Virus record (IMG/VR): IMGVR_UViG_3300009008_000002 | Strand: one strand, 5' to 3' | From: a virus | Taxonomy: Duplodnaviria > Heunggongvirae > Uroviricota > Caudoviricetes | Length of the DNA: 64,000 nucleotides | In this document: positions 1-64,000 of the stretch, piece by piece | How positions within the stretch are numbered: the first letter of the stretch is position 1 | Layout: each line of letters begins with the position of its first letter | Program-made: the position numbers and the translations under genes | Notes under the pieces: generated by a model | Databases searched by the model: none | Told to the model about the DNA's origin: nothing | Seen by the model: the letters and a program-made list of their open reading frames with translations, nothing else

Positions 1-217
1 TGCTTCGGACCTGGGCAATCTTCACGTCGATGGCCTTGCCATCCAACGTAATCCGGTTTTCCGGCTTCGACCGCTTGTTACGGCCAGCCAGCACGTTCTT
101 CACCTTGGCGGTCGGGAACAACACGCCATACTGGTTCAACACCTTGCGGATACGCTCGGCATCGCTGACCTTGCGGGCCTTACCCTTCGGACGACCTACG
201 CTTCGCTTCGCACTCAT
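1..217 (-). CDS. Basic, putative DNA-binding protein (3' part outside window)
   Basis: ATG at 217 after GAGGTG RBS; MSAKRSVGRPKGK with AT-hook-like GRPKG; open to window edge. Confidence 0.6.
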   Translation of the reverse strand, partial: MSAKRSVGRPKGKARKVSDAERIRKVLNQYGVLFPTAKVKNVLAGRNKRSKPENRITLDGKAIDVKIAQVRS

Positions 218-292
218 TCTTCACCTCATCGGTTTGGGTTTGGGAAACTCTCGACTTGCTCTCTACGACTCTAACTCCAATTTTAGTTGAAT

Positions 293-472
293 TTATGAAG
301 CCGTGATCGGAATATTAGATGACGGCAACCTAAATTCAACGGTATCGTCTTCCTTCAAAACTCTCGCCTCACTTACCCGTTTTCCATTGATATACGGATA
401 ACCAAGTCGCTTGCCTTTGTAGACCCTCGACAGAGTTTTTCTAAGTTCGGCTATCGTTGTTCCTTCGATCAT
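293..472 (-). CDS. 59-aa ubiquitin-like (beta-grasp, MoaD/ThiS-like) protein
   Basis: Hand-translated: MIEGTTIAELRKTLSRVYKGKRLGYPYINGKRVSEARVLKEDDTVEFRLPSSNIPITAS; INGx(8)LxxxDxVEF pattern; below track cutoff. Confidence 0.5.
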   Translation of the reverse strand: MIEGTTIAELRKTLSRVYKGKRLGYPYINGKRVSEARVLKEDDTVEFRLPSSNIPITAS

Positions 473-478
473 GTTTTT

Positions 479-1024
479 CTAGTGACCGTAGGCAATCACT
501 TTAATTGGGTTGTCGGGGAAAGTGTGTTTGATGGCAAAAAGCAGTTTTAACAACCACCGGAAGCGCCGATAGTCTTCTTTTTGTAGCTCTTGCCGAATTG
601 CCTGAATTACATCGTCGCAATCCATCACAGCCAAAGCATCGCCATAGCAATCTTCGGTAATGGTGCCATCCTCAATGGCATTCGACAGCTTTTGAATTTC
701 GTCTGCCGACCTTAAAGGATGTTCAAGATGAACGGAATCTCCATACCGTTCTTTAATTTGCTCCTGCGCTTCGGCAATTGGTTTGACTTCCTCACGAATA
801 AAATCCACAGCTTCCTGTTGCCTATCAGGATTAAATGCCCACAATCCCCAGCGCCTCTCACCTTCTGCTGGACGTGAACGCCGAATTAAACCCATCAGCG
901 CACCATCGCCAAGTTTACAAAGTTCAACCATGCCCAAGACACCACCCGTGAGCGGCCACTCTTCACTAAGGCCACGTTCAAACAAGTATTCTTGAACAAT
1001 GTAGGCTTTGATTTCGTATCCCAT
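479..1024 (-). CDS. Hypothetical protein
   Basis: Track ORF 479..1078; ATG at 1024 with GGAGAG RBS preferred; ends in TAG. Confidence 0.7.
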   Translation of the reverse strand: MGYEIKAYIVQEYLFERGLSEEWPLTGGVLGMVELCKLGDGALMGLIRRSRPAEGERRWGLWAFNPDRQQEAVDFIREEVKPIAEAQEQIKERYGDSVHLEHPLRSADEIQKLSNAIEDGTITEDCYGDALAVMDCDDVIQAIRQELQKEDYRRFRWLLKLLFAIKHTFPDNPIKVIAYGH

Positions 1025-1078
1025 TGTTCTCTCCATCAGTTTGGGTTTGTCTAAAATCGTCGCCCCAATTTTAGACAC

Positions 1079-1108
1079 AAAAAAAGCCCGGCAAAGCCGG
1101 GCTTTTTT
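1079..1108. terminator. Bidirectional intrinsic terminator
   Basis: A-tract, GCCCGGC-AAA-GCCGGGC, T-tract. Confidence 0.85.
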
Positions 1109-1120
1109 CTTCTGATCGAG

Positions 1121-1318
1121 TTACATTATTTCATTGACGCATTTGTAACACAAAAGGGTTACTGTATCGCCTTCGTTCTTCGGTTTAGAATTAACCTCAC
1201 GGCAACGCATGGGTTCCTTGCATCTTTCACAATCAACCTCGACCCACCCTTCCTCTAGTGGTCCGTGACATTCTATCACGGGTGAGCCTACTGTGAGTTC
1301 TCTGATTCCGTCTGACAT
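1121..1318 (-). CDS. Small Zn-ribbon protein
   Basis: CERC and CYKC pairs. Confidence 0.6.
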   Translation of the reverse strand: MSDGIRELTVGSPVIECHGPLEEGWVEVDCERCKEPMRCREVNSKPKNEGDTVTLLCYKCVNEIM

Positions 1319-1761
1319 GGTTCTTTTTCTTCCACAACAGGTTCTTCAGTCGGGGCCTCATCCTCTGTTGCCTCTTTGGCTTTTTCGTCCAAGAGTTCGT
1401 TGATGATTTCGTCGGTCGTCGGCTTTTTGTCACGCTTTTTATAAAGACGCTCAATTGAGGGGTTGCAATCCATAATTCCCCCCTCTGGGGACGACCAGAC
1501 GAAATAACTATGCCGGATCAGAGGAACCCGCTCTGTTCCACTGTAAAGGCCCAGCTTTGGTTTCTCCATGCACCACACGTTGACTCGATACCGATTATCC
1601 CAAAGGTGGTTGACTTCCACTTCCTTCAAATTCGTCGGTTTTCCCAACTGAGCAAGCACAGCCATAGCAATAGGCACTGACAGATCAGCGGCTTTCTTCT
1701 CTTTTTTATCTTCCTTGGGTGCCTTGGGTGGCTCTTTGCTTGTAGCAGGCTTCTTCGACAT
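1288..1761 (-). CDS. Hypothetical protein
   Basis: AGGAG RBS; upstream promoter at 1796-1823. Confidence 0.75.
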   Translation of the reverse strand: MSKKPATSKEPPKAPKEDKKEKKAADLSVPIAMAVLAQLGKPTNLKEVEVNHLWDNRYRVNVWCMEKPKLGLYSGTERVPLIRHSYFVWSSPEGGIMDCNPSIERLYKKRDKKPTTDEIINELLDEKAKEATEDEAPTEEPVVEEKEPCQTESENSQ

Positions 1762-1795
1762 GTGCTATTTCTCCTATGGACAGTTGCCAGTCACC

Positions 1796-1823
1796 ATTAT
1801 AGTTGAATCTGGCCTACTGTGAA
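1796..1823 (-). promoter_or_regulatory. Early sigma70-type promoter TTCACA-N16-TATAAT
   Basis: One of five matching copies with an identical 16-nt spacer. Confidence 0.7.
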
Positions 1824-2389
1824 GGGACAATCCTAATCATCGCTTTGTTTGTCCAATATTTAAAAGACTTTTCCAATGCCGCCTCAAATTCCTCTGGCGA
1901 CATATTAGTTTTGGTGCCACCATCACTTCCAAAGTGATTGTGCATCAGTGTGATCGGATTAATTGGGGCATCAGTTTCTTCATCGGGGAAGGCATTGATG
2001 GCAATAATTTCCCAATCAGCATCCGTTTCTGCATCGTCGTCTTCAGCCAACGTGTCATGCGAATACAAAATAATATCCACTGACTTAGCTTCTGGCTTGC
2101 CCAACCAATCTGGTCGCTCGACTCGCATTTCAATACGGGGCGTTTCACCTTCCTGGCGGGATTTATATTCACCGACCAGTTTATCACCTGCCTCTAGGAC
2201 AGTGACGGCAGAATAAAAGTGTTGTGGAGGAACAGGCACCACCAAGACACCATCACGGTAGCCGGGTTTGGCCTGATCGAAATTCTCCCGAACCAGTTCG
2301 ATAAGTTCATCTACCGAACCCTCGAAATGGGAGAAATCGCTATCGGGAGTCTGCCGGGTTACAAGAGAATGAATTGCGAATGTTGGCAT
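1814..2389 (-). CDS. DUF3228-family protein
   Basis: GYRDGV, VDIILYSH, WEIIAIN and PxxPITLMxN.FG.xGGT motifs. Confidence 0.75.
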   Translation of the reverse strand: MPTFAIHSLVTRQTPDSDFSHFEGSVDELIELVRENFDQAKPGYRDGVLVVPVPPQHFYSAVTVLEAGDKLVGEYKSRQEGETPRIEMRVERPDWLGKPEAKSVDIILYSHDTLAEDDDAETDADWEIIAINAFPDEETDAPINPITLMHNHFGSDGGTKTNMSPEEFEAALEKSFKYWTNKAMIRIVPSQ

Positions 2390-2397
2390 TAAATACC

Positions 2398-2628
2398 TCA
2401 GCTAAAGATTATGGCAGTTGCGATCCAAAGAAGCGACAGTAATGCTATCAAATAACCTGTCAACTCACAAGCCTTGACGAAGGTATCGAGTTTGAATCGA
2501 CGCCTTCTGTATTGATTATATCTGTCTGGATCTGACAACTGCCTATCCCAATGGAAGAACAACATCACGGGGATAGTAGCTGGCGCTACGAACCAGAAAC
2601 CGACAAATATAAAAAAGGCTTTGATCAT
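2398..2628 (-). CDS. Small membrane protein
   Basis: Two hydrophobic segments. Confidence 0.6.
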   Translation of the reverse strand: MIKAFFIFVGFWFVAPATIPVMLFFHWDRQLSDPDRYNQYRRRRFKLDTFVKACELTGYLIALLSLLWIATAIIFS

Positions 2629-2716
2629 TTTGGGTAAGGATTCCGCATTATGTCAGCCACAAGGATTAGAACACCAACAAAAGTCACACTCATTGCGATA
2701 GTTTGAGCATCCATGT

Positions 2717-2750
2717 AAAACCCCCCTTCCTTGGAGTAAAGTTGGGGGGT
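2717..2750 (-). terminator. Intrinsic terminator
   Basis: C6/G6 stem followed by TTTT on minus strand. Confidence 0.55.
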
Positions 2751-2761
2751 CAACTACAATT

Positions 2762-3082
2762 TTAGTCTTCAAGCGCGAACAATTCCTGCTCGATTTCTTC
2801 TCGTTTCTTCGCTTGTTTGCTGAAGTTGATGTAATCTCCCGCCTTGCCTTCCTCATCCACCTTTTGTAGAAGGACCATATTGGGAGTAGCGTTGCGCCTC
2901 GTTAGTTTGCGGAAGTTGAATGCGGTCGTTTCATAGGCTTCTTCCCCAGTCCACCAAGACGCATCATCTTCTTTGGTTTCATTTAATTCTTCCCATGAGG
3001 GGGTAGAATCATTGCTTTTTTGAACGACGCAACCAACCCAGCCGGTTCTGGGGATACTTGTTACCTGGACTCTCAAAATCAT
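2762..3082 (-). CDS. Hypothetical protein
   Basis: ORF track; tight packing. Confidence 0.7.
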   Translation of the reverse strand: MILRVQVTSIPRTGWVGCVVQKSNDSTPSWEELNETKEDDASWWTGEEAYETTAFNFRKLTRRNATPNMVLLQKVDEEGKAGDYINFSKQAKKREEIEQELFALED

Positions 3083-3083
3083 G

Positions 3084-4259
3084 TTATGAACTCCATGCTA
3101 GGACGTATTTCTCTGGATCACCTTGATCCATTACCCAATCACAAGTTTCTGCTACGATTTGTAGGGCTTTAAAATACCATTCAAAGCCACTGTCATTCTG
3201 GTAAACGGCATACGTTGCGGGCAATTTTTCATCCACAAAGAACCTTTGACGCATACCATTTATAAACCCTAAGACTCTGAATCCATTTTTGCCAAAATGG
3301 AATTCACCATTTCGGTTAGAATAAATTCCTGAATCCCAGTTATCTCTTGCAATCCAATCACCTTCCTCTGGTCCTGTGGAGATTATGTAATAGGTGCAAG
3401 GGATATGGCTCACTGGGGCTACATCATCGTTGGCTGCTGCTGCATTAAACAGCGCCGTTTCCATATCTGTAACTTCCCTTACTCCTGTTACGATGCCTCT
3501 CACGACAACAGGTTCATCAAAAATTAAATCTCCGTTTTGAGTTTGATCCACGTCCCGACATTGGAGGTAGGCTTCCAACGCTTCACATTTCTCCCCTACT
3601 TGACAATGGGGATTGAATGTTGTGAAAGACACTCGCAAAACTTCAAACGGCCCATATTCCACATCACCGGGGCTATGCTCTAAGAACCGTTTGTATTCCT
3701 CTTCAAATGCCGCCAGTGCGGCCTCTTCTGTTTTAATTGGACTTTCTGGAAGTGGCCCACTAAACTCGTTGTATCTCGATTCCAACACCGAGAAACAACC
3801 ATCCTCCAATTTTTCCTTCCATTCGCTCACCAGTTGATTGATTCGTCCCCTGGCAATTGCCCAATCAGGACAGAAGCAATATTCTCTATCCTCTGGAGGT
3901 TGGAACACCCAATATAAATCTCGGCCCCCCAATTGTTCCTGCATAATGCTGTTCAAGCCACCATCGTTGTAGGAGCTACGAAAGTAACCAATTTTAAACA
4001 TGTGGTCGGGGTCAATTGTTGACGGCTCTTCGATTCGCTTAGCTTGTCCCTCGTCATCGACAGAACCCCATTCGTCTACTCCGTGATCACGATTCCATTC
4101 GTGAATCCTATCCCGCGCCTCGTTTTTTTGTTCCTCCGTACATTCATCGTATTTGGGATATTCCGCCCAGATTTCCTCCGACTTTTTACTAGCCGCCGAT
4201 TCTTTAGCCTGAACGGCATCGTAATCGTCGTACCATTTTAAGTACACATCGAGTCCCAT
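3084..4259 (-). CDS. Hypothetical protein (MGLDxY N-terminus)
   Basis: Long ORF; ATG at 4259 after GAGGT. Confidence 0.8.
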   Translation of the reverse strand: MGLDVYLKWYDDYDAVQAKESAASKKSEEIWAEYPKYDECTEEQKNEARDRIHEWNRDHGVDEWGSVDDEGQAKRIEEPSTIDPDHMFKIGYFRSSYNDGGLNSIMQEQLGGRDLYWVFQPPEDREYCFCPDWAIARGRINQLVSEWKEKLEDGCFSVLESRYNEFSGPLPESPIKTEEAALAAFEEEYKRFLEHSPGDVEYGPFEVLRVSFTTFNPHCQVGEKCEALEAYLQCRDVDQTQNGDLIFDEPVVVRGIVTGVREVTDMETALFNAAAANDDVAPVSHIPCTYYIISTGPEEGDWIARDNWDSGIYSNRNGEFHFGKNGFRVLGFINGMRQRFFVDEKLPATYAVYQNDSGFEWYFKALQIVAETCDWVMDQGDPEKYVLAWSS

Positions 4260-4320
4260 AACTGACCTCATCATACGCATCAAACATTTTTAGTCCCTCC
4301 ATACGCTTCGACTACTACTA

Positions 4321-4644
4321 CTACTCCGGGTATTTTCCCTTAAAATACAAGTAAGCAGCCAACGCTGCCTCTCGCATTGTCATTCCTTCCGGGTCTTCCT
4401 CAGTCCCACCGTAACAGTGGCATGTTCCCTTTTGGTGTCCCACGCTTCCAACGATACTGCGAAGAAAACACTCCAGGTGCCAGTATGAGTCTGTTATTTG
4501 ATCAGACCCAACAAAGTCCATAACTTGCCCAACATCCCCATCTACAATTTCTTCTCCACACCAGCTACACTCACACCCCACAGGTGTAGGGACAATTTCC
4601 AGATCATCGTGGTGGTCGTAACCAAATACTCTAACTGGATTCAT
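4321..4644 (-). CDS. Cys/His-rich small protein
   Basis: CSWC and HLEC motifs; ends in four tandem TAG codons. Confidence 0.7.
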   Translation of the reverse strand: MNPVRVFGYDHHDDLEIVPTPVGCECSWCGEEIVDGDVGQVMDFVGSDQITDSYWHLECFLRSIVGSVGHQKGTCHCYGGTEEDPEGMTMREAALAAYLYFKGKYPE

Positions 4645-5059
4645 CGTCCCGCTCCGGTTTTGTTATCAAGCCACACGCAACATCCCAAGCCAACTGCCAT
4701 CTTTCTTCTTCGGGTTCACTCTCTTTGAACCACGAAGGATCAAATTGAGCGTAACACTCTCGCACTTGCTCTGGTGTCATCCAAGCAAGTTCGTCAAATA
4801 ATTCTTCTGCGTATTCATTTCGCCTTTGAATGCCACCATAGAAATTCTCTTGCCACATGCGTTGCATTCGACCATACCAACTAATCAACCAGATCAACAG
4901 CCCGCCAGCGATTAAACTGACTGCCCAACCTACAATCGACCAACCACCGCTCCACAATCCGTTGTGTTTTAAGATGTTCACCCCAATGATAATGAACATC
5001 ATTAAAATACAAACTTGTGGAAAGATGCTCACATGGTAGTGTGCAAATAATTCCATCAC
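4631..5059 (-). CDS. Membrane protein
   Basis: Two N-terminal TM segments. Confidence 0.7.
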   Translation of the reverse strand: MMELFAHYHVSIFPQVCILMMFIIIGVNILKHNGLWSGGWSIVGWAVSLIAGGLLIWLISWYGRMQRMWQENFYGGIQRRNEYAEELFDELAWMTPEQVRECYAQFDPSWFKESEPEEERWQLAWDVACGLITKPERDDESS

Positions 5060-5214
5060 ACGCTCAAGTCTACTTGTAATTTTTCGGCCAGTCCCAACGC
5101 AAAATCATGCGCATCCTCACAGTAAACCAAATCTGTGCGAATGTCTTCAATTAAATCCCGCATCTGCTCTGCGGTCATTTCGTCAAGTTCAGGCCACTCA
5201 AGTTTTCCTGCCAT
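5056..5214 (-). CDS. 52-aa hypothetical protein
   Basis: Hand-translated MAGKLEWPELDEM...; coupled by TAATG and GTGATG overlaps. Confidence 0.6.
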   Translation of the reverse strand: MAGKLEWPELDEMTAEQMRDLIEDIRTDLVYCEDAHDFALGLAEKLQVDLSV

Positions 5215-5786
5215 TATTCAGGCACTCCCATGCTTTTTGTAGAATGTCCCCTTGGTGGTCCTGGTTTCTCTGCCCAATATAAAACTGGGGCATCGAATGC
5301 GTCACCAGACCACGCACCATTCGGGGCTTCATTGCTAACTCTTTCTCCTGGTCCCCTTCTCAAATCATGCCATATTCTCAAACCCCAACCCGCTTTATAT
5401 TCATTCTCCATCCAGACCAAATACTCCCCGATCCCGTCTTCCGGCTCCGGTTGCACAGTCGGAAATGGATGGATTGTGATACCCCTGTTGGCTTGTGCAT
5501 GACCGGCCCTTGCGACAGTTAAATGATTCATACGCATCATTGCGTAATCACGCTTCCTGTCATTCATTAATTTCATGGCAGCTTCCGACATGGAACACCA
5601 CCAATCAGCAGGGGCGCTATAGTCAGCCCACCAATAATACGCTAAATCCTCCCATGCCTTTTCAGGCTCCCGTTCCAAATTAAATTGGAAATTTTCTTCC
5701 TGGTCTTCATCATCCCAAGGAATATTCTCGGCACATTGTTGAAGGATTCTAACAGCATCACGTTCCAACAATTTGGTCCCGTCCAT
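5214..5786 (-). CDS. Hypothetical protein
   Basis: ORF track; GGAG RBS. Confidence 0.75.
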   Translation of the reverse strand: MDGTKLLERDAVRILQQCAENIPWDDEDQEENFQFNLEREPEKAWEDLAYYWWADYSAPADWWCSMSEAAMKLMNDRKRDYAMMRMNHLTVARAGHAQANRGITIHPFPTVQPEPEDGIGEYLVWMENEYKAGWGLRIWHDLRRGPGERVSNEAPNGAWSGDAFDAPVLYWAEKPGPPRGHSTKSMGVPE

Positions 5787-5787
5787 T

Positions 5788-5982
5788 TTAATCTCCGACT
5801 TGTTTGTTGTGCATCTTGCCCATTAACTCTTTAAGGTAAAGAGCGTGCTTCTCATACCAAGCCTTCTTATTGGCGTCCTCCTCAAAAGCAGCCGCCTCGT
5901 TCATTCGACAGGCTTCCGTGTGAATGCAGTCCATGATATTCTCTGCATCTATATCATCAACTGTGAAATCGAAATGGATCAT
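5788..5982 (-). CDS. Hypothetical protein
   Basis: ORF track; coupled overlap. Confidence 0.65.
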   Translation of the reverse strand: MIHFDFTVDDIDAENIMDCIHTEACRMNEAAAFEEDANKKAWYEKHALYLKELMGKMHNKQVGD

Positions 5983-6509
5983 TCTGACGCCTCTTTTAAT
6001 TTTTGTTCAACGTCTTGTAGGTTGATAGGCGTCTGTTCCCAAGGCCAATCTTCCTCAAAGGGGCGCTGCTTGGACCCCATAGCATTACAAACTTCCTGAT
6101 CATCGGAAATAAGCTGCTCGTTGAATCCTAGACCCAAGCGAAAAGCCGGGTCAGAGAACACGAAAAGATGGTATTGGTTGGAGGCATCCACACAACGGGA
6201 TTGTGCGGGGTATAATTCTATCGCCTCACATTCTGGCCCGACTAACTCATTTTTAATTCTTTGGAAATGCCGCCAGTCATGTCTTGCACTTTGGTCATTT
6301 GATTTAATAGACAAATAAACCATGTTGGGCGGCTGATCAACACAATCATCCTTCGGCATGACTTCACGGATGATTACCTGATAGAAATTATTTCTTACAA
6401 CCCGAACACTGCGCACACTGCCGCTCATGGCTTTCAACGTGTCTGTGTCGATTCCATCGGTTACGTCGAGCCACGGCCCCCACTGCTTCAGTAATTTATT
6501 TCTTTTCAT
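5979..6509 (-). CDS. Conserved phage protein (DUF7694-like)
   Basis: HDWRxFQRIKNELVGPExEAIELYPA...NQYHL motif. Confidence 0.65.
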   Translation of the reverse strand: MKRNKLLKQWGPWLDVTDGIDTDTLKAMSGSVRSVRVVRNNFYQVIIREVMPKDDCVDQPPNMVYLSIKSNDQSARHDWRHFQRIKNELVGPECEAIELYPAQSRCVDASNQYHLFVFSDPAFRLGLGFNEQLISDDQEVCNAMGSKQRPFEEDWPWEQTPINLQDVEQKLKEASE

Positions 6510-6532
6510 TTTTCGGCAACTGATTGAAAGGT

Positions 6533-7333
6533 TCAGCCATTTTGATCACACAGTTTTAGTGCCCTTTTGAACGTGTCGATAGAGCATCCCCTTTCCGCAT
6601 GGGGGTTTGTAAACCTCTCTATCATTTCCTGGTCCCCCAATTTTTGTGGGAAACTGATAAGAGCATCCTCTTCTGCCTTACGGCACATGACTTTGCCTTG
6701 GCGAATGAAATACTCGACAAGTGGATAGGTTTGTTCCTCGCACTGTTCGCCCGACAGCAATTGGCAATGCAATGTTAAAAACGGGAAAGCCTTGGCAATT
6801 ATTTCCCACTCATTAAAAACATCATCCATGCCCGGCCACTTACCTATGTTGTAGCTGTTGCAACCGATGATGCCATACCAATCACACCAACCTTTGGGAC
6901 CACCAACATAACAAGAGGCAATATGGTCATTATGCAAGTATTCTAAACCCAGAATACCATACTTTTCTCTTGCTTGACCAATCGAATTATAATCAGGGCG
7001 AAGCCAACCATTTTCTATTTTAAATTCAATCCCCGCCGCCTCATATAATTGTTGCTCCCAATCCTTATCGTTCGTGCTAAACCACATGTCGCCCGTGCGT
7101 ATGATAATTTCCATAGCCTGCTGTGGAGTAACATTTTCACCCACAACAATGAAAGCGGGCCATTTTGGTAGCCCCACGCTGACTTCAGACCTGCAATCTG
7201 AGCAATAACCCTCGAATTGAACAATGTCGCCATTCTCATCCCGGCCAGGCGCAATGTCTTCCCAGACAATTGTAGAACAACTATCACAAACAACAGCGCC
7301 TCGACCACCATTGAATTTAAAAGCCATATGCAC
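6533..7333 (-). CDS. Hypothetical protein with N-terminal Zn ribbon
   Basis: CDSC...CSDC. Confidence 0.75.
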   Translation of the reverse strand: MHMAFKFNGGRGAVVCDSCSTIVWEDIAPGRDENGDIVQFEGYCSDCRSEVSVGLPKWPAFIVVGENVTPQQAMEIIIRTGDMWFSTNDKDWEQQLYEAAGIEFKIENGWLRPDYNSIGQAREKYGILGLEYLHNDHIASCYVGGPKGWCDWYGIIGCNSYNIGKWPGMDDVFNEWEIIAKAFPFLTLHCQLLSGEQCEEQTYPLVEYFIRQGKVMCRKAEEDALISFPQKLGDQEMIERFTNPHAERGCSIDTFKRALKLCDQNG

Positions 7334-7682
7334 ACTCGCCGCAACGGTGACGTTTCATCACCTTGTCAAAGTAAACTTGAGCGCCACAATTGGAACACTC
7401 AATTGTTGTCCATTTAATGGGGCGCGGCATTGGGTCTACACCATACCCTGTTATTTCATCGTCACCCTGTATCCAGCCTTCTTTGTATTCGCCCGTGCCC
7501 AAGGCATTTTCAACAATACGCTGGGCCACTGCTGTAAGTTCAGGACTGTCCCACGCATCAATTTGGGTTATTCCACCAACAAGACGACGCCATTCAGCAT
7601 CAGACGGCTCCTCTATTCGCTTTCCGTTAAAATAAAGAGGCTCTTCTTCACCCTTAACAAGCAGGAAATCAACTGTTATCAT
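7317..7682 (-). CDS. Hypothetical protein with C-terminal Zn ribbon
   Basis: ATG 7682 preferred; CSNC...CGEC. Confidence 0.65.
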   Translation of the reverse strand: MITVDFLLVKGEEEPLYFNGKRIEEPSDAEWRRLVGGITQIDAWDSPELTAVAQRIVENALGTGEYKEGWIQGDDEITGYGVDPMPRPIKWTTIECSNCGAQVYFDKVMKRHRCGECAYGF

Positions 7683-8340
7683 CGGGCACCGCCCCGTCTC
7701 TGGTTTCCTTGTTAGCTGGTGGTTTTGGCTTAGTAGGTTCACGCACCACCCTGTAGGTCCAACCGGGTGCTTGATCCATATTAAATTGACCATGACCACT
7801 TACTAACTGGTCACGTAAGGCGAACAAATCTATAAATGTCTGCGCTCGCCTCTTGTTCTCACTACCCATATCCCTGTGGTATCGTCTCACTTCAGGGTGG
7901 TCAACACCCTTGGCATGAACCATATTAACAAACCGAATGATAACTGGCTCTTCCTCAGAATTAACACCAACTATTATGATAAAGCCGGTAATGCCACCAA
8001 ACACCAGCCCCACATAAACGAAAACGTGAATAGGACCAGTTGTAGGCATCCAATCACCCTTGCGGTATTTAATTATGCGGGGATTATGAGCAAGAGGGAT
8101 GTTTTCGTCAGCCCTCTCAAATAACGTGCCTGTAGTTCCGTAGCCCACTTCTGCCAATTCCTCAAGCGTAGGTTCAGCGCTCGTAACCAACGTAGGCTTC
8201 ACATGGATTTCGTAAACACGGATGGTCCGTTGATAGACGTAATAATCAATACAGGCACCAAATGTCCCGAAAACCGCAACCACCAACAGGAACATGAACG
8301 CCTGCATGACATACTTTACCAACTCATTTCTGGACTGCAT
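7669..8340 (-). CDS. Two-TM membrane protein
   Basis: ATG 8340 after GGAGG; two hydrophobic helices. Confidence 0.7.
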   Translation of the reverse strand: MQSRNELVKYVMQAFMFLLVVAVFGTFGACIDYYVYQRTIRVYEIHVKPTLVTSAEPTLEELAEVGYGTTGTLFERADENIPLAHNPRIIKYRKGDWMPTTGPIHVFVYVGLVFGGITGFIIIVGVNSEEEPVIIRFVNMVHAKGVDHPEVRRYHRDMGSENKRRAQTFIDLFALRDQLVSGHGQFNMDQAPGWTYRVVREPTKPKPPANKETRDGAVPDDNS

Positions 8341-8356
8341 TTTTAATCCTCCGCTG

Positions 8357-9451
8357 TTATATTCCTCGCTTGGCATCTTCATTTTTAAAGAATTTTTCAG
8401 TCTCTCGCCAAGCATCATAACCATAAACGCCAAGGGGATTTCGCTCGCATAAATCCCTGCGAGTGCGTTCCTTCTCTTTCGTTTTGTCTTCCTTCCACAT
8501 CTCGGCATATCGCCTCATTGCTCGCTCTGCTCGCAATCGAAGCCTCTTTCCGCCCGCTTGTTCGACGGTTTTAAGAACCTTCTTGCGAACGTGATCGTAT
8601 TCATAGAAGCTCTTGCCCATTTGTAGAGTTGCATCAAGCCTAGCAAGCCGTAGTTCACGGTCTTGACCCCACAAATGTGCTTCTCCCTGGCGATCAGCTA
8701 AGTCTTGTGCGTAAGCTACTCTGAGAGCCAGAACCTTGTGAATCTCACACACGTCCTGCATAGGCTTTCGCATCCACCTTGCCATATCGTGATGGATATT
8801 ATGTTCAGACAAGATGCGAATTACAAAGTCATATTTATCTTCTTGGTATGGGTAGCTGCCACCACCATACAAGATTCCTATGATTTGGTTGAGAACATAA
8901 GCCTGCGAAAATGCTCCCCGTTGTGTGAAAGCAGTGAAACATTCACCCATGATATTACTGACAATCTTATCAACAACGCTGTATTGTGTCAGAAATTCAT
9001 CATTGTAACGTCGCAGAGCATAAATTAATTGCTCACACCACGCATAAATTTCATACACACCAGCTAAAGAATGTTCCCCAGCGTGCATCAGCAGGTGTTC
9101 GATATTACAATGCTCAACAGCATCAAATGGACGGCGACCTTCAAAATCAAACGGCCCTGGCTCATTAAAAACGCCTTCCAAATGATGACAAAGGCCCATT
9201 TCCCAAGGTGTAGATGGATCAGTGGTTGTCATAGGATTTGAGGCGCTTGACCCCATAATCCAGTGTAGACCATTAGATTGCTTGCCGAACAGCCCATGCC
9301 AAAGCTGACCCGTTAAGTCTCGCACGACTTTGAATTTCTCAAAATCATACGTGTCGTTTCGGGTTCGCTCTTCCCAACGCTCTACTACGCCGCAGATGCC
9401 CCGCACGGCGTAATACATTTTGGTTCGGCGTTCTTCGTTGCTAAGACCCAT
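8357..9451 (-). CDS. Hypothetical protein
   Basis: Long ORF. Confidence 0.8.
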   Translation of the reverse strand: MGLSNEERRTKMYYAVRGICGVVERWEERTRNDTYDFEKFKVVRDLTGQLWHGLFGKQSNGLHWIMGSSASNPMTTTDPSTPWEMGLCHHLEGVFNEPGPFDFEGRRPFDAVEHCNIEHLLMHAGEHSLAGVYEIYAWCEQLIYALRRYNDEFLTQYSVVDKIVSNIMGECFTAFTQRGAFSQAYVLNQIIGILYGGGSYPYQEDKYDFVIRILSEHNIHHDMARWMRKPMQDVCEIHKVLALRVAYAQDLADRQGEAHLWGQDRELRLARLDATLQMGKSFYEYDHVRKKVLKTVEQAGGKRLRLRAERAMRRYAEMWKEDKTKEKERTRRDLCERNPLGVYGYDAWRETEKFFKNEDAKRGI

Positions 9452-10181
9452 TTTCGTCACCCAACATCAATTTGTAGTCGTCAATGTAACTTGAGAAATT
9501 GTCAAAGTGTCCCCGCATATTTTTGATCAACCAATCTTCCAATATAAGACCGGGATAATCCCTTACAGGGCGCAAAGTCTCGCACACTTCCTCTGGCTCC
9601 AATTTTTGCCAACATTCGTAGTAGGGTCGGCCTTGTTCTCCCGCCTTGAGCCTTTCCAGCATTTCCTTGAAAGTTCGCTCTTGTGCTTCCTCATCCTCAC
9701 CAGACGGAGGAATCATCTTTTTGTCGCCACCAAATATTAATTGGCCATATCTGGTTCCGAAAGGATGTTCGTCCAACATGAAATAACTGCCCCAAAACAA
9801 TTCAATCTGGGCAGTTAAATCTTCACCAGCACAATTTTGAGCAATCCAATTTTGGTCTACATTCGGCAGCGTTGGGCAGAAGATTAAATCTCCTGGTTGT
9901 GGGTATCGTTTGGCAAAGGCAACCCATAAGTTGCTAGTCATGCCTTCCTTGCATATTCGGTGGAAAATCACCCAAGGGAAAGACAGGTATAGCATATCGG
10001 CATGAGGTTGAACTGCATCCTCCCATCGAATTCGGTTGCCTTCCTCGTCATGGTAGTCTTCCATTCGCACACGGGCATGATCCAATTTAACTTTGGATAG
10101 AAAGGCTACGGTTCTTTTACGAGGCGCGTATATCCGTGTGGCTTCCGTATCTCCAAGTAGGCCGATAATTCTACTTCTCAT
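9441..10181 (-). CDS. Prokaryotic E2 (family D)-like protein
   Basis: LSFPWVIF...CPTLPNV...C...FWGSYF pattern. Confidence 0.4.
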   Translation of the reverse strand: MRSRIIGLLGDTEATRIYAPRKRTVAFLSKVKLDHARVRMEDYHDEEGNRIRWEDAVQPHADMLYLSFPWVIFHRICKEGMTSNLWVAFAKRYPQPGDLIFCPTLPNVDQNWIAQNCAGEDLTAQIELFWGSYFMLDEHPFGTRYGQLIFGGDKKMIPPSGEDEEAQERTFKEMLERLKAGEQGRPYYECWQKLEPEEVCETLRPVRDYPGLILEDWLIKNMRGHFDNFSSYIDDYKLMLGDENGS

Positions 10182-10211
10182 CAGTCTTCCTTCTCTGGAA
10201 TTAATCTACAA

Positions 10212-10556
10212 TCATTGTTGCATCGCCGCTTTTGCAGAACCTTTCTTTAAGGTGCGAGCTATACCAATGATCATTTCAAAACCGCTACGTGCTTTCTGAA
10301 TTAATTCTTCAATTGAATCTCCCTCAAAGCAGACACCAGAAGCGATGTAGAGCTTCCACTTGTTTTCTATCTGGACGACTCGCAACGAATGGGTCAGCGT
10401 AAGCGTGATGCCCATAGCCGGATTGTGGTCGTGGGTGCTAAAGTGGAGGGAACCACCGCCATTCACTATTGCAATGGGTGGACCTTTGACTGAAAAACCA
10501 TTGCGATTTAATTCTTCACCAATGTCAGTGAGAACGTCTGTGATTTCAGGCGTCAT
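10212..10556 (-). CDS. Hypothetical protein, tandem paralog 3
   Basis: KWKLYIASGVCFEGDSIEEL motif. Confidence 0.7.
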   Translation of the reverse strand: MTPEITDVLTDIGEELNRNGFSVKGPPIAIVNGGGSLHFSTHDHNPAMGITLTLTHSLRVVQIENKWKLYIASGVCFEGDSIEELIQKARSGFEMIIGIARTLKKGSAKAAMQQ

Positions 10557-10884
10557 GTAACATTCCTTCTTTGATGCAACTTTTTAATACGTTGACGATA
10601 GTATCCAGCCCACCCTGCATGACTTCAACCAAATCGCAAAATTCATCAGCCGTGAAAACGACACCACCCTCAATTAACATTTCCCATTTTTCATACACTC
10701 GCCTAACCGCAACCGTAGACCACTTATCCGTAGTCACACAAATGTCGAAAGCCCAAGTCGGATACTCCGCATCTTTAACTCGTTCTGAAGCATAAGCCCG
10801 ATACTTGCCGTCCAATTTATAACTGTCGTCAATACTATCGGCCATACTGTCAAGAGTTTCAGTTATGATTTCGTCGCTAATCAT
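10546..10884 (-). CDS. Hypothetical protein, tandem paralog 2
   Basis: KWEMLIEGGVVFTADEFCDL motif. Confidence 0.7.
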   Translation of the reverse strand: MISDEIITETLDSMADSIDDSYKLDGKYRAYASERVKDAEYPTWAFDICVTTDKWSTVAVRRVYEKWEMLIEGGVVFTADEFCDLVEVMQGGLDTIVNVLKSCIKEGMLHDA

Positions 10885-11516
10885 TTTTGCACACACTCTC
10901 TTCTTTTTATTTTGGCACAACTCCGACATACTTCCAAAAGTTTGGAATGCACGCCTTCTGTGCCGTCCAAAATCATGTCGTCTCCGATCATTTCGTCAAG
11001 TTCTTCTAGGGTATCCGCTCCAAAAACAATGCCTCCATCAACGTGTAGCGACCACTCATGTTCGATACCCAATTCGTTATCAGGACTTGCCCAGTGTAGA
11101 CTCACAATCCACTCTGGCCACATGGCACCCTCGCAAGCCTCGAATCCCCATGATTCCTCATCAATTTCATCCGGCACACCGTAAATCCAAAATTCCTGAT
11201 CCAGTGCATCGGCTAACTTGCGAAGCATTTGATAAGCTGGTTCGGCGTCCCACTCCAGCATTTCATTTTCGTCTTCGTCTTCGTCTTCGTCTTCGTCTTC
11301 GTCTAGCTCTTCAAGTTCTGTGCCTGCCCACACATCATCTTTATCTTCTTCCCAAAGTTCATCAGTATCCATTTTTTTTATTTCCTTATACCATGCTTGA
11401 GCTATTTGTTCATCCGTCGATTCTGAAAGCCAAGACGTAACATAACCTGCGTCCCGAAGGACTTTGACTCGTTCCGCTCGCCTTGAAAACATTTCTGCTG
11501 GGGATTCGTGCATCAT
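10881..11516 (-). CDS. Acidic hypothetical protein, tandem paralog 1
   Basis: EWSLHVDGGIVFGADTLEEL motif; DE repeat linker. Confidence 0.75.
   Translation of the reverse strand: MMHESPAEMFSRRAERVKVLRDAGYVTSWLSESTDEQIAQAWYKEIKKMDTDELWEEDKDDVWAGTELEELDEDEDEDEDEDENEMLEWDAEPAYQMLRKLADALDQEFWIYGVPDEIDEESWGFEACEGAMWPEWIVSLHWASPDNELGIEHEWSLHVDGGIVFGADTLEELDEMIGDDMILDGTEGVHSKLLEVCRSCAKIKRRECVQK
11268..11303. repeat. (TTCGTC)x6 microsatellite encoding Asp-Glu repeats
   Basis: Six exact copies. Confidence 0.9.
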
Positions 11517-12061
11517 TCTGTGAACCCTGCCATTTCTATTTTAATTTCAGGCCCCAGGTCCACTTGGAAATCTGGTGGCACAAAAAACTTCTGTTCCTGT
11601 TGTCTCAGGGCGAGTTTAAGCTGTTCATCTTTATGACGCTTAAACACCCTATCCTCATAATCCTGATATGTTCTGGCGTAATCAGCATCACCCGGCCACT
11701 TGTCAGAAATCCCCTCGTCCGAAATTATACCATTGAAACGAACCGCCACTTCATTTAAAACCACTGAATCAATCCACCAGACAAAATGCCCACCGCCGCC
11801 ACCATGACGCATTTCAAATGAGCGCCTTGTATTTAACCAACACACACGGAGACTGTCATTGTGGCGATACCATTCCCAATCAGATCCAACATATTTTAAA
11901 AGCCAAGTATGTGGACCCCATCCGGGTTCATCGGCAGTGGATTCGTGATAATCGTAGCCCAGAATCCCTTTGAAGTGGGACTCATTTAATTCATCCAGCA
12001 TTTGAGAAATTCTCTCAGCCGACATGAATTTCTTGGTCTTCACGAAACCATGATTGGACAT
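11513..12061 (-). CDS. Hypothetical protein
   Basis: ORF track; GAGG RBS. Confidence 0.75.
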   Translation of the reverse strand: MSNHGFVKTKKFMSAERISQMLDELNESHFKGILGYDYHESTADEPGWGPHTWLLKYVGSDWEWYRHNDSLRVCWLNTRRSFEMRHGGGGGHFVWWIDSVVLNEVAVRFNGIISDEGISDKWPGDADYARTYQDYEDRVFKRHKDEQLKLALRQQEQKFFVPPDFQVDLGPEIKIEMAGFTE

Positions 12062-12075
12062 TGGTAATCCTCATT

Positions 12076-12294
12076 TTACAACACACCCGCCAATGCACCT
12101 TCAAGAACATATGCGAGATAGCGAGTGTCATTTTCCTGGCCTGTTGCTTTATTAATTCTTTCTATGTTGGGCTTAACTACTTCCTCCTCTACGATAGAAG
12201 CAAACTTGCCGCCTTTCGCATGTTCTGCAAATAAGCGGCAAGCGTGATCTATTTCTTCGTCCGTGAACATTTGTCCCAACGAAAGTGTTTTCAT
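12076..12294 (-). CDS. Hypothetical protein
   Basis: ORF track. Confidence 0.7.
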   Translation of the reverse strand: MKTLSLGQMFTDEEIDHACRLFAEHAKGGKFASIVEEEVVKPNIERINKATGQENDTRYLAYVLEGALAGVL

Positions 12295-12383
12295 TTAAAA
12301 CTTGAACCCATCAATTGTGTCTTTCACCACTTCATCAATTACGTCTCTGACGGCCTTGAGGGTGAGGATGTTCCAAGCCTTCC

Positions 12384-12752
12384 TCAGTGGCGTCTTCGAC
12401 CACGTTGCCGTTTCCTCGTCCCTTTGCCCTTGCCCTTGCCTTTGTTGCCATGTCGCTTGATGCTGATTATTCCGTCGTTCTCTAGCTGCTCCTGTCGTCG
12501 CGCAGCCTCTAAGGCGCGCATACGCTTGTTCCTCTTTCGTTTTTTTTTACGCGCCCCAAAGCCCACGCCTTCTAATTCAAAATCATCCTTGTGTGCTGGA
12601 CGTGGAATCGAACCTTTAAATTCGATCATTTTAACTTCAAGGCCATTCTTCGCCATTTGTATGCATCCGGCCTCACTGTCGCATTTTACCCAGAGAGGGC
12701 GACCCTGATCGTCCTTTCGCACCCTGCTTTTGTAGAGATACAGCTTTGCCAT
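12384..12752 (-). CDS. Highly basic protein
   Basis: K/R-rich C-terminal half. Confidence 0.65.
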   Translation of the reverse strand: MAKLYLYKSRVRKDDQGRPLWVKCDSEAGCIQMAKNGLEVKMIEFKGSIPRPAHKDDFELEGVGFGARKKKRKRNKRMRALEAARRQEQLENDGIISIKRHGNKGKGKGKGTRKRQRGRRRH

Positions 12753-12787
12753 TTTTTCGCCTTCGCCTTTTATTCAATCAATTATAA

Positions 12788-13201
12788 TCATGCAGCTTTT
12801 TTCAGGAAACGTGCAAGCAAGCTGTCCGACTTGGCTTTCTCTGTCAGAATCACACAACCAAACCCATCATCTTCTACAAGTCCCTTCCTGATCAACTGAC
12901 CCTGAATAGCGTAGTTGGCTTGTTTCTTCCATTCCCTAAATGGGAGTGGTAGCCTGGATAGGATTTCTATGGCTGTATCAGAAAGATTGGGGCGCTCGGC
13001 CAAGACTCTCCCTTCATCGGTAATAATCATTCGGCCATCTACTATCGTAGCAAACCCCTTCGACACCAGTGCATCCCGCGTTTGTTTACGGATTTTGGTA
13101 GGCTTCATCGGCAGGACACGTAGAACGGCATGTTCGTGGTCAGATAGCCTTATTTCCTTGCCGTTTTTCTTCCCGATTCGCCTGTTTGGTGCTTCTCCCA
13201 T
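12788..13201 (-). CDS. Protein with two tandem winged-helix-like repeats
   Basis: LSDxxxxVLxxLP...LVxKG...IITDEG repeated as LSDxxxxILxxLP...LIxKG...ILTEKA. Confidence 0.65.
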   Translation of the reverse strand: MGEAPNRRIGKKNGKEIRLSDHEHAVLRVLPMKPTKIRKQTRDALVSKGFATIVDGRMIITDEGRVLAERPNLSDTAIEILSRLPLPFREWKKQANYAIQGQLIRKGLVEDDGFGCVILTEKAKSDSLLARFLKKAA

Positions 13202-13400
13202 TTTTCTTCCCTCTCTCTTGGATATTCGGAATGTTCCTGTCTCTTGGAAGGAACCGTTACGGTATTCGTTCCGTAACTTGCTCTATTATTCATCAAATCA
13301 GCAGAATGATCAACGAGGTTGCAACGATTCCAAGCATCGAGTCGGGATCACGTAACTAGCCGTTGAGTGGGAAAAGGGATAATTAAAAGAAGATGCTTTT

Positions 13401-13898
13401 TCATTCCTTTGTCCTTTGTAATAGTGCGGTTTTCTCTCTCATTTCCGCAACAGCCGTCTCAAGCTGCCGCCTTTTAATTTCCTTGAGTTGTTCGGGAGAT
13501 TCAGCCGTTCTTTGTTCAGCAATAACTTTCATGCGCCTAAGCATGTCACCAGACCGCATTCGTTTTTCCCATTCTTCCCTTGCCTCACGACACTCTTCGC
13601 AATTACAATCAGGATAGAATGTTCCGAAATCTTCGACGGGCACGGCGGGACGTTCGCCCTCTTCGGCAACGTAATCTGGATAGAAGAAATGGAAGCCATA
13701 AGATTGAACCAGTTCCCCTACTCGGCCAAGGCTTTCCAAGGTGACTTTTTCTTTGACTACCAACAAGTAAACACCTTCAGTCTCCTCTTGCAGTTCGCAC
13801 CCAGCCTGCACCTTCAGACTGCGCCTCAATTTGGGAAGTGACCTTTCCAAATCGGCTTCTGGATTGATCTGAACTCGAATGTTTGCCATGTTATTCAT
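13401..13898 (-). CDS. Hypothetical protein
   Basis: ORF track. Confidence 0.7.
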   Translation of the reverse strand: MNNMANIRVQINPEADLERSLPKLRRSLKVQAGCELQEETEGVYLLVVKEKVTLESLGRVGELVQSYGFHFFYPDYVAEEGERPAVPVEDFGTFYPDCNCEECREAREEWEKRMRSGDMLRRMKVIAEQRTAESPEQLKEIKRRQLETAVAEMREKTALLQRTKE

Positions 13899-14025
13899 AT
13901 AACTTGTAGGTTTCGGGTTTTTCGACCCTCCACCATCTCCAATTTTTTTCCTATGTATCTCGCATCCGTCTGCGCAGATCGGATTCCCCTGAGACTACTT
14001 AGCTCCAATTTTGGATGCTATGCCC

Positions 14026-14053
14026 ATGATAGCATAATATCGGGCATTGTGAA
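14026..14053 (-). promoter_or_regulatory. Early promoter TTCACA-N16-TATCAT (extended -10, TGC)
   Basis: Matches five-copy consensus. Confidence 0.7.
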
Positions 14054-14058
14054 GTTAA

Positions 14059-14316
14059 TCAGCCGTCTCCATCTGCCATTTCGCCTAGTTGACCCAAGAG
14101 GTTGTAGCTGTTTCGTCTCGCAATGGTTGCTCGATTTTTGATTTCTGCAAATTTCTTATCGTCAGGGTATTGATCACACAACTGCAAAACAACATCCGTC
14201 ATATCAATGATCATTTGTGCTTCGGTGCAAGACGATTGTGCCAACCGGCGACAAGTTTCAATCCGTTCCGTTTTTCCTTTTTCGGTATTTAAACCGTGCT
14301 TAAAATCCGTTTGCAC
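14059..14316 (-). CDS. Hypothetical protein
   Basis: GGGAG RBS. Confidence 0.65.
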   Translation of the reverse strand: MQTDFKHGLNTEKGKTERIETCRRLAQSSCTEAQMIIDMTDVVLQLCDQYPDDKKFAEIKNRATIARRNSYNLLGQLGEMADGDG

Positions 14317-14330
14317 AAGGTTCTCCCTAT

Positions 14331-14696
14331 CTAAAAAAATTGCGGTTTGTATTGGTATCTTCCCAGCTTCTCTCCCACCGTCAGAAATTTCTCTACGTCG
14401 TCCAACCTACTATCAAATTTAAGAGCCACTTGTGCATCATGTGCTAGATGCATAGAACGAGCTAGACTCATCCACATGAAAAAGAGCATCACCCAAACAG
14501 GAGCAATAATAAAATCAGCTATGGAGTGTCCACGGCACAGGAAAGCCACAGGCACCAAAAGGTGGGTAAAGGCTTGAATGTAGCGAAGCCAAAAACGACT
14601 GGTCTTGCGAAACGGGATGAGAAAGAACCCTCCTATGATAATCACCCAGAGCCAAAAATCCACAGTTTGGCAACACTTTATCGCAAATGTTTCCAT
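14331..14696 (-). CDS. Membrane protein (3 TM)
   Basis: Hydrophobic segments. Confidence 0.65.
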   Translation of the reverse strand: METFAIKCCQTVDFWLWVIIIGGFFLIPFRKTSRFWLRYIQAFTHLLVPVAFLCRGHSIADFIIAPVWVMLFFMWMSLARSMHLAHDAQVALKFDSRLDDVEKFLTVGEKLGRYQYKPQFF

Positions 14697-14754
14697 ATCC
14701 TGGTCCCTTTACCCTAGCACAATCCTACAACCGTGGCGACAATTTGGCGCAAGC

Positions 14755-14785
14755 AAAACGGGGGAGGCGATTCGCCTCCCCCGTT
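14755..14785 (-). terminator. Intrinsic terminator
   Basis: 13-bp perfect stem AACGGGGGAGGCG / CGCCTCCCCCGTT followed by T-tract. Confidence 0.85.
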
Positions 14786-14797
14786 GAGTCTTCTCGA

Positions 14798-16093
14798 TTA
14801 AGCCACTGCTCTTCGCAATCGCTCGGCTTGCGAGCGTTTGTTATCAGCCGCAACATCCACCGCTTCCATCGTTCGTTCCATCAGATCATCATACTTATCT
14901 TCCATTTCGACAATCTTCAAAATGTCTTGCTGATAAGCGCCGTTCATCAGTCGAACGCCACCATCGAGGAACGCCAGCACCTTACGAGGGTCATTCGTTT
15001 CAAGCGCCTCAGCAAGCAAGATGGAAGGCATAATCCATGCGGTATCGCCACCAAACTTGTGAACGTCCCGACAGAGGATTTTAAACAATACCTCACGATT
15101 CGGGCGCGGGCATTTCAGTTGATGCACAAACCGACTGGACAAAGCACCCGGCTTTTTCTCAGTCCCACCCATCAAACGGTCGAACTGATCTTTGTCGTTG
15201 CAGGTGCCCAAGCAAAGAATGCGGACTTCACGGACGCGCTGTTCGCGGTAATTTACTTTACGCAATTCACCACGTTCATCCAACGCACCCAACCACACTC
15301 TAAGCGCAGATTCCTCGCACTTTTCCATTTCTTCGATTTTAACAATCGGAGGGATAACATCCAACTGCTCGAAGAACATCTTGTAAATACCAGCCGAAGT
15401 TGTAGAGGTAGCGTCAAGTGACAACACCGCCTGATCACCCAACATATCAGTTACAGCACTGAGAATTTGGGTTTTCGCACAAGCGGGCAGACCCCACAAC
15501 AGGGCATGATTTCGCCGTTTTCCATCACTCTCGAAAAACGATTTTATGGATGAAAGCAACGTCCGAATTTGGGCATTCCGATCATAAATTTCGTTGAAAG
15601 TGCTGGTCAAAAGGTCATCGTCTTCAAGCAAGGCGTTGATTTGACCCATGCACGCTTCACGCACGTCTTCAAGGGTCGCAAAATCGACACCGGCAGCAGA
15701 CCTAGTTCCGGTTCCCTGCGAATCCACTCGCACACCATCCACGGCAGGGCCATCGGTCACAACGGCGCTACCTTCATTGTGTGTAGCGTGAACGATATTC
15801 CACGGGTATTGCCCAAATCGGGTGTTTTCACCCGTCTGACGGATGATTTGAAGCAACCGATGCCACTCGCGGCGAATTAAATCTTCATTATTCCTGCGCC
15901 CCGAAGTCTTCTCAAAGACCAAAGTGTAGGAATAAACTCGACCACGATGGTCAGTTTCCGTAGCATGGGGGGTGACTTGGGATGCCGTCCAACGTCCGCG
16001 ATTTCCGCCAGTTGCGCGTTCGATGATATATTCGATTCCCGGCAACTGATCCCGGTTCTGGCTAAACACCCGTTCCAATCTGACTTCGTACAT
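14798..16093 (-). CDS. AAA+ ATPase with N-terminal domain
   Basis: Walker A GLPACAKT, Walker B VKIEEMEK, sensor-1 GTCN, Arg finger LSSRF; ATG 16093 has GGAG RBS. Confidence 0.8.
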   Translation of the reverse strand: MYEVRLERVFSQNRDQLPGIEYIIERATGGNRGRWTASQVTPHATETDHRGRVYSYTLVFEKTSGRRNNEDLIRREWHRLLQIIRQTGENTRFGQYPWNIVHATHNEGSAVVTDGPAVDGVRVDSQGTGTRSAAGVDFATLEDVREACMGQINALLEDDDLLTSTFNEIYDRNAQIRTLLSSIKSFFESDGKRRNHALLWGLPACAKTQILSAVTDMLGDQAVLSLDATSTTSAGIYKMFFEQLDVIPPIVKIEEMEKCEESALRVWLGALDERGELRKVNYREQRVREVRILCLGTCNDKDQFDRLMGGTEKKPGALSSRFVHQLKCPRPNREVLFKILCRDVHKFGGDTAWIMPSILLAEALETNDPRKVLAFLDGGVRLMNGAYQQDILKIVEMEDKYDDLMERTMEAVDVAADNKRSQAERLRRAVA

Positions 16094-16147
16094 TAAATTC
16101 TCCATTGGACTACTGGGATTCGTGTTCTGGCTAAGAACATCAGGAAC

Positions 16148-16175
16148 ATTGTAACACAATTATGCAAAAAGTGAA
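16148..16175 (-). promoter_or_regulatory. Early promoter TTCACT-N16-TACAAT
   Basis: Matches consensus; overlaps the track start, implying a later true start. Confidence 0.7.
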
Positions 16176-16204
16176 GCGTGACCCCCCTAATTGAAGGGTC
16201 ACGC
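16176..16204 (-). terminator. Probable terminator hairpin
   Basis: GCGTGACCC / GGGTCACGC stem then TTCACTTTTT. Confidence 0.6.
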
Positions 16205-16230
16205 CTCACAACGCTTTTGAAGCTCCAATT

Positions 16231-16968
16231 TTATCGGGGCATTGAAGTTATCATGGCACCCTGATCATCCAGATCAAGATAACCCAGTTCTCCCAGGCAG
16301 ATAAACAACGTCGTTTTTCGAGAACCGTTATCCACCTGTTTTCCCCTGATAGTGACTCCAATACCGTTGTAGTGCGTCATCCAGTTTCTATGATGATGCC
16401 CAAAAATCCACACGTCCGGTTGATGCGACAAATAACACTCTTGCAACAACTGGCCGGTTGCTGATGGTTTGAACTTCAAACCATTTTGTGCAACGAATTC
16501 AATTATCTCTTCAGGGCAATCATGGGACACCACAATTCGAGGCTTCGCCTCTTTATATGCGTCCAATGCCTCAATCTGTTGAGCATAATTTAATTCTTCT
16601 TCAGGCCACCAGTCAATGTAAGCGGATCGCCTCCATTTATCGACACTAAATGCGCCTCGAATGTAAAAGAACTTAAATTCTCTCGGCTCTCCATATCCAT
16701 CAGGCGCAAGAGGGATGGAGTGAATACCGGAATCACCCAAAAAGTGGTCCCAGCCATCCATCGCCTCATAGTTGTCGTGATTACCGGCCACAATTTTATG
16801 ACGCGCAGCATCGACCGTTGCCAAACCACGGTAATCGAAGCCGAAATCGCCAACTTGGACAGTATATTCTGGTTTTGCAATTAGATTTTTGTAGCACCGA
16901 CCACCACGGGCCGTAACACGCCCATGTACGTCGCCTATAAACCTAATGTGTATCTTTCGTTTGGACAC
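16231..16968 (-). CDS. Calcineurin-like metallophosphoesterase
   Basis: GDVHG, VGDFG, GNHD, SHDCP and FGHHH motifs. Confidence 0.9.
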   Translation of the reverse strand: MSKRKIHIRFIGDVHGRVTARGGRCYKNLIAKPEYTVQVGDFGFDYRGLATVDAARHKIVAGNHDNYEAMDGWDHFLGDSGIHSIPLAPDGYGEPREFKFFYIRGAFSVDKWRRSAYIDWWPEEELNYAQQIEALDAYKEAKPRIVVSHDCPEEIIEFVAQNGLKFKPSATGQLLQECYLSHQPDVWIFGHHHRNWMTHYNGIGVTIRGKQVDNGSRKTTLFICLGELGYLDLDDQGAMITSMPR

Positions 16969-16974
16969 GGGATT

Positions 16975-17175
16975 TCACTTTTTCTTATCAAGATCATGCT
17001 CGATTCTGAACTCAGCGTTGGTTCTCAGATCAGGATGATAGCCACCACCAACATTACTGTTGAGAGGGTGTCCGTCAATAGCCCAATCCTTATGCACCCC
17101 TACGCTCATTATTAATTTGCACCCACTTAGGATGGGGATTAAACAAATCAGGGTGATCACAGAAATCCATTTCAT
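16975..17175 (-). CDS. Small lipoprotein
   Basis: ATG 17175 after GAGGAG; signal peptide with LSGC lipobox. Confidence 0.65.
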   Translation of the reverse strand: MKWISVITLICLIPILSGCKLIMSVGVHKDWAIDGHPLNSNVGGGYHPDLRTNAEFRIEHDLDKKK

Positions 17176-18121
17176 AGAAAAACTCCTCAAATCCATTTGT
17201 AGAAGTGGTAAAAGCAGTAGATTCACTCGTTCCACCGATTCCGGCTGGTAGTGGAGACCCCAATTTTTGAGCATATCGAACATAATCACTGAGGCGCGGT
17301 CGCCGCTTGGATTCCGGCGTCCAATCACTACTACTACTTTTGGAGCATTTGGAAGGTCGAACTGCCCTCAATTCGGGGTAGTTGTCTATATCGGGATGAC
17401 ACCATACAGCCTTTACAGCGTCCCACTCCCAAGGGCGAGTATGAACCCGTTTTAACATATCAAATAATTCTGCCGATGCGTAAATACGGCCACCTATTCG
17501 ATATTGGTTTTTAAATTTAGGCCCTGTTTTTTTTAAAGCCTCTGGGGTGCTGTTGGGGTCAATGTTTTTTTTAATTTCTTCTTCGGAATCACCCAAATAC
17601 TCTGCCAATAACCTAGAAGTGGAACTGCCGTCCCATTTTACTTCCCCTTTTTCATCCACCTTCGCCTTCGTTTGGAACCCTGTTGTGATGACAATTTTAT
17701 TTTTGATTACTTCTATCGGACCCATCCCCGACAGTCTTTGAACGTAGGTGCGAAGAAATGCTTTAAAAAGAGGGTGGTTTTCACTGTTCCAACATGCAAA
17801 AATGCCCCCTTCACCCTCTTGGGGATTGATTGGTATGTTGTTTTGAAAAAGAGAAAACCTACCTAGAATGGCCACTTTGGTAGCTTCAACTCGCCCGCGA
17901 AATGCTGGTCTTTGACCCGGAGGTAGGTGGGAAAGTTCCTGATCTGGATCGCCACCATATATGTCCACCAACATATCGTGATCATCCGATAACATGTCTT
18001 TGTGCGTCTGAGGGTGTTTATCCTCATACCACTCCCCTGATGGAGAGAATATGACCGTTGTGCTACCCGGATGATATAATGTGTCTGGGTCTACATGTTT
18101 GTAGTAATCAAGGTGGAACAT
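17090..18121 (-). CDS. Hypothetical protein, probably late-expressed
   Basis: CTAAATA 5 nt before ATG; no RBS. Confidence 0.75.
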   Translation of the reverse strand: MFHLDYYKHVDPDTLYHPGSTTVIFSPSGEWYEDKHPQTHKDMLSDDHDMLVDIYGGDPDQELSHLPPGQRPAFRGRVEATKVAILGRFSLFQNNIPINPQEGEGGIFACWNSENHPLFKAFLRTYVQRLSGMGPIEVIKNKIVITTGFQTKAKVDEKGEVKWDGSSTSRLLAEYLGDSEEEIKKNIDPNSTPEALKKTGPKFKNQYRIGGRIYASAELFDMLKRVHTRPWEWDAVKAVWCHPDIDNYPELRAVRPSKCSKSSSSDWTPESKRRPRLSDYVRYAQKLGSPLPAGIGGTSESTAFTTSTNGFEEFFYEMDFCDHPDLFNPHPKWVQINNERRGA

Positions 18122-18129
18122 AGTTTTAT

Positions 18130-18366
18130 TTAGCCCCCAGCATCACGATTTACAACGGGCCAATCTATTTCCATTTCCGCAAGAATCTCCTGCGCCTCCG
18201 GTGTCTTGTTGAGCCAATCAGTGAAAAATTTAATTGGCTCTGTGGTCGATTGACAAAGAACTGTCTCCGCATCATCCAGATTGGTGAATTCAACATTCGC
18301 TGGATCAAACCCACGCTCCAATACAAGAGCGTTGCCCAACTGCATTAGGACTTCTTTTAAATTCAT
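18130..18366 (-). CDS. Hypothetical protein
   Basis: GGAG RBS; ATGA overlap. Confidence 0.7.
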   Translation of the reverse strand: MNLKEVLMQLGNALVLERGFDPANVEFTNLDDAETVLCQSTTEPIKFFTDWLNKTPEAQEILAEMEIDWPVVNRDAGG

Positions 18367-18773
18367 GCTCTTCTCCGACTTGGTTGTGGCTGCAACTCCA
18401 GTTCATCTTGCAGTTTTCGCAACATCCCTTCTAAGTCCCTGTTTGTGTCATCCACTTCACCGAAACACAACTCCAAATCCTCATTGTAGCGTTCCTTTAA
18501 AATTCGGTGAATCTCTGGAATGACCGTGTGCCAATAAAACACGCGGCCAATCCAGATTTTTAAAGTGAATACCTCAGTGTGAAGTTTTTCCACACCGTCA
18601 ACCTTAGCAATGCGCCTCAAAAATGCCTTATCAGCCGCAGACGGTTCTCCACCTTTTTTCAACCACGTTTCGGAACGTCCTGCATCTATCACACTTGGAA
18701 TCTCTTTATCCAAGTGCAATTCAGCATAACTTGGAGTGCCTGTAGATGCATTGCCGGTCCATCGAATTCGCAT
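18363..18773 (-). CDS. Hypothetical protein, weak resemblance to Nfu/NifU N-terminal domain
   Basis: IAKVDGVEKL...W..VIPEI segment; ATG 18773. Confidence 0.55.
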   Translation of the reverse strand: MRIRWTGNASTGTPSYAELHLDKEIPSVIDAGRSETWLKKGGEPSAADKAFLRRIAKVDGVEKLHTEVFTLKIWIGRVFYWHTVIPEIHRILKERYNEDLELCFGEVDDTNRDLEGMLRKLQDELELQPQPSRRRA

Positions 18774-18774
18774 T

Positions 18775-19353
18775 TTAGAATCTCCTACGTCGGCGGGTAT
18801 AACTACTGCCATACCGATAACTGCGCCTCTGTCCTGTGGGGTTATCGTGATCGTAGGGGTTCAAGTAGACGAATACACCGATACCAATACTAGCAAGCGT
18901 CACAAGGATGTAGGTAGTGACAACAGCCCATGTTGGTGGGTTCACTGTAAGGTAGCTAAACTCTGCATACTCTCGCCTTTCAAAGCGGTCGTAGCATTCT
19001 TTACCCATATAGGCCACAACTTCATTCAGATCAAGTGCCTTGCCGATTCTGCCGGTCACAAACGCTCGCACGTCCGCTTTCAGCTTCTCGTTTTTCGTCA
19101 TGGAAATCACGTAGGCCCACTTGATATTGTAAGCCTTATCCACACCGATGCAGAGTGTGAATTCATTTTTATTTCCGCCCTGCCAGTGCGATTCGTGGTC
19201 AATGGCATCTTGAACGCTGGTGCCTTCGCCAAACATCAAAATCCAAAGGCGTCCAGCCTTCAAATAATTCTTCTCAGGACCGGGGCGCGGGCCAATCAAG
19301 GCATTCCACCGCATCAACTCTTTCTCTATCAAATGCAAAAGCCCGTTAACCAT
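18775..19353 (-). pseudogene. C-terminal half of a split phage membrane protein
   Basis: WNALIG...LWILMF...WQGGNKNEF...FSYLTV plus C-terminal TM; track ATG lies inside a terminator hairpin; may still be translated from ATG 19314. Confidence 0.6.
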
Positions 19354-19371
19354 TGTTAACGGGTTTTTTTT
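19337..19371. terminator. Bidirectional terminator closing the inserted cassette
   Basis: AAAA-GCCCGTTAAC-CATT-GTTAACGGG-T8. Confidence 0.85.
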
Positions 19372-19373
19372 GA

Positions 19374-19841
19374 TTACATGTTGTTACGCATAAAACCTTT
19401 GGTCGCACCCTCAATTCCACCCCCACGACCTAGAGAATTTTGTTTCCAAAATTTAGGATTTTGATAATGAGTATCTGGCACATCGCTTCTAAATCCACCT
19501 TCTGGGTTTTGTCCATGTTTTCCTTGATAGAGTAATTTATCGGCTTGAGTTAAAACTCGATCCACATCTTGCATATCCACTACGCTACTATCTACATGCT
19601 TCATTCCTCTAGCTGCTGTAGTTAAATCTTTTAATAGTGATTTGTCTAATTGTTGAATCTGAATATTAGGAAAAGCTTTTTGTACTAATGCTCTATCAAT
19701 TGGTCCATTACTGCTCATTGCGCCAAATGCTCCTAATCCTATGGCACCACCCAGGGCAGCTTTTTTTGCCAAACCGCGCCAATCTACTTCGGCATATAAC
19801 TCAGGATCTCTCTCTTGCAACCATTCATTAAAAGCTAACAT
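19374..19841 (-). CDS. Late protein with capsid-targeting-like N-terminus
   Basis: MLAFNEWLQE; ATATATAG at 19860-19867; GGAGG RBS. Confidence 0.75.
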   Translation of the reverse strand: MLAFNEWLQERDPELYAEVDWRGLAKKAALGGAIGLGAFGAMSSNGPIDRALVQKAFPNIQIQQLDKSLLKDLTTAARGMKHVDSSVVDMQDVDRVLTQADKLLYQGKHGQNPEGGFRSDVPDTHYQNPKFWKQNSLGRGGGIEGATKGFMRNNM

Positions 19842-19909
19842 TTACATTTCCCTCCATCTCTATATATCAAAACCCCCATTTTTTATTCATTCGTTCTAAC
19901 CAACTTTGT

Positions 19910-20653
19910 TTAGACCTTTTGCTCAGCAGTTGCTTGAGTGGGACCACCTTGGCCCAGGATAACCGGGGTATTGTAATTATCATCCGGTTTCGGCAACTCG
20001 TAGAGAGTTTTAATTACATCCTCTGGCAATTCTGGGTATCGGAAAACACTGTGCGATGCCTGAATCCGGTTTTCATACCGTGAAGTCCAGGTGATAGGCT
20101 CAATAGACTTCCGTGAACCGGGCCACTGAACATGAAACATATCGCCTCGACCATCGGAACAATTGCATCTTTTGCCTTTTGGACAAGTCCACCCGTGTCG
20201 CTGATCAGAATGTCGCAAGTCGGTGTAAACTTCCGGTTTGCCCAACTCCCCCCAAGCAGACAGGATGCGATTGTATTCGCCTTGGGTAACTCGATAAGCC
20301 TTACCACCGTCTTTGATTTTATCCCAATGCTCTGGGTGGTGTTCTGTGCGAGTCTCGTAATGGCCGGGAACGTCAACCACGTAGTTGCCATCACTGTCTG
20401 TATGGCCTTGCTCTGGCACCCACTCTTCCCATTCACGGACATACTTCTCATGGTGTTCCACTTGAACAACCAGATCAGTACACCATTCGGTATCCGAAGT
20501 CTGACAGGTTTCAGTGCCGTATTTCATGCTGACAACGACTATGATGGTTGCCAGGAAAATGGCGGCTTCCCACCAAACCATCTTATCATGGAACATGAAA
20601 TACATTACTGCGATAGCTGCCAACGGGATTAGTAGGGCAAACCAGATAATCAT
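19910..20653 (-). CDS. N-terminal half of a split phage membrane protein
   Basis: Two N-terminal TMs; NRIQASHSVF motif; ends abruptly at AEQKV*. Confidence 0.65.
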   Translation of the reverse strand: MIIWFALLIPLAAIAVMYFMFHDKMVWWEAAIFLATIIVVVSMKYGTETCQTSDTEWCTDLVVQVEHHEKYVREWEEWVPEQGHTDSDGNYVVDVPGHYETRTEHHPEHWDKIKDGGKAYRVTQGEYNRILSAWGELGKPEVYTDLRHSDQRHGWTCPKGKRCNCSDGRGDMFHVQWPGSRKSIEPITWTSRYENRIQASHSVFRYPELPEDVIKTLYELPKPDDNYNTPVILGQGGPTQATAEQKV

Positions 20654-21636
20654 TTCAATTCCCTCTCTATTTTGGACTTCACGGCTTCTAATCGAGCTTC
20701 CACTTCCTCATGCAACTCTTTATCAGCTTGAGAAGCGGCTTCGATACGCTTGTGCAATTCGTCCCAGTCCAATTTTTTCCAATCTTCCACCGTATAGCCT
20801 TTGGCTTCCTCATAGACTGCCAAAAGTTTTGCACCGTATTGATCAGACATAGTTTTCAATTCGGCCAACTCAGTGTCTATTTCTTCTTTTTTGCCATCCA
20901 TTTTAATTGCATGTTTTTCAGCACGCCCCAGCAATGCCATCAATCCAATCAGAAGTGCCGCTACCGGATTCCAATACAACCAAAGGAAAGGACAGATAAT
21001 AAAAGTCGCAATCAGAGAAGCATTGCAAGCATAAGCTGTAGCTTTATTAACGTCGCCCGTAAGGCTAGTGATTGATGACCGCAATATCCTGCCGCCGTCC
21101 AGGGGGAAAATAGGCAGCATATTAAACAACCCGATGATGACATTTACTTCAAGGAACCATGTTGTCCAAAAGTTGGGATACATCATGGCAATAGGCCAAG
21201 CCAGCAAACCCATGATCACATTAGAACCGGGTCCAGCCACACCAATATAAAATTCGTGATAAGGTTTGTTGTAGAACTTACCTTCCAAATGCGCCATACC
21301 CGCCATCGGATAAATCTCAATTTTGGGAACCTTATACCCAAAATAAATTGCCACAATTGAATGGGCAAATTCATGGATCACAACAACTAGGTAAGCTAAA
21401 CCGATGATGCCAACTGTCTTCCAACCTCCCGCAAGGCCCAGAAACAAGAAGAAAATTATGAAGCTACGCCTGATCACGACGGGAACAAATAGCGGGATCG
21501 TAATGTGTGGAAATAATTTTGTAGGAAATTCGACAACCTTCAAGACTATCGAACCTTCCTTCAAAAACATGTGCGTTATGGCATAAATGCCAATCCAAAT
21601 TAAAAACAACCCCAAAAATAGCGTAGCTCCCATCAC
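20650..21636 (-). CDS. Site-2 protease (peptidase M50, SpoIVFB-like)
   Basis: HEFAH zinc motif, AGPGSN, NMLPIFPLDGG; multiple TMs. Confidence 0.9.
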   Translation of the reverse strand: MMGATLFLGLFLIWIGIYAITHMFLKEGSIVLKVVEFPTKLFPHITIPLFVPVVIRRSFIIFFLFLGLAGGWKTVGIIGLAYLVVVIHEFAHSIVAIYFGYKVPKIEIYPMAGMAHLEGKFYNKPYHEFYIGVAGPGSNVIMGLLAWPIAMMYPNFWTTWFLEVNVIIGLFNMLPIFPLDGGRILRSSITSLTGDVNKATAYACNASLIATFIICPFLWLYWNPVAALLIGLMALLGRAEKHAIKMDGKKEEIDTELAELKTMSDQYGAKLLAVYEEAKGYTVEDWKKLDWDELHKRIEAASQADKELHEEVEARLEAVKSKIERELK

Positions 21637-22037
21637 TCACCTTCCTTGTTTCTTTTGCGATCAGCCTCTATTGCCAACAACGCCTCATCACGCAGCGCCG
21701 TCAAGGCTTCATCTGGGTCCAATTCCACCACCCTAATGTCCTTTAGCGGGAAGTCACCATAAAGATTGCAGTTTTCTTCGGCATACTGTTCTGCACTCTC
21801 TCTGTTCATCCAGAATGAATATGCAGGACCACCAGACAAAGCATAGCCCAATCTTGGACTCCAACGCCACATGGCAGGCTTGCAGGTGTGATATAAAATA
21901 TCATCGTTCGCCCCCGTGCGAACAACGATAATATAAAACCTGTGGTTTTGTCGATGCCATTCTATTTGTTCATAGGTGCGAGAAATGTCTTCGTGATGGC
22001 CGACATGATTCTCTTCGTCAGGATTTCGTTCCCACAT
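21633..22037 (-). CDS. Hypothetical protein
   Basis: GAGG RBS. Confidence 0.7.
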   Translation of the reverse strand: MWERNPDEENHVGHHEDISRTYEQIEWHRQNHRFYIIVVRTGANDDILYHTCKPAMWRWSPRLGYALSGGPAYSFWMNRESAEQYAEENCNLYGDFPLKDIRVVELDPDEALTALRDEALLAIEADRKRNKEGE

Positions 22038-22056
22038 TTAATCATCCTCTTACATC

Positions 22057-22095
22057 AAAGCCCCCGCCGCCCCCACGGTGGGGACGACAGGGGCT
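22057..22095 (-). terminator. Intrinsic terminator
   Basis: GC-rich extended hairpin followed by TTT. Confidence 0.65.
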
Positions 22096-22124
22096 AGGAA
22101 AGCAAACGAACCCTTGACTGGGGG

Positions 22125-22772
22125 TTACTCTTCGGTCTTGGGCACCGGACTGTTGAACAGGTCAATGTCGTTCTCTTCGCCGGTTTCCACCATAATCTGC
22201 GTGTCCCGTGACGTGACGTAGACGTAGGTGTATTCAACCGGATAATCGAGCGGCGGGCCACCAGAAGTCACGGAATGACCGCGTTTATAAAACTTCTTGT
22301 TGTCGCCAAAGGTGGCCAGAATAAAACCACTGACCGGCCTTTCAATCAGGCTGTTTCGCTCACGGTCAAGGTCAACGAGCGCCTGTTGGTCGCGTTTGAA
22401 CACCTTACGTTCCGCTTCCACCGATACCATGATTTCTTTGTAGAGACTCGCAACCTCAGCTTGTCCGAGATCCGGGTGGTTTTCCGTCACCATCTTGAAC
22501 AACGCACCGCCTGAACGGCCCGCAACCAGATCCTCGTAGACCTTGTTCATATCTTTGATTTCGGCAGTAGCCTTCTCGGAAATCTGTGCCTTCTGCTTGA
22601 TCGTCTTCCACATGGTATCAAGCGTGGCTTCGTTCGCCGTGCTTTTGGCCTGGACTGCCACTCGCAAATCGGCTTCACTGTTGAGCGTGCCAAGGACACA
22701 GCCGCCCATACCAAGGACCAAAAGAACACCAAGGCCGACAACGGCCAACAAAGTAGCTTTCGCTGGGGTCAT
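22125..22772 (-). CDS. Single-TM coiled-coil protein (LemA-like)
   Basis: N-terminal TM then amphipathic helices; AAGGAG RBS. Confidence 0.6.
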   Translation of the reverse strand: MTPAKATLLAVVGLGVLLVLGMGGCVLGTLNSEADLRVAVQAKSTANEATLDTMWKTIKQKAQISEKATAEIKDMNKVYEDLVAGRSGGALFKMVTENHPDLGQAEVASLYKEIMVSVEAERKVFKRDQQALVDLDRERNSLIERPVSGFILATFGDNKKFYKRGHSVTSGGPPLDYPVEYTYVYVTSRDTQIMVETGEENDIDLFNSPVPKTEE

Positions 22773-22826
22773 AAGATACTCCTTCCAATGTGTTACACGG
22801 TTTGGGTTTGTTCAACGCTTCTTCTA

Positions 22827-23558
22827 CTACAATTTTGAAACCAACTCAATCCCATCTCGATTTTGAGATTCAGCAGTCCAATACTCCATCTGCTTTTTGA
22901 ATTGTTCGGCCATTTCTGGGGGTGTTTCTACTTTTCCTTCACCTATACAAACCCCCCACGGATCAGTCGCACCAGGAAGCAACTCTGCATCCTGAAACAT
23001 CCACTCTACAAATGCACGGTGCTTTGCACCCATAAATCTGTAGTTTAAAATTGAAATGGCTGGGTCAAGGAACGCCATAGATAAATAGGGGCGCTCACCC
23101 TGCTCAAAAATGCAATGCCGTTTTATTGCACTTGCGGGGATTAGACCCTGATAGGCACAATTGCCCATGTGTTCTATGCTATCTGTCCACAAGTCTCGCC
23201 AGTTTTCTAAGTTATCACGAACGTAGTCATGGCAATCCTCTAGCGTCATTTTCTCTTGTTGCGCCATCGCTTGTGCTATAAAGTCTTCGTCGGGAAAGAA
23301 CAAATCTTGGTCTAAATCATCCGACTCGATTTCAAACACCACCGGATGAAATTTCTGATCATCACGATCTGAGGTTTCACCGGCTGCACAAATGGCAAAA
23401 TAGAAAGGATAGGCAACAGTCAAGTAGGTCAAATCCCCTCGACTGGGGTATGTTTGCCAATTTCCTTGTTTGCCGTCCAATTGCTCGTCTCTCGGTTTTA
23501 TTCCGTCTGATAAAACCGTGTCGAGATAGCACGTTGATGTTCCATGATAAAGTTTCAT
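22827..23558 (-). CDS. ADP-ribosyltransferase-fold protein (PARP/KptA-like)
   Basis: LYHGTS...GIKP...TYLT...YFA...VVFEI signature. Confidence 0.6.
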   Translation of the reverse strand: MKLYHGTSTCYLDTVLSDGIKPRDEQLDGKQGNWQTYPSRGDLTYLTVAYPFYFAICAAGETSDRDDQKFHPVVFEIESDDLDQDLFFPDEDFIAQAMAQQEKMTLEDCHDYVRDNLENWRDLWTDSIEHMGNCAYQGLIPASAIKRHCIFEQGERPYLSMAFLDPAISILNYRFMGAKHRAFVEWMFQDAELLPGATDPWGVCIGEGKVETPPEMAEQFKKQMEYWTAESQNRDGIELVSKL

Positions 23559-23577
23559 GCGGCTACAAAGCCCAATT

Positions 23578-23865
23578 TTAGTCCACCATCCATCCAGACC
23601 GCACCATTTCTTCCACTGAAATGAACTTTTCCTTATGGCAGTTTTCTAAATTCTCTGAGTTGATTTCATGTATACCCAAGAGAAAGACCACAGGCGTAGG
23701 TCGTCTCGTCTGAGGGTCCAATGCCACGAAACCATGTCTCGGACCCTCGCCTCTACCCTGATCATATATTTTCACAGGGCAGATTGCGCCCATCGGCCAT
23801 TGGCGAGGGTCATTTAAAAAAGCAGTATCCTCTGCCATCCATTCGTCGTTACGCATCCTTGCCAT
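23578..23865 (-). CDS. Hypothetical protein
   Basis: GAGG RBS. Confidence 0.7.
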   Translation of the reverse strand: MARMRNDEWMAEDTAFLNDPRQWPMGAICPVKIYDQGRGEGPRHGFVALDPQTRRPTPVVFLLGIHEINSENLENCHKEKFISVEEMVRSGWMVD

Positions 23866-24313
23866 CCTCGGAATCAGGATCGTCTGCCGGGTCTACCTTG
23901 TCCTGATTACCAAGGCTAATGGCTGGCTCTGATTCGAGAGCGGATTCTTCGGAATCAGGTTCAACTTGCTGTTCCGCCTCTGGTGCTGGCTTCGTGGCTT
24001 TGCTGAAATTCACCAGGAACGCCAACGCTGGGTTCGCCTCAACAAATTGTTTCACCTCTTCGTGATCTTCGCCGTGGGCCGCAATCAACCGCGACAACTC
24101 CATTGCGGCGTCACCATCAAAAGCGGGTTTCTTTTTGGGCATTTTAGTTTGAATCCATGCCCAGGTGCCGGGAACCCACCAGCTAAACAGAGTCTTGTAG
24201 ACTGTTCCCCACGTTTCCTTGCGAATGGTGGGCGAAATAGCATACATGATTGCATAGACAAACGCCGTAATGCACAGGGCGTTTCCAAGCCACGACAGAA
24301 TTGCAGTAATCAT
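23849..24313 (-). CDS. Membrane-anchored protein with acidic tail
   Basis: N-terminal TM. Confidence 0.7.
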   Translation of the reverse strand: MITAILSWLGNALCITAFVYAIMYAISPTIRKETWGTVYKTLFSWWVPGTWAWIQTKMPKKKPAFDGDAAMELSRLIAAHGEDHEEVKQFVEANPALAFLVNFSKATKPAPEAEQQVEPDSEESALESEPAISLGNQDKVDPADDPDSEDGKDA

Positions 24314-24323
24314 TCAGTGTCTC

Positions 24324-25226
24324 CTATTCTTCCGAGTAACGGTCTGAGAGCCAGTCTTCCCACATTTTATCTTCTTCATCCGTGAGAACAAAATCCAAGT
24401 CCAATATCGCCTGTTTTAAATCTCTGAAACCCTGTTCAGATTCATCGAATCTCACGATTTCAAAAGGCGACATATCAAGACGGAACATGGCCCAATTATC
24501 CGGCCACTCAGGAGGACAATCAGGATGTTCGTGTATTTCATCCCTATCCAAAGTTTTAATGTCTTGTCGCCCGAAGAACTTGTGGCGTTCATCCCGATGA
24601 GGGTCGTCTTGTTTTAAATATTCGAGCAAAGCCTGAGCATCAGGAATGTCTTCGATTTTAGTCATGCCACCACTGTCAACATGACCAAATATCTCAGTAA
24701 TTCGTCCCGCCTCAAAAAATTCTCGCAAACGGCAATGTGTAGAAGCGCCATGCTCAGGGTGTCGTTTCCAGAATTCTCCCTCTCCATCTTGGCTCAACAT
24801 ACACGTTGCACCTACTCTGGATATGACGCCAAATTCGGTGTAGCCTTGCGCGTGGAGTATTTTATTATTGACCATATCCACGACAACCTGCCCATACTCT
24901 GACGGACAGAGGAACGTATGTTGTGCATAAACGGGTGTCATATTGTGTTGGAACCCGTCATTTTGTGGCATGTATTGGTAGCGACTGCCACCTTCTTTTG
25001 CAGCACGGGCTTCCGCTTCTTCGCACATCTTTAAATATGCTTCACCATTCAGTGCCCAATCCTCGCGGAAGTCATTCCAAGTTTTCAAATAGTCTTGGAT
25101 ATGTTCGGGTTTTTTCTCAACCAAGTCGATATTATCAACGAACCACGGCATCGCATTTGTCCATCGGTCCATTCGATGTTCTTTGCCATCAGGTTCTCGA
25201 ATTGTGACTGCCAGATTTCCACCCAT
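24324..25226 (-). CDS. Hypothetical protein
   Basis: GGGAG RBS; long ORF. Confidence 0.8.
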   Translation of the reverse strand: MGGNLAVTIREPDGKEHRMDRWTNAMPWFVDNIDLVEKKPEHIQDYLKTWNDFREDWALNGEAYLKMCEEAEARAAKEGGSRYQYMPQNDGFQHNMTPVYAQHTFLCPSEYGQVVVDMVNNKILHAQGYTEFGVISRVGATCMLSQDGEGEFWKRHPEHGASTHCRLREFFEAGRITEIFGHVDSGGMTKIEDIPDAQALLEYLKQDDPHRDERHKFFGRQDIKTLDRDEIHEHPDCPPEWPDNWAMFRLDMSPFEIVRFDESEQGFRDLKQAILDLDFVLTDEEDKMWEDWLSDRYSEE

Positions 25227-25256
25227 AATGGTCTCCCTGTGAATTCAATCCCAATT

Positions 25257-26012
25257 TTAGTCCTTGTCCTTGAAGGGCGGAAACCCTTCATGCCATATTT
25301 CACTTATTTCCTCAATGGACGGAGGATCGTCATCCTCACGGTCCTTTGCGATTTCTTCAAATTCGTTAATGTTCATACAACGTATCTCTATGTCGTCGCT
25401 ATCCTCATCCAAGAAAGCAGCTTCCCACAAATTACAAAACCTGCCTTCTTTTTTAATATCACCCTCTTCGGTTGTAGAGTCAATCACTCTCCACTCAGCA
25501 AGCACAGGTTCAAAATCTTCAAAGTTTTCTGGATCTGTGCTTTCATCCCAAGGGTCATATTCTGGACGACAAATAGGCGAAGTTGCCCAAAGTTCACCAC
25601 CGGCATAACTGTATTGCATCATCACGATTTCGAGCCGATCAGGATGGCAACTTGGCATGACATATTGGCTCATTGCCTTCTCATAGGATTCTGCCGTTGC
25701 GGCTTCCAGTGACCAAGCCTCAGTGCAAAAACAGACAGCCTCAGCCCCTTCACGAATCAACTGTTTCATAAGGCGAGCTACCATGTCTTTTTCAGATTGA
25801 GAAGACATTTCAGCGATGAAAATTAAATCCACTCGCTCGGCGGTAACTCTTACAAGGTGTGGAGGAATGTTATGGGTGCGTCTGAAAGAACTCTCTGTTG
25901 ATTCTTTAATCTGATTGAACGTTTTTAGATGTTCTTCGTATTCCACAGGTCGGACCCTTATTTGCTGCTGTGTGCGGTGGTGGCGTTGGATCGCTACCCA
26001 TTTGATGCCCAT
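25257..26012 (-). CDS. Hypothetical protein (start uncertain)
   Basis: Long acidic ORF; 5' end overlapped by 25906..26412. Confidence 0.7.
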   Translation of the reverse strand: MGIKWVAIQRHHRTQQQIRVRPVEYEEHLKTFNQIKESTESSFRRTHNIPPHLVRVTAERVDLIFIAEMSSQSEKDMVARLMKQLIREGAEAVCFCTEAWSLEAATAESYEKAMSQYVMPSCHPDRLEIVMMQYSYAGGELWATSPICRPEYDPWDESTDPENFEDFEPVLAEWRVIDSTTEEGDIKKEGRFCNLWEAAFLDEDSDDIEIRCMNINEFEEIAKDREDDDPPSIEEISEIWHEGFPPFKDKD

Positions 26013-26412
26013 TCACCATAGGTCCATCTAAAATCAATGGTTCGGTGTGCGATTTTCCAACTCCCATTCTCACCAAGTCTAAGTTTTTGGCAACTCCAAT
26101 GCTTGAACCACTATCCGACTTATGTTCCCACGATTCATCATTCGGAATTGTTGTTGAAAACGGTGAAACATATTTCCAGTTTAAAATATCAGGGTCGATA
26201 TTGTAGAGTGGTCTTCCTATCTGTTCCCCTCGTTTCCATCGCCATTGCATCCACCAAAAGTATTTCGGAGTAGCAACGTCAATTGGATAATCACCGGCTT
26301 CTGTGGGATATATTAAATCCCAAGCACAGCCATTATCGCTCTCGCCACCACCTACGAAACCCTCTTGTCCGTGGTTGCCTTCCTCATTTAAAAGCCACTC
26401 TTTGAATTCCAT
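25906..26412 (-). CDS. Late protein with capsid-targeting-like N-terminus
   Basis: MEFKEWLLNEE; CTAAATA 5 nt before ATG. Confidence 0.7.
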   Translation of the reverse strand: MEFKEWLLNEEGNHGQEGFVGGGESDNGCAWDLIYPTEAGDYPIDVATPKYFWWMQWRWKRGEQIGRPLYNIDPDILNWKYVSPFSTTIPNDESWEHKSDSGSSIGVAKNLDLVRMGVGKSHTEPLILDGPMVNGHQMGSDPTPPPHTAANKGPTCGIRRTSKNVQSD

Positions 26413-26420
26413 AGCTGTAT

Positions 26421-26933
26421 TTAGCTATGTTCATCCACAAAATCTACCCATAACTGAGGAACAGGAATTTGGAGATCATTTAAAACGTCAATCCAAATGC
26501 CCGGTTCCTTATATGTGTATTCGTCAAAGTATTTCTCTGGTGTCCTATCTTCCTCAATCCCAGCACCGTATGTTTCAATAAAATCATCCCTTCTACCCTG
26601 TAGGTCGATAAGTGCTATCACTTTATCTCTGGTAGGGATGATTCCCGCCGTCACTCGTTGTTCAAGTTGTGCATTATGTTCTGCCTGATCAACAGCATCA
26701 GCAATGTAATTATGGGGTCTGATTGCAACCTCACCGTCAATCACGTCGCCCCATTTTGTAAACAAATGAGGGAATTCAGCGAAAAACCGACCGTCCGCAA
26801 TGACAACAACGCCTTCACTGGCAACGTAGACACCATCCTCAATGTCAACATCATCCCCAATTTTGAAATGGCGCATCTCTGAACAATCACCCACCTTTAA
26901 CTGCACATTGCCGTATGTGTTGTAGACGCCCAT
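26421..26933 (-). CDS. Hypothetical protein
   Basis: ATG 26933 in a TGATG overlap. Confidence 0.7.
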   Translation of the reverse strand: MGVYNTYGNVQLKVGDCSEMRHFKIGDDVDIEDGVYVASEGVVVIADGRFFAEFPHLFTKWGDVIDGEVAIRPHNYIADAVDQAEHNAQLEQRVTAGIIPTRDKVIALIDLQGRRDDFIETYGAGIEEDRTPEKYFDEYTYKEPGIWIDVLNDLQIPVPQLWVDFVDEHS

Positions 26934-27067
26934 CAAAAGTCCCTCTGAAAAAAGAACAGCCCGGCCAACCACAAAACAGCCGCATAAACACCCAAAGGGA
27001 TGCTCAATTTAATTACGGCTATAACTGTAATCACCAAAGCCGCAATCAACACTGGTAATTTAAACAT
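26933..27067 (-). CDS. 44-aa two-TM membrane protein
   Basis: Hand-translated MFKLPVLIAALVITVIAV...; TGATG overlaps at both ends. Confidence 0.6.
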   Translation of the reverse strand: MFKLPVLIAALVITVIAVIKLSIPLGVYAAVLWLAGLFFFQRDF

Positions 27068-28041
27068 CAGACTCCCCTATGTCGTCTGAATGGCCGTCTA
27101 TCCCAGACCCAAAGCCATGCGCCCCATGTCTTTTGCCACACCTTTTTAACAACATTCCAGTTTGCTGGAACAACACTACCAGGACAAACGAATCTCACCG
27201 AGCAATTCCTGCAATGTGCTGGAATAATACCGATTATATTTTTAGCGCCTCTTATCCTTGGTCTTTGTCTGGCGTCGTCTACGCTTACTGCATTTTCACC
27301 AAAGTGGGTTTGCCACTTACCCCAATGAACATTAAACATTCCAATAAAACTGGAAAAGGATCTCCCATCAATACTAATTAAATCCAAAACTTCTTGTTCT
27401 GAATTTGGTCGCTTAGATATTTCACCCCAGTAACGGTAGCTTCCAAAGGTTCTCTCTCTGACTTTTTGGCCCCAACTCAAATCGGCATTAAATTCTGTTT
27501 GCCAATACATCTGGACCGCAGCATCTATATTCAAGCCGTGTGAACCACACACTCGCCCCCAAGCAGGCCCATCATAATCTCTAGGACTTTCGTGCCAAGT
27601 ATTCCCGAAAGGGCAAAAATACACTCGGTCATCAAGACTTTTAATAGGAGCCTTTGCCACCGCAACATAAAGCGATCCACCAAACAAAGCGAAAATCATG
27701 TAGGGTGTTTGGATTAATTTATCTCGCCCCTTATACACAATAGTTCGGCGGGCGGGCCGATATTCTCGCACAACCTCGCCTATGCCCTGCACGCTCATTA
27801 ACGTTCGGTATTGTTTGTTGCCATTCTCCCGCGCTGTTTGCACCGCTTCTCGCATCGCTTTTTTCACTGTAAGCGATGGCAAAGAATCAACCGCAGCTTG
27901 CAATGCTTCGGCAAGCGAAGATTCAGCTTTCTTTTTCTTCTTCTTTTTCTTTTTCTTCTTTACGTGAACGCCGCATAATTCATTTTCTTTTGCTTTATTT
28001 TTGCAACGCTTGCCAGATTTCGTTATAGCCGAACACTGCAT
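27067..28041 (-). CDS. Zn-knuckle plus prokaryotic E2-like protein
   Basis: QCSAITKSGKRCKN...CGVH; poly-Lys; PYMIF...PFGN...GRVC...YWQTEFNADL. Confidence 0.5.
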   Translation of the reverse strand: MQCSAITKSGKRCKNKAKENELCGVHVKKKKKKKKKKKAESSLAEALQAAVDSLPSLTVKKAMREAVQTARENGNKQYRTLMSVQGIGEVVREYRPARRTIVYKGRDKLIQTPYMIFALFGGSLYVAVAKAPIKSLDDRVYFCPFGNTWHESPRDYDGPAWGRVCGSHGLNIDAAVQMYWQTEFNADLSWGQKVRERTFGSYRYWGEISKRPNSEQEVLDLISIDGRSFSSFIGMFNVHWGKWQTHFGENAVSVDDARQRPRIRGAKNIIGIIPAHCRNCSVRFVCPGSVVPANWNVVKKVWQKTWGAWLWVWDRRPFRRHRGV

Positions 28042-28047
28042 GGTTTC

Positions 28048-28347
28048 TCATCCGTAATAAGAGCATATCCCGTCGTCCCCCTCTGGCGGTTCGCATTTTA
28101 CGAACTTACCTTCATCGACGGTCCCCAGCCAATTATAAAACCATCGCTTGCCGATAGAGTCAGGATAAAGTCCCCATTCTAACTCTTCGACTACGACGTA
28201 AGGATACCACCCATTTTCGTAAATATCGCCCCAGTTTTCTGTGCAACACTGTTGGGCTTCTTCTAATTTTGGGAAGCAACCCACAAGTCGGGACCGATGC
28301 TCACCCTCATTTAAATTGAGGGTTGTAACTGCGTAATACTTGTCCAT
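28048..28347 (-). CDS. Conserved phage hypothetical protein
   Basis: DIYExxxYPYVVVEE motif. Confidence 0.7.
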   Translation of the reverse strand: MDKYYAVTTLNLNEGEHRSRLVGCFPKLEEAQQCCTENWGDIYENGWYPYVVVEELEWGLYPDSIGKRWFYNWLGTVDEGKFVKCEPPEGDDGICSYYG

Positions 28348-28375
28348 TCAACCAACTGTTGATTCGGGGTTAGCC

Positions 28376-28858
28376 TCACGAACCGCCAGGAGCGCCCCTG
28401 TTGTATTCGTGAATGTTGTCGGGAATATCAGGAGTTTGTGGAACTTGACAGCCACCACGGTGGCCACGGCAGTCGATTTCAAAACCGCCTTCTCGGTGCG
28501 TTTGACCATTTTCATCAACGGTCAGTCGGGTATTGTCGTCAGCAAAAACGACCTTCTCCACGCCCATGCCGCCCATCGTTCGGGCAATCTCTTCCTCCAT
28601 CAACTTTCGTTCCTGATCGGAACCGCTAAGTTGACCCTCCATGCCTTCCAGCATTTGCTCTGGCGTCTGCAATTCCAACGGCCCAGATGCCAAGGAATTA
28701 ATTTCATTCTCAGAACCAGGCGCAGGACCGGGTTGAGCAGCGCAAGGCTGAGTTGCGCTGGTATAGCCATTAATATTGTCGTGCTGAAGTTCAGTCCTTG
28801 GACGGTGACGCCCCAAAATTGCATCCAACTTCGCCAAGGCGGCTTTTCCATTTCTCAT
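28376..28858 (-). CDS. Hypothetical protein
   Basis: ATGA coupling to upstream gene. Confidence 0.6.
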   Translation of the reverse strand: MRNGKAALAKLDAILGRHRPRTELQHDNINGYTSATQPCAAQPGPAPGSENEINSLASGPLELQTPEQMLEGMEGQLSGSDQERKLMEEEIARTMGGMGVEKVVFADDNTRLTVDENGQTHREGGFEIDCRGHRGGCQVPQTPDIPDNIHEYNRGAPGGS

Positions 28859-30024
28859 TTTGCCTCTCCACGCATTTCTGTTGAGGAAGTTCCATCGTCC
28901 TGATACTGTTCAGGATCAACGATGCTACAAAGGTCAGACAGTAACGGATGAACCGGATTATCCACATCCACCCGATGAAACACCATAAATTTATTACCCT
29001 GCCGATGGAAAGATGCAATACACTCTTTTAATTGCGATTCATCGGCATAGTATTTGACGTTCGAGATTCGCAGGATGGTATCAAAACCCATCACAAATGT
29101 AGCCCCAGGAAACAACGCTGCCTTCTCAACAAAAAGAGGCGCGTTGGTTAGGGCAATACCACCGAACCACGGTTCATTTGTGATCTCTTTGAAGCTATCA
29201 AGTCGCCTTCGCAACGAGATAAAATCAATGGCGGGCTTATCCGCATTCTTTACTGAAATTTCAAATAAGACTGGCTTGCCGGTTTGACGGTGTGCAAGTC
29301 TTGCCATTTCAGTGTGATTTTTATGTAGCGGGCGAAAGGAACCAGGAAACACAACCGCATCAATGAATTCACCAAGCCCGATTTTAATTGACTCATTGGT
29401 TGCAACGGGAGGATCAACAGCAATATCATTGCCATTTTTCGTCAACAAACAAGCCTGTCTTCGACCGCAGACCACTTCCTGAATGGGGCCAGAGAAGGAC
29501 TCATGCGTTTCTATTAATTCCTCTCCCTGATCGGGGTGGAACATCAAAACATTCTCATGGACGCCACAGCACTTCGCCAGCGTATTTAAAATTAGGGTGG
29601 ACGCCATAGCCTCTTCGTTGCCGCGATCTCGATTGGCTTTCATATCGAGTTGCCGAAGAACGGTTTCTTTCTCCGTTTGGGCGGCTACATAAACGACGTG
29701 CCTACGACCAGCACGCTCCACTCCACCCTTTTTGACAAGACTGGCTGTAGCTCCAATGCCAACGATATTATCGGCATCCTTCGTGAACCTCTGCGCATGA
29801 TGAAATGCTGCCATTGCCATCAGTCGAGCAGTTTCACCTGAACAATACTTGTTGGGTTGACCACCGAGAAATTCATCCATCGCTACCATATCGTAGGGAA
29901 CGCGGGCCTCTAGCAGAGTGGAAGAACCACCACCCTCGCGCAGCAGCCTACCGATGGCCTCAGCGCCTCCCCCCGAAAGGGCCATAAACGTGCGATATGG
30001 GGATGACAGAATTTCGTTGATCAT
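28855..30024 (-). CDS. CinA-like domain plus cytidylyltransferase-fold (NMN adenylyltransferase-like) fusion
   Basis: SGGG..A...L...GG.S.TLLEA.VPY N-domain; FPGSFRPLHKNH (HxGH-like), NADKP, FVEKA.LFP...FVMGFDT. Confidence 0.8.
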   Translation of the reverse strand: MINEILSSPYRTFMALSGGGAEAIGRLLREGGGSSTLLEARVPYDMVAMDEFLGGQPNKYCSGETARLMAMAAFHHAQRFTKDADNIVGIGATASLVKKGGVERAGRRHVVYVAAQTEKETVLRQLDMKANRDRGNEEAMASTLILNTLAKCCGVHENVLMFHPDQGEELIETHESFSGPIQEVVCGRRQACLLTKNGNDIAVDPPVATNESIKIGLGEFIDAVVFPGSFRPLHKNHTEMARLAHRQTGKPVLFEISVKNADKPAIDFISLRRRLDSFKEITNEPWFGGIALTNAPLFVEKAALFPGATFVMGFDTILRISNVKYYADESQLKECIASFHRQGNKFMVFHRVDVDNPVHPLLSDLCSIVDPEQYQDDGTSSTEMRGEAK

Positions 30025-30112
30025 TCAGTTTGCCTTTCTTCCTTTGTGCATTCTACCATAGATTCGTCCATTGTAACCTTACGGACCCAATTTTTACTGC
30101 CTTAAAGATCGC

Positions 30113-30140
30113 CACGGGGCGACGTTACCGCCGCCCCGTG
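30113..30140 (-). terminator. Strong hairpin after NAMPT
   Basis: CACGGGGCG / CGCCCCGTG stem; weak U-tract. Confidence 0.55.
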
Positions 30141-30162
30141 ACTTTCCCAAACAAACCCTGTA

Positions 30163-31566
30163 TTAAAGGCGGATAGTGGGTTCCGCCCGTTGTCGAACGT
30201 CGGCAAAGGTGTTTTCAAAAGTGATTTCACCATCACGGAAAACTTCTACCAACTGGTCGTCGCCTTCGTGAGTGTGAGGCACTGTTCTCCAATTTTTACC
30301 GTGCGGGCTTTCTTCGCAGAGCAACTTGAACCGGCCTCGCTTCGATTTCTTTCCGTGATCCGTGATGGGATTCTTAAATACATCCCGCCACTCACCATTA
30401 ACCTGAATGGCACTACACTTGAAAGCGAACTTCAAAGTGTCACGGTTTAGCTTTTGTAACAAACCACCACCCGAACCAAAAGCGATATTGTCTGCTGACC
30501 AATTCTCTCTCTTCATGGCGTAGAGAATCTGGTCAAGCATTTCAAAGTCAATTCCGTCACCTTGGATAATACGAACATGATCATCCAAAACCTTGTAACC
30601 CTTGTCGTTTGTGGTTCCACCAAATCTATCCCACAAAATGGGCAAGATTTCGCAAATGATTTTCGGCGGATCACCAGAGTCAGGGCGAATGACCAACGTA
30701 CCATTTCGATTTAAAACTTGGTCCCGTAGAACGCCACCCCAAATATCTCGACACGCCTCGAAAATATTATAGGAGTCACTGACCACAGCAACCAATCCTT
30801 CGGGATATTGAGTCAACATGTTTTTACATGCGTCACCCTCATTGTCTTGTCCCCAAGAGGTAATCGTGCTGTGTTCGGCGGCTGGAATCGAGAATCCCGC
30901 CATAGGTTCGCCGTAGTATCTCCGAGCATACATGACACCTTCGAGAGTATCAGTGCTTTTGAAATTAACAAGATGCCCAGCGCCGCCCATACCAGCCGTT
31001 TCCACACTGCTGACGCCTCGGAACCCAAAATCCACCAATTTGAAATCTACCAAGCATGGATCACCAGTCTGTCGCAGGTATTTTAGCAACAGGTGCTTCA
31101 TTTCGCGGGACTGAGTGGCTACCGTGCAAGGATACCAAGTTTGAACCAATAGAGTTTCCAGATAATTCGGAAGCCAATAAGCCGGTGTGGGCATATTGCC
31201 ATCGGTATTCATCACCGTCATCATGGCATTGTGCTGAGGAACAACCGTTCCTTCCGGTGGTGTCATGATGGACAGAGGCAACCGACCACCATGTTGATTT
31301 AAAATATATTCCCAACCAGCGCGGTTGAACATGGTTTCGTCACCAAAGTGGGCAAAACAAACCTCTGCGGCTTCTTCAATTTTATCTCTTGTGACAACTT
31401 GACCCGTAAGATACTTCTTCAGCAAAACTTGTAGACCGAAGAAAACAACATCATGGAACCTACCACCACGAGATTCAAAGTAAGAATAGACCGTCTGCGA
31501 ACCGGGTGGATACTGACGGTAATGAGAAACCTTGTAACTATCGGTTCTGAGAAGTATGTTGTCCAA
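30163..31566 (-). CDS. nadV: Nicotinamide phosphoribosyltransferase (NAMPT)
   Basis: TDSYKVSH, DFGFRG, SIPAAEHS, VVSDSY, IRPDSG, IQGDG, FGSGGGLLQ; TTG 31566 preferred to track start 31635. Confidence 0.95.
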   Translation of the reverse strand: MDNILLRTDSYKVSHYRQYPPGSQTVYSYFESRGGRFHDVVFFGLQVLLKKYLTGQVVTRDKIEEAAEVCFAHFGDETMFNRAGWEYILNQHGGRLPLSIMTPPEGTVVPQHNAMMTVMNTDGNMPTPAYWLPNYLETLLVQTWYPCTVATQSREMKHLLLKYLRQTGDPCLVDFKLVDFGFRGVSSVETAGMGGAGHLVNFKSTDTLEGVMYARRYYGEPMAGFSIPAAEHSTITSWGQDNEGDACKNMLTQYPEGLVAVVSDSYNIFEACRDIWGGVLRDQVLNRNGTLVIRPDSGDPPKIICEILPILWDRFGGTTNDKGYKVLDDHVRIIQGDGIDFEMLDQILYAMKRENWSADNIAFGSGGGLLQKLNRDTLKFAFKCSAIQVNGEWRDVFKNPITDHGKKSKRGRFKLLCEESPHGKNWRTVPHTHEGDDQLVEVFRDGEITFENTFADVRQRAEPTIRL

Positions 31567-32191
31567 TTTTTTTCTCCCTGCATGATTCCATAAAACACTC
31601 GAATTTAACAATAAATTCTTCGTGAGACAAATCAAACTTCATTAAATTGATCCAAATATGCACCCATTGAAGATTACTAATCTCGTTCTCGCCTCCCTTG
31701 CATCTGGGTTTTATGTGATCAATTGAAGCGTTTTTCCCAAGAATCAACTTGATTCCAGTATAAGGGCAACTACAATTTTGAGACTCAAATTTCTGTTGAA
31801 GTAAAAACCACTTACTTGAGTCCCCTAACCATTTATTGGCCAACTTCTTAAACCAGCATGTTTCACACAAATGATTATCAGTAGCCTTGTTTTTTCCACA
31901 CGATTCACACAATCCTTTGGACTTTAGAGAACGCCTCCTCTTTTTAACATAATTGTTTTGTTTTTTCCGACAACTCTCACACCTAATGTTGTTCTTGATA
32001 GAATTGCCACACCCTTTTGTTGAACACACATTTTGAGCTTTGGTTTTTTCCCGTCTCTTGGCATCATTTAATTTCGCTCTATCTTTACACGATTGACACC
32101 TTTGAATGCCTGTTAGATGGGGTAAGCGACCGCATTCACAACACAGTCCCTTGTTCAAACGTTGTTCTCTTGTCTTGTTGTTGCTTCCCAT
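31538..32191 (-). mobile_element. Free-standing HNH homing endonuclease with Zn-finger repeats
   Basis: CPYTG...SIDHIKP..KGG.NE.SNLQWVH..IN.MK; multiple CxxC; AT-richer; overlaps nadV start. Confidence 0.8.
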
Positions 32192-32219
32192 AAATACCTC
32201 CATTGGTATCTATGGGACT

Positions 32220-32250
32220 ACATGACTTTTTTGGTGAAAAAAAGTCATGT
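32220..32250. terminator. Hairpin between J-domain and HNH genes
   Basis: ACATGACTTTTTT-GGTG-AAAAAAAGTCATGT. Confidence 0.6.
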
Positions 32251-32254
32251 AATT

Positions 32255-32581
32255 TCACTCTTTCACGCCATACCTATCCTCTAGGATTTCGTAAGCCGCA
32301 ATCGCCTCTTTTGCCTCTGCCAGAGCCTCTTCATTATCGGGGTTAAGGTCTGGATGCAATTTGAGAATGATTTTGCGGAATGCGTTTGAAATTTCGGCCC
32401 AAGTGGGATTTCTGATCTGAATTCCGATGACTTTCAATGGATCACGCGCACCGAGCAATCGACGTGCTTTTTCGAGTCCCATTCGCTCGAAAAAGGTATC
32501 GCGCCATTCGGTGGGATGACCATACCCCTCTTCTTCGGGGTCATAGGTTTCGTAACCTTCTAGGAATTCGTTTTTAGCCAT
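32255..32581 (-). CDS. J-domain (DnaJ-like) protein
   Basis: EISNAFRK..LKLHPD.NP...AYEIL with HPD motif. Confidence 0.85.
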   Translation of the reverse strand: MAKNEFLEGYETYDPEEEGYGHPTEWRDTFFERMGLEKARRLLGARDPLKVIGIQIRNPTWAEISNAFRKIILKLHPDLNPDNEEALAEAKEAIAAYEILEDRYGVKE

Positions 32582-32616
32582 TTTTGTAGTCCTCTGGGGT
32601 TTGTTTCAACTCCCAA

Positions 32617-34299
32617 CTACAATTTTGGCAGAAACACATGACTGGAATACAACCTAGCGGCCATGAACCTATACCCTTCATCCCACCACGTCTCCCTCGT
32701 TCGGGGGACGTGGAATGTTTCATACCCACGATGCAAGAGGCGATATTGTAACACATCCCTCTCCATTTCGTGTAGCCAAATAGAACGAGATAATTTATTG
32801 CCAACTCGTAGGTATGGTTTCAACAACCTCTCGGCCATCATTGACATTGTTTCCGGGTCGCCTTCCCAAACGCCATTAAATAAAACGTGAGTATTGGGAC
32901 TCTCGCCGGTTTTGGCCTCCAAATCAGGAAAATCGTGAATGGCAAGACCAGTTTCTTCATCCCCATCCAACCAGTATTCAACTACATCGCCTAGTTTCGA
33001 CTTAATTAGATTCCTTACACCAGCACGATCCCAAGTTGATCTTTGAATCTCAGGTCGAACAAACACAGCACGGTCTATATCAGAATTAAGGCCATATCCC
33101 TTCAATGTGGAGCCATACACGATACTAACTGGGTAAATAACCTCTAACAATTCAGGGTCTTTTAATATCTCCATCACAGAATTGCGGTTATCCTCAAATG
33201 GCGATAGATTGCCATAAAAAGGACCGGCAAGATTGGGATAAAAGATATTTAATTCTTCTCGTTTTTCGGTGAGATTGATTCCGATGCTATGCCAACGGCA
33301 AAACGCCTTAACAACGTGATCTCGCACTCTTTCATCTTGAGCAAACTCTGTTAATATTGGCTCAAACACCTGATACAACTCAATAATGGCTTTTTCTTTT
33401 TCCCCTTGTAGCCACGCCATTTCAACTGCTGATCTGATTCCAACAATGATACAACTGGTTGATTCGACCGTTGTTCCCATCCCTTTTAAATCTTGGCCAT
33501 GCAAAAACGCCTTCCCAACAGCACAACCAATGTTCTCAATGGTTTTCCTTCGCTTCTCCCAACGTAACCACTTCAGTCTTTTTTCGCTTACGCCAAGACA
33601 GCATGTGTTGTCTTCTTCTAGTTGGCGAGTTACAAAGTTGTGGAAATCATTCAGTGGGATTCTCATATCCACCACAGGATTCGGGTGTGGATAAGGCGCA
33701 GTTGAATTCCGTATTGATTCCTTTTGAAAATCATCCAAACTCTCGCCAGAGATTAACCCCTTTTCTAATAAAATAGGGGCGAGAAACCCAGCTTGACACA
33801 CTCTGTCTTCCACCCATTGATTGTCTTCAATGTCTGGGAGATCACCATCTATAAAATCAGCACGAATGTCATTTACTGTGAGAAGCCTGTGCCAACTTTC
33901 AAGATATAATTCAGAGAAGGTGTCAACCGCATCATCATATCGCCTATACCAATCGCCCCTCGGAATTAAACTCAATGGGCAATAAAGAAGGAACCGATCA
34001 TCTTCGCCTGAACTAAGCAACTCGTTCAGAGAATAATATAATTCCACAGGCGGCATTTTACCAGTCCACAATCTCTCTCTGTAGAGATTCCACTGGTAAT
34101 CAAGTTTAGCACGCAATTCTCGCCGTGCATCCACTTGCTTCGGATTGACTGCAAGCGCAGACCAAACCCCGGTTGAATCGTCGTTCAAAAGTGATTCAAC
34201 CGGGGCTGGTTGGCTGACGAATCTACTCGTCTTCATCATTGATGGATACAATCCCTTGAGTAGTGCGGTTGACTGCCCTACCAAATGGCGCGGCTGCAA
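32617..34299 (-). CDS. Pol-beta superfamily nucleotidyltransferase with large N-terminal domain (start uncertain)
   Basis: IVYGSTLKGYGLNSDIDRAVFV (GS...DxD). Confidence 0.7.
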   Translation of the reverse strand: MQPRHLVGQSTALLKGLYPSMMKTSRFVSQPAPVESLLNDDSTGVWSALAVNPKQVDARRELRAKLDYQWNLYRERLWTGKMPPVELYYSLNELLSSGEDDRFLLYCPLSLIPRGDWYRRYDDAVDTFSELYLESWHRLLTVNDIRADFIDGDLPDIEDNQWVEDRVCQAGFLAPILLEKGLISGESLDDFQKESIRNSTAPYPHPNPVVDMRIPLNDFHNFVTRQLEEDNTCCLGVSEKRLKWLRWEKRRKTIENIGCAVGKAFLHGQDLKGMGTTVESTSCIIVGIRSAVEMAWLQGEKEKAIIELYQVFEPILTEFAQDERVRDHVVKAFCRWHSIGINLTEKREELNIFYPNLAGPFYGNLSPFEDNRNSVMEILKDPELLEVIYPVSIVYGSTLKGYGLNSDIDRAVFVRPEIQRSTWDRAGVRNLIKSKLGDVVEYWLDGDEETGLAIHDFPDLEAKTGESPNTHVLFNGVWEGDPETMSMMAERLLKPYLRVGNKLSRSIWLHEMERDVLQYRLLHRGYETFHVPRTRETWWDEGYRFMAARLYSSHVFLPKL

Positions 34300-35582
34300 A
34301 GCCTCGCGCTCGCCGGAAGACCAGAATTGGGGTTGAACGGGTCTTCACCGATACCCTTGGGGCGTCGGCCTCGACCGGGAGTGATACGCTTGCCTTCCAA
34401 CTCATTCCACGGAATCTGCGAACCGAGCATGAACAAGCCACCGAAGTATTGCAACTCTTCGTTGCCACCAGCAACCCGGTCACACTGCATGATACCGAGA
34501 GTGAACCGCGTGAGGTTCTGTTCCATTCGCGGATACGTCGGCGGAACATCGACCTTCAGCTTCTTCAGCAACAGGTCACGACTCGGCATACCACACAGCA
34601 TCGGCAGACGCGGATTTGCGAGCATCTTTTTAATCTCGTTGGCCTCATAAGCGAGAGCCGCCGTGATTTGAACGCCCGTGCCTCGGAACGTCTTGTTGAT
34701 GCAATCGTTGACGGTCAAAGCAGCGTCACGCAACACGCCGCAATCCGGTGGCTGCATCATGCCAGGAGGCATCGGGGCACCACCACCGCCACCAACCAAG
34801 GAAGCCATCGCTCCCATCATCATGGCCGGATTCATGCCGCCTTGTAGCCACGCTTCCTGCCAAGCCTGAAGCTGGTCATTAAAACTGATGATGGATGGCC
34901 ACATGGCCTCATCAATTCGTGCCAGGAGCGTCTTTTTGCGACCTTCGGTGACGTAAGAAGCGTTCAGGCCCTTGATGGCCGCAAACAAGTCACCGTAAGA
35001 TTTCTTCGTCAATTGGTCACGAATCTGCCAGAATTCTTCCGTAACCTGCTCTTCGGTCACGTCGATGAATTCTTCCATTTCCGCAAGCAGGCGCTTGGAA
35101 ATGTCATACAGACCGAAGCGATCCGCAAGAGCCGCACGAATAGCCGAAATCACGGTGTCTTGACCCAACTTGAGAACGCCACCACTTCGCAGCGAATTCA
35201 ACCACGAATCATCATCGGGGCAAGTTGGCAAGACGGAATCATACGCAGCCGTAGCATCGCCATTAGAGACGGGCGCGGGTGCAACTGGTGCGGGAGTCAG
35301 ACCAGCAATGACCTTGCGAGCCTTCAAGACAGGCACGCCAACGGTGGTCAAATCGCCTTCCTGCAAACCGCTCAAATCATCAACGGTTTCGGCACCAAGG
35401 CCCTTGATTTTGCCAACCGTGTCGGCGTCAGTAATACCAAATTCAGCCAGCCTTGCAGCAATGGCATCAACAGGAGCCGCGACGGCTTCCACAGGTGTCG
35501 TCGGAGGAGTGTCGGGAGTGCCAGCAGGTGTGCCAGCAGTAACCGGAGCAGCAGCCTCTTCTGGTTTTTCAGGTGTCGTCAT
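34278..35582 (-). CDS. Hypothetical protein with SAM-like N-terminal domain
   Basis: P/A/T linker; LAEFGI...LGAETVDDL..L...DL..VGVP...ARKV; M/G/P-rich insert. Confidence 0.7.
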   Translation of the reverse strand: MTTPEKPEEAAAPVTAGTPAGTPDTPPTTPVEAVAAPVDAIAARLAEFGITDADTVGKIKGLGAETVDDLSGLQEGDLTTVGVPVLKARKVIAGLTPAPVAPAPVSNGDATAAYDSVLPTCPDDDSWLNSLRSGGVLKLGQDTVISAIRAALADRFGLYDISKRLLAEMEEFIDVTEEQVTEEFWQIRDQLTKKSYGDLFAAIKGLNASYVTEGRKKTLLARIDEAMWPSIISFNDQLQAWQEAWLQGGMNPAMMMGAMASLVGGGGGAPMPPGMMQPPDCGVLRDAALTVNDCINKTFRGTGVQITAALAYEANEIKKMLANPRLPMLCGMPSRDLLLKKLKVDVPPTYPRMEQNLTRFTLGIMQCDRVAGGNEELQYFGGLFMLGSQIPWNELEGKRITPGRGRRPKGIGEDPFNPNSGLPASARLCSRAIW

Positions 35583-36949
35583 TTTGTAGGTTCTCCTAAA
35601 CAGAGTTTGTCTTGTTTGGACGGGCCAAACGAAACTAGACCAACGGGAATCCCCAATTTTTCACGTAGTTCGTGATCACACAAGCGATACTTTTCTTCCC
35701 TCGATTCTGGGACGGGAATCGAAGTAATTTCCGGTTTACAATTAAACAATGCGTCACACACTGTTTCACTTAAACCATCATCATCGCCATCGAATATTTT
35801 AATACGACCATCAGCAATATACCTTTGATCGTAGTGACTATACCTGTTGCAAACACGCCAGTCGCCATTAATTTGGTCAAACCAAGTTATGGCTAACCAA
35901 TCAGTGTCAACACCACAAACTTCAACGGCGTATTTTAACAACATCAAATCAAGCGGACCAACTCTTACCTTGCCCTGATACCGATTCTCTTCCTTGTGGC
36001 TACCGGGCAGCAAATCCTCATTCATTGTCGGATCAGCAGTTGGCATCGGTCCAGCACCATGCCTAATTGTATAAGCACGATGCACGCCAACATTGACTAC
36101 TTCCTCATCGTATCCCTCCAACACCAGCATGTCTCTTGTGAAGGAAGGTAAAGTGCGAATAGCGCTAACATGTGGCTTGAAACCGCAGTGGTTGTCCGTC
36201 AGAATACCATGCGAACTTTCTACGACAGCCACACCATCTTTGCTAAACACTTCGTTTCGCATGTAGTCTTGACCTACAATTTTAGCAAGCCGACCAGCTT
36301 CACGGAAGCGGTCTACATTAAAATCAAGGAAATCATCATCCTTGAGCAATGTTGCTTCCCGATCAAAAATTTCGTGGTCGTCAGGATGAATCCATGCACA
36401 CCTATAACCAGCACCAAGGATTGTTTTTAATTTGGCTATTTGGAGATCACGAATCTGTGACAATTTACCACGCAAATCATCAACTAAATCGCCAACACGA
36501 ATAATTAATTCTGGGTTGGCTTCCGAATCTCGAAAAGCCTCACCAACTCCCGTGCCGATTGTGCCACGGGGACTTGGACCTCTGGCGATTTCTTTGAGGC
36601 GGGATGTAATACCATGATATTCTGTAGAACAAATTGCTCGTTCGTCAATGGTCAACAAATCAAAAGCATTCGTTACACCACAATACCGCAGCCCATCAGC
36701 CTCATTTAACAAACCTTCAGGGCTAACAACCATTCGAGGCGTAATATGCGTTCTCACACCTTCAAATGTTCCGCAACCCCACTGGCTAAATGCAAAACTC
36801 CATCGTTTCGTGCGAACACCGTGGCTTCCCTGAGCGCCACCTATTTTGATAATTGTATGCGCTTGATCCGCAAGCGCATGAACTACGCCGCCTTTGCCAC
36901 CGTCGCCGGGGCCTAAATCAAACACAAGGTAAATCTTTTTTGTAGGCAA
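35579..36949 (-). CDS. purA: Divergent adenylosuccinate synthetase-like protein
   Basis: DLGPGDGGKG, GGAQGSH, GTIGTGVG, RAYTIRHGAGPMPT, RVGPLD; aspartate loop non-canonical. Confidence 0.8.
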   Translation of the reverse strand: MPTKKIYLVFDLGPGDGGKGGVVHALADQAHTIIKIGGAQGSHGVRTKRWSFAFSQWGCGTFEGVRTHITPRMVVSPEGLLNEADGLRYCGVTNAFDLLTIDERAICSTEYHGITSRLKEIARGPSPRGTIGTGVGEAFRDSEANPELIIRVGDLVDDLRGKLSQIRDLQIAKLKTILGAGYRCAWIHPDDHEIFDREATLLKDDDFLDFNVDRFREAGRLAKIVGQDYMRNEVFSKDGVAVVESSHGILTDNHCGFKPHVSAIRTLPSFTRDMLVLEGYDEEVVNVGVHRAYTIRHGAGPMPTADPTMNEDLLPGSHKEENRYQGKVRVGPLDLMLLKYAVEVCGVDTDWLAITWFDQINGDWRVCNRYSHYDQRYIADGRIKIFDGDDDGLSETVCDALFNCKPEITSIPVPESREEKYRLCDHELREKLGIPVGLVSFGPSKQDKLCLGEPTK

Positions 36950-36970
36950 CGCTCAGGTTCTCCCTCTATT

Positions 36971-38128
36971 TTAAAGCCACTGGTCGTCGTCGGTCGTTTC
37001 GGTCAAATCATCGCCATCTTCCGTTTCAACCGCTTCCGCAGCCGATTCGATTGGCCAAATGTGATTGTCTTCCCAAACATCCGGCTTACCATCGAACAAA
37101 TCGCCCTTCTGGGGGCGACGACCGTAATCCGGCAACTGCTGTTGGGCACCAACCGGGACATTGACAACCGACTCTACAATTTTGTCAATCCACTGTGGCT
37201 TGATCGTCTCATTGCCTGTCTTGAGACCTTCCAAAAAGCCGGGAACATCATTCAACACCAATGTTCCCTCAGTCAAGCCGATAATGACAGCTTGGACTTG
37301 CGGCATAAACCGCATCTGAGGCAACGAAATCAGACGATCCTCGCCAGCAACGTCGAGCCAGAATGCCTTGGCTTCTGGGCAATCGCCAACCTGTAACACA
37401 AAGGCGTGAGCGCGGTCAAGCAAGGCTTCCCAAACATCGCTGGTTTGATGTTGACCCTTGCGGATTCGGTGGCCATTCTCAGCAACCTTGTCCCACGCTT
37501 CCTCACCGAAAACTCGCACGACATGAGCGGGATCAATCATGCCACGACCAGGAGCATCCGTAGCGATGAAATGGTAGCCTTTCAAGCCGATGCGATTAAT
37601 ATAGTGCCTACACAAATAGGCACCAGCGAACAAGCTGTAGTCGGGGTCTTCCGCATGGTCCTGCCCACCACCTTCAGGCACCATCAAGGTCAATTGCTTG
37701 ACGATTTTATCCGCTTCCATCTCAAATTGTGGGCGACACAAAATGAATCGGTCTTTAAAATCTCCGAAGATGCCAGTCGCGATCTGAACATCATATCCAT
37801 CCGTAACCTTCTGGATAGACTCGAAAGCGTTCGGCATGACCTTCATGGCAACGTCCACATTGTCACCCATGCTGCCAGTGGTATCGACGCAGGTTTCGAC
37901 GGGGAGAGGACAGCCCACAAGCATTTCCCACAACTCTTCGGGAGTTTTCTCCACACGGGGCAATGAGAGGCGAATCACTCCAAAGCCAGCCGGGTCCACA
38001 AGCGCCTCCAGCTTGCCAGTTGCCATTGCTTGGCGTTCAGCAGCAGCAGTCACGCGGCGTCCAGATGATACACCCTCAGTGGACTTGGCGGAAGTAAAAG
38101 CCGCTCTTGTAAATGTTCGTTTTCCCAT
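36971..38128 (-). CDS. vWA-domain protein
   Basis: MIDAS DTTGSMG; GGGQDHAE; FIATDAP. Confidence 0.8.
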   Translation of the reverse strand: MGKRTFTRAAFTSAKSTEGVSSGRRVTAAAERQAMATGKLEALVDPAGFGVIRLSLPRVEKTPEELWEMLVGCPLPVETCVDTTGSMGDNVDVAMKVMPNAFESIQKVTDGYDVQIATGIFGDFKDRFILCRPQFEMEADKIVKQLTLMVPEGGGQDHAEDPDYSLFAGAYLCRHYINRIGLKGYHFIATDAPGRGMIDPAHVVRVFGEEAWDKVAENGHRIRKGQHQTSDVWEALLDRAHAFVLQVGDCPEAKAFWLDVAGEDRLISLPQMRFMPQVQAVIIGLTEGTLVLNDVPGFLEGLKTGNETIKPQWIDKIVESVVNVPVGAQQQLPDYGRRPQKGDLFDGKPDVWEDNHIWPIESAAEAVETEDGDDLTETTDDDQWL

Positions 38129-38143
38129 AACAACACACTCCTC

Positions 38144-38971
38144 TCAACGGTCGTAAGTTGTGAACTTATAAAACCCCTTCTCCCAGACAGAATCGGGATT
38201 TTCGCAAAGATCATCAATAATCCGATAAAAAGTCTCATGCGCTTTGCTCGCATCAGATTCCCCACTGACGGCCAGTGAACGCAGATAGTTTGTGTAGGTC
38301 ACGTCATGTTCGTTCTCTTGGGCACGTTCTAAATCATCCCCAAGGGCCTCTATTATAACTTGAGCCGCAGCTTTAATTTCTCCACGTTTAACTTTGGCAG
38401 AAACCTGCCCATCGTGGATAACTGCCTTTGACCAATCAAAGATCAAAATGTAATGTTCGTCAGGCTCAATTAAAAGATTGTTGCCAGAAATTTGCCCGTC
38501 ACCCACTTGGAATCTGTGGTCATGGGTAAAGACCAATAACTTCAACAACTTCCCTGCCATCCAAGCGCTGGTGCGGAGATCAACGCGGAGTGAATCCTTC
38601 CAGATTTTAATGACTGGAATCATGGATTTAACTGAGGGGACATTACGGAAACCCAGAATATTGACTTGTTTCGTCTGAGTAATGAAACTATCATGGACTT
38701 CTGGAAAGCCCAGCTTGTAATTTAGAGGCACCACCCAATCAGCACCAGTTTGGGTCGCTGCATACTCGGCTTCAATCTCATCCGACCGTTTAGCGAGCCT
38801 ACTAAGAACCCAAGCATTTCGAGATATTTCGCCATTGTGACTTGAATCAGCAGCAACTTGGAACAACAACTCCCGACCATCCTCATCGGTACAGTTGTAG
38901 AGACGGTAACGAGAATTTTTGGCTACCATATCGCCAATCTCGTATGTGCTATTCCTACCTGTTACGTTCAC
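38144..38971 (-). CDS. Protein-kinase-fold protein, likely pseudokinase
   Basis: AWM.GKLLKLL.F.H...GQISGNNLLIEPD.H..LIFDWS; catalytic Lys and Asp absent. Confidence 0.6.
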   Translation of the reverse strand: MNVTGRNSTYEIGDMVAKNSRYRLYNCTDEDGRELLFQVAADSSHNGEISRNAWVLSRLAKRSDEIEAEYAATQTGADWVVPLNYKLGFPEVHDSFITQTKQVNILGFRNVPSVKSMIPVIKIWKDSLRVDLRTSAWMAGKLLKLLVFTHDHRFQVGDGQISGNNLLIEPDEHYILIFDWSKAVIHDGQVSAKVKRGEIKAAAQVIIEALGDDLERAQENEHDVTYTNYLRSLAVSGESDASKAHETFYRIIDDLCENPDSVWEKGFYKFTTYDR

Positions 38972-39015
38972 AAGGTTCTCCTGTTAATTTGGGGCGAAAA
39001 GTTTACCCCAATTTT

Positions 39016-39390
39016 TTACGCCTGATTCTGATCGGGATCAACTCCCAAAAATTGCTCCCGTTGTTGTCTAAGTAAGTGATAGTATTCCATTATCACTAAT
39101 TGATCGTTTTTATTGGCGACACGGAAACTTGTAAACACGGGGTAGCCATTAATTCCTCTTGGCCCAGCCTTCGACATTTCCTCATACAAAAACCCAATGT
39201 CGTCTAGCTCATCTTGGGTGTATCCCTCAAAAGCACCAAAGAGACATGGCATAAAAACCAAACCAATTATGCTGCTGTTGCCCGGTTTCATTTCCCACTC
39301 TGAAAACTGTAAGGAAGTAAAAATAGCTCCCTCAAGCATTTGAAGAGCGATACTTCGTCGTTCATTGTCTGGCAAATCAGGGTGTTTCAT
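39016..39390 (-). CDS. Conserved phage hypothetical protein
   Basis: AGPRGINGYPVF motif; ATG 39390. Confidence 0.7.
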   Translation of the reverse strand: MKHPDLPDNERRSIALQMLEGAIFTSLQFSEWEMKPGNSSIIGLVFMPCLFGAFEGYTQDELDDIGFLYEEMSKAGPRGINGYPVFTSFRVANKNDQLVIMEYYHLLRQQREQFLGVDPDQNQA

Positions 39391-39614
39391 ATCCAAACCC
39401 AGTCCACAGCTACCCAATTTACATGTTGAGGATTAGTTATTTGCTTAGCGTATTCATACGCCTCTTCTTTCATTTCATTCCACTTTTTATAATCCTCATG
39501 TTGATCCTTAGCCAAATCATCACTGGTGTATACCCACTGACGAGTGTAGTCTTTTTCTACTGCCCCAGGTAAAACGCCTGCGGTTACTGTCCATTGACCT
39601 TTCAATCTCGACAT
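39387..39614 (-). CDS. Hypothetical protein
   Basis: TAAATG coupling. Confidence 0.7.
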   Translation of the reverse strand: MSRLKGQWTVTAGVLPGAVEKDYTRQWVYTSDDLAKDQHEDYKKWNEMKEEAYEYAKQITNPQHVNWVAVDWVWI

Positions 39615-40160
39615 TTAATTACCTAAGTCAACTGCGGGAAATTTAACATGTGTAGCTGCAAGCCGCAATAAACTTAAATATGCTGTGCGGATTACATCGT
39701 CATGGTCAAATGCCAAAGGATACGGGAAATCATCAGCAGCCGGGAATTTCCAATCTACTTCGTCGGCGTCATCCCCAGCCACACATTTTTCTTCCAATTC
39801 TTCCGAAACAAACGCCCCGTAAACAACACTGATTGTGCGACCGCGAGGGTCACGATCTACGCCATCCCTTACATCCAATCGGATTAGCGTAATGTCGTCT
39901 TTTATAAGACCCGTTTCTTCTTCTAGTTCACGGTAAGCGGCCTCAATAAATTGTTCTCCATCATTCACGTAACCGCCCGGCACGGCCCAATATCCGTGAA
40001 ATACTTCCCCGCCTCTTTTAATTATCAGGATTTTTGGCAAGCCTTGCTTGTTGAAAGCGAACAAACAAATATCGACGGTCAAATCGCCAATCTTAGGCCA
40101 CTCTTTTGCTTCTTCTGCGCTCGGCATATTCTTCCCTTCTTTTGAGTCGTTGTTCCCCAC
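39615..40160 (-). CDS. Nudix hydrolase (ADP-ribose pyrophosphatase / NrtR-like)
   Basis: Nudix box GGYV.DGE....AAYRELEEETGL; RDPRGR.IS; LAFDH. Confidence 0.9.
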   Translation of the reverse strand: MGNNDSKEGKNMPSAEEAKEWPKIGDLTVDICLFAFNKQGLPKILIIKRGGEVFHGYWAVPGGYVNDGEQFIEAAYRELEEETGLIKDDITLIRLDVRDGVDRDPRGRTISVVYGAFVSEELEEKCVAGDDADEVDWKFPAADDFPYPLAFDHDDVIRTAYLSLLRLAATHVKFPAVDLGN

Positions 40161-40380
40161 GAATGAATCTAAAATCTAGCTCATCCTCTCTGAAAACACA
40201 AACTGCCATGCGGTTTTCATGCATGATGTAATACCAGTTGTGTTTTTGAGCCAATTCCCTGTCGCTAATAAACCCTTCTTCTCCCTCCCAACCATCAGGC
40301 AGAGGAAGCATCCCTTTGCCACAAGCAACTCGAATACGAATTCGTTGTAGCTTCTGGAATAAAAAAGGTTTACGGGGCAT
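40093..40380 (-). CDS. Hypothetical protein
   Basis: Fills gap; overlaps Nudix 5' end. Confidence 0.5.
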   Translation of the reverse strand: MPRKPFLFQKLQRIRIRVACGKGMLPLPDGWEGEEGFISDRELAQKHNWYYIMHENRMAVCVFREDELDFRFIRGEQRLKRREEYAERRRSKRVA

Positions 40381-40873
40381 CATCATCATCCTCCTCAAAG
40401 CACTTAGGGGATACGCAGCCATTGCCTTCCCCACGATGGTGCATGACCATTGCTGCTCTATTTAAATCGGCATGAGCGCCTTCATCATCACGCTCACAGG
40501 GAACATGCCATCTTATTTTAAGTTCTCCATCCATTTGTTTTTGGAAGTCACCCGGTTCCATGACCCTATCGCCCTCAGTTTCGATAAGATCACGACACCA
40601 GAGATTTTCTTCGTAACAAATCTTGTGGGATTCTGGGGCACAAATTCCGATCCAAACGTCGCCGTCACCATCTTCGCAATCACAAGACAACCTCTGGAAT
40701 CCGCAAACTTGGCATCTTGCCCAGTCGCATCCCTCTAAGTGAATATCTCCAATTTTAGCGGAGCAATCTGGACAACCTTCTCGCAATCCCTCCGTAACTG
40801 CAAAATACCGCAGCCATTGTGGGACTTCCCCAAGTTGTGTTTCAATTACTTTTAAATAATCGGCATCGTCCAT
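40370..40873 (-). CDS. Cys-rich Zn-binding protein
   Basis: CPDC...H..GCD.ARC..CG.QRLSCDC. Confidence 0.75.
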   Translation of the reverse strand: MDDADYLKVIETQLGEVPQWLRYFAVTEGLREGCPDCSAKIGDIHLEGCDWARCQVCGFQRLSCDCEDGDGDVWIGICAPESHKICYEENLWCRDLIETEGDRVMEPGDFQKQMDGELKIRWHVPCERDDEGAHADLNRAAMVMHHRGEGNGCVSPKCFEEDDDDAP

Positions 40874-41607
40874 ACATCTTCTTCCTCTCGTTCAGGAAGA
40901 CCAATGGCTTCCCTATACTTGTCTTCTAACCCATCCTCCAACCCACACCTATTACAATCAACGGACAATAGGTTTTCAACCAATTCCTCTTCCGTTGATT
41001 CCACAGTCCCGATTTTGTAGCAAGTTGGAGACTCGCCGCCAACAATTGAGCCGTCAACATTTATTGATGGTGTGCAAAACTTGGCAGATTGCCTCAAATA
41101 CAACAAAGCCGATGAAAAACTACCAAGTGATCGAACTATACTCCTCAAATTAAAACACATGGGAGCAAATCGACCATCAATATTAACATCATTATCCTTG
41201 GCTCGACCCAATGGTGTCAAGACACGCAAGGTATCCTCATAGGTAAACAAAGGATGGTCTATGCGCTTGACTCTTTTGGGGTAAAATCTTGGATCATTCG
41301 TTATTTGAACAGGCAATTCTAATGCCTTCACCTTCTCCAACAATTCGTCATCTTCCGCAAACATGCCATTGCTGAGAATTAAAATCAAAGGCAACTCACA
41401 TTCTTTCGCCATCTCCACCATTTTAAAGAAATCAGGATGATCCAAAGGTTCGCCACCTGAAATCATTAAAACCTCAAGCGGGTATCGCACAACAAAGCCC
41501 AGAACCTTCGCAAAGGTTTCAAGGGACATGTGTTCGCCATCTGGATTTGCACAAACCATGCAGTGTGTGCAACCCATGTGACAACATTCTGTAATACGAA
41601 CCAACAT
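40852..41607 (-). CDS. Radical SAM protein
   Basis: CHMGCTHC (Cx3Cx2C), SGGEP, SNG; C-terminal Cys cluster. Confidence 0.9.
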   Translation of the reverse strand: MLVRITECCHMGCTHCMVCANPDGEHMSLETFAKVLGFVVRYPLEVLMISGGEPLDHPDFFKMVEMAKECELPLILILSNGMFAEDDELLEKVKALELPVQITNDPRFYPKRVKRIDHPLFTYEDTLRVLTPLGRAKDNDVNIDGRFAPMCFNLRSIVRSLGSFSSALLYLRQSAKFCTPSINVDGSIVGGESPTCYKIGTVESTEEELVENLLSVDCNRCGLEDGLEDKYREAIGLPEREEEDVWTMPII

Positions 41608-42008
41608 TAACCAGCGTCTCTTTTTTCAGTGGGATCTTTGATTAAATTATCTTCATCTTTTCCGCCCCAAGTTTCCACTACCCGGTTGTGATTCTCAATC
41701 ATCGAGCGAACCCTCTCTCTGACTAGCTCAACGGAAACACCTGATTGATCAGCAACCTCTTGTAATTGCTCGTCCGTTGGCATCACAATTTTTTCATCTT
41801 TGGCATGTGTAGCAGCACAAGCGGCACACATTAAATAATACTCTTCATGCCCCGCCTCTTTTATTTGACTCAAAGTGCTTATCGCAAACCAAACTTCTTG
41901 ATTGCAAAAATCACAATGACGAACCTCTACATTGGCGACGTGTTCTGCCCATGTGGGGTTGCAAATTATTACACAATCTTCATCTGTTAGTTCTCTAGGG
42001 TCTTTCAT
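41607..42008 (-). CDS. Zn-finger protein
   Basis: CDFC...CAAC. Confidence 0.7.
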   Translation of the reverse strand: MKDPRELTDEDCVIICNPTWAEHVANVEVRHCDFCNQEVWFAISTLSQIKEAGHEEYYLMCAACAATHAKDEKIVMPTDEQLQEVADQSGVSVELVRERVRSMIENHNRVVETWGGKDEDNLIKDPTEKRDAG

Positions 42009-43233
42009 GTCTTAGCCGCCTCGGATTAAATTCCTCTGTCATCGTCCGCAAATTCCCAAGGGCTAGTCTGACCTGCAATTTAGCCCGTTCGCTTTTTAAA
42101 TTTGATTCTAGGGCCTGTAGAACCGCCTCTGCGTCATCGTATTCGCTCTTAGAGACTTCAGGTTCCCAGGTATCAACATCAAGCCAACACGGATCAGCAT
42201 CATCGCCAAGGAATTCAATTCCCTTGTCGATAGTAATTCGCACGGCCCGCAGAACTACCTTCTCAGGTTCAACTTGACCAGTATCAACCCAATCCTTGAG
42301 CCAGAATTCCGCCTTCTCTCGTTCTGGCCAAACAGCAAGGCCACGCTTGGTTTCATAAATATCGTCTTCACCGTGTCTGGGACAGATGGCCCAACCTTCA
42401 ATTGGTCCCAGGTCTAATTCACGAATTTTGTGTGTAAGCGTTTTAAGTGCGGGAATTGCTGTGGTGAGGGCTACAGTAGTGCAGACCCGATCATGGAACT
42501 CTGGAAAACTAGAATAAATAGACGACCAGTGACGAACATTTGCAAAATTAGCAATAATGCCAACTGCATCCTCTACATTGTCGGTATTTAATTTTCTAGC
42601 CCCCAGATGAATATGGGCTACTGGTTCTATTACTTCCCAGATGGCTTTTAAAATAGCAACTGGATGCTTCGGGTCTTCAAACATTTCGGGATGAGATTCT
42701 GCACATCCCACAATGACCCAAATGCTCTCGGCGTCCATGAAACCATCTTCACACTGCGCCGAAACGAACCTATCTCGTATCTCGCTGATATTAGCACAAC
42801 AAACAGGCAGCAACTCCCCCTCTCGATTTGCCATCCCCGTCCACACTTCCGAATCAAATGGCAATTGGATGGATTTTATTTTGTCGAGGCGAGAATATGC
42901 TACATCTATATCTTTAACGTCATGTGATAACATTAAAGTGTCAGCGATTGATGCCACTTGACGAGTGCAACACCCTTTTTCTTTAGGAACGAAATCTAGT
43001 TCCGACAGATAAGCGTGGTCTTGGAGAATGGCAGTTAAAATATCGCTGAATTCAGTGTCTTGGGGAAATTCACGGTCGTCTTTAATTATCTCGCCGTCTC
43101 GCACGCCTTCTATGTGGATAGAAATACACTTGTGTGAGGCTTCGTAGCCTGTTGGACGGTAAATGACGACAAAACCATCTTCACCGATCTGAGCAAACAT
43201 CCCCGGATGTGCTAATTTATCAAATTCAATCAT
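41995..43233 (-). CDS. Hypothetical protein
   Basis: Long ORF. Confidence 0.8.
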   Translation of the reverse strand: MIEFDKLAHPGMFAQIGEDGFVVIYRPTGYEASHKCISIHIEGVRDGEIIKDDREFPQDTEFSDILTAILQDHAYLSELDFVPKEKGCCTRQVASIADTLMLSHDVKDIDVAYSRLDKIKSIQLPFDSEVWTGMANREGELLPVCCANISEIRDRFVSAQCEDGFMDAESIWVIVGCAESHPEMFEDPKHPVAILKAIWEVIEPVAHIHLGARKLNTDNVEDAVGIIANFANVRHWSSIYSSFPEFHDRVCTTVALTTAIPALKTLTHKIRELDLGPIEGWAICPRHGEDDIYETKRGLAVWPEREKAEFWLKDWVDTGQVEPEKVVLRAVRITIDKGIEFLGDDADPCWLDVDTWEPEVSKSEYDDAEAVLQALESNLKSERAKLQVRLALGNLRTMTEEFNPRRLRHERP

Positions 43234-43418
43234 CTTGGAAACCTATCCCCCATAGCCCGCATGATGGTGTCAAACTCAGGCCCCATCTCTGCTCGCATTT
43301 GTTCCATCCACTGATCGTGTCGTCGCCTCTGTAGACACGCAAGCCAACGAGGAACAATTGTGGCCACATACAAAAGCACCAACACAAGGAACACAATTAA
43401 AACTGTGGACGACCACAT
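43230..43418 (-). CDS. Small membrane protein
   Basis: N-terminal TM; TAATG overlap. Confidence 0.65.
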   Translation of the reverse strand: MWSSTVLIVFLVLVLLYVATIVPRWLACLQRRRHDQWMEQMRAEMGPEFDTIMRAMGDRFPR

Positions 43419-43828
43419 TAAAATATCTCGTCATAGTGACCAATGATATGCCAACCTTGTTCCCGCAACTTCGCGGTAATTCTCGCATAGAGAACGGCTA
43501 CATCTTCATTTGTAGCCTGACAGCCGCCACGACTATCGCCATTGGTGCGAATCTCCAAGGCGTAAATTTCGCAATCGTCTTGGACTGCATAATTTGAGTC
43601 TTCGTTGGGATCTTTGAATGGAGTGATCCACACCCAAGCGTCTCGGTCTTCTCCACGATTTTCAATAGATAACGGGGCGAATCCAAGAGCTTTAATATCC
43701 CAATCCCCTCCCGGTTCAGATTCCACAACCTCAGCATCTAAATCACTGAGCAATTCCTGAACATCACTTCTCTTCCAATGTGGCATCTTTGATTTCCTTT
43801 CGGAGTCGGGTGCATTCATCTGGTTCAA
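43418..43828 (-). CDS. Hypothetical protein
   Basis: ORF track; true start probably downstream (MPHW). Confidence 0.65.
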   Translation of the reverse strand: MNQMNAPDSERKSKMPHWKRSDVQELLSDLDAEVVESEPGGDWDIKALGFAPLSIENRGEDRDAWVWITPFKDPNEDSNYAVQDDCEIYALEIRTNGDSRGGCQATNEDVAVLYARITAKLREQGWHIIGHYDEIF

Positions 43829-44053
43829 ACAGATGGGCGTTAGACCGAAGAATTCCTAGTTTTATATCGGCTTCGGTGTAGTTGCCGCCAATCCAACCAG
43901 CACTATTAAAAATCATTACCGCATTTTGAGCCTCGATTTATTCCTCAGTCCATTCGCGCCTCAAAGCCTTGCGAACAGCCTCGCGCTTTTTCTCTGTCTC
44001 TGCCTCCTGTGCAGCTTTCCAGTTTTGAAAAAGTGTTTTAGCCCATTGGAACA

Positions 44054-45241
44054 TTAAAGGGACTCCATGATGCGGTCCATAACCTCAGTCGAAGGCATTG
44101 GTGTAATCTTGACACGCGCTGCTGTAACACCAGCATCGAAGCCCATACTTGTGGAACCCGGTCGAAAACCATGTTCGGACCAAACAATTGCTTGAATGTC
44201 CTTATCGAACATCGCCTCAATTAACAAGTTTCCGTTCTCGGTGAAACTTATAATCGGGTGCGAGGATAGGACTGTAGGTTCGGGGTAAAGAACACAGATG
44301 GAATCTTTAATGAGCGTGCGATTCTCTGGGTTGGCTTGTATGAATTCAATAAGCTGATTCTCGTAACCAACCACCATTACGTCGCTTCTGTTGGAACTTG
44401 CAAACCTACTAAATAAATCGCTTGACGAACGTTCCATTGTGCCAAGTCGTTTATAAAAAAGTTGCAATCCAGGCATCAGAGCCTCAACTTCATTAATTGA
44501 AGCTACGCCGTCACCCCCAGTGGATCGACTGAACGTATTAGCCAGAAGTCCAGTAAACATGTTGCCAGAAGCACTCCTGGTGGGGTCGGTGGTTTCGATA
44601 ACGTCGTTGCCAGCAACTAACTTATCGAATTGGACGATGTAATAAGCATTTTCTCGCTTCTCAACAATCCCCTGCCTCATTAAATTGCCCACAGTGTCCC
44701 AACCGGCATAAATCACAACAGGGGAGTTAAATATTGTTTCGCTCCGAAGAAAGCCACTTTGTAGCACTTCATAGCCGGGCCAGATGAAATCTTGTTTTTT
44801 GCGATCTGCCGTCACCATTTCCATGCTGCCCATTTTATAAGGGGTGACAGCAATGTTGTATTTCGAGAGCAAGATTCGTTTGATTTTCTGATCTTCCAAC
44901 AAGTTTAATTTTCCGCCACCAACAAAGCCCTTGATACGATAACGGGCCTTCAGAAATTCCATTTCCGTCACGGGGCGATCCATAAGCGGAACAGGATTGG
45001 GGTCTTCTCGTTCTGCCAATGGATTGTTGTTGGAAGGGACCGCGAAAAAGAACAACACTCCACCAATAAGTGCAGCACTCAGAAAGCCAACAAAGCACCC
45101 TGCGATGAACATAAACGGCCCAGGTTCTAATGCTTTCAGCTTTGCACTCATGTTACTCCCCTTGAAAATTGCGAATAGAGCGACAACAGCCGCTACTATT
45201 CCGGCTATAACTAAGAATACCCAAGGTTCTTTTCGGTTCAT
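44054..45241 (-). CDS. Two-TM-anchored extracellular solute-binding-like protein
   Basis: SPVVIY...TDPTRSASGNMF...SSSDLF...VGYENQLIEF...YP.PT..SSHP. Confidence 0.7.
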   Translation of the reverse strand: MNRKEPWVFLVIAGIVAAVVALFAIFKGSNMSAKLKALEPGPFMFIAGCFVGFLSAALIGGVLFFFAVPSNNNPLAEREDPNPVPLMDRPVTEMEFLKARYRIKGFVGGGKLNLLEDQKIKRILLSKYNIAVTPYKMGSMEMVTADRKKQDFIWPGYEVLQSGFLRSETIFNSPVVIYAGWDTVGNLMRQGIVEKRENAYYIVQFDKLVAGNDVIETTDPTRSASGNMFTGLLANTFSRSTGGDGVASINEVEALMPGLQLFYKRLGTMERSSSDLFSRFASSNRSDVMVVGYENQLIEFIQANPENRTLIKDSICVLYPEPTVLSSHPIISFTENGNLLIEAMFDKDIQAIVWSEHGFRPGSTSMGFDAGVTAARVKITPMPSTEVMDRIMESL

Positions 45242-45302
45242 TTGATTCTCCCTTGAAAACTTTCCAAGAGATTCAACCCCAATTTTGTGCTTCCACCTAT
45301 GG

Positions 45303-45339
45303 AAACGCCCCTTTGTGGCTCAAAACCACAAAGGGGCGT
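45303..45339 (-). terminator. Intrinsic terminator
   Basis: 14-bp perfect stem ACGCCCCTTTGTGG / CCACAAAGGGGCGT. Confidence 0.8.
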
Positions 45340-45546
45340 CCACCCTTCGGAATCAACTTACAGTCTTCTCTAATTCAATTTTAAACCATAACTTTACCGG
45401 GAATTTCCAGGCCATCCTTCCTTTGTAAACGATTCGTCAAGTCTCTGAGGCACAGCTACCAGTGCGCCCTTGACGGTGTTTACGTGCGGTCAAAAGCTCC
45501 CTTTCCTTCCCTTTTTCTAAATCTCACCATAGTATCATCCCATTCC

Positions 45547-45801
45547 TCACTTGTTTTCAATTCTAACATCGTGAGGTTCTTCATGGCCAGGAAGCCCAAT
45601 AGCAGTCAAATGCTTGCAGCTTCGATGGCGTCTCCAACCGGGGCAACTACACCCCCAATGCCTCTTCTTCTTGTGTTGAGCAATAATGTATAGTCTATTG
45701 CTCGTAGCGGAACGAACCTTAAACCGATTCGTCCACTGATCATTGTCTTCCAGCGCAATTGCGCCGGACGGTGGCCTCCAAACAGTCAGTGCGGTGGACA
45801 T
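45547..45801 (-). CDS. SWIM zinc-finger protein
   Basis: WGCSCPGW...SCKHL. Confidence 0.8.
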   Translation of the reverse strand: MSTALTVWRPPSGAIALEDNDQWTNRFKVRSATSNRLYIIAQHKKKRHWGCSCPGWRRHRSCKHLTAIGLPGHEEPHDVRIENK

Positions 45802-45863
45802 AGCTATTTCTCCAGGGAACAAGGTTTGTTTCCCGGCTGACTCCAATTTTTGCCACCACGACC

Positions 45864-45891
45864 ATTATAGCACAGTTTCCTCAAAAGTGAA
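45864..45891 (-). promoter_or_regulatory. Early promoter TTCACT-N16-TATAAT (extended -10, TGC)
   Basis: Matches consensus. Confidence 0.75.
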
Positions 45892-45983
45892 ATCAACACC
45901 AATAAGTGTAGAGCATCGGCCTCATTTCCAAAATCAGGCATCCAAATCCACGAAAACCTTCCCAAATTCAAGCTGCCACCGCA

Positions 45984-46241
45984 CTATTTTTTCCTCTTTG
46001 ACCATCGGGCTTGATTACCGCCTACTTTGCGGCCCGATTCATACGCTTTGGCCCATGCTACTTGCCATGCTTCCCATGCAATCAATTCAGGATCATCATG
46101 TATTTCGGCAAGTTCCTCCAAGGTTTCTCTAAACCATTTCAAAAACTCTGATCTGACTTTCTGTGAGGGTTCTGACTTCGACCTTCTCTTTTTTGGAGTA
46201 GGGACCATCCCTTCCAGTTTTTTAAGAAGGTCGTCATTCAT
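45984..46241 (-). CDS. Hypothetical protein
   Basis: ORF track. Confidence 0.65.
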   Translation of the reverse strand: MNDDLLKKLEGMVPTPKKRRSKSEPSQKVRSEFLKWFRETLEELAEIHDDPELIAWEAWQVAWAKAYESGRKVGGNQARWSKRKK

Positions 46242-46263
46242 CTAACACCCTTCCGGCACAGCC

Positions 46264-46692
46264 CTAGTCAGTTTCAAAAGTGCCCCATCCTGATTTGATT
46301 CTTTCCATTTCAGAGGCATCGGGGCCATTCTCTCCAATGAAATCTTCCCACGCATCCTCCAATTCAGGCAATCTTTGTAGCGCTCGTTTGATTTTAGAAA
46401 GACACGTTTTTCCCATGTTGGGGATTTTGAGCAACCTTTCCTCCGAAGTGTCCAACAAATCTGCAATCGTGAAAATAGCTCGCTTTTCCAACATGTTGCA
46501 GACACGTTCTTCTACACCAAGCGCCTCTAATTCTGAGACCGGCGTTTCCTCCTCAATCGCCTTTGCAATAGCGAACCCAAGAGGATCATCTTCTTGGGCG
46601 ATTTCCTTTATTGCTCGACTTAGAATTTCCGCATTCCCAGATTTAACAGCCTCTTCAAGTTTCTTCTGTGGCTTCTGGTTTAGAGCAATCAT
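46264..46692 (-). CDS. RNA polymerase alpha-CTD-like protein
   Basis: L..LGVEERVCNML.K..I.TIADLL..SE..LL.IPNMG...L..IK..L. Confidence 0.8.
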   Translation of the reverse strand: MIALNQKPQKKLEEAVKSGNAEILSRAIKEIAQEDDPLGFAIAKAIEEETPVSELEALGVEERVCNMLEKRAIFTIADLLDTSEERLLKIPNMGKTCLSKIKRALQRLPELEDAWEDFIGENGPDASEMERIKSGWGTFETD

Positions 46693-47062
46693 TTTGGTCT
46701 ACCTCTTCAAGATCGTCCCAGTTTAAATGAACATGGACAGTAGAGCCTTCCGGTGCTGGCTTTTGTAATTCCAGCTTAGCCTGCTCTGTAAGATAGTCCT
46801 TTAATTTGTCCAAGTCAAGGGGCTGATTACTGAAGACATCAATACTGATGCTAGATTTGTATTGCGCAGTTGGTTTTTTGAAACTTAACAATTCCAACTC
46901 TGCCAAATCTTTTGTAGCGTGCTGATATTTGTAGTACAGCTTCGCGTCGGCGGTTACTTGTGTCCAACCTTGTCCGGTCCAATACCCTCGCTTTCTGTCT
47001 CTGATTCGATAACGGGGATACCTGCGATTGCCACAGGTTTCGATTTTTGTCTGCTTATTCAC
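46655..47062 (-). CDS. Hypothetical protein
   Basis: GTG 47062 after GGAGGG; YWTGxGW motif. Confidence 0.7.
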   Translation of the reverse strand: MNKQTKIETCGNRRYPRYRIRDRKRGYWTGQGWTQVTADAKLYYKYQHATKDLAELELLSFKKPTAQYKSSISIDVFSNQPLDLDKLKDYLTEQAKLELQKPAPEGSTVHVHLNWDDLEEVDQNDCSKPEATEET

Positions 47063-47110
47063 GGATTTTCCCTCCAAGTGCGTAGTTAGCAACAACTCCG
47101 CACTCCAATT

Positions 47111-48595
47111 TTAACTCGGCAGAACTTCTTCACCACCGTGCGCGATTTCTCTCTTATCGAGTTCTGCCTGACCCGCACTGGTGATGTAGTGTCGATTGGT
47201 CACAATGATGTAGGGTTCCTGATCCGGGGTGCTTTCCATGAGCCACGGAAGCACGAATTTTCGCAATTCCTCTTCCTTGCACCCTGCCACCACACAAAGC
47301 TGATTGATGGACATGGGGCGCTGACCCAAGGCACGCAGGATATTGAGCCGCCGATACGTCATACCAAAGGGGTCAACCCCTTGCATTTCAGCCGTTTCGG
47401 ACGCAAGGGCTTCGATACCACCGCCACCCTTCGCAGCACAAGCCAGTTGCACCATATTGGCGAAACTCAGTGCCTCACGGGGAACACGGCTACAATATCG
47501 AGCCACAACCTGACATACCGTAATATCCCAAGTTGGGTAATTGCGTTTAATGATTTCTGCGATTTCAGGCTTTGTGTAGAGCCTCAAATTAATATGGTGA
47601 AAACGATTTACAAAAGCATCGAACATCCTACCAACATCGGTAGTAGCGAAATGCCAGCAAATATTCTCACAATTAAGAACCGCACCTTTTTCAGTCACCA
47701 ACATGGCATCCTTGCGTTCGGTGGCCTTCAATAGTGCCTGTTCAATGTTGCTCTGCAAAGCGTGGGCTTCATCCAACAAAACCGTGCAGGGTTTTGCCAA
47801 CCACGTTCCGTCAGACAATTGAACTTTCGGAATCTGCTCAAAAATATCGTGCGCAGTCTTAACTGCTTTTGGACTGATCTCGATATGTTCAGTATCCAAG
47901 ACTTCCGAGAAAATCCTCGAAATCGTAGTTTTTCCAGCCGACGATGGACCCAAGAATGCCAAATTAATTCGGCAAACGTGGTTGGGATCACCAAGAGCTT
48001 GAAACAAAATCCACTTGAGAACCTTGACTGCATTCTCATTCCCTACGATTTGGCTCAAAGGACATTCATCAGATTTCAAATATCCTCGCCTGTCAGCCTC
48101 AGTCATAGGTTCCCAGCTATCAAATTCATCCTCAGCATCAACAGCTTCCACAACTTCGACTTCCTCGACGGTTTCGTTTCTGTCCAACAACTGACTAAGT
48201 TCACCCATGATTCTTTCACGAATACTGGCTTGACCTTGGCCAAGTCCCTCAAAATCGGCACCCGCTTGCATGAGAACCAAAATTTGGGCAGGGGTCATAT
48301 CCTCGGCATCGTAGGTTTTCTTACGCCATGCGGTAAAGGCGTTGTAAGTTTCTTCGCTCCAGGTGGTCCCGTCGTAGTAAGTCGTGGTAGCAGCGGTAGC
48401 AGCGGTAGCAGCAGCAGTAGTCTCCTCTCTTTCCTCCAATGCTGCAATCTGCAATTCTCTAAGCCTTCTATCCCTTGCTTCCTCTGCTTTTTTGAGGCGT
48501 TCTTCTTCTTCTTCTTTGCACTTTTCCTTAAGGTCATGGAACCAACCAAATAGGCCGGGATGCCAAGACCCGTTGTAATGTCCTCTGAAAAACAT
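47111..48595 (-). CDS. ruvB: RuvB-like AAA+ ATPase with ~170-aa N-terminal extension
   Basis: FLGPSSAGKTT, LLDEAH, ATTD.G...AF..RF, RVPREA, C-terminal winged helix. Confidence 0.75.
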   Translation of the reverse strand: MFFRGHYNGSWHPGLFGWFHDLKEKCKEEEEERLKKAEEARDRRLRELQIAALEEREETTAAATAATAATTTYYDGTTWSEETYNAFTAWRKKTYDAEDMTPAQILVLMQAGADFEGLGQGQASIRERIMGELSQLLDRNETVEEVEVVEAVDAEDEFDSWEPMTEADRRGYLKSDECPLSQIVGNENAVKVLKWILFQALGDPNHVCRINLAFLGPSSAGKTTISRIFSEVLDTEHIEISPKAVKTAHDIFEQIPKVQLSDGTWLAKPCTVLLDEAHALQSNIEQALLKATERKDAMLVTEKGAVLNCENICWHFATTDVGRMFDAFVNRFHHINLRLYTKPEIAEIIKRNYPTWDITVCQVVARYCSRVPREALSFANMVQLACAAKGGGGIEALASETAEMQGVDPFGMTYRRLNILRALGQRPMSINQLCVVAGCKEEELRKFVLPWLMESTPDQEPYIIVTNRHYITSAGQAELDKREIAHGGEEVLPS

Positions 48596-48665
48596 TTTTT
48601 CACCTTCAGGGTTTGGGGTTTGCTTTCAAGCTATATAGCCCAATTTTACCCTCCTGATCTGGAGA

Positions 48666-49280
48666 TCACAACATCCTGTCTAGCTTAGGGGGATTTTCTA
48701 GGGTTTCGATCACTGTTTCGATTCGAGCCATTGCACCCACGCCCTCGTCGTTACAGGCGAGTTTTTTCGAGATTGGCGGCACAACAATCGTCCCCCACTC
48801 CTCCAGGGTGGCAAGTTGACCACCCGTTACGGGGGCTTCCCACATAAAAGTGTTCATGGCAGGAGCGACTATGAATGGTTTATCCCAATCCCATGCACGG
48901 GCAACGCAAGTCAAGAGATTATCACATAAGCCATTCGCAATCTTGGCCATCGTATTAGCACTGAGAGGCGCAATTACCATCGCATCTGCCCACTTGCGTA
49001 ACTCGATATGTAGAACCGGATCATCTTTTTTCCATTTATCTCGATGAAAACCTACCTTCTCACCCCCCACTTCAGCTACGTCTTCCCACTGCCATTCGTC
49101 TCGGTCGATGTAAACATCAAAATGTTTACTTAATTTTTTGTAGTCTTCATCGGGGAGAATTTTAAGACCCGACTCAGTGAAAATAATTGATAGTTCATGC
49201 CCCTTCACTGCCAATGCATGAACCATTTTAAAAGCCAGCACGGAGGCAACACTTCCAGTGAATCCAAGCAAAACTTTCAT
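48666..49280 (-). CDS. coaC: Phosphopantothenoylcysteine decarboxylase (HFCD flavoprotein)
   Basis: TGSVA, HIELRKWAD, APLSANT.AKIA.GLCDNLLT, PAMN..MW, KLAC.D.G.GAM. Confidence 0.85.
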   Translation of the reverse strand: MKVLLGFTGSVASVLAFKMVHALAVKGHELSIIFTESGLKILPDEDYKKLSKHFDVYIDRDEWQWEDVAEVGGEKVGFHRDKWKKDDPVLHIELRKWADAMVIAPLSANTMAKIANGLCDNLLTCVARAWDWDKPFIVAPAMNTFMWEAPVTGGQLATLEEWGTIVVPPISKKLACNDEGVGAMARIETVIETLENPPKLDRML

Positions 49281-49594
49281 TAAATTCCCTCAACTTTAGC
49301 TTTGGCCTCGTCAAAACTCACACCCACAAAGATTAAAACTAAACCATTGTTAGTGTCATCATCGGGGAGAGCAGGAGTGTCTTCATCCTCATCATCAATA
49401 TCGTATCCAACGAAAGTAGAGAAACTTCGTTTGCCACCTGCGCGAACACCAGCCTCAAAACCATCCCTTTCCGACCAGTATTCATCCAAAGATTCATGTT
49501 CAGATGTAAAATACGACCAATCCGCACCGGCCTGCAATTTACTTAAAGGTTTACCTACGCAAAGATCGCTGAGTTCTTGTTCTTGCGGTTCCAT
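49280..49594 (-). CDS. Acidic hypothetical protein
   Basis: TAATG coupling. Confidence 0.7.
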   Translation of the reverse strand: MEPQEQELSDLCVGKPLSKLQAGADWSYFTSEHESLDEYWSERDGFEAGVRAGGKRSFSTFVGYDIDDEDEDTPALPDDDTNNGLVLIFVGVSFDEAKAKVEGI

Positions 49595-49597
49595 ATA

Positions 49598-49975
49598 TCA
49601 CCTTCTCAACAACCTCTCGTAAATTTCCTTTGATGCTTGTCGGCAGGGCTGAGTGAAGTTGTGGAAATCAGTCGCTTCTCCAACAATATCCACCCAAGTA
49701 AACGGCACTTCAATGTCACCATCTACCTTGGCAAGAAACACTTCGCCCTCTTTCGGTCTTACCCCAAACAGGGTTTCAAATTCAGCACCCGTAATATCGA
49801 CACACTCTGTATTGCTTGTGTCCCACCAATTTAACTCGTCTGTCTGCGAAGCCAACAAGGCATCCCAACCAGGATTCTCGTCAGAAGCAAGACAACACTC
49901 AATTGTAGGGTCGCCCAAATCCGAATTATCGAGACGTTCATGGTAAACTTGATCAATGCAAAGTCTCACTATCAT
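49598..49975 (-). CDS. Hypothetical protein
   Basis: GGAGG RBS; ATGA overlap. Confidence 0.7.
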   Translation of the reverse strand: MIVRLCIDQVYHERLDNSDLGDPTIECCLASDENPGWDALLASQTDELNWWDTSNTECVDITGAEFETLFGVRPKEGEVFLAKVDGDIEVPFTWVDIVGEATDFHNFTQPCRQASKEIYERLLRR

Positions 49976-50583
49976 GTCATTCCTCCAATTTTTGAGGCAG
50001 TCAATAAATGTAGGGTGGGATCAATCAAGCCTTCTGGCTGTTCTTCTCCCTTTTCCCACGTTCCATTCGACAAAACACCATGCGCATGTAGCGTAAGGTG
50101 CAACATACTTGTAGGTCGCCCCTTATCCTTTTTTAACACTCGTTTCACATGCCCAATTAAATCGCCCGCTTTTATTGTAGGCGCACTCCATCCACCAGAC
50201 CACAAATTACCTGCAAGTTTTGTGGGTATGCGCATTGCGGCTGGGACAATCTCCCCATAGACAACAATTCCGGTATTCCCTGCCACTGATATAGCCCAGG
50301 TATCTTCCCACCAGGGGCATCCAGCATCAACACCAGTAAAGGGGCGAATGTGGACTATCGCCCCATCTTCTACAGCATAGACAGGCGTGCCCACAGGACA
50401 ATATAAATCTACGCCCTTGTGAACATCATGCCTGCGCTCAGCACCAAAAGAACCAACATGATCCTCTGGATTTTCAGGGTGTCTTACAGGAACCTCTACT
50501 TGTTTTGTAATATCAATGTTCTGGAAGGACATTGAATCATAAGTAGGGCCGATTATTTCAAAATCAAGGGGAAACTGCCACAT
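49972..50583 (-). CDS. Peptidase M23-family protein
   Basis: HKGVDL...GTPVYAV.DG; LIGHV; HLTL (HxH variant). Confidence 0.8.
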   Translation of the reverse strand: MWQFPLDFEIIGPTYDSMSFQNIDITKQVEVPVRHPENPEDHVGSFGAERRHDVHKGVDLYCPVGTPVYAVEDGAIVHIRPFTGVDAGCPWWEDTWAISVAGNTGIVVYGEIVPAAMRIPTKLAGNLWSGGWSAPTIKAGDLIGHVKRVLKKDKGRPTSMLHLTLHAHGVLSNGTWEKGEEQPEGLIDPTLHLLTASKIGGMT

Positions 50584-51049
50584 TTTTGAACCCGCAATCT
50601 ACATCATTAACATCTGGAACTGGACCTACACCTGGAACTGGACCTACACCCCGTTGACCAATGAATCCACACTGACAAATATAAAAGCTAGGAACTTTCC
50701 CAACATCAGGAACTTCCTTAGCTTCCAAACACTGGACCTTACTACCGCAATCAGGGCACTCACTTTCTGTTTTAAATTTCACATAAAGAGTTTCCCTGTA
50801 AAGTTCTGGATCTTTTAAAACCGCATCAATTGCCTGAACAATATCCCCAGCCTGGACGTTCCCAACTAACCTTGCTTCAGGGACGTGGCAATCGGCACAT
50901 GCGCCAACCGCCAGCAACACGTCTGCTGGTTTAGCATCGTCCGTGTTCCTGTGGGCATAACAGGGATTAAATGTTCGTTCGTGCATGGCAAACTCATATT
51001 CACATATACCCAAAACATCTAACAATTCGTCAGTTGGTGGGTCTGTCAT
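50564..51049 (-). CDS. Cys-rich hypothetical protein
   Basis: CPDC, CQCG; GVGPVP duplicated. Confidence 0.65.
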   Translation of the reverse strand: MTDPPTDELLDVLGICEYEFAMHERTFNPCYAHRNTDDAKPADVLLAVGACADCHVPEARLVGNVQAGDIVQAIDAVLKDPELYRETLYVKFKTESECPDCGSKVQCLEAKEVPDVGKVPSFYICQCGFIGQRGVGPVPGVGPVPDVNDVDCGFKNVAVSP

Positions 51050-51465
51050 TTTTCTACCGGCTGAAAAAAGACACCATTAACTTCATCCAGTTTAACCCAA
51101 AATCGCATGGTGCCTCTACCTTTTTTAATTCGCTCATCTGAACAGGTTTTTTTGTTGGCGATAAAGGTGATAGAATCGAAATCACTCACACCCTTGCGAA
51201 TATAAATTCTATCAATAGTGAGTTGTGTCCCTTCGGGAATTGTAACCTCACCATAATCTTTTAGTTTGGTCGGCTGATGCCCTCGATAGTTTGGGGGTTG
51301 ATCCATGTCGGGCACGTATTCACTGCTGTAGCGATGCTCGTCTGGACCCCAAAACTCCAAGGCTTTAAGCAAGCCAGCATTACGCCTCTCAGCGTATAAA
51401 GTAAAAACCCAATCTTCTGTGACTTGGATTTTATCGCCTATTGAGGGAACATGAAAAACAGGCAT
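51046..51465 (-). CDS. Conserved phage hypothetical protein
   Basis: DRIYIRKG...S.TF...RFWVKL motif; GGAGG RBS. Confidence 0.75.
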   Translation of the reverse strand: MPVFHVPSIGDKIQVTEDWVFTLYAERRNAGLLKALEFWGPDEHRYSSEYVPDMDQPPNYRGHQPTKLKDYGEVTIPEGTQLTIDRIYIRKGVSDFDSITFIANKKTCSDERIKKGRGTMRFWVKLDEVNGVFFQPVEK

Positions 51466-52188
51466 TTATTTCCTCCACCAGTCATGGTAGTCCACGATAT
51501 GTTTCATTAAATCAGCCGCCAACCGATCAGAAGGACCAATCACACTGCTTGCTCCATCATTCTCAAAAATGGTCAGCTTGTGTTGTCCTGCGCGTAAATC
51601 AGTCAAGTCGTTTGCCACAACGAGATCACTGCCCGCCTCTTTTATTTGTTTCATCGCGGCGGCTTTTAATTGTTCTGGTGTGGAGCCAGACAGCAATTTA
51701 AAACCTACAAGCATGGTAGCAGGACACCATTCCTTGACGTGTTTAATTAGTTTGGGCAATGGCTCGAATTTAAGCGATTTATTCTTGCCGGAACTAATTT
51801 TTCCTTCGGTGCGAGCTACACCGAAGTCGCTGACAGCCGCAGCTAGAATGGTAATGTCGGGATGTTCCTGCCGAAGCAGGGTTTCCAAGCCACCGGCATA
51901 TTCATCGAAGGTGCCATAGGGGCGTTCAACATACCAGGAATGTCGATGGAGCTTATTGATTTCTGCAAGCTCTTCGACAATATCATCGAGGCTTCTCCGA
52001 TCTAAATCGGCATCCACCACGAAAGGACGACGAGAACCTTTGGCGCACAGGTAATAAACGCGATGCGAGTCCTTCAACGCAACGCGGGCGATTTGGCAAC
52101 CAAACCGCCCGCTACTCATGTTCGTAATTTTTCGCACATCATCTATCGGTACGCTGGTTCCTCCACTACTGATTAAAACTTTCTTCAT
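51466..52188 (-). CDS. coaB: Phosphopantothenate-cysteine ligase
   Basis: SSGGT..PID.VR.ITN.SSG..G, AAAVSDF, LVGFKL, VVANDL. Confidence 0.85.
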   Translation of the reverse strand: MKKVLISSGGTSVPIDDVRKITNMSSGRFGCQIARVALKDSHRVYYLCAKGSRRPFVVDADLDRRSLDDIVEELAEINKLHRHSWYVERPYGTFDEYAGGLETLLRQEHPDITILAAAVSDFGVARTEGKISSGKNKSLKFEPLPKLIKHVKEWCPATMLVGFKLLSGSTPEQLKAAAMKQIKEAGSDLVVANDLTDLRAGQHKLTIFENDGASSVIGPSDRLAADLMKHIVDYHDWWRK

Positions 52189-53158
52189 CTTTCATTGCCT
52201 CATAAAGCACCCGCAACTGTGCAAGAGTTTCATTTAACAATTGTCCAGCGCGAGTCCGAGACTTGCCGTGTCGCTTAGCGACTTCGGCTTTCCAGCCATG
52301 AAACGGAGTCTGACAACCGATCAACAGATCCCTTTGGAAATCTGTCAGGTTTGCCATCTCCACGCATTTTTGAATCGCTTCGTGCAACTCTTTGGTTGCA
52401 ACAGTCTCAGATACATTCGCATCTTCTAATTCACAGTCGAACGATGTTAAATCCCAGTGGTGTTCTCCCCACCGTCCGAATCCAGCGCTTGTCCGACTCA
52501 TTGTTTTGAAATCGGTTTCACTAATTACTGTGGAAAGCGCCTTGGCGAGGATATGTGCCTCATCCAAATTTAATTCGGCCTGGATCACGTATTCATCGAA
52601 CGTTATTGGCACCGGGCAATTGGCTCTATATTGTTCGTAGCCCTGCACCAACTTTCTAGCGTTCTCAGCCGATGGGGGAACCATCGGTAGTTTCATGTTT
52701 TCAATCTCTCTACGCAACCGTCGTTCGATTGCCCACCAGAGGTAGGTTATAAACTCAACGCCGCCGATGTAGCCGTAGTGAGCCTCTGAGAAGGCCATGT
52801 GGGCTTCTTGGTATAAATCAGCAAAGAGTTGGTGCCGATCTTGACCACTGACCCTCTCGACCCAGACCGACGTGCGCAACGTGATCAACGGTGCGAAACC
52901 TCGCATCATTTCCCACTCAATTTCTTTAACGCGCATGATCGCGTCGAAATCGGTTTGTGGGAATACTTGTTCAATCTTGCCAAGCCTCAAACCCGGCTTA
53001 ATGTGCCCCGAAAACAGCAATTTGCGAAAATGTTGCTTTTTCCGGTTCCCTAGTGCTGAAAAGGCCCAGTGTTTCAGGAGTTTGTTGCCATCTGCCATAA
53101 TCTGGCAGCACTCCTCTAATCTAGCCCTAGACAGCTTGACGTGCTGAATAAACTGCAT
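52166..53158 (-). CDS. Sigma70-family RNA polymerase sigma factor (divergent)
   Basis: Region 2 DLYQEA..A...F.TYLWWAI; region 4 LT..QR.L...EVA..HG.SR.R..QL. Confidence 0.75.
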   Translation of the reverse strand: MQFIQHVKLSRARLEECCQIMADGNKLLKHWAFSALGNRKKQHFRKLLFSGHIKPGLRLGKIEQVFPQTDFDAIMRVKEIEWEMMRGFAPLITLRTSVWVERVSGQDRHQLFADLYQEAHMAFSEAHYGYIGGVEFITYLWWAIERRLRREIENMKLPMVPPSAENARKLVQGYEQYRANCPVPITFDEYVIQAELNLDEAHILAKALSTVISETDFKTMSRTSAGFGRWGEHHWDLTSFDCELEDANVSETVATKELHEAIQKCVEMANLTDFQRDLLIGCQTPFHGWKAEVAKRHGKSRTRAGQLLNETLAQLRVLYEAMKDEESFNQ

Positions 53159-53261
53159 AGTCCAATCCTTGAGTGTGTAACGGTTTGGAATCTTGCCAAC
53201 TCCAATTTTTTTGACCCGTCCTCAAGGGGCCAGGGGATATAGGCGGTAATGGCTGGTGACT

Positions 53262-53289
53262 ATTGTAGCACAATAATGCTCATTGTGAA
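53262..53289 (-). promoter_or_regulatory. Early promoter TTCACA-N16-TACAAT (extended -10, TGC) for the sigma gene
   Basis: Matches consensus. Confidence 0.75.
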
Positions 53290-53538
53290 GCTAGTAAGGC
53301 TAAATACGAGTGTGAGAAATCGTTTTTTCACATCACCGATTATTTGCTGTCACAAGACGCAATAACAGCAGTCTCAGCATTTTCGGAAGATACCAAAAGT
53401 GAAAAAGCGATTCAAGACCAATAAACGACCATTACAAAAAAAAACGACAAAAAAAAAGATAGCATCCTTGATCAACGTGAAAAATAGAGAATCTGGGCGA
53501 TTTTTGAGAAGACACCAGATCCACAGAGGAGGTTCACC

Positions 53539-54234
53539 ATGAGGCAGAGAGTCAGCATAGTAGAGGGCAGAAAACCGATTTTGATAATCGCCCCATACGG
53601 GCCGAATCATAAAAATACTGATACACTCGTTGAAATGCTCGCCAAAAGAGTAGACGGCTTTGCAGTGATTAATTGGGGCTGGTGTAGGTCGCCTGTGATA
53701 AATTATAAAAAAGATTTAGCGGATTGTGGTAATATCAATCAACTTCACCAGAACATCTTATACGATGAATTTCTCGACCCCATAATAAGATTTAAAAATA
53801 GAATATCAAGATTCCACCAGACCGTTCACATTTTCATTATGACAGGACATGTAGGCGACTCGGTGCCACAGGGAATCGACATGATTGTGGGGTATGGGAA
53901 AACAACATCTTATACTTGTGAAGAATGGCGCAAAAACCTATTCATGTATCTGGCAAAGAAAGAAAGTATTAATATTTTTGAAGCCAAAAGCACAAGCAAC
54001 CTCTCAGCAACAACACGGCAACACATTAACCAATTATTCAAAAGTTGGTATCCAGATCGCCATGTACAGAGTATGCAACTAGATGTTGTTCACGGCTTAA
54101 GAAACACCAAGGATGACGTAGAAATCCTAGTCGAATTTCTCGGTAGCGTAATGCTAAAACATTATATTTTGCCTAAACAAAAGGCCAAAGCCTTAGTTCC
54201 TGATGATTTTAAAATACGAATACTTAATCCGTAG
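53539..54234 (+). CDS. Hypothetical protein, weak N-formylglutamate amidohydrolase-like fold
   Basis: GGAGG RBS; PILIIAP...FAVIN; CTAAATA upstream at 53300-53306. Confidence 0.7.
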   Translation: MRQRVSIVEGRKPILIIAPYGPNHKNTDTLVEMLAKRVDGFAVINWGWCRSPVINYKKDLADCGNINQLHQNILYDEFLDPIIRFKNRISRFHQTVHIFIMTGHVGDSVPQGIDMIVGYGKTTSYTCEEWRKNLFMYLAKKESINIFEAKSTSNLSATTRQHINQLFKSWYPDRHVQSMQLDVVHGLRNTKDDVEILVEFLGSVMLKHYILPKQKAKALVPDDFKIRILNP

Positions 54235-54784
54235 ACCAAGCATCAAAAAGATTTTCAGTCGCCTCAGTGCTTTTAATATGGGGTGGTCGCTGATTCAGCC
54301 TCCAGTCCCTTTCAAAGAACACTAGATCCTTTCTATCCAAATTATGATTGTAGACGTGCCAGTTGTTGTTGTGAGTTGCACCTAACAACTGCACTCTGGT
54401 CTTTAAAACTTCATTGGACTCTTGCAGATTAGCAACGTCCTCACGAAGCCTAATCATCCTATCATAATAATAATAATCAGGATCTTGTTTTTGTGGTCGT
54501 TGATAATGTGGATCGGTCGGGTAAAGCTGCGGTGGTCGCACCTGTTGCGTAACAGGCTGCTGAACTCCTTTATTGTTATTCATGATCACAAAACCAAGAC
54601 CTAAAGCCAAAACTAACAACAATCCTAGATACAATGGGCGATTGTCATTACTTTTCTTTCGTTGGATAATCGTTGGTGTCCCAGACACGGTTTCTACCTC
54701 CACATTGGCGCTTCCGCCTGCATATGCTCTCCTTGCAAATAAATTTCCTATATCATCTCTCATATCATCCCACTTGCCACTCAT
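54224..54784 (-). CDS. Single-TM coiled-coil late protein
   Basis: ATATATAG at 54812-54819; GGAGG RBS. Confidence 0.75.
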   Translation of the reverse strand: MSGKWDDMRDDIGNLFARRAYAGGSANVEVETVSGTPTIIQRKKSNDNRPLYLGLLLVLALGLGFVIMNNNKGVQQPVTQQVRPPQLYPTDPHYQRPQKQDPDYYYYDRMIRLREDVANLQESNEVLKTRVQLLGATHNNNWHVYNHNLDRKDLVFFERDWRLNQRPPHIKSTEATENLFDAWSTD

Positions 54785-54872
54785 TGCAGTTCCTCCACAC
54801 TTATTCTTGTACTATATATGCGAAAGAAACAGAAACATACATTGATTTTATCGACTCCTGGTATTATTATAG

Positions 54873-55322
54873 TTATCTCATTTGATTTATAATGAAATGC
54901 ACTTCTTGCCCTTCTAAACCTTGCTGCATGAGGTATTGAGTAGTTTGCGCAACATCAACTACCCCCTGATTTTTTTGCATTAATGACTGGGCTAATCTAG
55001 CCCCCAACCCACCTTCTAAGGCTTCTATTCTGCTAGGTTTATCAAGACTTTGGAGTTGTTGTATAATTTGCCCTATCTCGTCTTTGCTGCCCCAAAAAGT
55101 CACTCCCTCATTTTTTTTATTCACATATTTGGGGCGGGGAATCTGATTTCCTGCTTTCAGCACTTTAAAAGGCTCTGTAACTCCCATGTTTTCTAAATCC
55201 CCAGGATAATCCTTGCTTAAATCGTCTCGAATATCTCGCACGCCAGCAGGCGGTTTAGGGATGTGTTGTTTTAATTTTTTAGCCTTTTCATGCTCAGTTA
55301 GCCATTGTTCAAAAGTTTTCAC
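54873..55322 (-). CDS. Late protein with capsid-targeting-like N-terminus
   Basis: MKTFEQWLTE. Confidence 0.75.
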   Translation of the reverse strand: MKTFEQWLTEHEKAKKLKQHIPKPPAGVRDIRDDLSKDYPGDLENMGVTEPFKVLKAGNQIPRPKYVNKKNEGVTFWGSKDEIGQIIQQLQSLDKPSRIEALEGGLGARLAQSLMQKNQGVVDVAQTTQYLMQQGLEGQEVHFIINQMR

Positions 55323-56182
55323 ATTAAACTCCTTAATTCTTCGTCACTAATATCTCTACCAAATTTCCCCTTAAATGCGCCTCTTATTATATGTAGCCTG
55401 TGATCTTCAGGTTTTCCTGCTACTCTAGGTAGCATCATTTGAACAAATTCTCGCTCACCTTCTGGGGCTGGTTGGGATTGTTTAATTCTCCTATTCGCCA
55501 CTTTTTTGGCACTCGCATTCATGGCATCTACTGTATCGTAAGGATCTTTCTTACCCTGTCTACCTAATCTGTCCATGAAAATAAAAGTGATCAATAATTT
55601 CACACGCCTCGTATTTTTAAATTTACCGTGTTCATCTACAATGCCGCTGTCCTTAATTAATCGCTTGCTGAAACCAACTTCACCTAAAGACATATGATTT
55701 TTAATAACATACCACAGGTCTTTTTTGTCCTCAAAATTAGCGCTATTTGCTATACTTTGCCACAATGGAGATTGAAGCAACTCTTTGGCTGCTGGGTTGA
55801 AATTCCACGGCATTTCATGTTTAGGTGCTTTTAATTTATTCACATCTACATTATCCACATCTCGCCACGACGTTTTCTCCCCTTTGTCATCAACTTGAAC
55901 AGTAGCGTTTCCTTTACCCAAATCATGTAGCCAAGCAGCCAGTCTTAAAACATTCCTGTCTTCCTCAGAAAACTCTGTATCTATATTAGAAAAGGCTCCA
56001 TTGGGATCATTTGCCAAAGACTTCAATTGATTAATGGCTGCATCTAATTGCTTCCGAACCAGTCTCGAATGTACATACACCGGCCCTTCCGCATGATAAT
56101 CGGGGCGCTGAGGCACATCCGTAATTTTTCTGTATATGTTTTCCATTAATTCGCAGAACTCGAAAAAATCTTTAAAATACAT
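55319..56182 (-). CDS. HD-domain hydrolase (CCA/Pnkp-associated type)
   Basis: Q.PDYH.EG.V..HS, WLHDLGK, HE, NHM, D; N-terminus MYFKDFFE. Confidence 0.85.
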   Translation of the reverse strand: MYFKDFFEFCELMENIYRKITDVPQRPDYHAEGPVYVHSRLVRKQLDAAINQLKSLANDPNGAFSNIDTEFSEEDRNVLRLAAWLHDLGKGNATVQVDDKGEKTSWRDVDNVDVNKLKAPKHEMPWNFNPAAKELLQSPLWQSIANSANFEDKKDLWYVIKNHMSLGEVGFSKRLIKDSGIVDEHGKFKNTRRVKLLITFIFMDRLGRQGKKDPYDTVDAMNASAKKVANRRIKQSQPAPEGEREFVQMMLPRVAGKPEDHRLHIIRGAFKGKFGRDISDEELRSLM

Positions 56183-56226
56183 GTGCAACCTTATTATAGC
56201 AATCTACATTATCTATACAACCCACT

Positions 56227-56236
56227 AATATATATT
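56227..56236. promoter_or_regulatory. Palindromic late-type promoter AATATATATT between divergent genes
   Basis: ATATATA-N5-ATG on + strand. Confidence 0.6.
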
Positions 56237-56239
56237 GTC

Positions 56240-57154
56240 ATGTTACGCCAAACGCCTGTGTCATGTCCGCAGAAATATAAACACCAACAAAAAATAGGCG
56301 ATTTATTTTATACATTGCCCGTTTTAAAGGACTTTTGTGACACCAATGGACACCCGCCCTGCGAGGTCTATGTGGCTCCAAAGGATTGGGGCGAGAACAC
56401 TCACACAATGGATGCTTGCAAAGCAATGCTTCCCCTTCTTGAGTCTCAATATTACATTAAAAAAGCTGGCATCTACAAGAAAGGCATGGAAATTGACAGG
56501 GACTTAAAAAAGGTGTGGTGGCTAAAAGAAACTCGCATGGTGTATCGCAAGCGAAAACTTGAAGAACGCATTCAAAAATATGGCCCACATTGTAAAAAAG
56601 TTAATGAGAAAGACCCGTGGTGCGATTGTGGTTTCACAGAGGTAATGAACGACCCACTGATGAATCTCTGTCACAATATCGTTTATAACTTTGGCAAACC
56701 ACTCACTATAACAGACGACCCTTGGTTAGAAATACCTGATCCAAAAAGAGTCGCACCTGTAGTCATTTCCCGCTCCGATAGATATAAAAACTACAAATTC
56801 CCCTGGAAAACCTTATGGAAGAAATACCGACAAAAAGCTGTTTTTGTGGGCTTGAGATATGAATGGAAATTATTTTGTAAAAGAGTGGATGATGAAGTCC
56901 CCTTTTACCCAACAAATAATTTCTTAGAAGTTGGACAAGTTATAGCTGGTTCGCAATTGTTTATTGGCAACCAAAGCGCCCCATATGCTGTTGCAGAAGG
57001 AATGAAACACAATACAATCCAAGAAACATCGCCTCGTATCCCTAGTATCTACTTCAATCGCCCCAATGCAAGATACTTTTTAAGAAGATGGTATCCATGT
57101 TGCCCTTGTGGTAATCCTCAATGTATCCACAACTGCGCACGGATACACCTTTAA
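56240..57154 (+). CDS. GT9 (heptosyltransferase)-like glycosyltransferase
   Basis: IGDLFYTLP; FVG...E; NFLEV.QVI.GS.LFIGNQS.PYA.AE. Confidence 0.7.
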   Translation: MLRQTPVSCPQKYKHQQKIGDLFYTLPVLKDFCDTNGHPPCEVYVAPKDWGENTHTMDACKAMLPLLESQYYIKKAGIYKKGMEIDRDLKKVWWLKETRMVYRKRKLEERIQKYGPHCKKVNEKDPWCDCGFTEVMNDPLMNLCHNIVYNFGKPLTITDDPWLEIPDPKRVAPVVISRSDRYKNYKFPWKTLWKKYRQKAVFVGLRYEWKLFCKRVDDEVPFYPTNNFLEVGQVIAGSQLFIGNQSAPYAVAEGMKHNTIQETSPRIPSIYFNRPNARYFLRRWYPCCPCGNPQCIHNCARIHL

Positions 57155-57897
57155 AGATCGTAAAAATTAATAGCCCTGTCTATTTGTGCAGCACATGGTA
57201 CTGCAAAATGTTTACAGTGAACTTTTCGTTGGTGTTTACCCTCAAATCCTATATGTTCAATAAACGAATGACCTGTGCAATAAAGTTTTAACTTTCTAGC
57301 AGCTACATTTTTCCCATAAGACCAATCTATGGTTTGTTTAGCGCCACCATGAACGCCTCTTATCCTTGTGCCTCGCCATAAATCCTTTCTGATTACAGAA
57401 CCAAAAAAACCCAAACTAGCCTTTTCCAAATAATAAACATTCTTCTTACCATCTTCATCGGGCAAATTTTTCTTCGCTGGGAAGTTTACTATGGTCTTGT
57501 GAAATGGTGTATTAAAAACGCTGCCCATCCCCATATTCGGCAATTCAGAAATCAATGTAGATACGCCTTTTTTAAAAATCAAAGGATGAAGCACTGCATC
57601 TGCCTCAATAATAGTTAGATATTTTCCTTTCATCTGCTTGAATACTAGGGGAAGAATATGATGATACATCAACTCAATAGACTTAAATGGCCCCACATTA
57701 TAAAAACTTACAGGCAAATCCTCAACCAGTTCAGGCTTCTGACCATCTTTGTTTCCATTTGTGTTAAAAAGGTAAATGTGAACATTGGGGTATTCCTTGA
57801 CAGCCTCTCTCAAAGTACATAAAGTAACCCTGAGATAATTCCACTTATTTTGATAAGGGATAAGGACATTTATCAAAGGTCTTGGGCGTTTTGCCAT
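57151..57897 (-). CDS. GT-A (GT2-like) glycosyltransferase
   Basis: VLIPY.N...YL..TL; IIEADAVLHP (ExD); SFIEHIG. Confidence 0.6.
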   Translation of the reverse strand: MAKRPRPLINVLIPYQNKWNYLRVTLCTLREAVKEYPNVHIYLFNTNGNKDGQKPELVEDLPVSFYNVGPFKSIELMYHHILPLVFKQMKGKYLTIIEADAVLHPLIFKKGVSTLISELPNMGMGSVFNTPFHKTIVNFPAKKNLPDEDGKKNVYYLEKASLGFFGSVIRKDLWRGTRIRGVHGGAKQTIDWSYGKNVAARKLKLYCTGHSFIEHIGFEGKHQRKVHCKHFAVPCAAQIDRAINFYDL

Positions 57898-57916
57898 CTT
57901 CTCAGCTCTCCTTTAC

Positions 57917-57926
57917 TTATATATAA
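57917..57926. promoter_or_regulatory. Palindromic late-type promoter TTATATATAA between divergent genes
   Basis: ATATATA-N5-ATG on + strand; AAGGAG leader on - strand. Confidence 0.6.
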
Positions 57927-57930
57927 TATC

Positions 57931-58545
57931 ATGGCGGGACTGTTATTTGGTAAAGACGAACATACTTTAAAAAAATCCATTGATGTTTTAATAAAAAGGA
58001 AAGCAAAAAACCTCTCATTCTTGGAAATAGGGTGTCATAGAGGTCATACTTCTCTATTATTAATAAATTACATCAAAAGATACACTTCAGATTTTGCTTA
58101 CTATGGAATTGACCCTGGTGGACTGCGACCAAACAAGTCATATCGGTTAAATGGAGTAATTCGTGATTTAAGAAACACAAACTTCAAACTGATTAAAGGA
58201 TTCAGCTTTGAAGTGGCGGATCAATTTAATTCTTTAGATTGGATATTTGTAGATGGTTGCCATTGCGCAGAATGTGTGCGCAAGGACATTGAGTTGTATC
58301 TGCCGAAGTTGTCCCAAGATGGCTTGATTAGCTTCCATGACGCCTCAGCAGACGCCCAAGGAAAAAGCAATCAAGACTACGATCTTCTAAGAGAATACCA
58401 CGACAGGAATCTCGCTAGAAAAAAAGGAATCCAAGTGCTTGACACTTTGCGAGATTTAGATGCATGTTTGATAATACCGCCAGAAATCCACCAAAAATTA
58501 GGTGGAATCGCCGTTTATTCAAAGGCTAGACGGCCATGCTTATAA
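57931..58545 (+). CDS. Class I SAM methyltransferase (Methyltransf_24-like)
   Basis: LEIGC..G.TS; DWIFVDG.H...V..D....L.KL..DG.I.FHD. Confidence 0.85.
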   Translation: MAGLLFGKDEHTLKKSIDVLIKRKAKNLSFLEIGCHRGHTSLLLINYIKRYTSDFAYYGIDPGGLRPNKSYRLNGVIRDLRNTNFKLIKGFSFEVADQFNSLDWIFVDGCHCAECVRKDIELYLPKLSQDGLISFHDASADAQGKSNQDYDLLREYHDRNLARKKGIQVLDTLRDLDACLIIPPEIHQKLGGIAVYSKARRPCL

Positions 58546-58761
58546 GCTGAATTCCTCTTTGCGCTGTTTAAATAAGCCTTCTTTGTAGACTTGACAATTT
58601 TCCCACTTATCTAAACACCAGAGATCGAGAGAAGCCATATCACACAGCCCTGCTCGAAACTGCTGATAATACCCACACTCTCCCGCATGATAGTCTCGTC
58701 CGCAAAACCACTTCCCATCATTTAATTTCAGATGGGGGCACTTCACTTGGAAGGTTCCCAT
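58540..58761 (-). CDS. Small Cys-rich protein
   Basis: ATG 58761; CPH...C...C...C..Y. Confidence 0.55.
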   Translation of the reverse strand: MGTFQVKCPHLKLNDGKWFCGRDYHAGECGYYQQFRAGLCDMASLDLWCLDKWENCQVYKEGLFKQRKEEFSL

Positions 58762-59083
58762 TGTGCATTCTCTCAACCATTTCGTCCAACTGAGAAAAAG
58801 TATAAGATAGGGGACATGGTAACAAATCGGGATCGCAGTTATTAAATGAAACACCACCCGCATTGAAGTATCCTTTGAGGGTGTCTTCCGTGCGGACAAT
58901 ATCTGCGTTAATCGCCTCTGCGTATCGGACATACCTGCCCGTTTCTGCGAACTCTTCCTTGACTTCTTCCTCATCCGTGCTTTGCGCTTGGCCATTAGGC
59001 AGTCTCAGTCGTAAACGAGCATCACTTAATATAATCTCAGGAAGAGGGACATTAACACGTTCTACCTCTAAAGGTCTGTTCAT
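58718..59083 (-). CDS. Hypothetical protein
   Basis: ATG 59083. Confidence 0.6.
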   Translation of the reverse strand: MNRPLEVERVNVPLPEIILSDARLRLRLPNGQAQSTDEEEVKEEFAETGRYVRYAEAINADIVRTEDTLKGYFNAGGVSFNNCDPDLLPCPLSYTFSQLDEMVERMHNGNLPSEVPPSEIK

Positions 59084-59093
59084 TTTAAAATTT

Positions 59094-59303
59094 CCCCACA
59101 GGACAGGGCGTGACAAGTCATCGCCCGAAGGCGAATGAAAGACAATAATTTAAATTAGTCTTGAGGCTTAAGGTTTCGGGCTTTAATTCAACAAATCTTA
59201 AATCTCTTATTTGAGATCAAGCTCGATAACCATTGGAGTCGCCTGTAAAGGCTAACGACAATTTTTTATCTTTCTTCCCTGCTCGTTTCCTGTCCCTTGG
59301 GGG
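59094..59303 (-). ncRNA. Candidate ~210-nt structured RNA
   Basis: Closing helix GGACAGG / CCTGTCC plus CCCC / GGGG; GAAAGA / TCTTTC; C(UUCG)G hairpin; several inner hairpins. Confidence 0.6.
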
Positions 59304-59311
59304 AAATGGAA

Positions 59312-59782
59312 TCAGAATTCCAGAACTGGTGTGTCTATGCTCTGGGTGTTGTTGTGCTTGTCAACAAACTCCTGTAGGTCATCAAGCTCTGTATTTACTT
59401 CTGAGATCGCCTCATCAATATCTGCCTTGCGAACCATAGCGCTGTAAACAACCTCACCCTCGTCCCCGTAAAGATTGCGGTGCTTCTGTTGCTTGCCATG
59501 TGTGGTGGGGACAGATTGCAGGAAAACGAGGCGTCCTTTTAATTCCTGCATCTTGACGATGGCTTCTTTGATGGGTGCATTGGCGGCATCAATCCGCAAT
59601 TTGAGATCCACCAAATGCGCCTCTAAACTGAGGCGCTCTTTAAATAGATCCTGCACATCATACTCTCTTTCGCCACCTTCCAAAATGGAATTAAATTGGC
59701 GAATGTCATCTTCAGTCTTGCGAAGTCTTTCGATGACTCGATTCTTGTACTTTAACGCACGGGCTAATGTAATTTCTGGCAT
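59312..59782 (-). CDS. DIP1984/DUF6847-like coiled-coil protein
   Basis: TLA.ALK.KNR...; LK..I..AN; L.EL..RL..L; LD..Q..VD.HN. Confidence 0.6.
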   Translation of the reverse strand: MPEITLARALKYKNRVIERLRKTEDDIRQFNSILEGGEREYDVQDLFKERLSLEAHLVDLKLRIDAANAPIKEAIVKMQELKGRLVFLQSVPTTHGKQQKHRNLYGDEGEVVYSAMVRKADIDEAISEVNTELDDLQEFVDKHNNTQSIDTPVLEF

Positions 59783-59790
59783 GTTCTCAC

Positions 59791-60138
59791 CTAAAATGGT
59801 TCTTCACAACGTTGAATGAAATGTCTGACGTTATTCCTACTGTGTATGGGGGACGGCATCTCTATGGGGCTATCGAAAAATTCAGCGACAATCTCCACAA
59901 CCATCTCTTCGTCCAATGGCTTCTTGTCCAACACCCCAATCGACAAGTGCCAGAACCTCTTCATGTTCGGCGGCAAAATGTCTTCTGTCAGCATAAGCCG
60001 CAATGTGCGACCCTTGTAAGTGAAATCCTGTCTGTTCTTAGGGCCTCCCTGTTTTAGTTTCTCTATCAGGACTGCGGGTTCGACAGGAAACGGCTCTATG
60101 CCCGCCTTCAAAATATCGGCAACTGCTTTCAGGTCCAT
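59791..60138 (-). CDS. Hypothetical protein (DUF7694-like HLSI motif)
   Basis: FWHLSIG; HFIQ. Confidence 0.65.
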   Translation of the reverse strand: MDLKAVADILKAGIEPFPVEPAVLIEKLKQGGPKNRQDFTYKGRTLRLMLTEDILPPNMKRFWHLSIGVLDKKPLDEEMVVEIVAEFFDSPIEMPSPIHSRNNVRHFIQRCEEPF

Positions 60139-60205
60139 TATACATTGTCTCCCATGTTTTTCAACCCCATTCGGTTGATTGCATTGCTATCAATTAATAT
60201 TTCTG

Positions 60206-60234
60206 TTGACTTTGGCACCCCCCCATGATACATT
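60206..60234 (+). promoter_or_regulatory. Sigma70 promoter TTGACT-N17-TACATT (TGn extended)
   Basis: Upstream of + strand gene 60288. Confidence 0.6.
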
Positions 60235-60287
60235 ACCAATGTCTTCTTGGGGTAATCTGTATTCATTTTTAGTTTTTAGGGGAACTG

Positions 60288-60713
60288 ATGAAGGATAAAT
60301 ACATAATTGACACGGACGGTATCGCCAACCCTATCACAATCTACATCAACATTATTCAGAACAACATCATCGTTATGTGTACAAATGGTTTCGACCAATT
60401 TAGCACAACTTTTTGGAAACCCGAAAGCTGCACTCACGATGATCCTCTTACGTGGCTTGTAGGGCACTTAGTCATCATGGAGAAAATCATTGATGATGGC
60501 CCTCACATGGCAGAGGAAGCAGTAACCGACTTGAACTATTTAAAAACCAATTGTGTTGCTCCTAATGATTGGTCTTGTGATGAATGTAACAAATCATTCG
60601 GTATTGTAGCGCAAAAACTAAAAGAATGGATGGGAGACGACTACAAGGAATTCATACGCTCCCCAATCATTCGCTCGAAAGATGGGGCAACGAATCGAAA
60701 TCCACAGTATTAG
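60288..60713 (+). CDS. Hypothetical protein (counter-oriented)
   Basis: AGGGG RBS; own promoter; fills a minus-strand gap. Confidence 0.6.
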   Translation: MKDKYIIDTDGIANPITIYINIIQNNIIVMCTNGFDQFSTTFWKPESCTHDDPLTWLVGHLVIMEKIIDDGPHMAEEAVTDLNYLKTNCVAPNDWSCDECNKSFGIVAQKLKEWMGDDYKEFIRSPIIRSKDGATNRNPQY

Positions 60714-61044
60714 CTTCCTTGTGGGCCACGATCCACTTCGCCTCATCTAAATATTGTGCCGCAAGTCGTCCGCTTGGGGTTTGTCTGGCTAATGTGATTA
60801 ACGATTTTGCTTGTTGGTGCCAATCCGCCTCTCTATGGGGGCACACATATAAATCCCAAGTGTCTTTCGATGGTTCGCCTCTTGATTTAGCAGCCATTGC
60901 GGCCACATAGCCACGCGGCCCGATTTTATTTCTGGTAACAGGCATCACTGCTCCGCACACACCACATCGCAACTGATCACCGTGGGTGCCGGGATCGGGT
61001 GTAAAGCGGTCACAGCCCAAAGAGGGCGTCCTTTTTTCGCTCAT
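60667..61044 (-). CDS. Zn-binding hypothetical protein
   Basis: CGVC...CPH. Confidence 0.65.
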   Translation of the reverse strand: MSEKRTPSLGCDRFTPDPGTHGDQLRCGVCGAVMPVTRNKIGPRGYVAAMAAKSRGEPSKDTWDLYVCPHREADWHQQAKSLITLARQTPSGRLAAQYLDEAKWIVAHKEANTVDFDSLPHLSSE

Positions 61045-61271
61045 CGCCAACCTATTAAATTCATTGGGGTAAAATCTTCCTGATTTTCCAACAACCAAGG
61101 GATGACGCACTCCGTTTCAAACAACGTCAGGTCCAGACTTTCAGGGCCGGGGGCACATCCACTACCCATTATAACATAGCCATGAACATTGTTCAGTCGA
61201 AACTCTTCTAATTTCTCTTTGGTGGCTCCAAGAGCCACTAATCTTTTGGTCGAAGCGTAGTCGCCATACAT
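61041..61271 (-). CDS. Hypothetical protein
   Basis: AGGAG RBS. Confidence 0.65.
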   Translation of the reverse strand: MYGDYASTKRLVALGATKEKLEEFRLNNVHGYVIMGSGCAPGPESLDLTLFETECVIPWLLENQEDFTPMNLIGWR

Positions 61272-61281
61272 GGTTTCTCTC

Positions 61282-61497
61282 CTAACCTACAGGGAACTTC
61301 TCACGAATGTTGCCTTTGCTGTCTACAATATCAACCTGATCTGCCCCAGTGCTGCGGATTCGCCCCTTATACCTTTCTTTAACAAATTCCACAGCTTCGT
61401 CAAACGTGTCGAATTCGCCGCCAGTGACAAGGAACGTCTCGTTGTCGAATGTATCCCAATGATACACCCCAAATTCTTTCTTATGCTGGATCGGCAT
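61282..61497 (-). CDS. Hypothetical protein
   Basis: ATG 61497 after GGAGG. Confidence 0.65.
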   Translation of the reverse strand: MPIQHKKEFGVYHWDTFDNETFLVTGGEFDTFDEAVEFVKERYKGRIRSTGADQVDIVDSKGNIREKFPVG

Positions 61498-61759
61498 TTT
61501 CCTCCTCCATTCTTTTAACACTCTTGCGTCGGACCTTAACCCAGTGTCTAGGCCCATGACCTGCTTTCATTTCATTAATTAATTCAACGACCCGTTCACC
61601 CCAACCTTGACCGTATTCTTTACGAATCTCTTCCTCGGTAGCAGGAACATTAACAGTTACCCAGAAATGCCACAAATTTAAAGCATAGGGGAAACTGACC
61701 ACCCTTCCCCGGCGACCCTGGTGTGGCCCTTCAATGATTTTAACAAATGTATCTTTCAT
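61481..61759 (-). CDS. KOW-like small protein
   Basis: VKIIEGPHQGRRGRV. Confidence 0.65.
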   Translation of the reverse strand: MKDTFVKIIEGPHQGRRGRVVSFPYALNLWHFWVTVNVPATEEEIRKEYGQGWGERVVELINEMKAGHGPRHWVKVRRKSVKRMEEENADPA

Positions 61760-61998
61760 TTGTCTTCTTCTTTATTTAAGTGCCATTCGTTCAGTTGTCG
61801 CCTAACGTCTTCTAGGTGTTCCTCACGTATAATAAGACTATACGGTTGTTTGAAATATGTAGAATAATCCAACGTCACACGACACCACCCATCACCATCC
61901 ATAAGGATAGTGGTTCCCATATCTTCTACTGAATCTGCCATAATCCAAGCACCATGTATGGGATTGACCAAAAAGCTAAAATCGCTATTGCAACCCAC
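61756..61998 (-). CDS. Hypothetical protein
   Basis: ATGA overlap. Confidence 0.55.
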   Translation of the reverse strand: MGCNSDFSFLVNPIHGAWIMADSVEDMGTTILMDGDGWCRVTLDYSTYFKQPYSLIIREEHLEDVRRQLNEWHLNKEEDK

Positions 61999-62010
61999 AA
62001 AAGACGCCGA

Positions 62011-62556
62011 TCATTCCACATCTTCGTCAGAATCCTCTTCGCTTCCTTCACTTGTAAATTTCCTTTCATTCAGCATTTGTCTCAATTCTTCCAATTCATC
62101 TTCGCTAAGATAGAGACAACTTCCCCATTTAGCCAACCCCAATCTTAAAACCCCATCTTCGCCCTGATGAAGCGTTATGGCACCATCATCAGTTTCGTAT
62201 TCTAATTCTAGTTTTTCTGGCTCGTCAAGTGTGGGAGGTTCGGCATTAGCGTTATATGGCCCGGCAGCATGATATACTGGCCCCGTATCGTCAACATCAT
62301 CCCAGCCGTCGTCGTCAAAGAAGCCATCGTCGTCAACCAACTCCTCGAATTCTTTAAATCCGAGCGGGTCATTCGGATCGTGGGTGTGAGTTTCCCAAGG
62401 TGGGGGCTTCGCAGCAGCATTTAGCATCTCACGGGCCATATCAGGCGTTATGACTTGCCTGAATATTACAGGCGCATTAGGCGGATCAGGTGGTGTGCCT
62501 AGATCGTCAGACTCTTCAACTTCTGACAACCATTTGAGAATATCATCGTCATCCAT
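62011..62556 (-). CDS. Acidic hypothetical protein
   Basis: ATG 62556 after GAGGT; track extension overlaps tRNA. Confidence 0.7.
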   Translation of the reverse strand: MDDDDILKWLSEVEESDDLGTPPDPPNAPVIFRQVITPDMAREMLNAAAKPPPWETHTHDPNDPLGFKEFEELVDDDGFFDDDGWDDVDDTGPVYHAAGPYNANAEPPTLDEPEKLELEYETDDGAITLHQGEDGVLRLGLAKWGSCLYLSEDELEELRQMLNERKFTSEGSEEDSDEDVE

Positions 62557-62569
62557 TTCAAACCTCAAG

Positions 62570-62644
62570 CGTCCCTGGTGGGACTCGAACCCACAACGCA
62601 GAGATTTAGAGTCTCCCGCTCTGACCAATTAGAGCTACAGGGAC
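62570..62644 (-). tRNA. tRNA with CUA anticodon (amber suppressor)
   Basis: GTCCCTG / CAGGGAC acceptor; GCTC / GAGC D-arm with GG; GGAGA-CTCTAAA-TCTCT; GTGGG-TTCGAGT-CCCAC; G73; no encoded CCA. Confidence 0.92.
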
Positions 62645-62655
62645 GTGGGACGCCA

Positions 62656-63141
62656 TTAACAATACTCCACAATTTCAGAACCATCGGAACTTTTAACTGT
62701 GATTTTGGCCAGTGGGCGCTCGTCAACTGGTGGTCGGTCTTCTTTAAATTCGACAACCTTTCCTTTTTCCGGGTAGTTGCCAGCAATGGTGTATTCTACA
62801 TCGTAATCTTCGGTGTTCTCTGGGGTCACGTCGCCAAACCATTCAAGCACCGTTGGCATATCCTCCTCTTTCACAGGATGGAAGGATTGATTTTCGTGTG
62901 ACGAAAGTGACCCGTCTGCATGTCTCATAATTACAAGGTCAGTCTTCCAAGCGCCCCATTTTATTCTCACCTGGACAATGTAGCCTATATACCGTTCCCA
63001 CCCTCTTTCGCCACGCATGTTGTCCATTTGCAATCCGGTAATATAATATTTACCGGGTTCGGGATACGGTTGGCGACTATTTGGAACCATGTTCTCGTAG
63101 TCACGATTTTCGACAATCAATTTTATATTTGCTGCCAACAT
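62656..63141 (-). CDS. Hypothetical protein
   Basis: ATG 63141 in a TAATG overlap. Confidence 0.7.
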   Translation of the reverse strand: MLAANIKLIVENRDYENMVPNSRQPYPEPGKYYITGLQMDNMRGERGWERYIGYIVQVRIKWGAWKTDLVIMRHADGSLSSHENQSFHPVKEEDMPTVLEWFGDVTPENTEDYDVEYTIAGNYPEKGKVVEFKEDRPPVDERPLAKITVKSSDGSEIVEYC

Positions 63142-63443
63142 TATTGCAACTCCATTTCCCAAATATAACTGTAGCCGTGAAAATCTGGGGATGGTGGTAT
63201 AATGATTACCGTTCCATCTTGACACTCGAATGGCTCAGGCTCATCGTCGTTTATCCATGTGCCTTCATAACACCACAGGTTTCTATCGGGCCAAGGAATC
63301 ACGCCACTAATTTTCATCTTGCCGCCCGCATCATGGATGCCAGTTTTTCCATGCACAACGGCTGTCCACCCAAGCGGAATTATTGCAAAATACAACACCG
63401 CCAGGATGGTAAAGGCTATCGCTAAAATTCGCAAGTATTTCAT
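63141..63443 (-). CDS. Signal-anchored small protein
   Basis: ATG 63443; N-terminal TM. Confidence 0.65.
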   Translation of the reverse strand: MKYLRILAIAFTILAVLYFAIIPLGWTAVVHGKTGIHDAGGKMKISGVIPWPDRNLWCYEGTWINDDEPEPFECQDGTVIIIPPSPDFHGYSYIWEMELQ

Positions 63444-64000
63444 TACCCATCCCTCAATTTTACAAACTCCTTGATGAACCACTCGCCTATTGGCGAATTT
63501 TTCGCAACATGATCGAGCAATTGATCCACTGTGAGTCTTTCGCCATCATCCATTTGCGCAATTACTTTGTCGCCGTCATAATGCTCTTTCAGCGTTTCTA
63601 GCCACTCGACGCAATGAGGCATGTCACCATCTGAATCAGGGGCGTTGCCTTCTTGGACGATTTCAACAACTTCAATTTCTTCGTCGTCGTCGTCGGGCAC
63701 TGGCAATTCGTTAATGAATTCTGGCGGTTGTTCTTCAAGCGGCTGTAGTTCACCATCCTCGGCCACCTGGACTTCCCCAGAACGATTGTATAAAGAAAGC
63801 ATGTCCCTGAACATATACATGATGAGGCGCTCTACCTTGGGGTGAAGGTAGGTTTCAGGGTTTCTATAAAAGACGCTCTTGCCTTGCTGACAAGCCTCGC
63901 ACCCCAACACAATCATTCCAGCGACATGCCTCAATCCATAATCACCCATATTTAACACGAAAACGTGTTCGGGTATTTCGGGACATGCATCTTCATCTTT
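63443..64000 (-). CDS. Acidic hypothetical protein (5' end outside window)
   Basis: Frame stays open upstream of 63958 to window end. Confidence 0.7.
   Translation of the reverse strand, partial: KDEDACPEIPEHVFVLNMGDYGLRHVAGMIVLGCEACQQGKSVFYRNPETYLHPKVERLIMYMFRDMLSLYNRSGEVQVAEDGELQPLEEQPPEFINELPVPDDDDEEIEVVEIVQEGNAPDSDGDMPHCVEWLETLKEHYDGDKVIAQMDDGERLTVDQLLDHVAKNSPIGEWFIKEFVKLRDG

What the first reader, a model, noticed from the sequence alone, without database searches (positions are those of the whole stretch)
18775..20653. Self-contained late cassette inserted inside a membrane-protein gene
Seen: 19910..20653 stops at ...QATAEQKV*, and 18775..19353 resumes ...EKELMRWNALIG. Between them (about 19318-19914) is a complete unit: ATATATA promoter, GGAGG RBS, a 155-aa F-x-E-W-L protein and a bidirectional terminator. 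The downstream ORF's first ATG lies inside the terminator. Inference from family recall: the halves form one ~440-aa phage membrane protein normally linked to the LemA-like gene at 22125. No integrase, transposase or intron core is present, so the insertion mechanism is unexplained.
Basis: partly seen in the sequence, partly recalled or inferred. Interest (0 to 1): 0.7.

Follow-up and report, generated by a model that had tools for sequence, protein, structure and literature searches.

The report
Phage membrane gene split by cassette
In a giant marine phage, a membrane-protein gene that is a single piece in every other relative examined has been cut in two by a 589-base self-contained mini-gene, a rare "gene in pieces" made without any recognisable mobility enzyme.

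Summary
Observation confirmed; interpretation supported. On the minus strand, ORFs 19910-20653 (247 aa) and 18775-19353 (192 aa) are the N- and C-terminal parts of one conserved giant-phage membrane protein (phrog_2087). An uninterrupted 428-aa allele, about 90% identical to both halves, sits in the same 90% cluster. All 161 related loci and 24 database homologs read straight across the break.

Between the halves lies a strict 589-nt insert (19327-19915). It is AT-rich: GC 0.38 against 0.49 in the flanks, and its ORF has the lowest GC3 of 76 ORFs. It carries an ATATATAG box, a GGAGGG ribosome site, a conserved 155-aa ORF and a two-way terminator hairpin whose loop holds the downstream ORF's first ATG.

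Nothing intron-, intein- or transposon-like was found. The break lies inside a TPM-like fold, not at a domain border.

Most likely a moron-type cassette entered by illegitimate recombination. Whether the two chains still work together is open, at about even odds. Neither half shows extra change when measured against outgroups.

This is a new variant of known kinds: Aeh1 nrdA::mobE genes-in-pieces, and morons.

The parts
19916..20653 (-). Native N-terminal part of the split gene. It encodes two N-terminal TM helices, a beta-rich ectodomain and strand 1 of the TPM-like fold. The ORF runs on to the insert-supplied Val and TAA at 19910-19915. Its ATG overlaps the stop of the upstream M50 peptidase gene (ATGA).
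19327..19915 (-). Inserted cassette, 589 nt by the strict definition (DNA with no counterpart in intact homologs). GC is 0.380 against 0.488 and 0.493 in the flanks. It is bracketed by an imperfect short direct repeat, GAG CAA AAG (19924-19916) and GAG AAA G (19326-19320). Both copies encode the Glu-Lys that aligns to one position in intact proteins.
19860..19867 (-). ATATATAG promoter-like box. Similar ATATATA(G/A) boxes followed by an SD site precede the genes starting at 54784 and 57897.
   Evidence: function not shown
19850..19855 (-). GGAGGG ribosome-binding site, 8 nt before the ATG at 19841
19374..19841 (-). 155-aa ORF of the cassette. It has a conserved N-terminal leader (F-N-E-W-L..R-D-P-E-L-Y..E-V-D-W-R-G-L), a Gly/Ala-rich mildly hydrophobic stretch, and a C-terminal P-E-G-G-F-R-S-D-V-P-D-T-H-Y-Q-N-P motif. 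GC3 is 0.237.
19337..19368 (.). Palindromic intrinsic-terminator-like hairpin flanked by an A-run and a T-run, so terminator-like on both strands. Its loop holds the first ATG (19353-19351) of the C-half ORF.
18775..19326 (-). Native C-terminal part of the split gene: helix 1 onward of the TPM-like fold, a C-terminal TM helix and an Arg-rich tail. Possible starts are ATG 19353 (adds 9 insert-derived residues, no SD) and ATG 19314 (the conserved Met of ELMRW, preceded by the purine tract GAGAAAGAG). Its last codons hold the AGGAGA site for the next gene (ATG 18773).
22125..22772 (-). Usual partner gene (phrog_1383, 'virion structural protein', LemA-like at best sub-threshold). In relatives it lies directly upstream of the intact gene. 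Here it is separated from it by a 134-aa ORF and the M50 peptidase gene (20650-21636).

Best explanation
A 589-bp AT-rich, self-contained expression cassette was inserted at the DNA level into the coding sequence of a conserved giant-phage membrane-protein gene. The cassette holds a promoter-like box, a strong ribosome site, a 155-aa gene and a hairpin terminator. The insertion left a 'gene in pieces'.

Shown:
- The two flanking ORFs are colinear parts of one protein family.
- That family is a single gene everywhere else, including in a ~90% identical relative.
- The insert is compositionally foreign to its flanks and encodes a conserved small protein.
- No RNA-, protein- or transposase-type removal or mobility signature is present.

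Inferred:
- Entry was by illegitimate or microhomology-mediated recombination. The cassette is bracketed by an imperfect 6-9-nt repeat, and both copies encode the same Glu-Lys.
- The cassette came from the phage group's own pool of AT-rich genes that use the ATATATA-type box.
- The interruption is not repaired. The N fragment is translated by coupling to the upstream M50 gene and ends at an insert-supplied stop.
- The C fragment, if made, starts at ATG 19314 or 19353.

My committed reading of the consequence: the two membrane-anchored chains still associate and act as a two-chain protein (about 45%), against a tolerated knock-out (about 35-40%).

The confidence given is for the core claim only: a DNA-level cassette insertion that split a single gene and is not spliced out.
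For: Same family, colinear: phrog_2087 profile positions 1-198 and 243-357.

Intact alleles:
- P0031, 428 aa, is in the same 90% cluster and 90.2% / 92.9% identical to the two halves.
- 24 of 24 homologs are 339-427 aa.
- 161 of 161 IMG/VR and GTDB loci are continuous across residue 246.
- Lak phages and LR756511 carry a single frame.

Foreign composition: insert GC 0.380 against 0.488 and 0.493 in the flanks; insert ORF GC3 0.237, the lowest of 76 ORFs (mean 0.447, sd 0.064).

Real gene in the insert: 14 relatives among 1.84 billion representatives, with E down to 1e-78 and conserved motifs at both ends.

The cassette family sits in other contexts elsewhere: inside operons (L002, L164) and alone between opposite-strand genes (L165). 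It is never within 4 kb of the split gene's homologs.

Not an artefact: both halves are recorded on 3 contigs (longest 193,439 nt) from JGI, Logan and ENA, and the insert ORF occurs in two variants that differ by one residue.

No decay: the window's halves are as far from outgroup P0002 as intact P0031 is (N 71.4 vs 71.4%, C 79.5 vs 79.4%). Against P0033 the C half is slightly lower (74.6 vs 76.7%).

Precedent for function after such a split: Aeh1 NrdA-a/NrdA-b, where tails created by the insertion are essential (PMC3045599).
Against: - The junction is therefore defined only at the protein level, and the repeat is imperfect.
- Promoter activity is unproven: ATATATA is not enriched.
- No second copy of the cassette or of its ends exists in the 64-kb window, so mobility is inferred from differing contexts only.

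Against the two-chain reading:
- The break falls inside a high-confidence helix (240-254, pLDDT about 96) of the TPM-like fold, between strand 1 and helix 1, not in a linker.
- The C fragment has no signal peptide, although positive-inside reasoning places its roughly 130-residue N-terminal part outside the cytoplasm (plus inference).
- A terminator now sits in mid-operon, and no TAAAATTGGRG-type promoter lies between 17268 and 23570.
Confidence: 0.8

Rival explanations
1. Tolerated knock-out. The insertion simply inactivated an accessory gene, at least its TPM-like domain. The C-half ORF is a not-yet-decayed remnant, and only the cassette gene and perhaps the truncated N fragment matter.
For: - The break lies inside a folded domain.
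- The C fragment lacks an export signal and a good ribosome site. Its first ATG sits in a hairpin loop.
- A terminator lies directly upstream.
- Identical halves on all three contigs are compatible with a recent event.
Against: - The gene is very widely kept in huge phages, always with its partner gene: 265 IMG/VR relatives, 102 MAG relatives, and the partner in 130 of 161 loci.
- Both ORFs are intact, and there is no rate acceleration against the outgroups.
- The allele exists in at least two strain variants.
Confidence: 0.37
2. Self-splicing intron (group I or II) carrying an ORF, removed from the mRNA so that a full-length protein is made.
For: Phage introns often carry ORFs with their own promoter and ribosome site. 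The interruption lies in a conserved gene.
Against: - No Rfam family matches in 18500-20900 at E up to 1.
- The whole insert folds no better than shuffled sequence (z -0.19).
- Only about 74 nt 5' and about 47 nt 3' of the ORF remain for a ribozyme core.
- No in-frame pair of a U-ending exon and a G-ending intron exists around the junction (read).
Confidence: 0.03
3. Programmed or frequent DNA excision. The cassette is cut out by a recombinase encoded elsewhere, or by recombination at the short repeat, restoring the intact gene in part of the population.
For: An imperfect short direct repeat brackets the insert, and both copies encode the same two residues. PeSL-type cassettes of T4-like phages form mini-circles (PMC2839356).
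Against: - The repeat is only 6-9 nt and imperfect.
- No recombinase lies nearby.
- No empty-site allele of the same strain is on record. The intact allele is about 10% diverged.
Confidence: 0.05
4. Assembly artefact: a chimeric contig joining unrelated reads inside the gene.
For: The source is metagenomic, and the composition changes abruptly at both junctions.
Against: - The same two half-proteins are recorded on three contigs from three assembly sources, and the insert ORF has two variants.
- Both junctions resume the gene at the same residue pair.
- A chimera would not place a complete, signal-equipped gene exactly between colinear halves.
Confidence: 0.03

Closest known systems
Genes-in-pieces nrdA of Aeromonas phage Aeh1, split by the free-standing endonuclease gene mobE (Crona et al. 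2010, PMC3045599)
   Same: A conserved phage gene is cut into two ORFs by an independent inserted gene. The insertion supplies the new stop, the new start and short terminal tails. There is no RNA or protein splicing.
   Different: The inserted gene here shows no nuclease or other mobility domain. The split protein is a membrane protein of unknown function, and activity of the pieces is untested.
Morons of lambdoid phages such as HK97 gene 15 (PMC3594210)
   Same: An added unit with its own promoter-like and terminator elements, and a GC content unlike that of the neighbouring genes.
   Different: Morons sit between genes of temperate phages and are expressed from the prophage. This unit sits inside a coding sequence of a huge, probably virulent phage, and its upstream box resembles the phage's own AT-rich gene class.
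PeSL (promoter-early stem-loop) cassettes of T4-type phages RB49 and phi1 (Arbiol et al. 2010, PMC2839356)
   Same: Small promoter-plus-terminator-bounded gene modules that are shuffled without an element-encoded recombinase.
   Different: PeSL shuffling occurs between repeated PeSL copies in intergenic hyperplastic regions. No repeated copy of this cassette's ends was found in the window, and the target here is a coding sequence.
T4 internal proteins with the capsid targeting sequence MKTYQEFIAE (PMC8442874)
   Same: The 155-aa protein starts MLAFNEWLQE, the same pattern of aromatic-x-Glu-aromatic-aliphatic-x-Glu. Unrelated proteins in the window and in relatives share the leader.
   Different: The conserved leader here is about 25-36 residues long. 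The Leu-x-Glu cleavage pattern is kept in only 4 of 14 family members. Protease, processing and packaging are all untested.
TPM-domain proteins (Psb32, TLP18.3, BA41/BA42; Pfam PF04536)
   Same: Residues about 211-360 of the intact protein superpose on six TPM structures (Z 7.2-8.8, 121-135 residues, rmsd 3.0-4.4 A). The layout of ectodomain, TM helix and tail also matches.
   Different: No Pfam TPM hit for the two window halves at E up to 0.1. An extra beta-rich domain and two N-terminal TM helices are present. The Z values are middling.

Membership tests
phrog_2087 giant-phage membrane protein (the split host gene) | Both pieces match one family profile in colinear order | tested here: met
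   N half on profile positions 1-198 (E 2.7e-8), C half on 243-357 (E 4e-20)
phrog_2087 giant-phage membrane protein (the split host gene) | Family members are single uninterrupted genes | tested here: met
   P0031 (428 aa) is about 90% identical; 24 of 24 proteins are 339-427 aa; 161 of 161 loci are continuous across the break
phrog_2087 giant-phage membrane protein (the split host gene) | Partner gene (phrog_1383) directly upstream | tested here: met
   130 of 161 loci on the same strand, median gap 54 nt. In the window the partner is present but 1.47 kb away.
TPM domain (PF04536) | TPM fold or profile match | tested here: inconclusive
   Six TPM structures lead the unbiased structure search (Z 7.2-8.8), but there is no Pfam hit at E up to 0.1 for the two window halves. 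The intact P0031 was not scanned against Pfam and has no NCBIfam hit.
Moron | Own promoter and own terminator | tested here: inconclusive
   The terminator-like hairpin is found on both strands. An ATATATAG box is present, but the motif is not enriched and its activity is unknown.
Moron | Base composition unlike the neighbouring genes | tested here: met
   GC 0.380 against 0.488 and 0.493; GC3 0.237, the lowest of 76 ORFs
Moron | Inserted between two genes | tested here: not met
   It lies inside a coding sequence, at residue 246 of a 428-aa protein
Genes-in-pieces by homing-endonuclease insertion (mobE/nrdA type) | Conserved gene cut into two ORFs by an intervening free-standing gene | tested here: met
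Genes-in-pieces by homing-endonuclease insertion (mobE/nrdA type) | The intervening gene encodes a homing endonuclease (GIY-YIG, HNH, LAGLIDADG and the like) | tested here: not met
   No Pfam, PHROG or NCBIfam family. All 14 relatives are small proteins without nuclease motifs. The AF2 model is unusable (pLDDT 54).
Genes-in-pieces by homing-endonuclease insertion (mobE/nrdA type) | The fragments reassemble into an active protein | not testable with these tools
   Only indirect evidence: intact ORFs and no rate acceleration
Group I / group II intron | Ribozyme core recognisable by covariance model or by excess structure | tested here: not met
   Rfam finds nothing at E up to 1; fold z-score -0.19
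Intein | In-frame insertion without stops, translated through | tested here: not met
   The insert is 589 nt (1 mod 3), with a TAA two codons after the junction and several further stops
IS element / MITE | Terminal inverted repeats, a transposase, a clean target-site duplication | tested here: not met
   No terminal inverted repeats and no transposase. Only an imperfect GAG(C)AAA(A)G / GAGAAAG repeat is present.
T4-type capsid-targeted internal protein | N-terminal CTS-like decapeptide | tested here: met
   MLAFNEWLQE against MKTYQEFIAE. This is a resemblance only.
T4-type capsid-targeted internal protein | Conserved Leu/Ile-x-Glu protease site at the end of the leader | tested here: not met
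   Kept in 4 of 14 aligned family members
T4-type capsid-targeted internal protein | Processed protein present inside virions; matching prohead protease in the genome | not testable with these tools
   No whole genome is held and there is no proteome

The most novel reading that the evidence does not exclude
The cassette belongs to an undescribed class of recombinase-less, promoter-to-terminator mini-genes of giant marine phages. Each carries a shared about 25-36-residue N-terminal leader, possibly a virion-packaging signal like the T4 CTS, on varied cargo. These mini-genes hop between genomic sites, including into coding sequences. The split TPM-like membrane protein survives because insertion-derived tails and the two membrane anchors let the chains reassemble.
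Probability: 0.12. Interest if true: 0.7.

Novelty: new variant of a known kind. Interest (0 to 1): 0.45.

Why it matters
Genes in pieces made by inserted DNA are known almost only for essential replication or nucleotide genes hit by homing endonucleases. Here the intruder is an ordinary-looking small gene with its own expression signals and no mobility enzyme, and the target is a membrane protein.

If the two chains still work, this is a natural split-protein experiment on a TPM-like fold. It would also show that moron-type gene gain can hit coding sequence without killing the gene.

If they do not work, it shows that a module kept by hundreds of huge phages is dispensable in at least one lineage.

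The work also adds two annotations:
- A fold assignment (TPM-like ectodomain) and a fixed partner gene for phrog_2087, which has no known function.
- A small leader-bearing protein family confined to such phages.

Tried and rejected
- Intron: Rfam scan and whole-insert folding were both negative.
- Intein or readthrough: stops and frame exclude them.
- IS/MITE: no terminal inverted repeats.
- Second copy of the cassette or of its ends in the window: only chance matches of 13 nt or less.
- DNA or protein relatives of the insert among 50,697 phage records: none.
- Relatives of the insert in IMG/VR: three scans gave only two distant leader-only hits.
- The single metagenome scan returned one 1.2-kb contig.
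- Close relatives of the N half in IMG/VR: none.
- Fold of the 155-aa protein: AF2 pLDDT 54; the ESM Atlas model has pLDDT 0.42 and no useful neighbours.
- Foldseek of the intact-protein model against PDB: nothing at E up to 1e-3. The TPM match came from the unbiased aligner.
- LemA identity of the partner gene: no PDB or NCBIfam hit; Pfam only sub-threshold in 1 of 10 homologs.
- No whole genome is held.
The contigs of P0031, P0026, P0028 and P0045 could therefore not be read, and no base-level empty-site comparison or dN/dS was possible.
- Literature search for the LemA-TPM pairing gave nothing usable.
Full report
**The observation.** Window 18700-20700 on the minus strand holds three consecutive ORFs.
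- 19910-20653 (247 aa) ends ...QATAEQKV and then TAA.
- 19374-19841 (155 aa) starts MLAFNEWLQE.
- 18775-19353 (192 aa) starts MVNGLLHLI and continues EKELMRWNALIG.

Upstream of the middle ORF lie ATATATAG (19867-19860) and GGAGGG (19855-19850), the latter 8 nt before the ATG. Downstream, a palindrome at 19337-19368 scores as terminator-like on both strands. It folds into a 9-bp perfect stem extended by A/U pairs. The ATG at 19353-19351 lies in its AAUG loop.

**Are the outer ORFs one gene?** Both match the same PHROG profile in colinear order: phrog_2087 positions 1-198 for the first and 243-357 for the last.
- tblastn against phage records finds both parts adjacent and in one frame in huge phages: LR756511, Lak phages, phage G, Atu_ph07 and the Tenacibaculum phages. 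In LR756511 the gene is a single 388-aa ORF.
- In the 5.8-billion-protein collection, the 24 homologs of the N half are all 339-427 aa. Only the window's own protein is 247 aa.
- Decisively, the 90%-identity cluster that holds both halves also holds P0031, an uninterrupted 428-aa protein. It is 90.2% identical to the N half and 92.9% to the C half, and reads straight through the break (...QATANKLLMQWNALIG...).
- I then collected 80 IMG/VR loci (of 265 relatives) and 80 loci from GTDB assemblies (of 102). With LR756511 that makes 161 loci. In all 161, tblastn with P0031 reads continuously across residue 246, and 150 give one alignment over nearly the whole protein. The one two-piece case (L094) is a frame change at residues 133-170, not at the break.
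- A search with the C half for short stand-alone forms returned four fragments on 1-3-kb contigs.

**The junction.** Alignments A1 and A3 and the codon table place native sequence up to AAG (Lys, 19918-19916) on the N side, and from GAG (Glu, 19326-19324) on the C side.
- The DNA without a counterpart in intact proteins is 19327-19915: 589 nt, which is 1 mod 3.
- Both sides keep a Glu-Lys (GAG CAA AAG, and GAG AAA G) that aligns to one Asx/Glu-Lys position in intact homologs. An imperfect 6-9-nt direct repeat therefore brackets the insert.
- The insert supplies Val and TAA to the N fragment. If ATG 19353 is used, it supplies nine residues to the C fragment.

**The insert is foreign to its flanks.** Its GC is 0.380 against 0.488 and 0.493 (profile). 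Its ORF has GC3 0.237, the lowest of 76 long ORFs (mean 0.447, sd 0.064). The next lowest ORFs lie in the AT-rich block at 54-58 kb, whose genes also have ATATATA(G/A) boxes followed by an SD site.

ATATATA as such is not enriched (6 matches against 3.5 expected), so promoter function and 'late' timing stay inferences. The window's abundant start signal TAAAATTGGRG (32 matches against 4.25 expected) is absent between 17268 and 23570. The cassette and its terminator therefore sit inside what looks like one long transcription unit.

**The inserted gene.**
- It has no Pfam, PHROG or NCBIfam family and no match in phage records.
- It is nevertheless a real, conserved gene. There are four relatives in the clustered collection and 14 among 1.84 billion representatives, with E down to 1e-78.
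- Members are 139-229 aa. They share a leader (F-x-E-W-L-x-x-R-D-x-E-L-Y-x-E-V/I-D-W-R/K-G) and a Gly/Ala-rich stretch. That stretch does not reach a transmembrane hydropathy threshold. Most also share a C-terminal P-E-D/G-G-x-R-x-D-V-P-D-T-H-Y-Q-x-P motif.
- Three members share only the leader, attached to unrelated C-termini.
- The contexts differ. In L002 and L164 the gene abuts the preceding gene inside an operon; in L002 it is followed by another ORF starting MPLFREFI. In L165 it stands alone between opposite-strand genes.
- None of the 161 loci of the split gene's family has such a gene within 4 kb.
- The first ten residues resemble the T4 capsid targeting sequence MKTYQEFIAE (PMC8442874).
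- The Leu-x-Glu cleavage pattern is kept in only 4 of 14 family members. Packaging is a lead, not a finding.
- Structure prediction failed (pLDDT 54; ESM Atlas).

**What is the split protein?** AlphaFold2 on the intact allele with 26 homologs gave a good model (pLDDT 85, pTM 0.75).
- It has two N-terminal TM helices, a beta-rich domain, an alpha/beta domain, a C-terminal TM helix and an Arg-rich tail.
- Foldseek found nothing significant. The exhaustive aligner put six independent TPM-domain structures at or near the top, all on residues about 211-360: Psb32 Z 8.8, TLP18.3 Z 8.7, BA41 7.9, and 7tbr, 2kw7 and 2kpt at 7.2-7.4.
- The Z values are middling and Pfam TPM does not hit the two halves, so I call the domain TPM-like.
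- The break at residue 246 lies inside helix 240-254 (block pLDDT 96), between the first strand and first helix of this domain. It is not at a domain border.
- By the positive-inside rule, the region between TM2 and TM3 is extracytoplasmic (my inference).
- The partner gene at 22125 (phrog_1383, annotated 'virion structural protein' in phage PTm1) lies directly upstream of the intact gene in 130 of 161 loci. Here a 134-aa ORF and an M50 peptidase gene separate the two. Its LemA character is only sub-threshold.

**Ways the interruption could be undone.**
- Intron: no Rfam family at E up to 1, no excess structure (z -0.19), and only about 74 and 47 nt outside the ORF.
- Intein or readthrough: excluded by stops and frame.
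- Transposon: no terminal inverted repeats and no transposase.
- Assembly error: unlikely. Both halves are recorded on three contigs from three assembly sources, and the insert ORF exists in two variants that differ by one residue.

**Mechanism and consequence.** The best-supported history is the gain of a moron-type unit by illegitimate or microhomology-mediated recombination, landing inside a gene rather than between genes. Such a unit has its own signals and a deviating GC content (PMC3594210).
- The closest functional precedent is Aeh1 nrdA split by mobE. There, tails created by the insertion are essential for reassembly of the two chains (PMC3045599). Here the intruder has no endonuclease features.
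- For continued function: the very wide retention of the gene with its partner, the intact ORFs, and a relative-rate check. The window's halves are as distant from outgroup P0002 as the intact P0031 is (N 71.4 vs 71.4%, C 79.5 vs 79.4%), with a slight lag of the C half against P0033.
- Against: the intradomain break, the missing export signal and weak start of the C fragment, and the new terminator.
- I put a two-chain protein at about 45% and a tolerated knock-out at about 35-40%.

**Limits.**
I therefore could not read the DNA of the intact allele or of the cassette's closer relatives.
- A sequence look-up of the insert ORF in the scan's notes found no look-alike on other DNA.

Noticed in passing
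window 20650-22037: An M50-family (site-2-protease-like) peptidase gene (Pfam E 1.1e-17) and a 134-aa ORF sit between the partner gene and the split gene. These two are adjacent in most relatives. Only 1 of 161 related loci has an M50-like match nearby, so this module took a second, intergenic insertion in this lineage.
   Followed up: partly
window 19374-19841, 25906-26412, 54873-55322; L002 546-1127 and the ORF starting at 1127; L164 4992-5543; L165 about 1158-1691: A shared N-terminal leader (aromatic-x-E-W/F-L/I, often extended to ..R-D-x-E-L-Y-x-E-V-D-W) heads small proteins with unrelated C-termini in this phage and in relatives. None has a Pfam domain. It resembles the T4 capsid targeting sequence, but the cleavage pattern is not conserved.
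   Followed up: partly
protein P0045 (WGS LFUG01, 2,365-nt contig): A 153-aa protein, 63% identical to the C half, begins exactly at the conserved Met of ELMRW, which is the second candidate start (ATG 19314) here. It is either a contig-edge fragment or a second split allele. The contig could not be fetched.
   Followed up: no
L084-L163 (GTDB assemblies): About 100 MAGs carry contigs with this huge-phage gene pair. They are labelled Patescibacteria/CPR, Bacteroidales, Prevotella, an archaeon and others. Most are probably phage contigs binned with cellular genomes, and some are Lak-like in Prevotella and Bacteroidales bins.
   Followed up: no
L094 194-1323: In one relative (a Saccharibacteria-labelled MAG contig) the gene shows a frame change between residues 133 and 170. 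This is either a sequencing error or a real frameshift.
   Followed up: no
window 54813-54819, 56228-56235, 57918-57925, 19861-19867: All four distinct ATATATA sites lie in intergenic DNA just upstream of gene starts, and two are palindromic between divergent genes. The genes they precede are the most AT-rich in the window. This may be a second promoter class beside TAAAATTGGRG.
   Followed up: partly
window 18771-18786: The gene after the C half most likely starts at ATG 18773 (MRIRW...), 7 nt after an AGGAGA site that lies inside the C half's last codons. It probably does not start at the longer ORF's ATG at 18812.
   Followed up: no
model m89f0ca7cf5fe (P0031), residues about 211-360: phrog_2087, listed with unknown function, has a TPM-like ectodomain preceded by a beta-rich domain that has no clear structural match.
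   Followed up: partly

Follow-up and report, generated by a model that had tools for sequence, protein, structure and literature searches.

The central part of a locus in the 64,000-nt stretch of phage DNA that we analysed (IMG/VR record IMGVR_UViG_3300009008_000002; hereafter, the window) is a copy of a conserved five-gene module, A-E, in which a predicted GTP-dependent ligase (C) would be the central enzyme. We put the probability that this module serves the NAD/ADP-ribose economy at roughly 45%. The functional unit comprises the five genes at 38971-32617 and is thus narrower than the block at 32255-40160 that an initial annotation had flagged as an undescribed multi-gene system. That description proved apt, as the genes co-occur in 86 related loci and a literature search for the module returned no published description. 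We infer the function of the module from gene context and sequence. The module would represent an undescribed enzyme complex present in hundreds of CPR species and in many large phages, including cultivable cluster C mycobacteriophages.

Gene content, conservation and distribution

Profiles from Pfam, PHROG and NCBIfam, together with motifs, upheld the gene set at 32255-40160 and each of its previous domain calls (Table 1). All of the genes lie in one direction, as first described, but so does nearly the whole 64-kb window, which makes this arrangement unremarkable. The core is tightly spaced as claimed, with 15 nt between A and B, 21 nt between B and C, and a 4-nt overlap of C and D. A second overlap, between D and E, exists only if E starts at the TTG at 34299; the ATG at 34239, which lies 60 nt downstream, leaves a gap of 38 nt and opens the Atlas record for E, is probably the true start. 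Similarly, the core is richer in GC than the window (48.5% versus 45.7%, rank 4 of 231 equal-sized windows), but this excess is confined to B (52.6%) and D (55.9%), with A, C and E at or below average. The NAD salvage genes said to follow directly are indeed downstream, but an HNH gene, probably a mobile insertion, separates the J-domain gene from Nampt. A scan of the window for promoters and terminators gave results at or below shuffled expectation. The two small open reading frames upstream of A belong to no family and have no counterpart in five phage-like relatives, and megablast of the block against GenBank phages returned no match.

Table 1. Genes of the locus and its flanks, in order of transcription
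Feature	Coordinates	Strand	Basis or remark
Nudix hydrolase	39615-40160	-	Pfam NUDIX 1.2e-19, 71.1 bits; complete Nudix box
Two small ORFs, 75 and 133 aa	39387-39614, 39016-39417	-	Between Nudix and A; no family
A, predicted pseudokinase (kinase fold without catalytic Lys/Asp)	38144-38971	-	First gene of the conserved module
B, vWA/MIDAS protein	36971-38128	-	Predicted fold and invariant motif; partner of C
C, PurA-superfamily GTP-dependent ligase (predicted)	35579-36949	-	Pfam Adenylsucc_synt PF00709 1.7e-36
D, (HhH)2/SAM-like protein	34278-35582	-	Weak N-domain matches
E, MNT-type Pol-beta nucleotidyltransferase	32617-34299	-	GS...DxD motif, C-terminal domain
J-domain protein	32255-32581	-	Pfam DnaJ 1.1e-09, 38.6 bits versus cut-off 27.8; HPD present
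HNH endonuclease	31538-32203	-	phrog_1035/2214 ~5e-08; Pfam HNH weak
Nampt	30163-31635	-	Pfam NAPRTase 1.3e-56, NAMPT_N 2.6e-39
Nmnat-like CTP_transf-type gene	28855-30024	-	CTP_transf_like 2.5e-04, 21.7 bits versus cut-off 21 (marginal)

The boundaries of the module follow from comparison across bacteria and phages. When the window proteins were compared by tblastn with the 86 related loci, C proved to be present in every one, A in 76, B in 85, D in 73 and E in 77, and the order did not vary. Five of the 43 window proteins, A-E only, are common to the phage-like contigs L088, L089, L154, L155 and L156, and the gene tables of these relatives likewise contain A-E as the sole common genes. The five genes therefore travel together as a cassette. 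These comparisons contradict two elements of the initial annotation. The nucleotidyltransferase and SAM-like protein, regarded there as phage additions, are part of the bacterial module, as most of the ~76 non-redundant bacterial loci carry all five genes. The Nudix gene, proposed as a resetting component, is missing beside the module in most loci and in all five close phage relatives.

A phylogenetic tree places the phage copy and its five relatives in one clade (SH-aLRT 100) nested inside CPR-bacterial diversity (98), with distant phage versions on a long outgroup branch and the homologues of cluster C mycobacteriophages appearing as distant kin of C. Strong module matches are patchy, at a few percent of the genomes sampled from the ultra-small CPR bacteria (3 of 301 and 6 of 201). 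This speaks against near-universal presence in CPR and is as compatible with an accessory or conflict element as with a metabolic role.

A predicted ligase and its partners

C matches PF00709 across the full-length fold (residues 15-447, 126.3 bits), yet its score against the NCBIfam purA model TIGR00184 (94.6 bits) is below the equivalog cut-off of 395.55. The GTP site and the catalytic Asp13 and His41 of PurA (H43 in C) are retained; all 16 family members share the P-loop GDGGKG, His43, the guanine Asp of TWFD and S440/G442 without change. Where PurA has the aspartate loop Thr-Thr-Gly-Arg-x-Arg, C has RYQGK-VR and lacks one Arg position, as judged from alignments to 5i33 and 6bs7. Four IMP ligands of E. 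coli PurA are also changed: N38 to Gln (Q40), T129 to Ile (I131) and Q224 to His (H247), with R143 lost; the losses include two IMP-phosphate ligands. The family has, in addition, a new invariant set of His and Cys residues. C thus combines the GTP-binding and phosphotransfer residues of PurA with the loss of its aspartate site and part of its IMP site, and the catalytic subunit would be a textbook purine enzyme with two acceptor sites rebuilt.

Genomic co-occurrence is in keeping with this picture. A canonical PurA is encoded alongside C in two genomes (G001, 408 bits; G002, 379 bits), and in two others (G003 and G004) C is the sole PurA-family match and no PurB was found, although these are metagenome-assembled genomes, in which absence is not proof. 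Because some genomes encode both C and a normal PurA, and others retain C where no PurB was found, it is unlikely to carry out AMP synthesis as known. Together with the changed acceptor residues, these findings bear out the earlier view that C is not an ordinary adenylosuccinate synthetase.

B is the invariable vWA/MIDAS neighbour of C. Pfam yields a single sub-threshold VWA_4 match among B orthologues (14 bits versus a cut-off of 27), and the structural neighbours of the Atlas model (pTM 0.85) are vWA clusters (TM 0.45-0.69). A MIDAS-like variant, D82-x-T84-x-S86 with D191, is invariant in 25 sequences, and DxTGSM is present in 33 distant viral homologues. The N terminus carries a second motif, MG-x3-[FW]-[DS]-x3-[YW], at a fixed distance (~62 aa) from the MIDAS, in which M1 is invariant and G2 at least 90% conserved; besides the window, 33 of 43 distant viral loci carry it, as does phage I3 in an annotation by other authors. 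The protein ends in an acidic tail that terminates in WL. Distant-phage A and B were recovered by profile comparisons only (a tblastn search of GenBank phages with B, D and E was negative), and in these comparisons the gene upstream of C resembled B in the distant phage L106 (hhalign, 98.5%) and in mycobacteriophage I3 (98.6%).

A complex of B and C was predicted with an ipSAE of 0.54 against 0.19 for the best control, a weak pass. Among 80 solved complexes, 58 attain the pass mark, compared with 2 of 110 mismatched pairs, and values up to 0.60 count as weak. Partner pLDDT was at least 81, and runs agreed in at least 77% of contacts.

A is a predicted pseudokinase. A profile of 30 orthologues matched the catalytic-loop region of CK2-alpha (E = 6.9e-06), and A also matches phrog_3043, labelled 'kinase' (3.2e-07). 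The similarity is at the level of the fold: the sites of the HRD Asp and the beta3 Lys vary among the orthologues, whereas the Asn and DFG-like Asp are kept in 24 and 21 of the 30, respectively. The combination of a J-domain-linked inactive kinase, vWA and divergent PurA that the initial annotation mentioned does exist. In two other phage loci, L092 and L133, a J-domain (DnaJ 3e-15 in L092) is fused to an A-family domain (hhalign, 97.4% and 93.3%, respectively) directly upstream of B-C. In the window the J-domain protein, with the motif LHPDLNP, is separately encoded, and none was found near the module in close relatives. The J-domain is a facultative partner; J-A fusions could not be counted reliably by phmmer with single J-domains, a search of too low sensitivity.

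D and E have less similarity to known proteins, and the whole-chain models of both gave nothing significant against the PDB by Foldseek. AF2 models were used (pLDDT 77.6 for D; pLDDT 84.1 and pTM 0.85 for E), those in the Atlas being too poor for use. D consists of a low-complexity P/A/T-rich leader, a (HhH)2/SAM-like N-domain, a G/M/P-rich linker and an all-alpha domain. Its N-domain weakly resembles the RAD51 N-domain (Foldseek probability up to 0.92), RNAP alpha-CTD and the SAM domain (E = 0.03-0.04 for the latter two), and a single uncharacterised AFDB protein shares its length and architecture (E = 1.9e-12), with no other relatives there. E has helical N-terminal and middle domains followed by the MNT-type nucleotidyltransferase domain, with the GS...DxD motif intact in the invariant residues G396, S397, D407 and D409. 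Residues 366-510 align with the MNT antitoxins 7ae2_B and 5yep_A at a modest Z of 6.1, and the profile matches HI0073 (8e-4) and GLD-2 (1.6e-3). Three proteins of matching length and architecture, uncharacterised or generically named, were found in AFDB clusters. VIA-wide matches of E are otherwise HEAT-like and helical only, with Z up to 8, and are common for helical proteins.

NAD-linked context and alternative readings

Three independent gene settings point to NAD/ADP-ribose metabolism. In CPR bacteria, an NrtR-type box (TAGTGT-N7-ACACTA) precedes A by no more than 350 bp in 24 of 71 loci, accounting for 30 of the 88 such sites in 1.38 Mb, and an NrtR gene lies within 10 kb of the module in 9 of about 76 loci. 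In locus L002 the box also flanks NrtR/NadB and NadE, and the module itself sits between NadB-NadA and NadE-rSAM-NadK-Nudix-NMNAT-PncB-PncA. In the distant phages L106 and L121, the B-C pair lies inside an operon that also contains Nmnat-Nudix and Nampt; Nampt is near C in 6 of ~60 distant viral loci. The module of the window lies between the Nudix gene and the Nampt/Nmnat-like pair, and its Nampt has 52% identity to the one that neighbours a distant C gene at viral locus L100. In NCBIfam the Nudix protein scores best against the NtrR and NMNAT/Nudix models, though far short of every cut-off, and it shares 29% identity with the Nudix domain of NrtR from L002; it is probably of the NrtR/NadM-Nudix (ADP-ribose) type, a neighbour rather than a conserved member of the module.

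Several observations count against this reading or limit its reach. NAD genes, the box and the NrtR gene each accompany a minority of copies. No convincing NrtR-type box was found in the window, where the one site, at 39080, has two mismatches and is at chance level. In the available contig sequence of the five close phage relatives, the module is not flanked by Nampt, Nmnat or a matching Nudix gene. A radical SAM gene at 40852-41607 is not counted as part of the system because tblastn found no similarity to the radical SAM gene of the L002 NAD cluster.

If the NAD reading is right, C would be the catalytic heart, using GTP to phosphorylate the oxo group of a nucleotide-like acceptor other than IMP and then coupling the product to an amine other than free aspartate, steps that we infer throughout. 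B would dock on C through its metal site and either activate it or supply the nucleophile. The dead kinase A would scaffold the complex and recruit host DnaK through the J-domain, which is fused to A in other phages and a separate gene here. E, perhaps helped by D, would tune the complex by nucleotidylylation, much as GlnE tunes glutamine synthetase. NAD+/ADP-ribose metabolism is currently a major front in the contest of phages with bacterial immunity; in the phage, a module beside Nudix, Nampt and Nmnat would keep NAD- and adenylate-derived pools usable during infection, plausibly countering NAD-depleting host defences. Two phage relatives offer a hint of purine rather than NAD chemistry: one has a PurB-like gene seven genes upstream of the module and the other an adenosine-deaminase gene nearby.

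The strongest competitor, although we think it unlikely, is a conflict system independent of NAD, in which a modified purine nucleotide, made or attached by the module, would act as a signal, toxin or anti-defence product and the vWA protein, pseudokinase and J-domain as adaptors. The patchy distribution, the carriage of the cassette by otherwise unrelated phages, domain types typical of such systems (vWA, dead kinase and MNT-type nucleotidyltransferase) and the occurrence of NADAR and NrtR_WHD genes close to some of the viral copies are all consistent with it. The NrtR/NAD-operon context weakens it, as does the lack of defence-model matches: in PADLOC-DB 2.0, A-E matched no model, the sole match being a generic Nudix for the neighbouring gene. 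Moreover, none of the five proteins revealed a toxin-like effector domain, and CPR copies adjoin housekeeping genes (rpsP and trmD) or sit inside an NAD biosynthesis operon with the same box as the NAD genes.

We regard as improbable a second possibility, that C joins a purine nucleotide to the alpha-amine of the N-terminal Gly of B, exposed by Met removal, in place of aspartate. The conserved B N terminus at its set distance from the MIDAS in distant viruses, I3 and the window, the loss of the aspartate carboxylate ligands from C, and the obligate pairing of B and C with its weak complex score would all fit such a conjugation, and PafA, a protein modifier from glutamine-synthetase-like ancestors, offers a parallel for a metabolic ligase turned modifier. 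Against it, the complex score did not place the B N terminus in the active site of C, the conserved N terminus may instead serve folding or docking, and we know of no precedent for protein purinylation of this kind. A composite of this chemistry with the NAD reading seems marginally less probable still: the conjugate would regulate or carry out one step in the recycling of NAD/ADP-ribose, governed by NrtR/ADP-ribose in CPR and, in phages, encoded within NAD-salvage operons, and the complete, host-like cassette would mark this phage (at least 193 kb) as a CPR virus.

Least probable of all is ordinary purine salvage, with C as a divergent enzyme forming AMP, via adenylosuccinate or directly with ammonia, for adenylate-short hosts or phages: Pfam and PHROG do place C in the PurA/PurZ family, G003 and G004 lack a canonical PurA, and the PurB-like and adenosine-deaminase neighbours would suit it, but the replaced aspartate loop, Q224, T129 and R143, the sub-equivalog score, the occurrence of C beside PurA or without PurB, and four obligate partner genes that it leaves unexplained all argue otherwise.

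Comparison with known systems

C shares with PurA (EC 6.3.4.4; 1ade, 5i33 and 6bs7) its fold, P-loop GDxGKG, catalytic Asp and His, guanine Asp and C-terminal Ser/Gly GTP contacts, and differs from it in the rebuilt aspartate loop, altered IMP contacts and constant vWA partner. PurZ, of the 2-aminoadenine 'Z-genome' pathway, is likewise a phage-borne PurA paralogue, but the match of C to phrog_1211, which carries the PurZ label (7.1e-37), is no better than its generic PurA score, and C falls in a CPR clade. C keeps the catalytic Asp. Among the adjacent module genes, its partners are a vWA protein and a pseudokinase rather than proteins of DatZ/MazZ type.

A MIDAS vWA protein dedicated to one enzyme and linked to a chaperone, the MoxR AAA+ ATPase, is known from CbbO-CbbQ/Rubisco and NorD-NorQ. 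In the module described here the chaperone link would instead be a J-domain, and thus the Hsp70 system, with a putative activase role for B by analogy.

NARP2 reconstitutes NAD+ in phages by means of Nampt and Nmnat (bioRxiv 10.1101/2024.02.11.579819). Both gene types are present in this phage as a predicted pair, in which Nmnat is marginal, whereas most copies of the module have no Nampt nearby. The papers on NARP1, NARP2 and NARP3 (bioRxiv 10.1101/2024.02.11.579819; PMC13464706) do not mention a PurA-like, vWA or pseudokinase component, and the module could add a new level to the ways in which NAD is reconstituted or controlled.

A cultivable counterpart is the trio of cluster C mycobacteriophages labelled kinase, hypothetical and 'PurA-like', exemplified by Bixzunavirus I3. 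In I3, gp270 belongs to the A family (hhalign, 98.7%), gp271 to the B family (98.6%, with the same MG...W...Y N terminus), and gp273 is 31% identical to C. The trio differs in having an extra small open reading frame between B and C and no adjacent NAD genes in the stretch analysed; D and E were not found by tblastn in GenBank phages, including cluster C, and neither adjoins the I3 trio. As a set of A, B and C, it offers a laboratory system for working out the chemistry of the module, and the reaction of C, once solved, could reveal a new nucleotide or protein-nucleotide product.

The A–E cassette and its neighbours

The minus strand codes for nearly the whole window, which we read as a novel large phage because the window's own PurA-like protein is borne on a 193-kb contig on record and because most of the large ORFs in the window lack a PHROG family, apart from one AAA protein of clamp-loader type and one sigma-like protein. 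The tight packing of the core genes described in the initial annotation was confirmed in part: A lies 15 nt from B and B 21 nt from C, and C and D overlap by 4 nt, but the D/E overlap requires a TTG start for E, and an ATG 60 nt downstream is equally likely. The reported GC excess of the core exists but is modest and restricted to B and D. An HNH gene is wedged between the J-domain and Nampt genes; taken at its longest, the Nampt ORF runs ~100 nt into this gene, so the Nampt start probably lies further downstream. A radical SAM gene lies upstream of the Nudix gene; L002 and L008 have radical SAM genes in their NAD clusters too, but tblastn found no similarity between these and the gene in the window.

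Genes of the flagged block and its surroundings
Feature	Position	Strand	Remarks
Radical SAM gene	40852-41607		Two genes upstream of Nudix gene
Nudix hydrolase	39615-40160	minus	Pfam 1.2e-19; catalytic box complete
Two small orphan ORFs		minus	Between Nudix gene and A
A, pseudokinase	38144-38971	minus	
B, vWA	36971-38128	minus	
C, PurA-like	35579-36949	minus	PF00709 1.7e-36
D, (HhH)2/SAM-like	34278-35582	minus	
E, nucleotidyltransferase	32617-34299	minus	
J-domain protein	32255-32581	minus	DnaJ 1.1e-09; HPD present
HNH endonuclease	31538-32203	minus	Next after J-domain gene
Nampt	30163-31635	minus	After HNH gene
CTP_transf-type Nmnat-like gene		minus	After Nampt

Relatives of C were found in 468 genomes (pattern scan, one genome per species). 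A tblastn search of 86 related loci with the window proteins bore out the expected co-occurrence of the core genes elsewhere, recovering C from all 86, B from 85, E from 77, A from 76 and D from 73, invariably in the order A-B-C-D with E adjoining; Nudix was detected in 14 of these loci and a J-domain in none. Five phage-like contigs (L088, L089, L154, L155 and L156) encode C proteins 51–66% identical to that of the window, with C of one further contig known from its gene table alone, and those reaching far enough carry A-B-C-D-E co-directionally, like the window. Only A–E, of 43 window proteins tested, are common to the five contigs, which sets the cassette boundary at 38971-32617; joint inheritance does not extend to the Nudix gene, the small ORFs, HNH, Nampt or Nmnat. 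The 408-kb viral contig L089/L152 (IMGVR_UViG_3300000976_000008), from the same clade as the window, has a full co-directional A–E with no Nudix, J-domain or Nampt within 10 kb of the cassette.

Close relatives likewise have no J-domain near the module. In distant viral loci, the gene upstream of B encodes a J-domain fused to an A-family domain, as in L092 (DnaJ 3e-15; hhalign 97.4%, E 1.5e-11) and L133 (hhalign 93.3%), an example of the combination of J-domain-linked inactive kinase, vWA and divergent PurA named in the initial annotation. Across 149 ORFs flanking C in distant viral loci, DnaJ ranks with the most frequent Pfam families. Given this Rosetta-stone link, the separate J gene of the window is plausibly a facultative partner, recruiting DnaK of the host.

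Distribution and ancestry of the module

A quick maximum-likelihood search, with an assumed root, united the window C with those of the five phage-like contigs in one clade (SH-aLRT 100), nested in a group of non-Saccharibacteria sequences from CPR (ultra-small) bacteria (support 98); the versions of cluster C mycobacteriophages and other viruses formed a long outgroup branch. On this quick tree, the complete cassette appears to have passed from a CPR bacterium to one phage lineage. E is convergent in CPR genomes and co-directional in the phage clade. Strong family-profile matches occurred in 3/301 genomes sampled across the phylum and 6/201 sampled across the class, both counts including the centre genome, and the module is widespread yet patchy. 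Among cultivable relatives, the mycobacteriophage I3 (Bixzunavirus) encodes homologues of A (gp270, annotated 'kinase'; hhalign 98.7%) and B (gp271; 98.6%), together with gp273, which is 31% identical to C.

Some database labels conflict with the tree. C of L090/L153 (IMGVR_UViG_3300028454_000294, labelled viral) is near-identical to that of Saccharibacteria MAG contigs L072 and L075 (branches ≤0.02), and the viral label is probably an error for bacterial DNA, either a bacterial contig or a prophage region. CPR-type modules also occur in MAGs labelled as Gammaproteobacteria (L008, L014, L018, L020, L044 and L054), Fibrobacteres (L017), Fimivivens (L012) and Omnitrophota (L007). Their C sequences group within the CPR portion of the tree, next to those of Wildermuth-, Falkow-, Moran- and Uhrbacteria, and mislabelling or faulty binning is probable.

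Protein predictions and NAD/ADP-ribose context

Profile, model and motif evidence upheld the initial domain calls for A, B, C and E, with weaker support for the (HhH)2/SAM-like N-domain of D; no relatives were found for the all-alpha domain of D. A 30-orthologue profile of A aligns to CK2-alpha around its catalytic loop (E 6.9e-06), and the beta3 lysine and HRD aspartate are unconserved, suggesting that A is probably an inactive kinase-fold protein. B is a vWA protein, with vWA families as structural neighbours of its Atlas model (pTM 0.85), invariant D82-x-T84-x-S86 and D191, and an acidic C-terminal tail ending in WL. Complex prediction for B with C scored 0.54 against 0.19 for the best control (partner pLDDT ≥81; runs agreeing in ≥77% of contacts). 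The pass mark is met by 58/80 solved complexes and 2/110 mismatched pairs, and as passes of ≤0.60 count as weak, the prediction lends weak support to a B–C complex. E gives a confident model (pLDDT 84) in which helical domains precede a minimal nucleotidyltransferase of the MNT type; the GS...DxD motif of the latter is intact.

The module is linked to NAD genes in three independent settings. First, de novo palindrome counting in CPR loci identified a putative regulatory box of the NrtR type, TAGTGT-N7-ACACTA, with 88 sites in 1.38 Mb at ≤2 mismatches, 30 of them no more than 350 bp upstream of gene A (24/71 loci). NrtR lies within 10 kb of the module in nine loci, often directly adjacent. Second, in Paceibacterota L002 the module has NadB-NadA on one side and NadE-rSAM-NadK-Nudix-NMNAT-PncB-PncA on the other, and the box flanks NrtR/NadB and NadE. 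Third, the distant phages L106 and L121 carry a B–C pair, with B recognized by hhalign (98.5% in L106), alongside Nmnat-Nudix and Nampt; Nampt is near C in 6 of ~60 distant viral loci. The window has a similar arrangement: a predicted active ADP-ribose-type Nudix lies on one side of the module and Nampt and Nmnat on the other. No convincing NrtR box was found in the window: a two-mismatch copy at 39080-39098, ~110 bp upstream of gene A and inside a 133-aa ORF, is taken as chance, as the count of three such sites in 64 kb is close to background. Among the 149 flanking ORFs (alignment A6), DUF7873 occurs in four, and NADAR, NrtR winged-helix, R2K ATP-grasp, HAD_SAK_2 and TROVE in one each, a hint of ADP-ribose and RNA-repair themes near some B–C pairs.

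A putative complex centred on a PurA relative

A literature search found no published description of the module. Our preferred reading, to which we assign a probability of roughly 0.45 and whose chemistry we infer throughout, is an enzyme complex operating in the NAD/ADP-ribose economy, in this phage beside NARP2-type salvage. C would be the central GTP-dependent ligase, with new acceptor substrates; B would be its vWA adaptor or activator and possibly the amine donor; A would be a scaffold able to carry or recruit a J-domain; and E, together with D, would act as a nucleotidylylating regulator. The conflict system initially proposed for the block from Nudix to J-domain gene seems unlikely. Purinylation by C of the B N-terminus is harder still to credit; this N-terminus, MG-x3-[FW]-[DS]-x3-[YW], lies ~62 residues before the MIDAS and is kept in 33/43 distant viral loci, in I3 gp271 (as annotated by others), in the window and in aligned CPR loci.

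Plain purine salvage is very improbable, and C is probably not part of the AMP pathway: canonical PurA (408 and 379 bits) accompanies it in two genomes, its score of 94.6 bits falls far short of the 395-bit cut-off of the purA equivalog, and two other MAGs in which C is the sole PurA-family match yielded no PurB. Two close phage relatives have genes for enzymes of the purine 6-position nearby, a PurB-like lyase (Lyase_1 + ASL_C) seven genes upstream of the module on a JGI 3300040801 contig, and an adenosine/AMP-deaminase-family gene at L156:4713-6733, immediately preceded by Rrf2 and Nudix genes.

The C family (alignment A1) has invariant His and Cys residues not in canonical PurA (H24, H31, C59, H112, H247, H260, H297, C367 and C424), a pattern that suggests a metal site or new catalytic apparatus. 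Compared with PurA, C retains the P-loop and both catalytic residues (the Asp within that loop and the His), as well as the Asp that specifies guanine and the C-terminal contacts to GTP, whereas N38 is replaced by Q, T129 by I and Q224 by His, R143 is lost, and the aspartate loop Thr-Thr-Gly-Arg-x-Arg has been rebuilt.

Follow-up and report, generated by a model that had tools for sequence, protein, structure and literature searches.

A predicted amber suppressor tRNA of arginine-type ancestry in a large phage whose genes still stop at TAG

A suppressor tRNA encoded by a phage is commonly read as an indication that the genetic code has been rewritten. In phages with a reassigned stop codon, recoding of TAG goes with a release factor of the RF2 type and recoding of TGA with RF1 (Borges et al., bioRxiv 10.1101/2021.08.26.457843; PMC13037316). 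A suppressor tRNA in a jumbo phage with the standard code is nevertheless a kind already known: amber suppressors have been published for the cultured phage XacN1 (PMC5852040), and in Eneladusvirus database annotations tRNA-Sup-CTA genes are assigned to Yersinia phage fHe-Yen9-04, Serratia phage BF and the Erwinia pEa_SNUABM phages. The phage described here, a very large marine one in which TAG is plainly a stop codon, carries a single tRNA gene with the anticodon CUA in the DNA stretch analysed, a segment of 64,000 nucleotides referred to below as the window, which forms part of a 193,439-bp contig.

The only tRNA gene detected by ARAGORN in the window lies on the minus strand (62569-62644, anticodon cta), and the Rfam model RF00005 matched it end to end at 62644-62570 with a score of 60.2 bits (E = 1.6e-10; threshold 29 bits). 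We place the gene at 62570..62644 (minus strand) and its anticodon at 62607..62609, in the 7-nt loop CUCUAAA, where U33 precedes it on the 5′ side and A37 follows on the 3′ side. The acceptor stem GUCCCUG/CAGGGAC has G1-C72 as its first base pair and G73 as the discriminator base. The D stem is GCUC/GAGC, and the D loop contains G18G19; the anticodon stem comprises five base pairs (GGAGA/UCUCU), the variable loop 5 nt (GCGUU), and the T arm reads GUGGG-UUCGAGU-CCCAC with UUCGAGU as the T loop. In the Rfam alignment each of the four stems is paired throughout, with canonical U33, A37, G18G19 and T loop. Stems of 7/4/5/5 bp, U33, G18G19, a TTCRA T loop and a score above the gathering threshold characterize the molecule as an elongator-type tRNA. 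The canonical cloverleaf, the CTA anticodon, the G1-C72 pair, G73 and the 5-nt variable loop described in the initial annotation were all confirmed by ARAGORN and Rfam. Two features were absent from that description: the D loop is 10 nt long and includes an additional U directly 3′ of the D stem, and CCA is not encoded in the gene, G73 being followed by CUU. Judged by these features, the gene encodes a genuine amber-suppressor-type tRNA.

ARAGORN labels the gene as tRNA-Pyl, a label that follows from the anticodon alone. Pyrrolysine tRNAs have a short D loop lacking G18G19, a T loop lacking TTC, a 3-nt variable loop and a long anticodon stem. The CUA anticodon is compatible with such a tRNA, but in the molecule of the window G18G19 is present, the T loop contains TTCGA, the variable loop measures 5 nt and the anticodon stem 5 bp; in addition, no PylS-like gene or family appears among the Pfam families listed for the 133 kb read. 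The distinction from tRNA-Pyl made in the initial annotation is thus upheld: by its structure the pyrrolysine reading appears effectively refuted, and we give it next to no chance.

The tRNA gene is flanked on both sides by minus-strand genes of no known family, neither of which has a Pfam match. The gene upstream (62656..63141, 161 aa, supported by the sequence and by the JGI contig gene call) ends with a TAA codon at 62656-62658, 11 nt before the 5′ end of the tRNA. The gene downstream (62011..62556, 181 aa, with an acidic N-terminus, supported by the sequence and a gene call) has its ATG 13 nt past the tRNA 3′ end, with GAGG ahead of the ATG. Because flanks of 11 and 13 nt leave no room for a promoter of its own, the tRNA must be cut from an early polycistronic transcript. 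Scanning the surroundings of the tRNA for promoters and terminators did not yield sites in excess of those in shuffled sequence. Elsewhere in the window, a strong promoter-like intergenic site was noticed at 45850-45905 on the minus strand (TTGATT, 17 nt, extended -10 TGCTATAAT). Pfam searches with ten neighbouring proteins did not reveal a tRNA-processing or CCA-adding enzyme; the sole signal of this search was a sub-threshold HD match in 55319-56182.

Four other assemblies, comprising two JGI contigs and two ENA scaffolds from no fewer than two other samples, match the tRNA and its flanks letter for letter, bringing the number of assemblies with identical copies to five; Logan contigs from a second marine metagenome run are identical as well. 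The recurrence of identical copies in separate assemblies and in a second run indicates that the anticodon is not an assembly error. A relative with ~90% identity, from a sediment metagenome run, keeps the tRNA region together with the upstream gene; in this relative 7 nt stand in place of the downstream gene 62011-62556 (segment 61830-62544 of the window). Megablast with 60000-64000 found no match among GenBank phages, and an exact-pattern scan for the tRNA with any anticodon gave nothing in a viral and a metagenome contig collection, both of which lack this phage. No relative was found among viral contigs when both flanking proteins were used as queries; a 52%-identical homolog of the upstream protein is encoded on a 3.9-kb contig, with no tRNA beside it.

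Overlapping contigs of the same phage population were merged with the window to give 132,917 nt (the 133 kb set). One more tRNA was found in this set, a tRNA(CAU) at L044 4119-4194 (window-equivalent ~77.5 kb). A 90-nt 'tRNA-Trp' reported by ARAGORN beyond the window (L046 2064-2153) has no T loop and is probably false. This region of the phage carries scattered single tRNAs, unlike the tRNA arrays of the related phage LR756511.1 (see below). Just past the window are genes for a TIR-domain protein and a CsrA homolog (L043/L044 5964-6986; L045 1840-2031), alongside RtcB, a kinase and a Prok-E2 cluster.

Comparison with other tRNAs showed the body of the molecule to be of the arginine type by ancestry, as judged from base identities. 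It is most similar to tRNA-Arg(UCU) of LR756511.1, with which it shares 79% identity, the acceptor stem and G73. In a collection of 185,579 species genomes we searched for tRNAs that agree with it in both strands of the acceptor stem, in the 5′ strand of the D stem and in G73, and that have a T loop of the form TTCRA. There were at least 120 matches in bacteria, and the 120 listed were all tRNA-Arg; their anticodon was UCU in 87, CCU in 25, CCG in 5 and UCG in 3. Among these listed matches A20, the base directly after G18G19, was present in 117 of the 118 scorable tRNA-Arg, and C35 in all, whereas the tRNA of the window has U20 and U35 in their place. The molecule is thus a tRNA-Arg by descent (acceptor stem, G73, D stem GCUC) but not by function, A20 and C35 being gone.

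A20 and C35 are the main determinants for bacterial ArgRS, U35 attracts LysRS and GlnRS, and the change of A73 to G73 turns a lysine-inserting amber suppressor into a partly glutamine-inserting one (PMC9976931). Since both arginine marks are gone, the likely charge is glutamine or lysine; our best guess is Gln, failing that Lys, by rules that are those of E. coli and may not be the host's. The initial annotation had called the charged amino acid unclear, and it is indeed not readable from the sequence. A plausible course of events would be that the anticodon of a tRNA-Arg(UCU)-type gene became CUA and that the arginine marks A20 and C35 were lost. Orthology with the tRNA(CUA) of LR756511.1 was considered but is not supported: the two are 73% identical and differ in their acceptor stems, and the window's tRNA is closer to tRNA-Arg. 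More generally, the suppressor-type tRNAs of other phages have bodies unrelated to that of the window's tRNA, which is not their ortholog; such tRNAs therefore seem to be recruited repeatedly.

TAG is in regular use as a stop codon in this phage. In the window, gene calls (~95 genes) gave 41 TAA, 36-38 TGA and 17-20 TAG stops. Examples of genes ending in TAG are, on the minus strand, 479-1078, 1288-1761, 9441-10181, 24324-25226, 32617-34299, 34278-35582, 41995-43233 and 52166-53158, and on the plus strand 53539-54234. Beyond the window, 15 of 79 genes in the adjoining 69 kb end in TAG, and over the 132,917 nt the count is 32 of 173 called genes, ~19% of stops. Code 11 open (stop-to-stop) frames cover ~95% of the minus strand in the window. 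The statements of the initial annotation that the surrounding genome still stops at TAG and that no gene is broken by an in-frame TAG both hold, the latter throughout the ~133 kb read. Comparison of code 11 and code 15 coding density in the window and in LR756511.1 revealed no region that is rescued by reading TAG as sense. The signs of code 15, namely in-frame TAG in conserved genes, rescue of coding density and depletion of TAG, were absent from the window, the 133 kb set and LR756511.1. The phage keeps the standard code, as shown for the ~133 kb read.

Sequences following TAG were compared with those following TAA or TGA: there was no excess of coding-like extensions, of tandem (back-up) stops or of abutting genes in the same frame. 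The two longest in-frame extensions past TAG in the window, behind 45984-46241 and 479-1078, were rejected as read-through candidates. The former runs through an intergenic promoter region, and behind 479-1078 comes a 58-aa gene that is separate and has an ATG of its own. In this minus-strand segment (293-1078) the 199-aa gene 479-1078 ends in TAG, and the same-frame 58-aa ORF, which starts two codons on (MIEGTTIAELRK...VLKEDDTVEF), has the look of a small beta-grasp protein; read-through would fuse the two, and the ORF is probably just a separate gene.

An RF2, an aminoacyl-tRNA synthetase or a CCA-adding enzyme, which the initial annotation had proposed to look for, were not seen in the DNA of this phage read. 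The release factor of the phage population is of the RF1 type and lacks domain 1. Its gene (L052 5545-6314, minus strand, window-equivalent ~126.6-127.4 kb) is on a scaffold that is tied to the window's contig by an identical 581-aa Band_7 protein and by gene order. The body frame encodes QRVPPTESKGRRQTS (PxT/PPT motif, RF1 type) and GPGGQ. Two +1 frameshifts, at CUU-UAA-C and CUU-UAG-C, are needed for its expression: the ATG is at L052 5545, CTT TAA C at 5569-5575 and CTT TAG C at 5618-5624. Past the UAG sentinel the unshifted frame ends two codons on (CCA GTC TAA). A CUU-UAG-C frameshift sentinel in the RF1 gene implies that UAG is used as a stop. As TAG-recoded phages carry RF2, an RF1-type factor is also the wrong factor for a TAG code switch.

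The release factor of LR756511.1 is likewise of the RF1 type with two slip sites, the second sentinel being CTT TGA C (L005 1426-2204, ~413.9-414.6 kb). UGA is not read by RF1. The sentinel codon thus differs between the relatives, UAG here and UGA in LR756511.1. When the LR756511.1 factor was used as a tblastn query, the 73 matching records included no Yersinia, Serratia, Erwinia or Xanthomonas phage.

Among GenBank records the nearest is LR756511.1, a 595,163-bp genome of an uncultured phage. Its clamp-loader-like protein shows 46% amino acid identity to that of the window phage, and the two share a few other proteins, in loosely the same order. It has ~60 tRNAs; one lone tRNA(CUA), at 179,588-179,661, stands apart from the main tRNA arrays and lies in roughly the same part of the genome as the clamp-loader-like gene. 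Code-11 frames of at least 100 codons cover 87% of the genome, and no 20-kb block is rescued specifically by TAG as sense. TAG ends 188 of the 1005 called genes. These are evenly spread along the genome (chi-square p = 0.27), make up 12-25% of the genes in every 50-kb bin, and are even across codon-usage quartiles. There was no TAG-specific signal in extensions or same-frame neighbours, and none of ten TAG-joined ORF pairs of LR756511.1 has a Pfam domain running across the TAG. The only complete close relative with a tRNA(CUA) is therefore standard-coded throughout. A Gln/Glu, Lys/Asp/Asn or Trp/Tyr synthetase was not found in it; in the absence of a matching synthetase, a host enzyme must charge its tRNA(CUA). 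The suggestions of the initial annotation that the genome is partially recoded or in an early stage of code change find no support in the DNA read: TAG is not depleted in the 133 kb, the RF1 gene has a UAG sentinel, and LR756511.1 is standard-coded.

A candidate for the kind of gene on which such a tRNA might act was found in the relatives. In all five complete huge-phage records checked, a gene resembling the peptidyl-tRNA-hydrolase-2 family (PTH2-like, PF01981-like) has TAG at codon 3 or 4. The layout of this gate is a Shine-Dalgarno sequence (SD), ATG, one or two codons, TAG and then the conserved protein. In LR756511.1 the gene (~171.4 kb) starts with AAGGAG-N8-ATG ACT CAC TAG (AAGGAGAAGAAAA ATG ACT CAC TAG GTT...), and the one tRNA(CUA) of this phage is 8 kb away. 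In LR756501.1 the start is AAGGAG...ATG TCG TAG ATT..., and a second TAG is found in the conserved domain; two tandem tRNA(CUA) genes lie 2 kb downstream on the same strand. The in-frame TAGs of the latter gene (L276 1489-1872) occupy codon 3 and approximately codon 36, the second of them within the domain, and the bodies of the two tandem tRNAs (L281 5586-5739) are unrelated. The start is ATG ACA TAG ATT in LR756504.1, ATG AAA AAT TAG ATT in LR756502.1 (L277 1363-1719) and ATG AAC AAT TAG ATT in LR745206.1 (L194 18155-18514). ARAGORN and a structure-aware pattern detected no CUA-type tRNA in LR756502.1 and LR745206.1, and in LR756504.1 only an odd tRNA with an 8-nt loop (AUUCUAAC). CUA-type tRNAs are thus present in three of the five records with the gated gene, if the odd tRNA of LR756504.1 is counted. 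This tRNA, at 281045-281120 on the minus strand, was assigned the anticodon 'tcta' by ARAGORN and is possibly a non-canonical reader of UAG or UAGA.

An alignment of the five PTH2-like proteins revealed that conservation begins directly past the TAG, with L-I-V-I-T-R-x-D as the conserved start; in four of the five genes the TAG is followed by ATT. Initiation at the first canonical start past the TAG would cost the LR756511.1 protein its conserved first strand, and re-initiation offers no way around the second, internal TAG of LR756501.1. LR745206.1 and LR756502.1, which lack a detectable suppressor, indicate that the gate can exist without a recognisable key. In the literature searched, we found no paper that describes a tRNA(CUA) paired with an amber-gated gene of the PTH2-like type.

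Neither tblastn with the five proteins nor a five-member HMM detected a PTH2-like gene in the 133 kb of this phage. A profile search of proteins with the gated-gene family yielded 583 members; the best 120 of the 583 include none on this phage's contigs. Scanning the 133 kb for a start codon followed by one to six codons, TAG and a long open frame gave chance-like cases only. One such arrangement in the window, ATG AGT TAG ATT at 40176-40184 (minus strand), in frame upstream of a Nudix gene (39615-40160), is probably due to chance; the Nudix gene has a better SD and ATG at 40127 than at the gate-like sequence. Of the four explanations offered by the initial annotation, regulated read-through fits best, in so far as the relatives have a single gated gene with TAG; its target was not found in the 133 kb.

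As TAG is plainly a stop in this phage, even serving as a sentinel in the RF1 gene, the tRNA must have a narrower role than recoding. With moderate confidence we favour the view that it acts as a key for one or a few genes with a deliberate in-frame UAG, charged by the host and competing with RF1. The tRNA would be transcribed with the early genes and cut from the transcript; a host enzyme would then add CCA and a host synthetase the amino acid. By competing with RF1 at UAG it would then open one or a few amber-gated genes, of which the small PTH2-like gene of the relatives, with UAG at codon 3 or 4, would be the example. We infer that the tRNA is expressed and charged, which amino acid it carries, and that its target lies beyond the DNA read. 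The frequency of TAG stops counts against such a role: with ~19% of genes ending in TAG and no compensating tandem stops seen, an efficient suppressor would extend many phage proteins.

The missing target would be no difficulty if the tRNA had no dedicated target at all and merely made UAG slightly leaky in the infected cell. General low-level read-through might cushion a very large genome against amber mutations, or lengthen and disrupt proteins of the host or of competitors, and an autoregulated phage RF1 would keep the damage to phage genes tolerable. XacN1 offers a parallel, since it has two tRNA(CUA) genes and in-silico read-through of its 18 amber stops identified no target (PMC5852040), and the UAG sentinel in the RF1 gene of this phage population is also consistent with leakiness. 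We nevertheless consider this explanation unlikely. With so many TAG stops lacking back-up stops, the cost to the phage would equal the cost to the host; the relatives have a specific, conserved gated gene; and mini RF1 factors also occur in huge phages with no detectable suppressor, so that RF1 and tRNA do not form a dedicated pair. Another possibility is that, in the part of the genome not seen, the early-made tRNA switches on late structural or lysis genes with many in-frame TAG codons. The ~133 kb read come from a genome of at least 193 kb whose relatives reach 595 kb, and such stage-specific recoding is the function that the literature describes for phage tRNA(CUA) (Borges et al., bioRxiv 10.1101/2021.08.26.457843; PMC13037316). 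LR756511.1, however, with a tRNA(CUA) of its own, has no recoded block and no domain that spans TAG; TAG is not depleted in the present phage, and its release factor is a UAG-terminating RF1, whereas TAG-recoded phages carry RF2. We regard such recoding as rather improbable.

The tRNA might also not decode at all. It could serve as a decoy or competitor that engages a host nuclease directed at tRNAs or a factor that binds arginine tRNAs, or it could be a duplicated tRNA-Arg gene in decay. Its arginine-type body is unable to read arginine codons, the RNA-repair genes in the genome (RtcB, kinase) suggest a conflict over tRNAs, and the extra U in the D loop is unusual. Such readings are difficult to reconcile with fully paired stems and canonical U33, A37, G18G19 and T loop, and the changes affect exactly the two positions at which an Arg tRNA has to change in order to read amber without being charged with arginine. 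The relatives, moreover, keep CUA tRNAs beside amber-gated genes. A non-decoding role is thus quite improbable in our view.

Returning to the favoured role as a key for amber-gated genes, the sentinel in the release factor gene lets the RF1 gene and the tRNA interact in principle in this phage. A dedicated pair of RF1 and tRNA(CUA) was considered and rejected: RF1-type mini factors were present in all five huge-phage records, two or three of which have no recognisable suppressor. A more elaborate possibility, speculative and of low probability in our estimate, is that the suppressor derived from tRNA-Arg and the frameshift-gated RF1 constitute one circuit that controls both arms of the UAG decision, their mutual antagonism giving a timed or bistable switch. 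If the tRNA read the UAG sentinel, translation would run into the UAA two codons later and RF1 synthesis would be aborted; RF1 would in turn block suppression. Such a switch would set when amber-gated genes, such as the PTH2-like gene of the relatives, are made.

Together with the gated genes of five huge phages, the tRNA supports the notion that one stop-reading tRNA can serve as a translational key in large phages with the standard code. For genome annotation it means that tRNAs of this type should not trigger code-15 gene calling. The molecule would also be a clear natural example of a suppressor made from an ordinary tRNA by removal of exactly two arginine identity marks, and an arginine-type body without these marks leads to a simple, testable prediction of the inserted amino acid.

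Among the known systems, XacN1 and the Eneladusvirus phages resemble the present case in combining, in a large phage, a canonical amber-type tRNA with the continued use of TAG at gene ends, with no target revealed by simple read-through. There are differences: XacN1 has 18 amber stops, whereas here ~19% of genes end in TAG; the body of the Yersinia phage tRNA is unrelated to the arginine-type body in the window; and the population of the window phage has an RF1 gene with a UAG sentinel. Code-15 phages (crAss-like, Lak and others; bioRxiv 10.1101/2021.08.26.457843) share with it a phage tRNA(CUA) located among standard-code early genes and presumably charged by the host. In code-15 phages many in-frame TAG codons occur in late and lysis genes, TAG stops are depleted, and RF2 is sometimes encoded; in the window phage no in-frame TAG was found, TAG stops are common, and the release factor is of the RF1 type. 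Phages that pair a gated PTH2-like gene with a tRNA(CUA) are similar in being large standard-code phages with a lone tRNA(CUA), and differ in the gated gene, which was not found in the 133 kb of the window phage.

Laboratory amber suppressors built on E. coli tRNA-Arg (PMC9976931) combine an arginine-type body with a CUA anticodon, as does the tRNA described here, but the latter is a natural gene and also lacks A20, a main ArgRS determinant. The phage RF1 gene is comparable to prfB, the RF2 gene with an autoregulatory +1 frameshift, in its CUU-stop-C slip sites, one of which is CUU-UAG-C. It differs from prfB in having two sites, in encoding an RF1-type factor without domain 1, and in its location outside the window. 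A UAG-reading tRNA would compete with the frameshift at CUU-UAG-C. What this phage adds to the known systems is the arginine-type ancestry of a suppressor whose identity marks have been erased, and its coexistence with a UAG-sensing RF1 gene.
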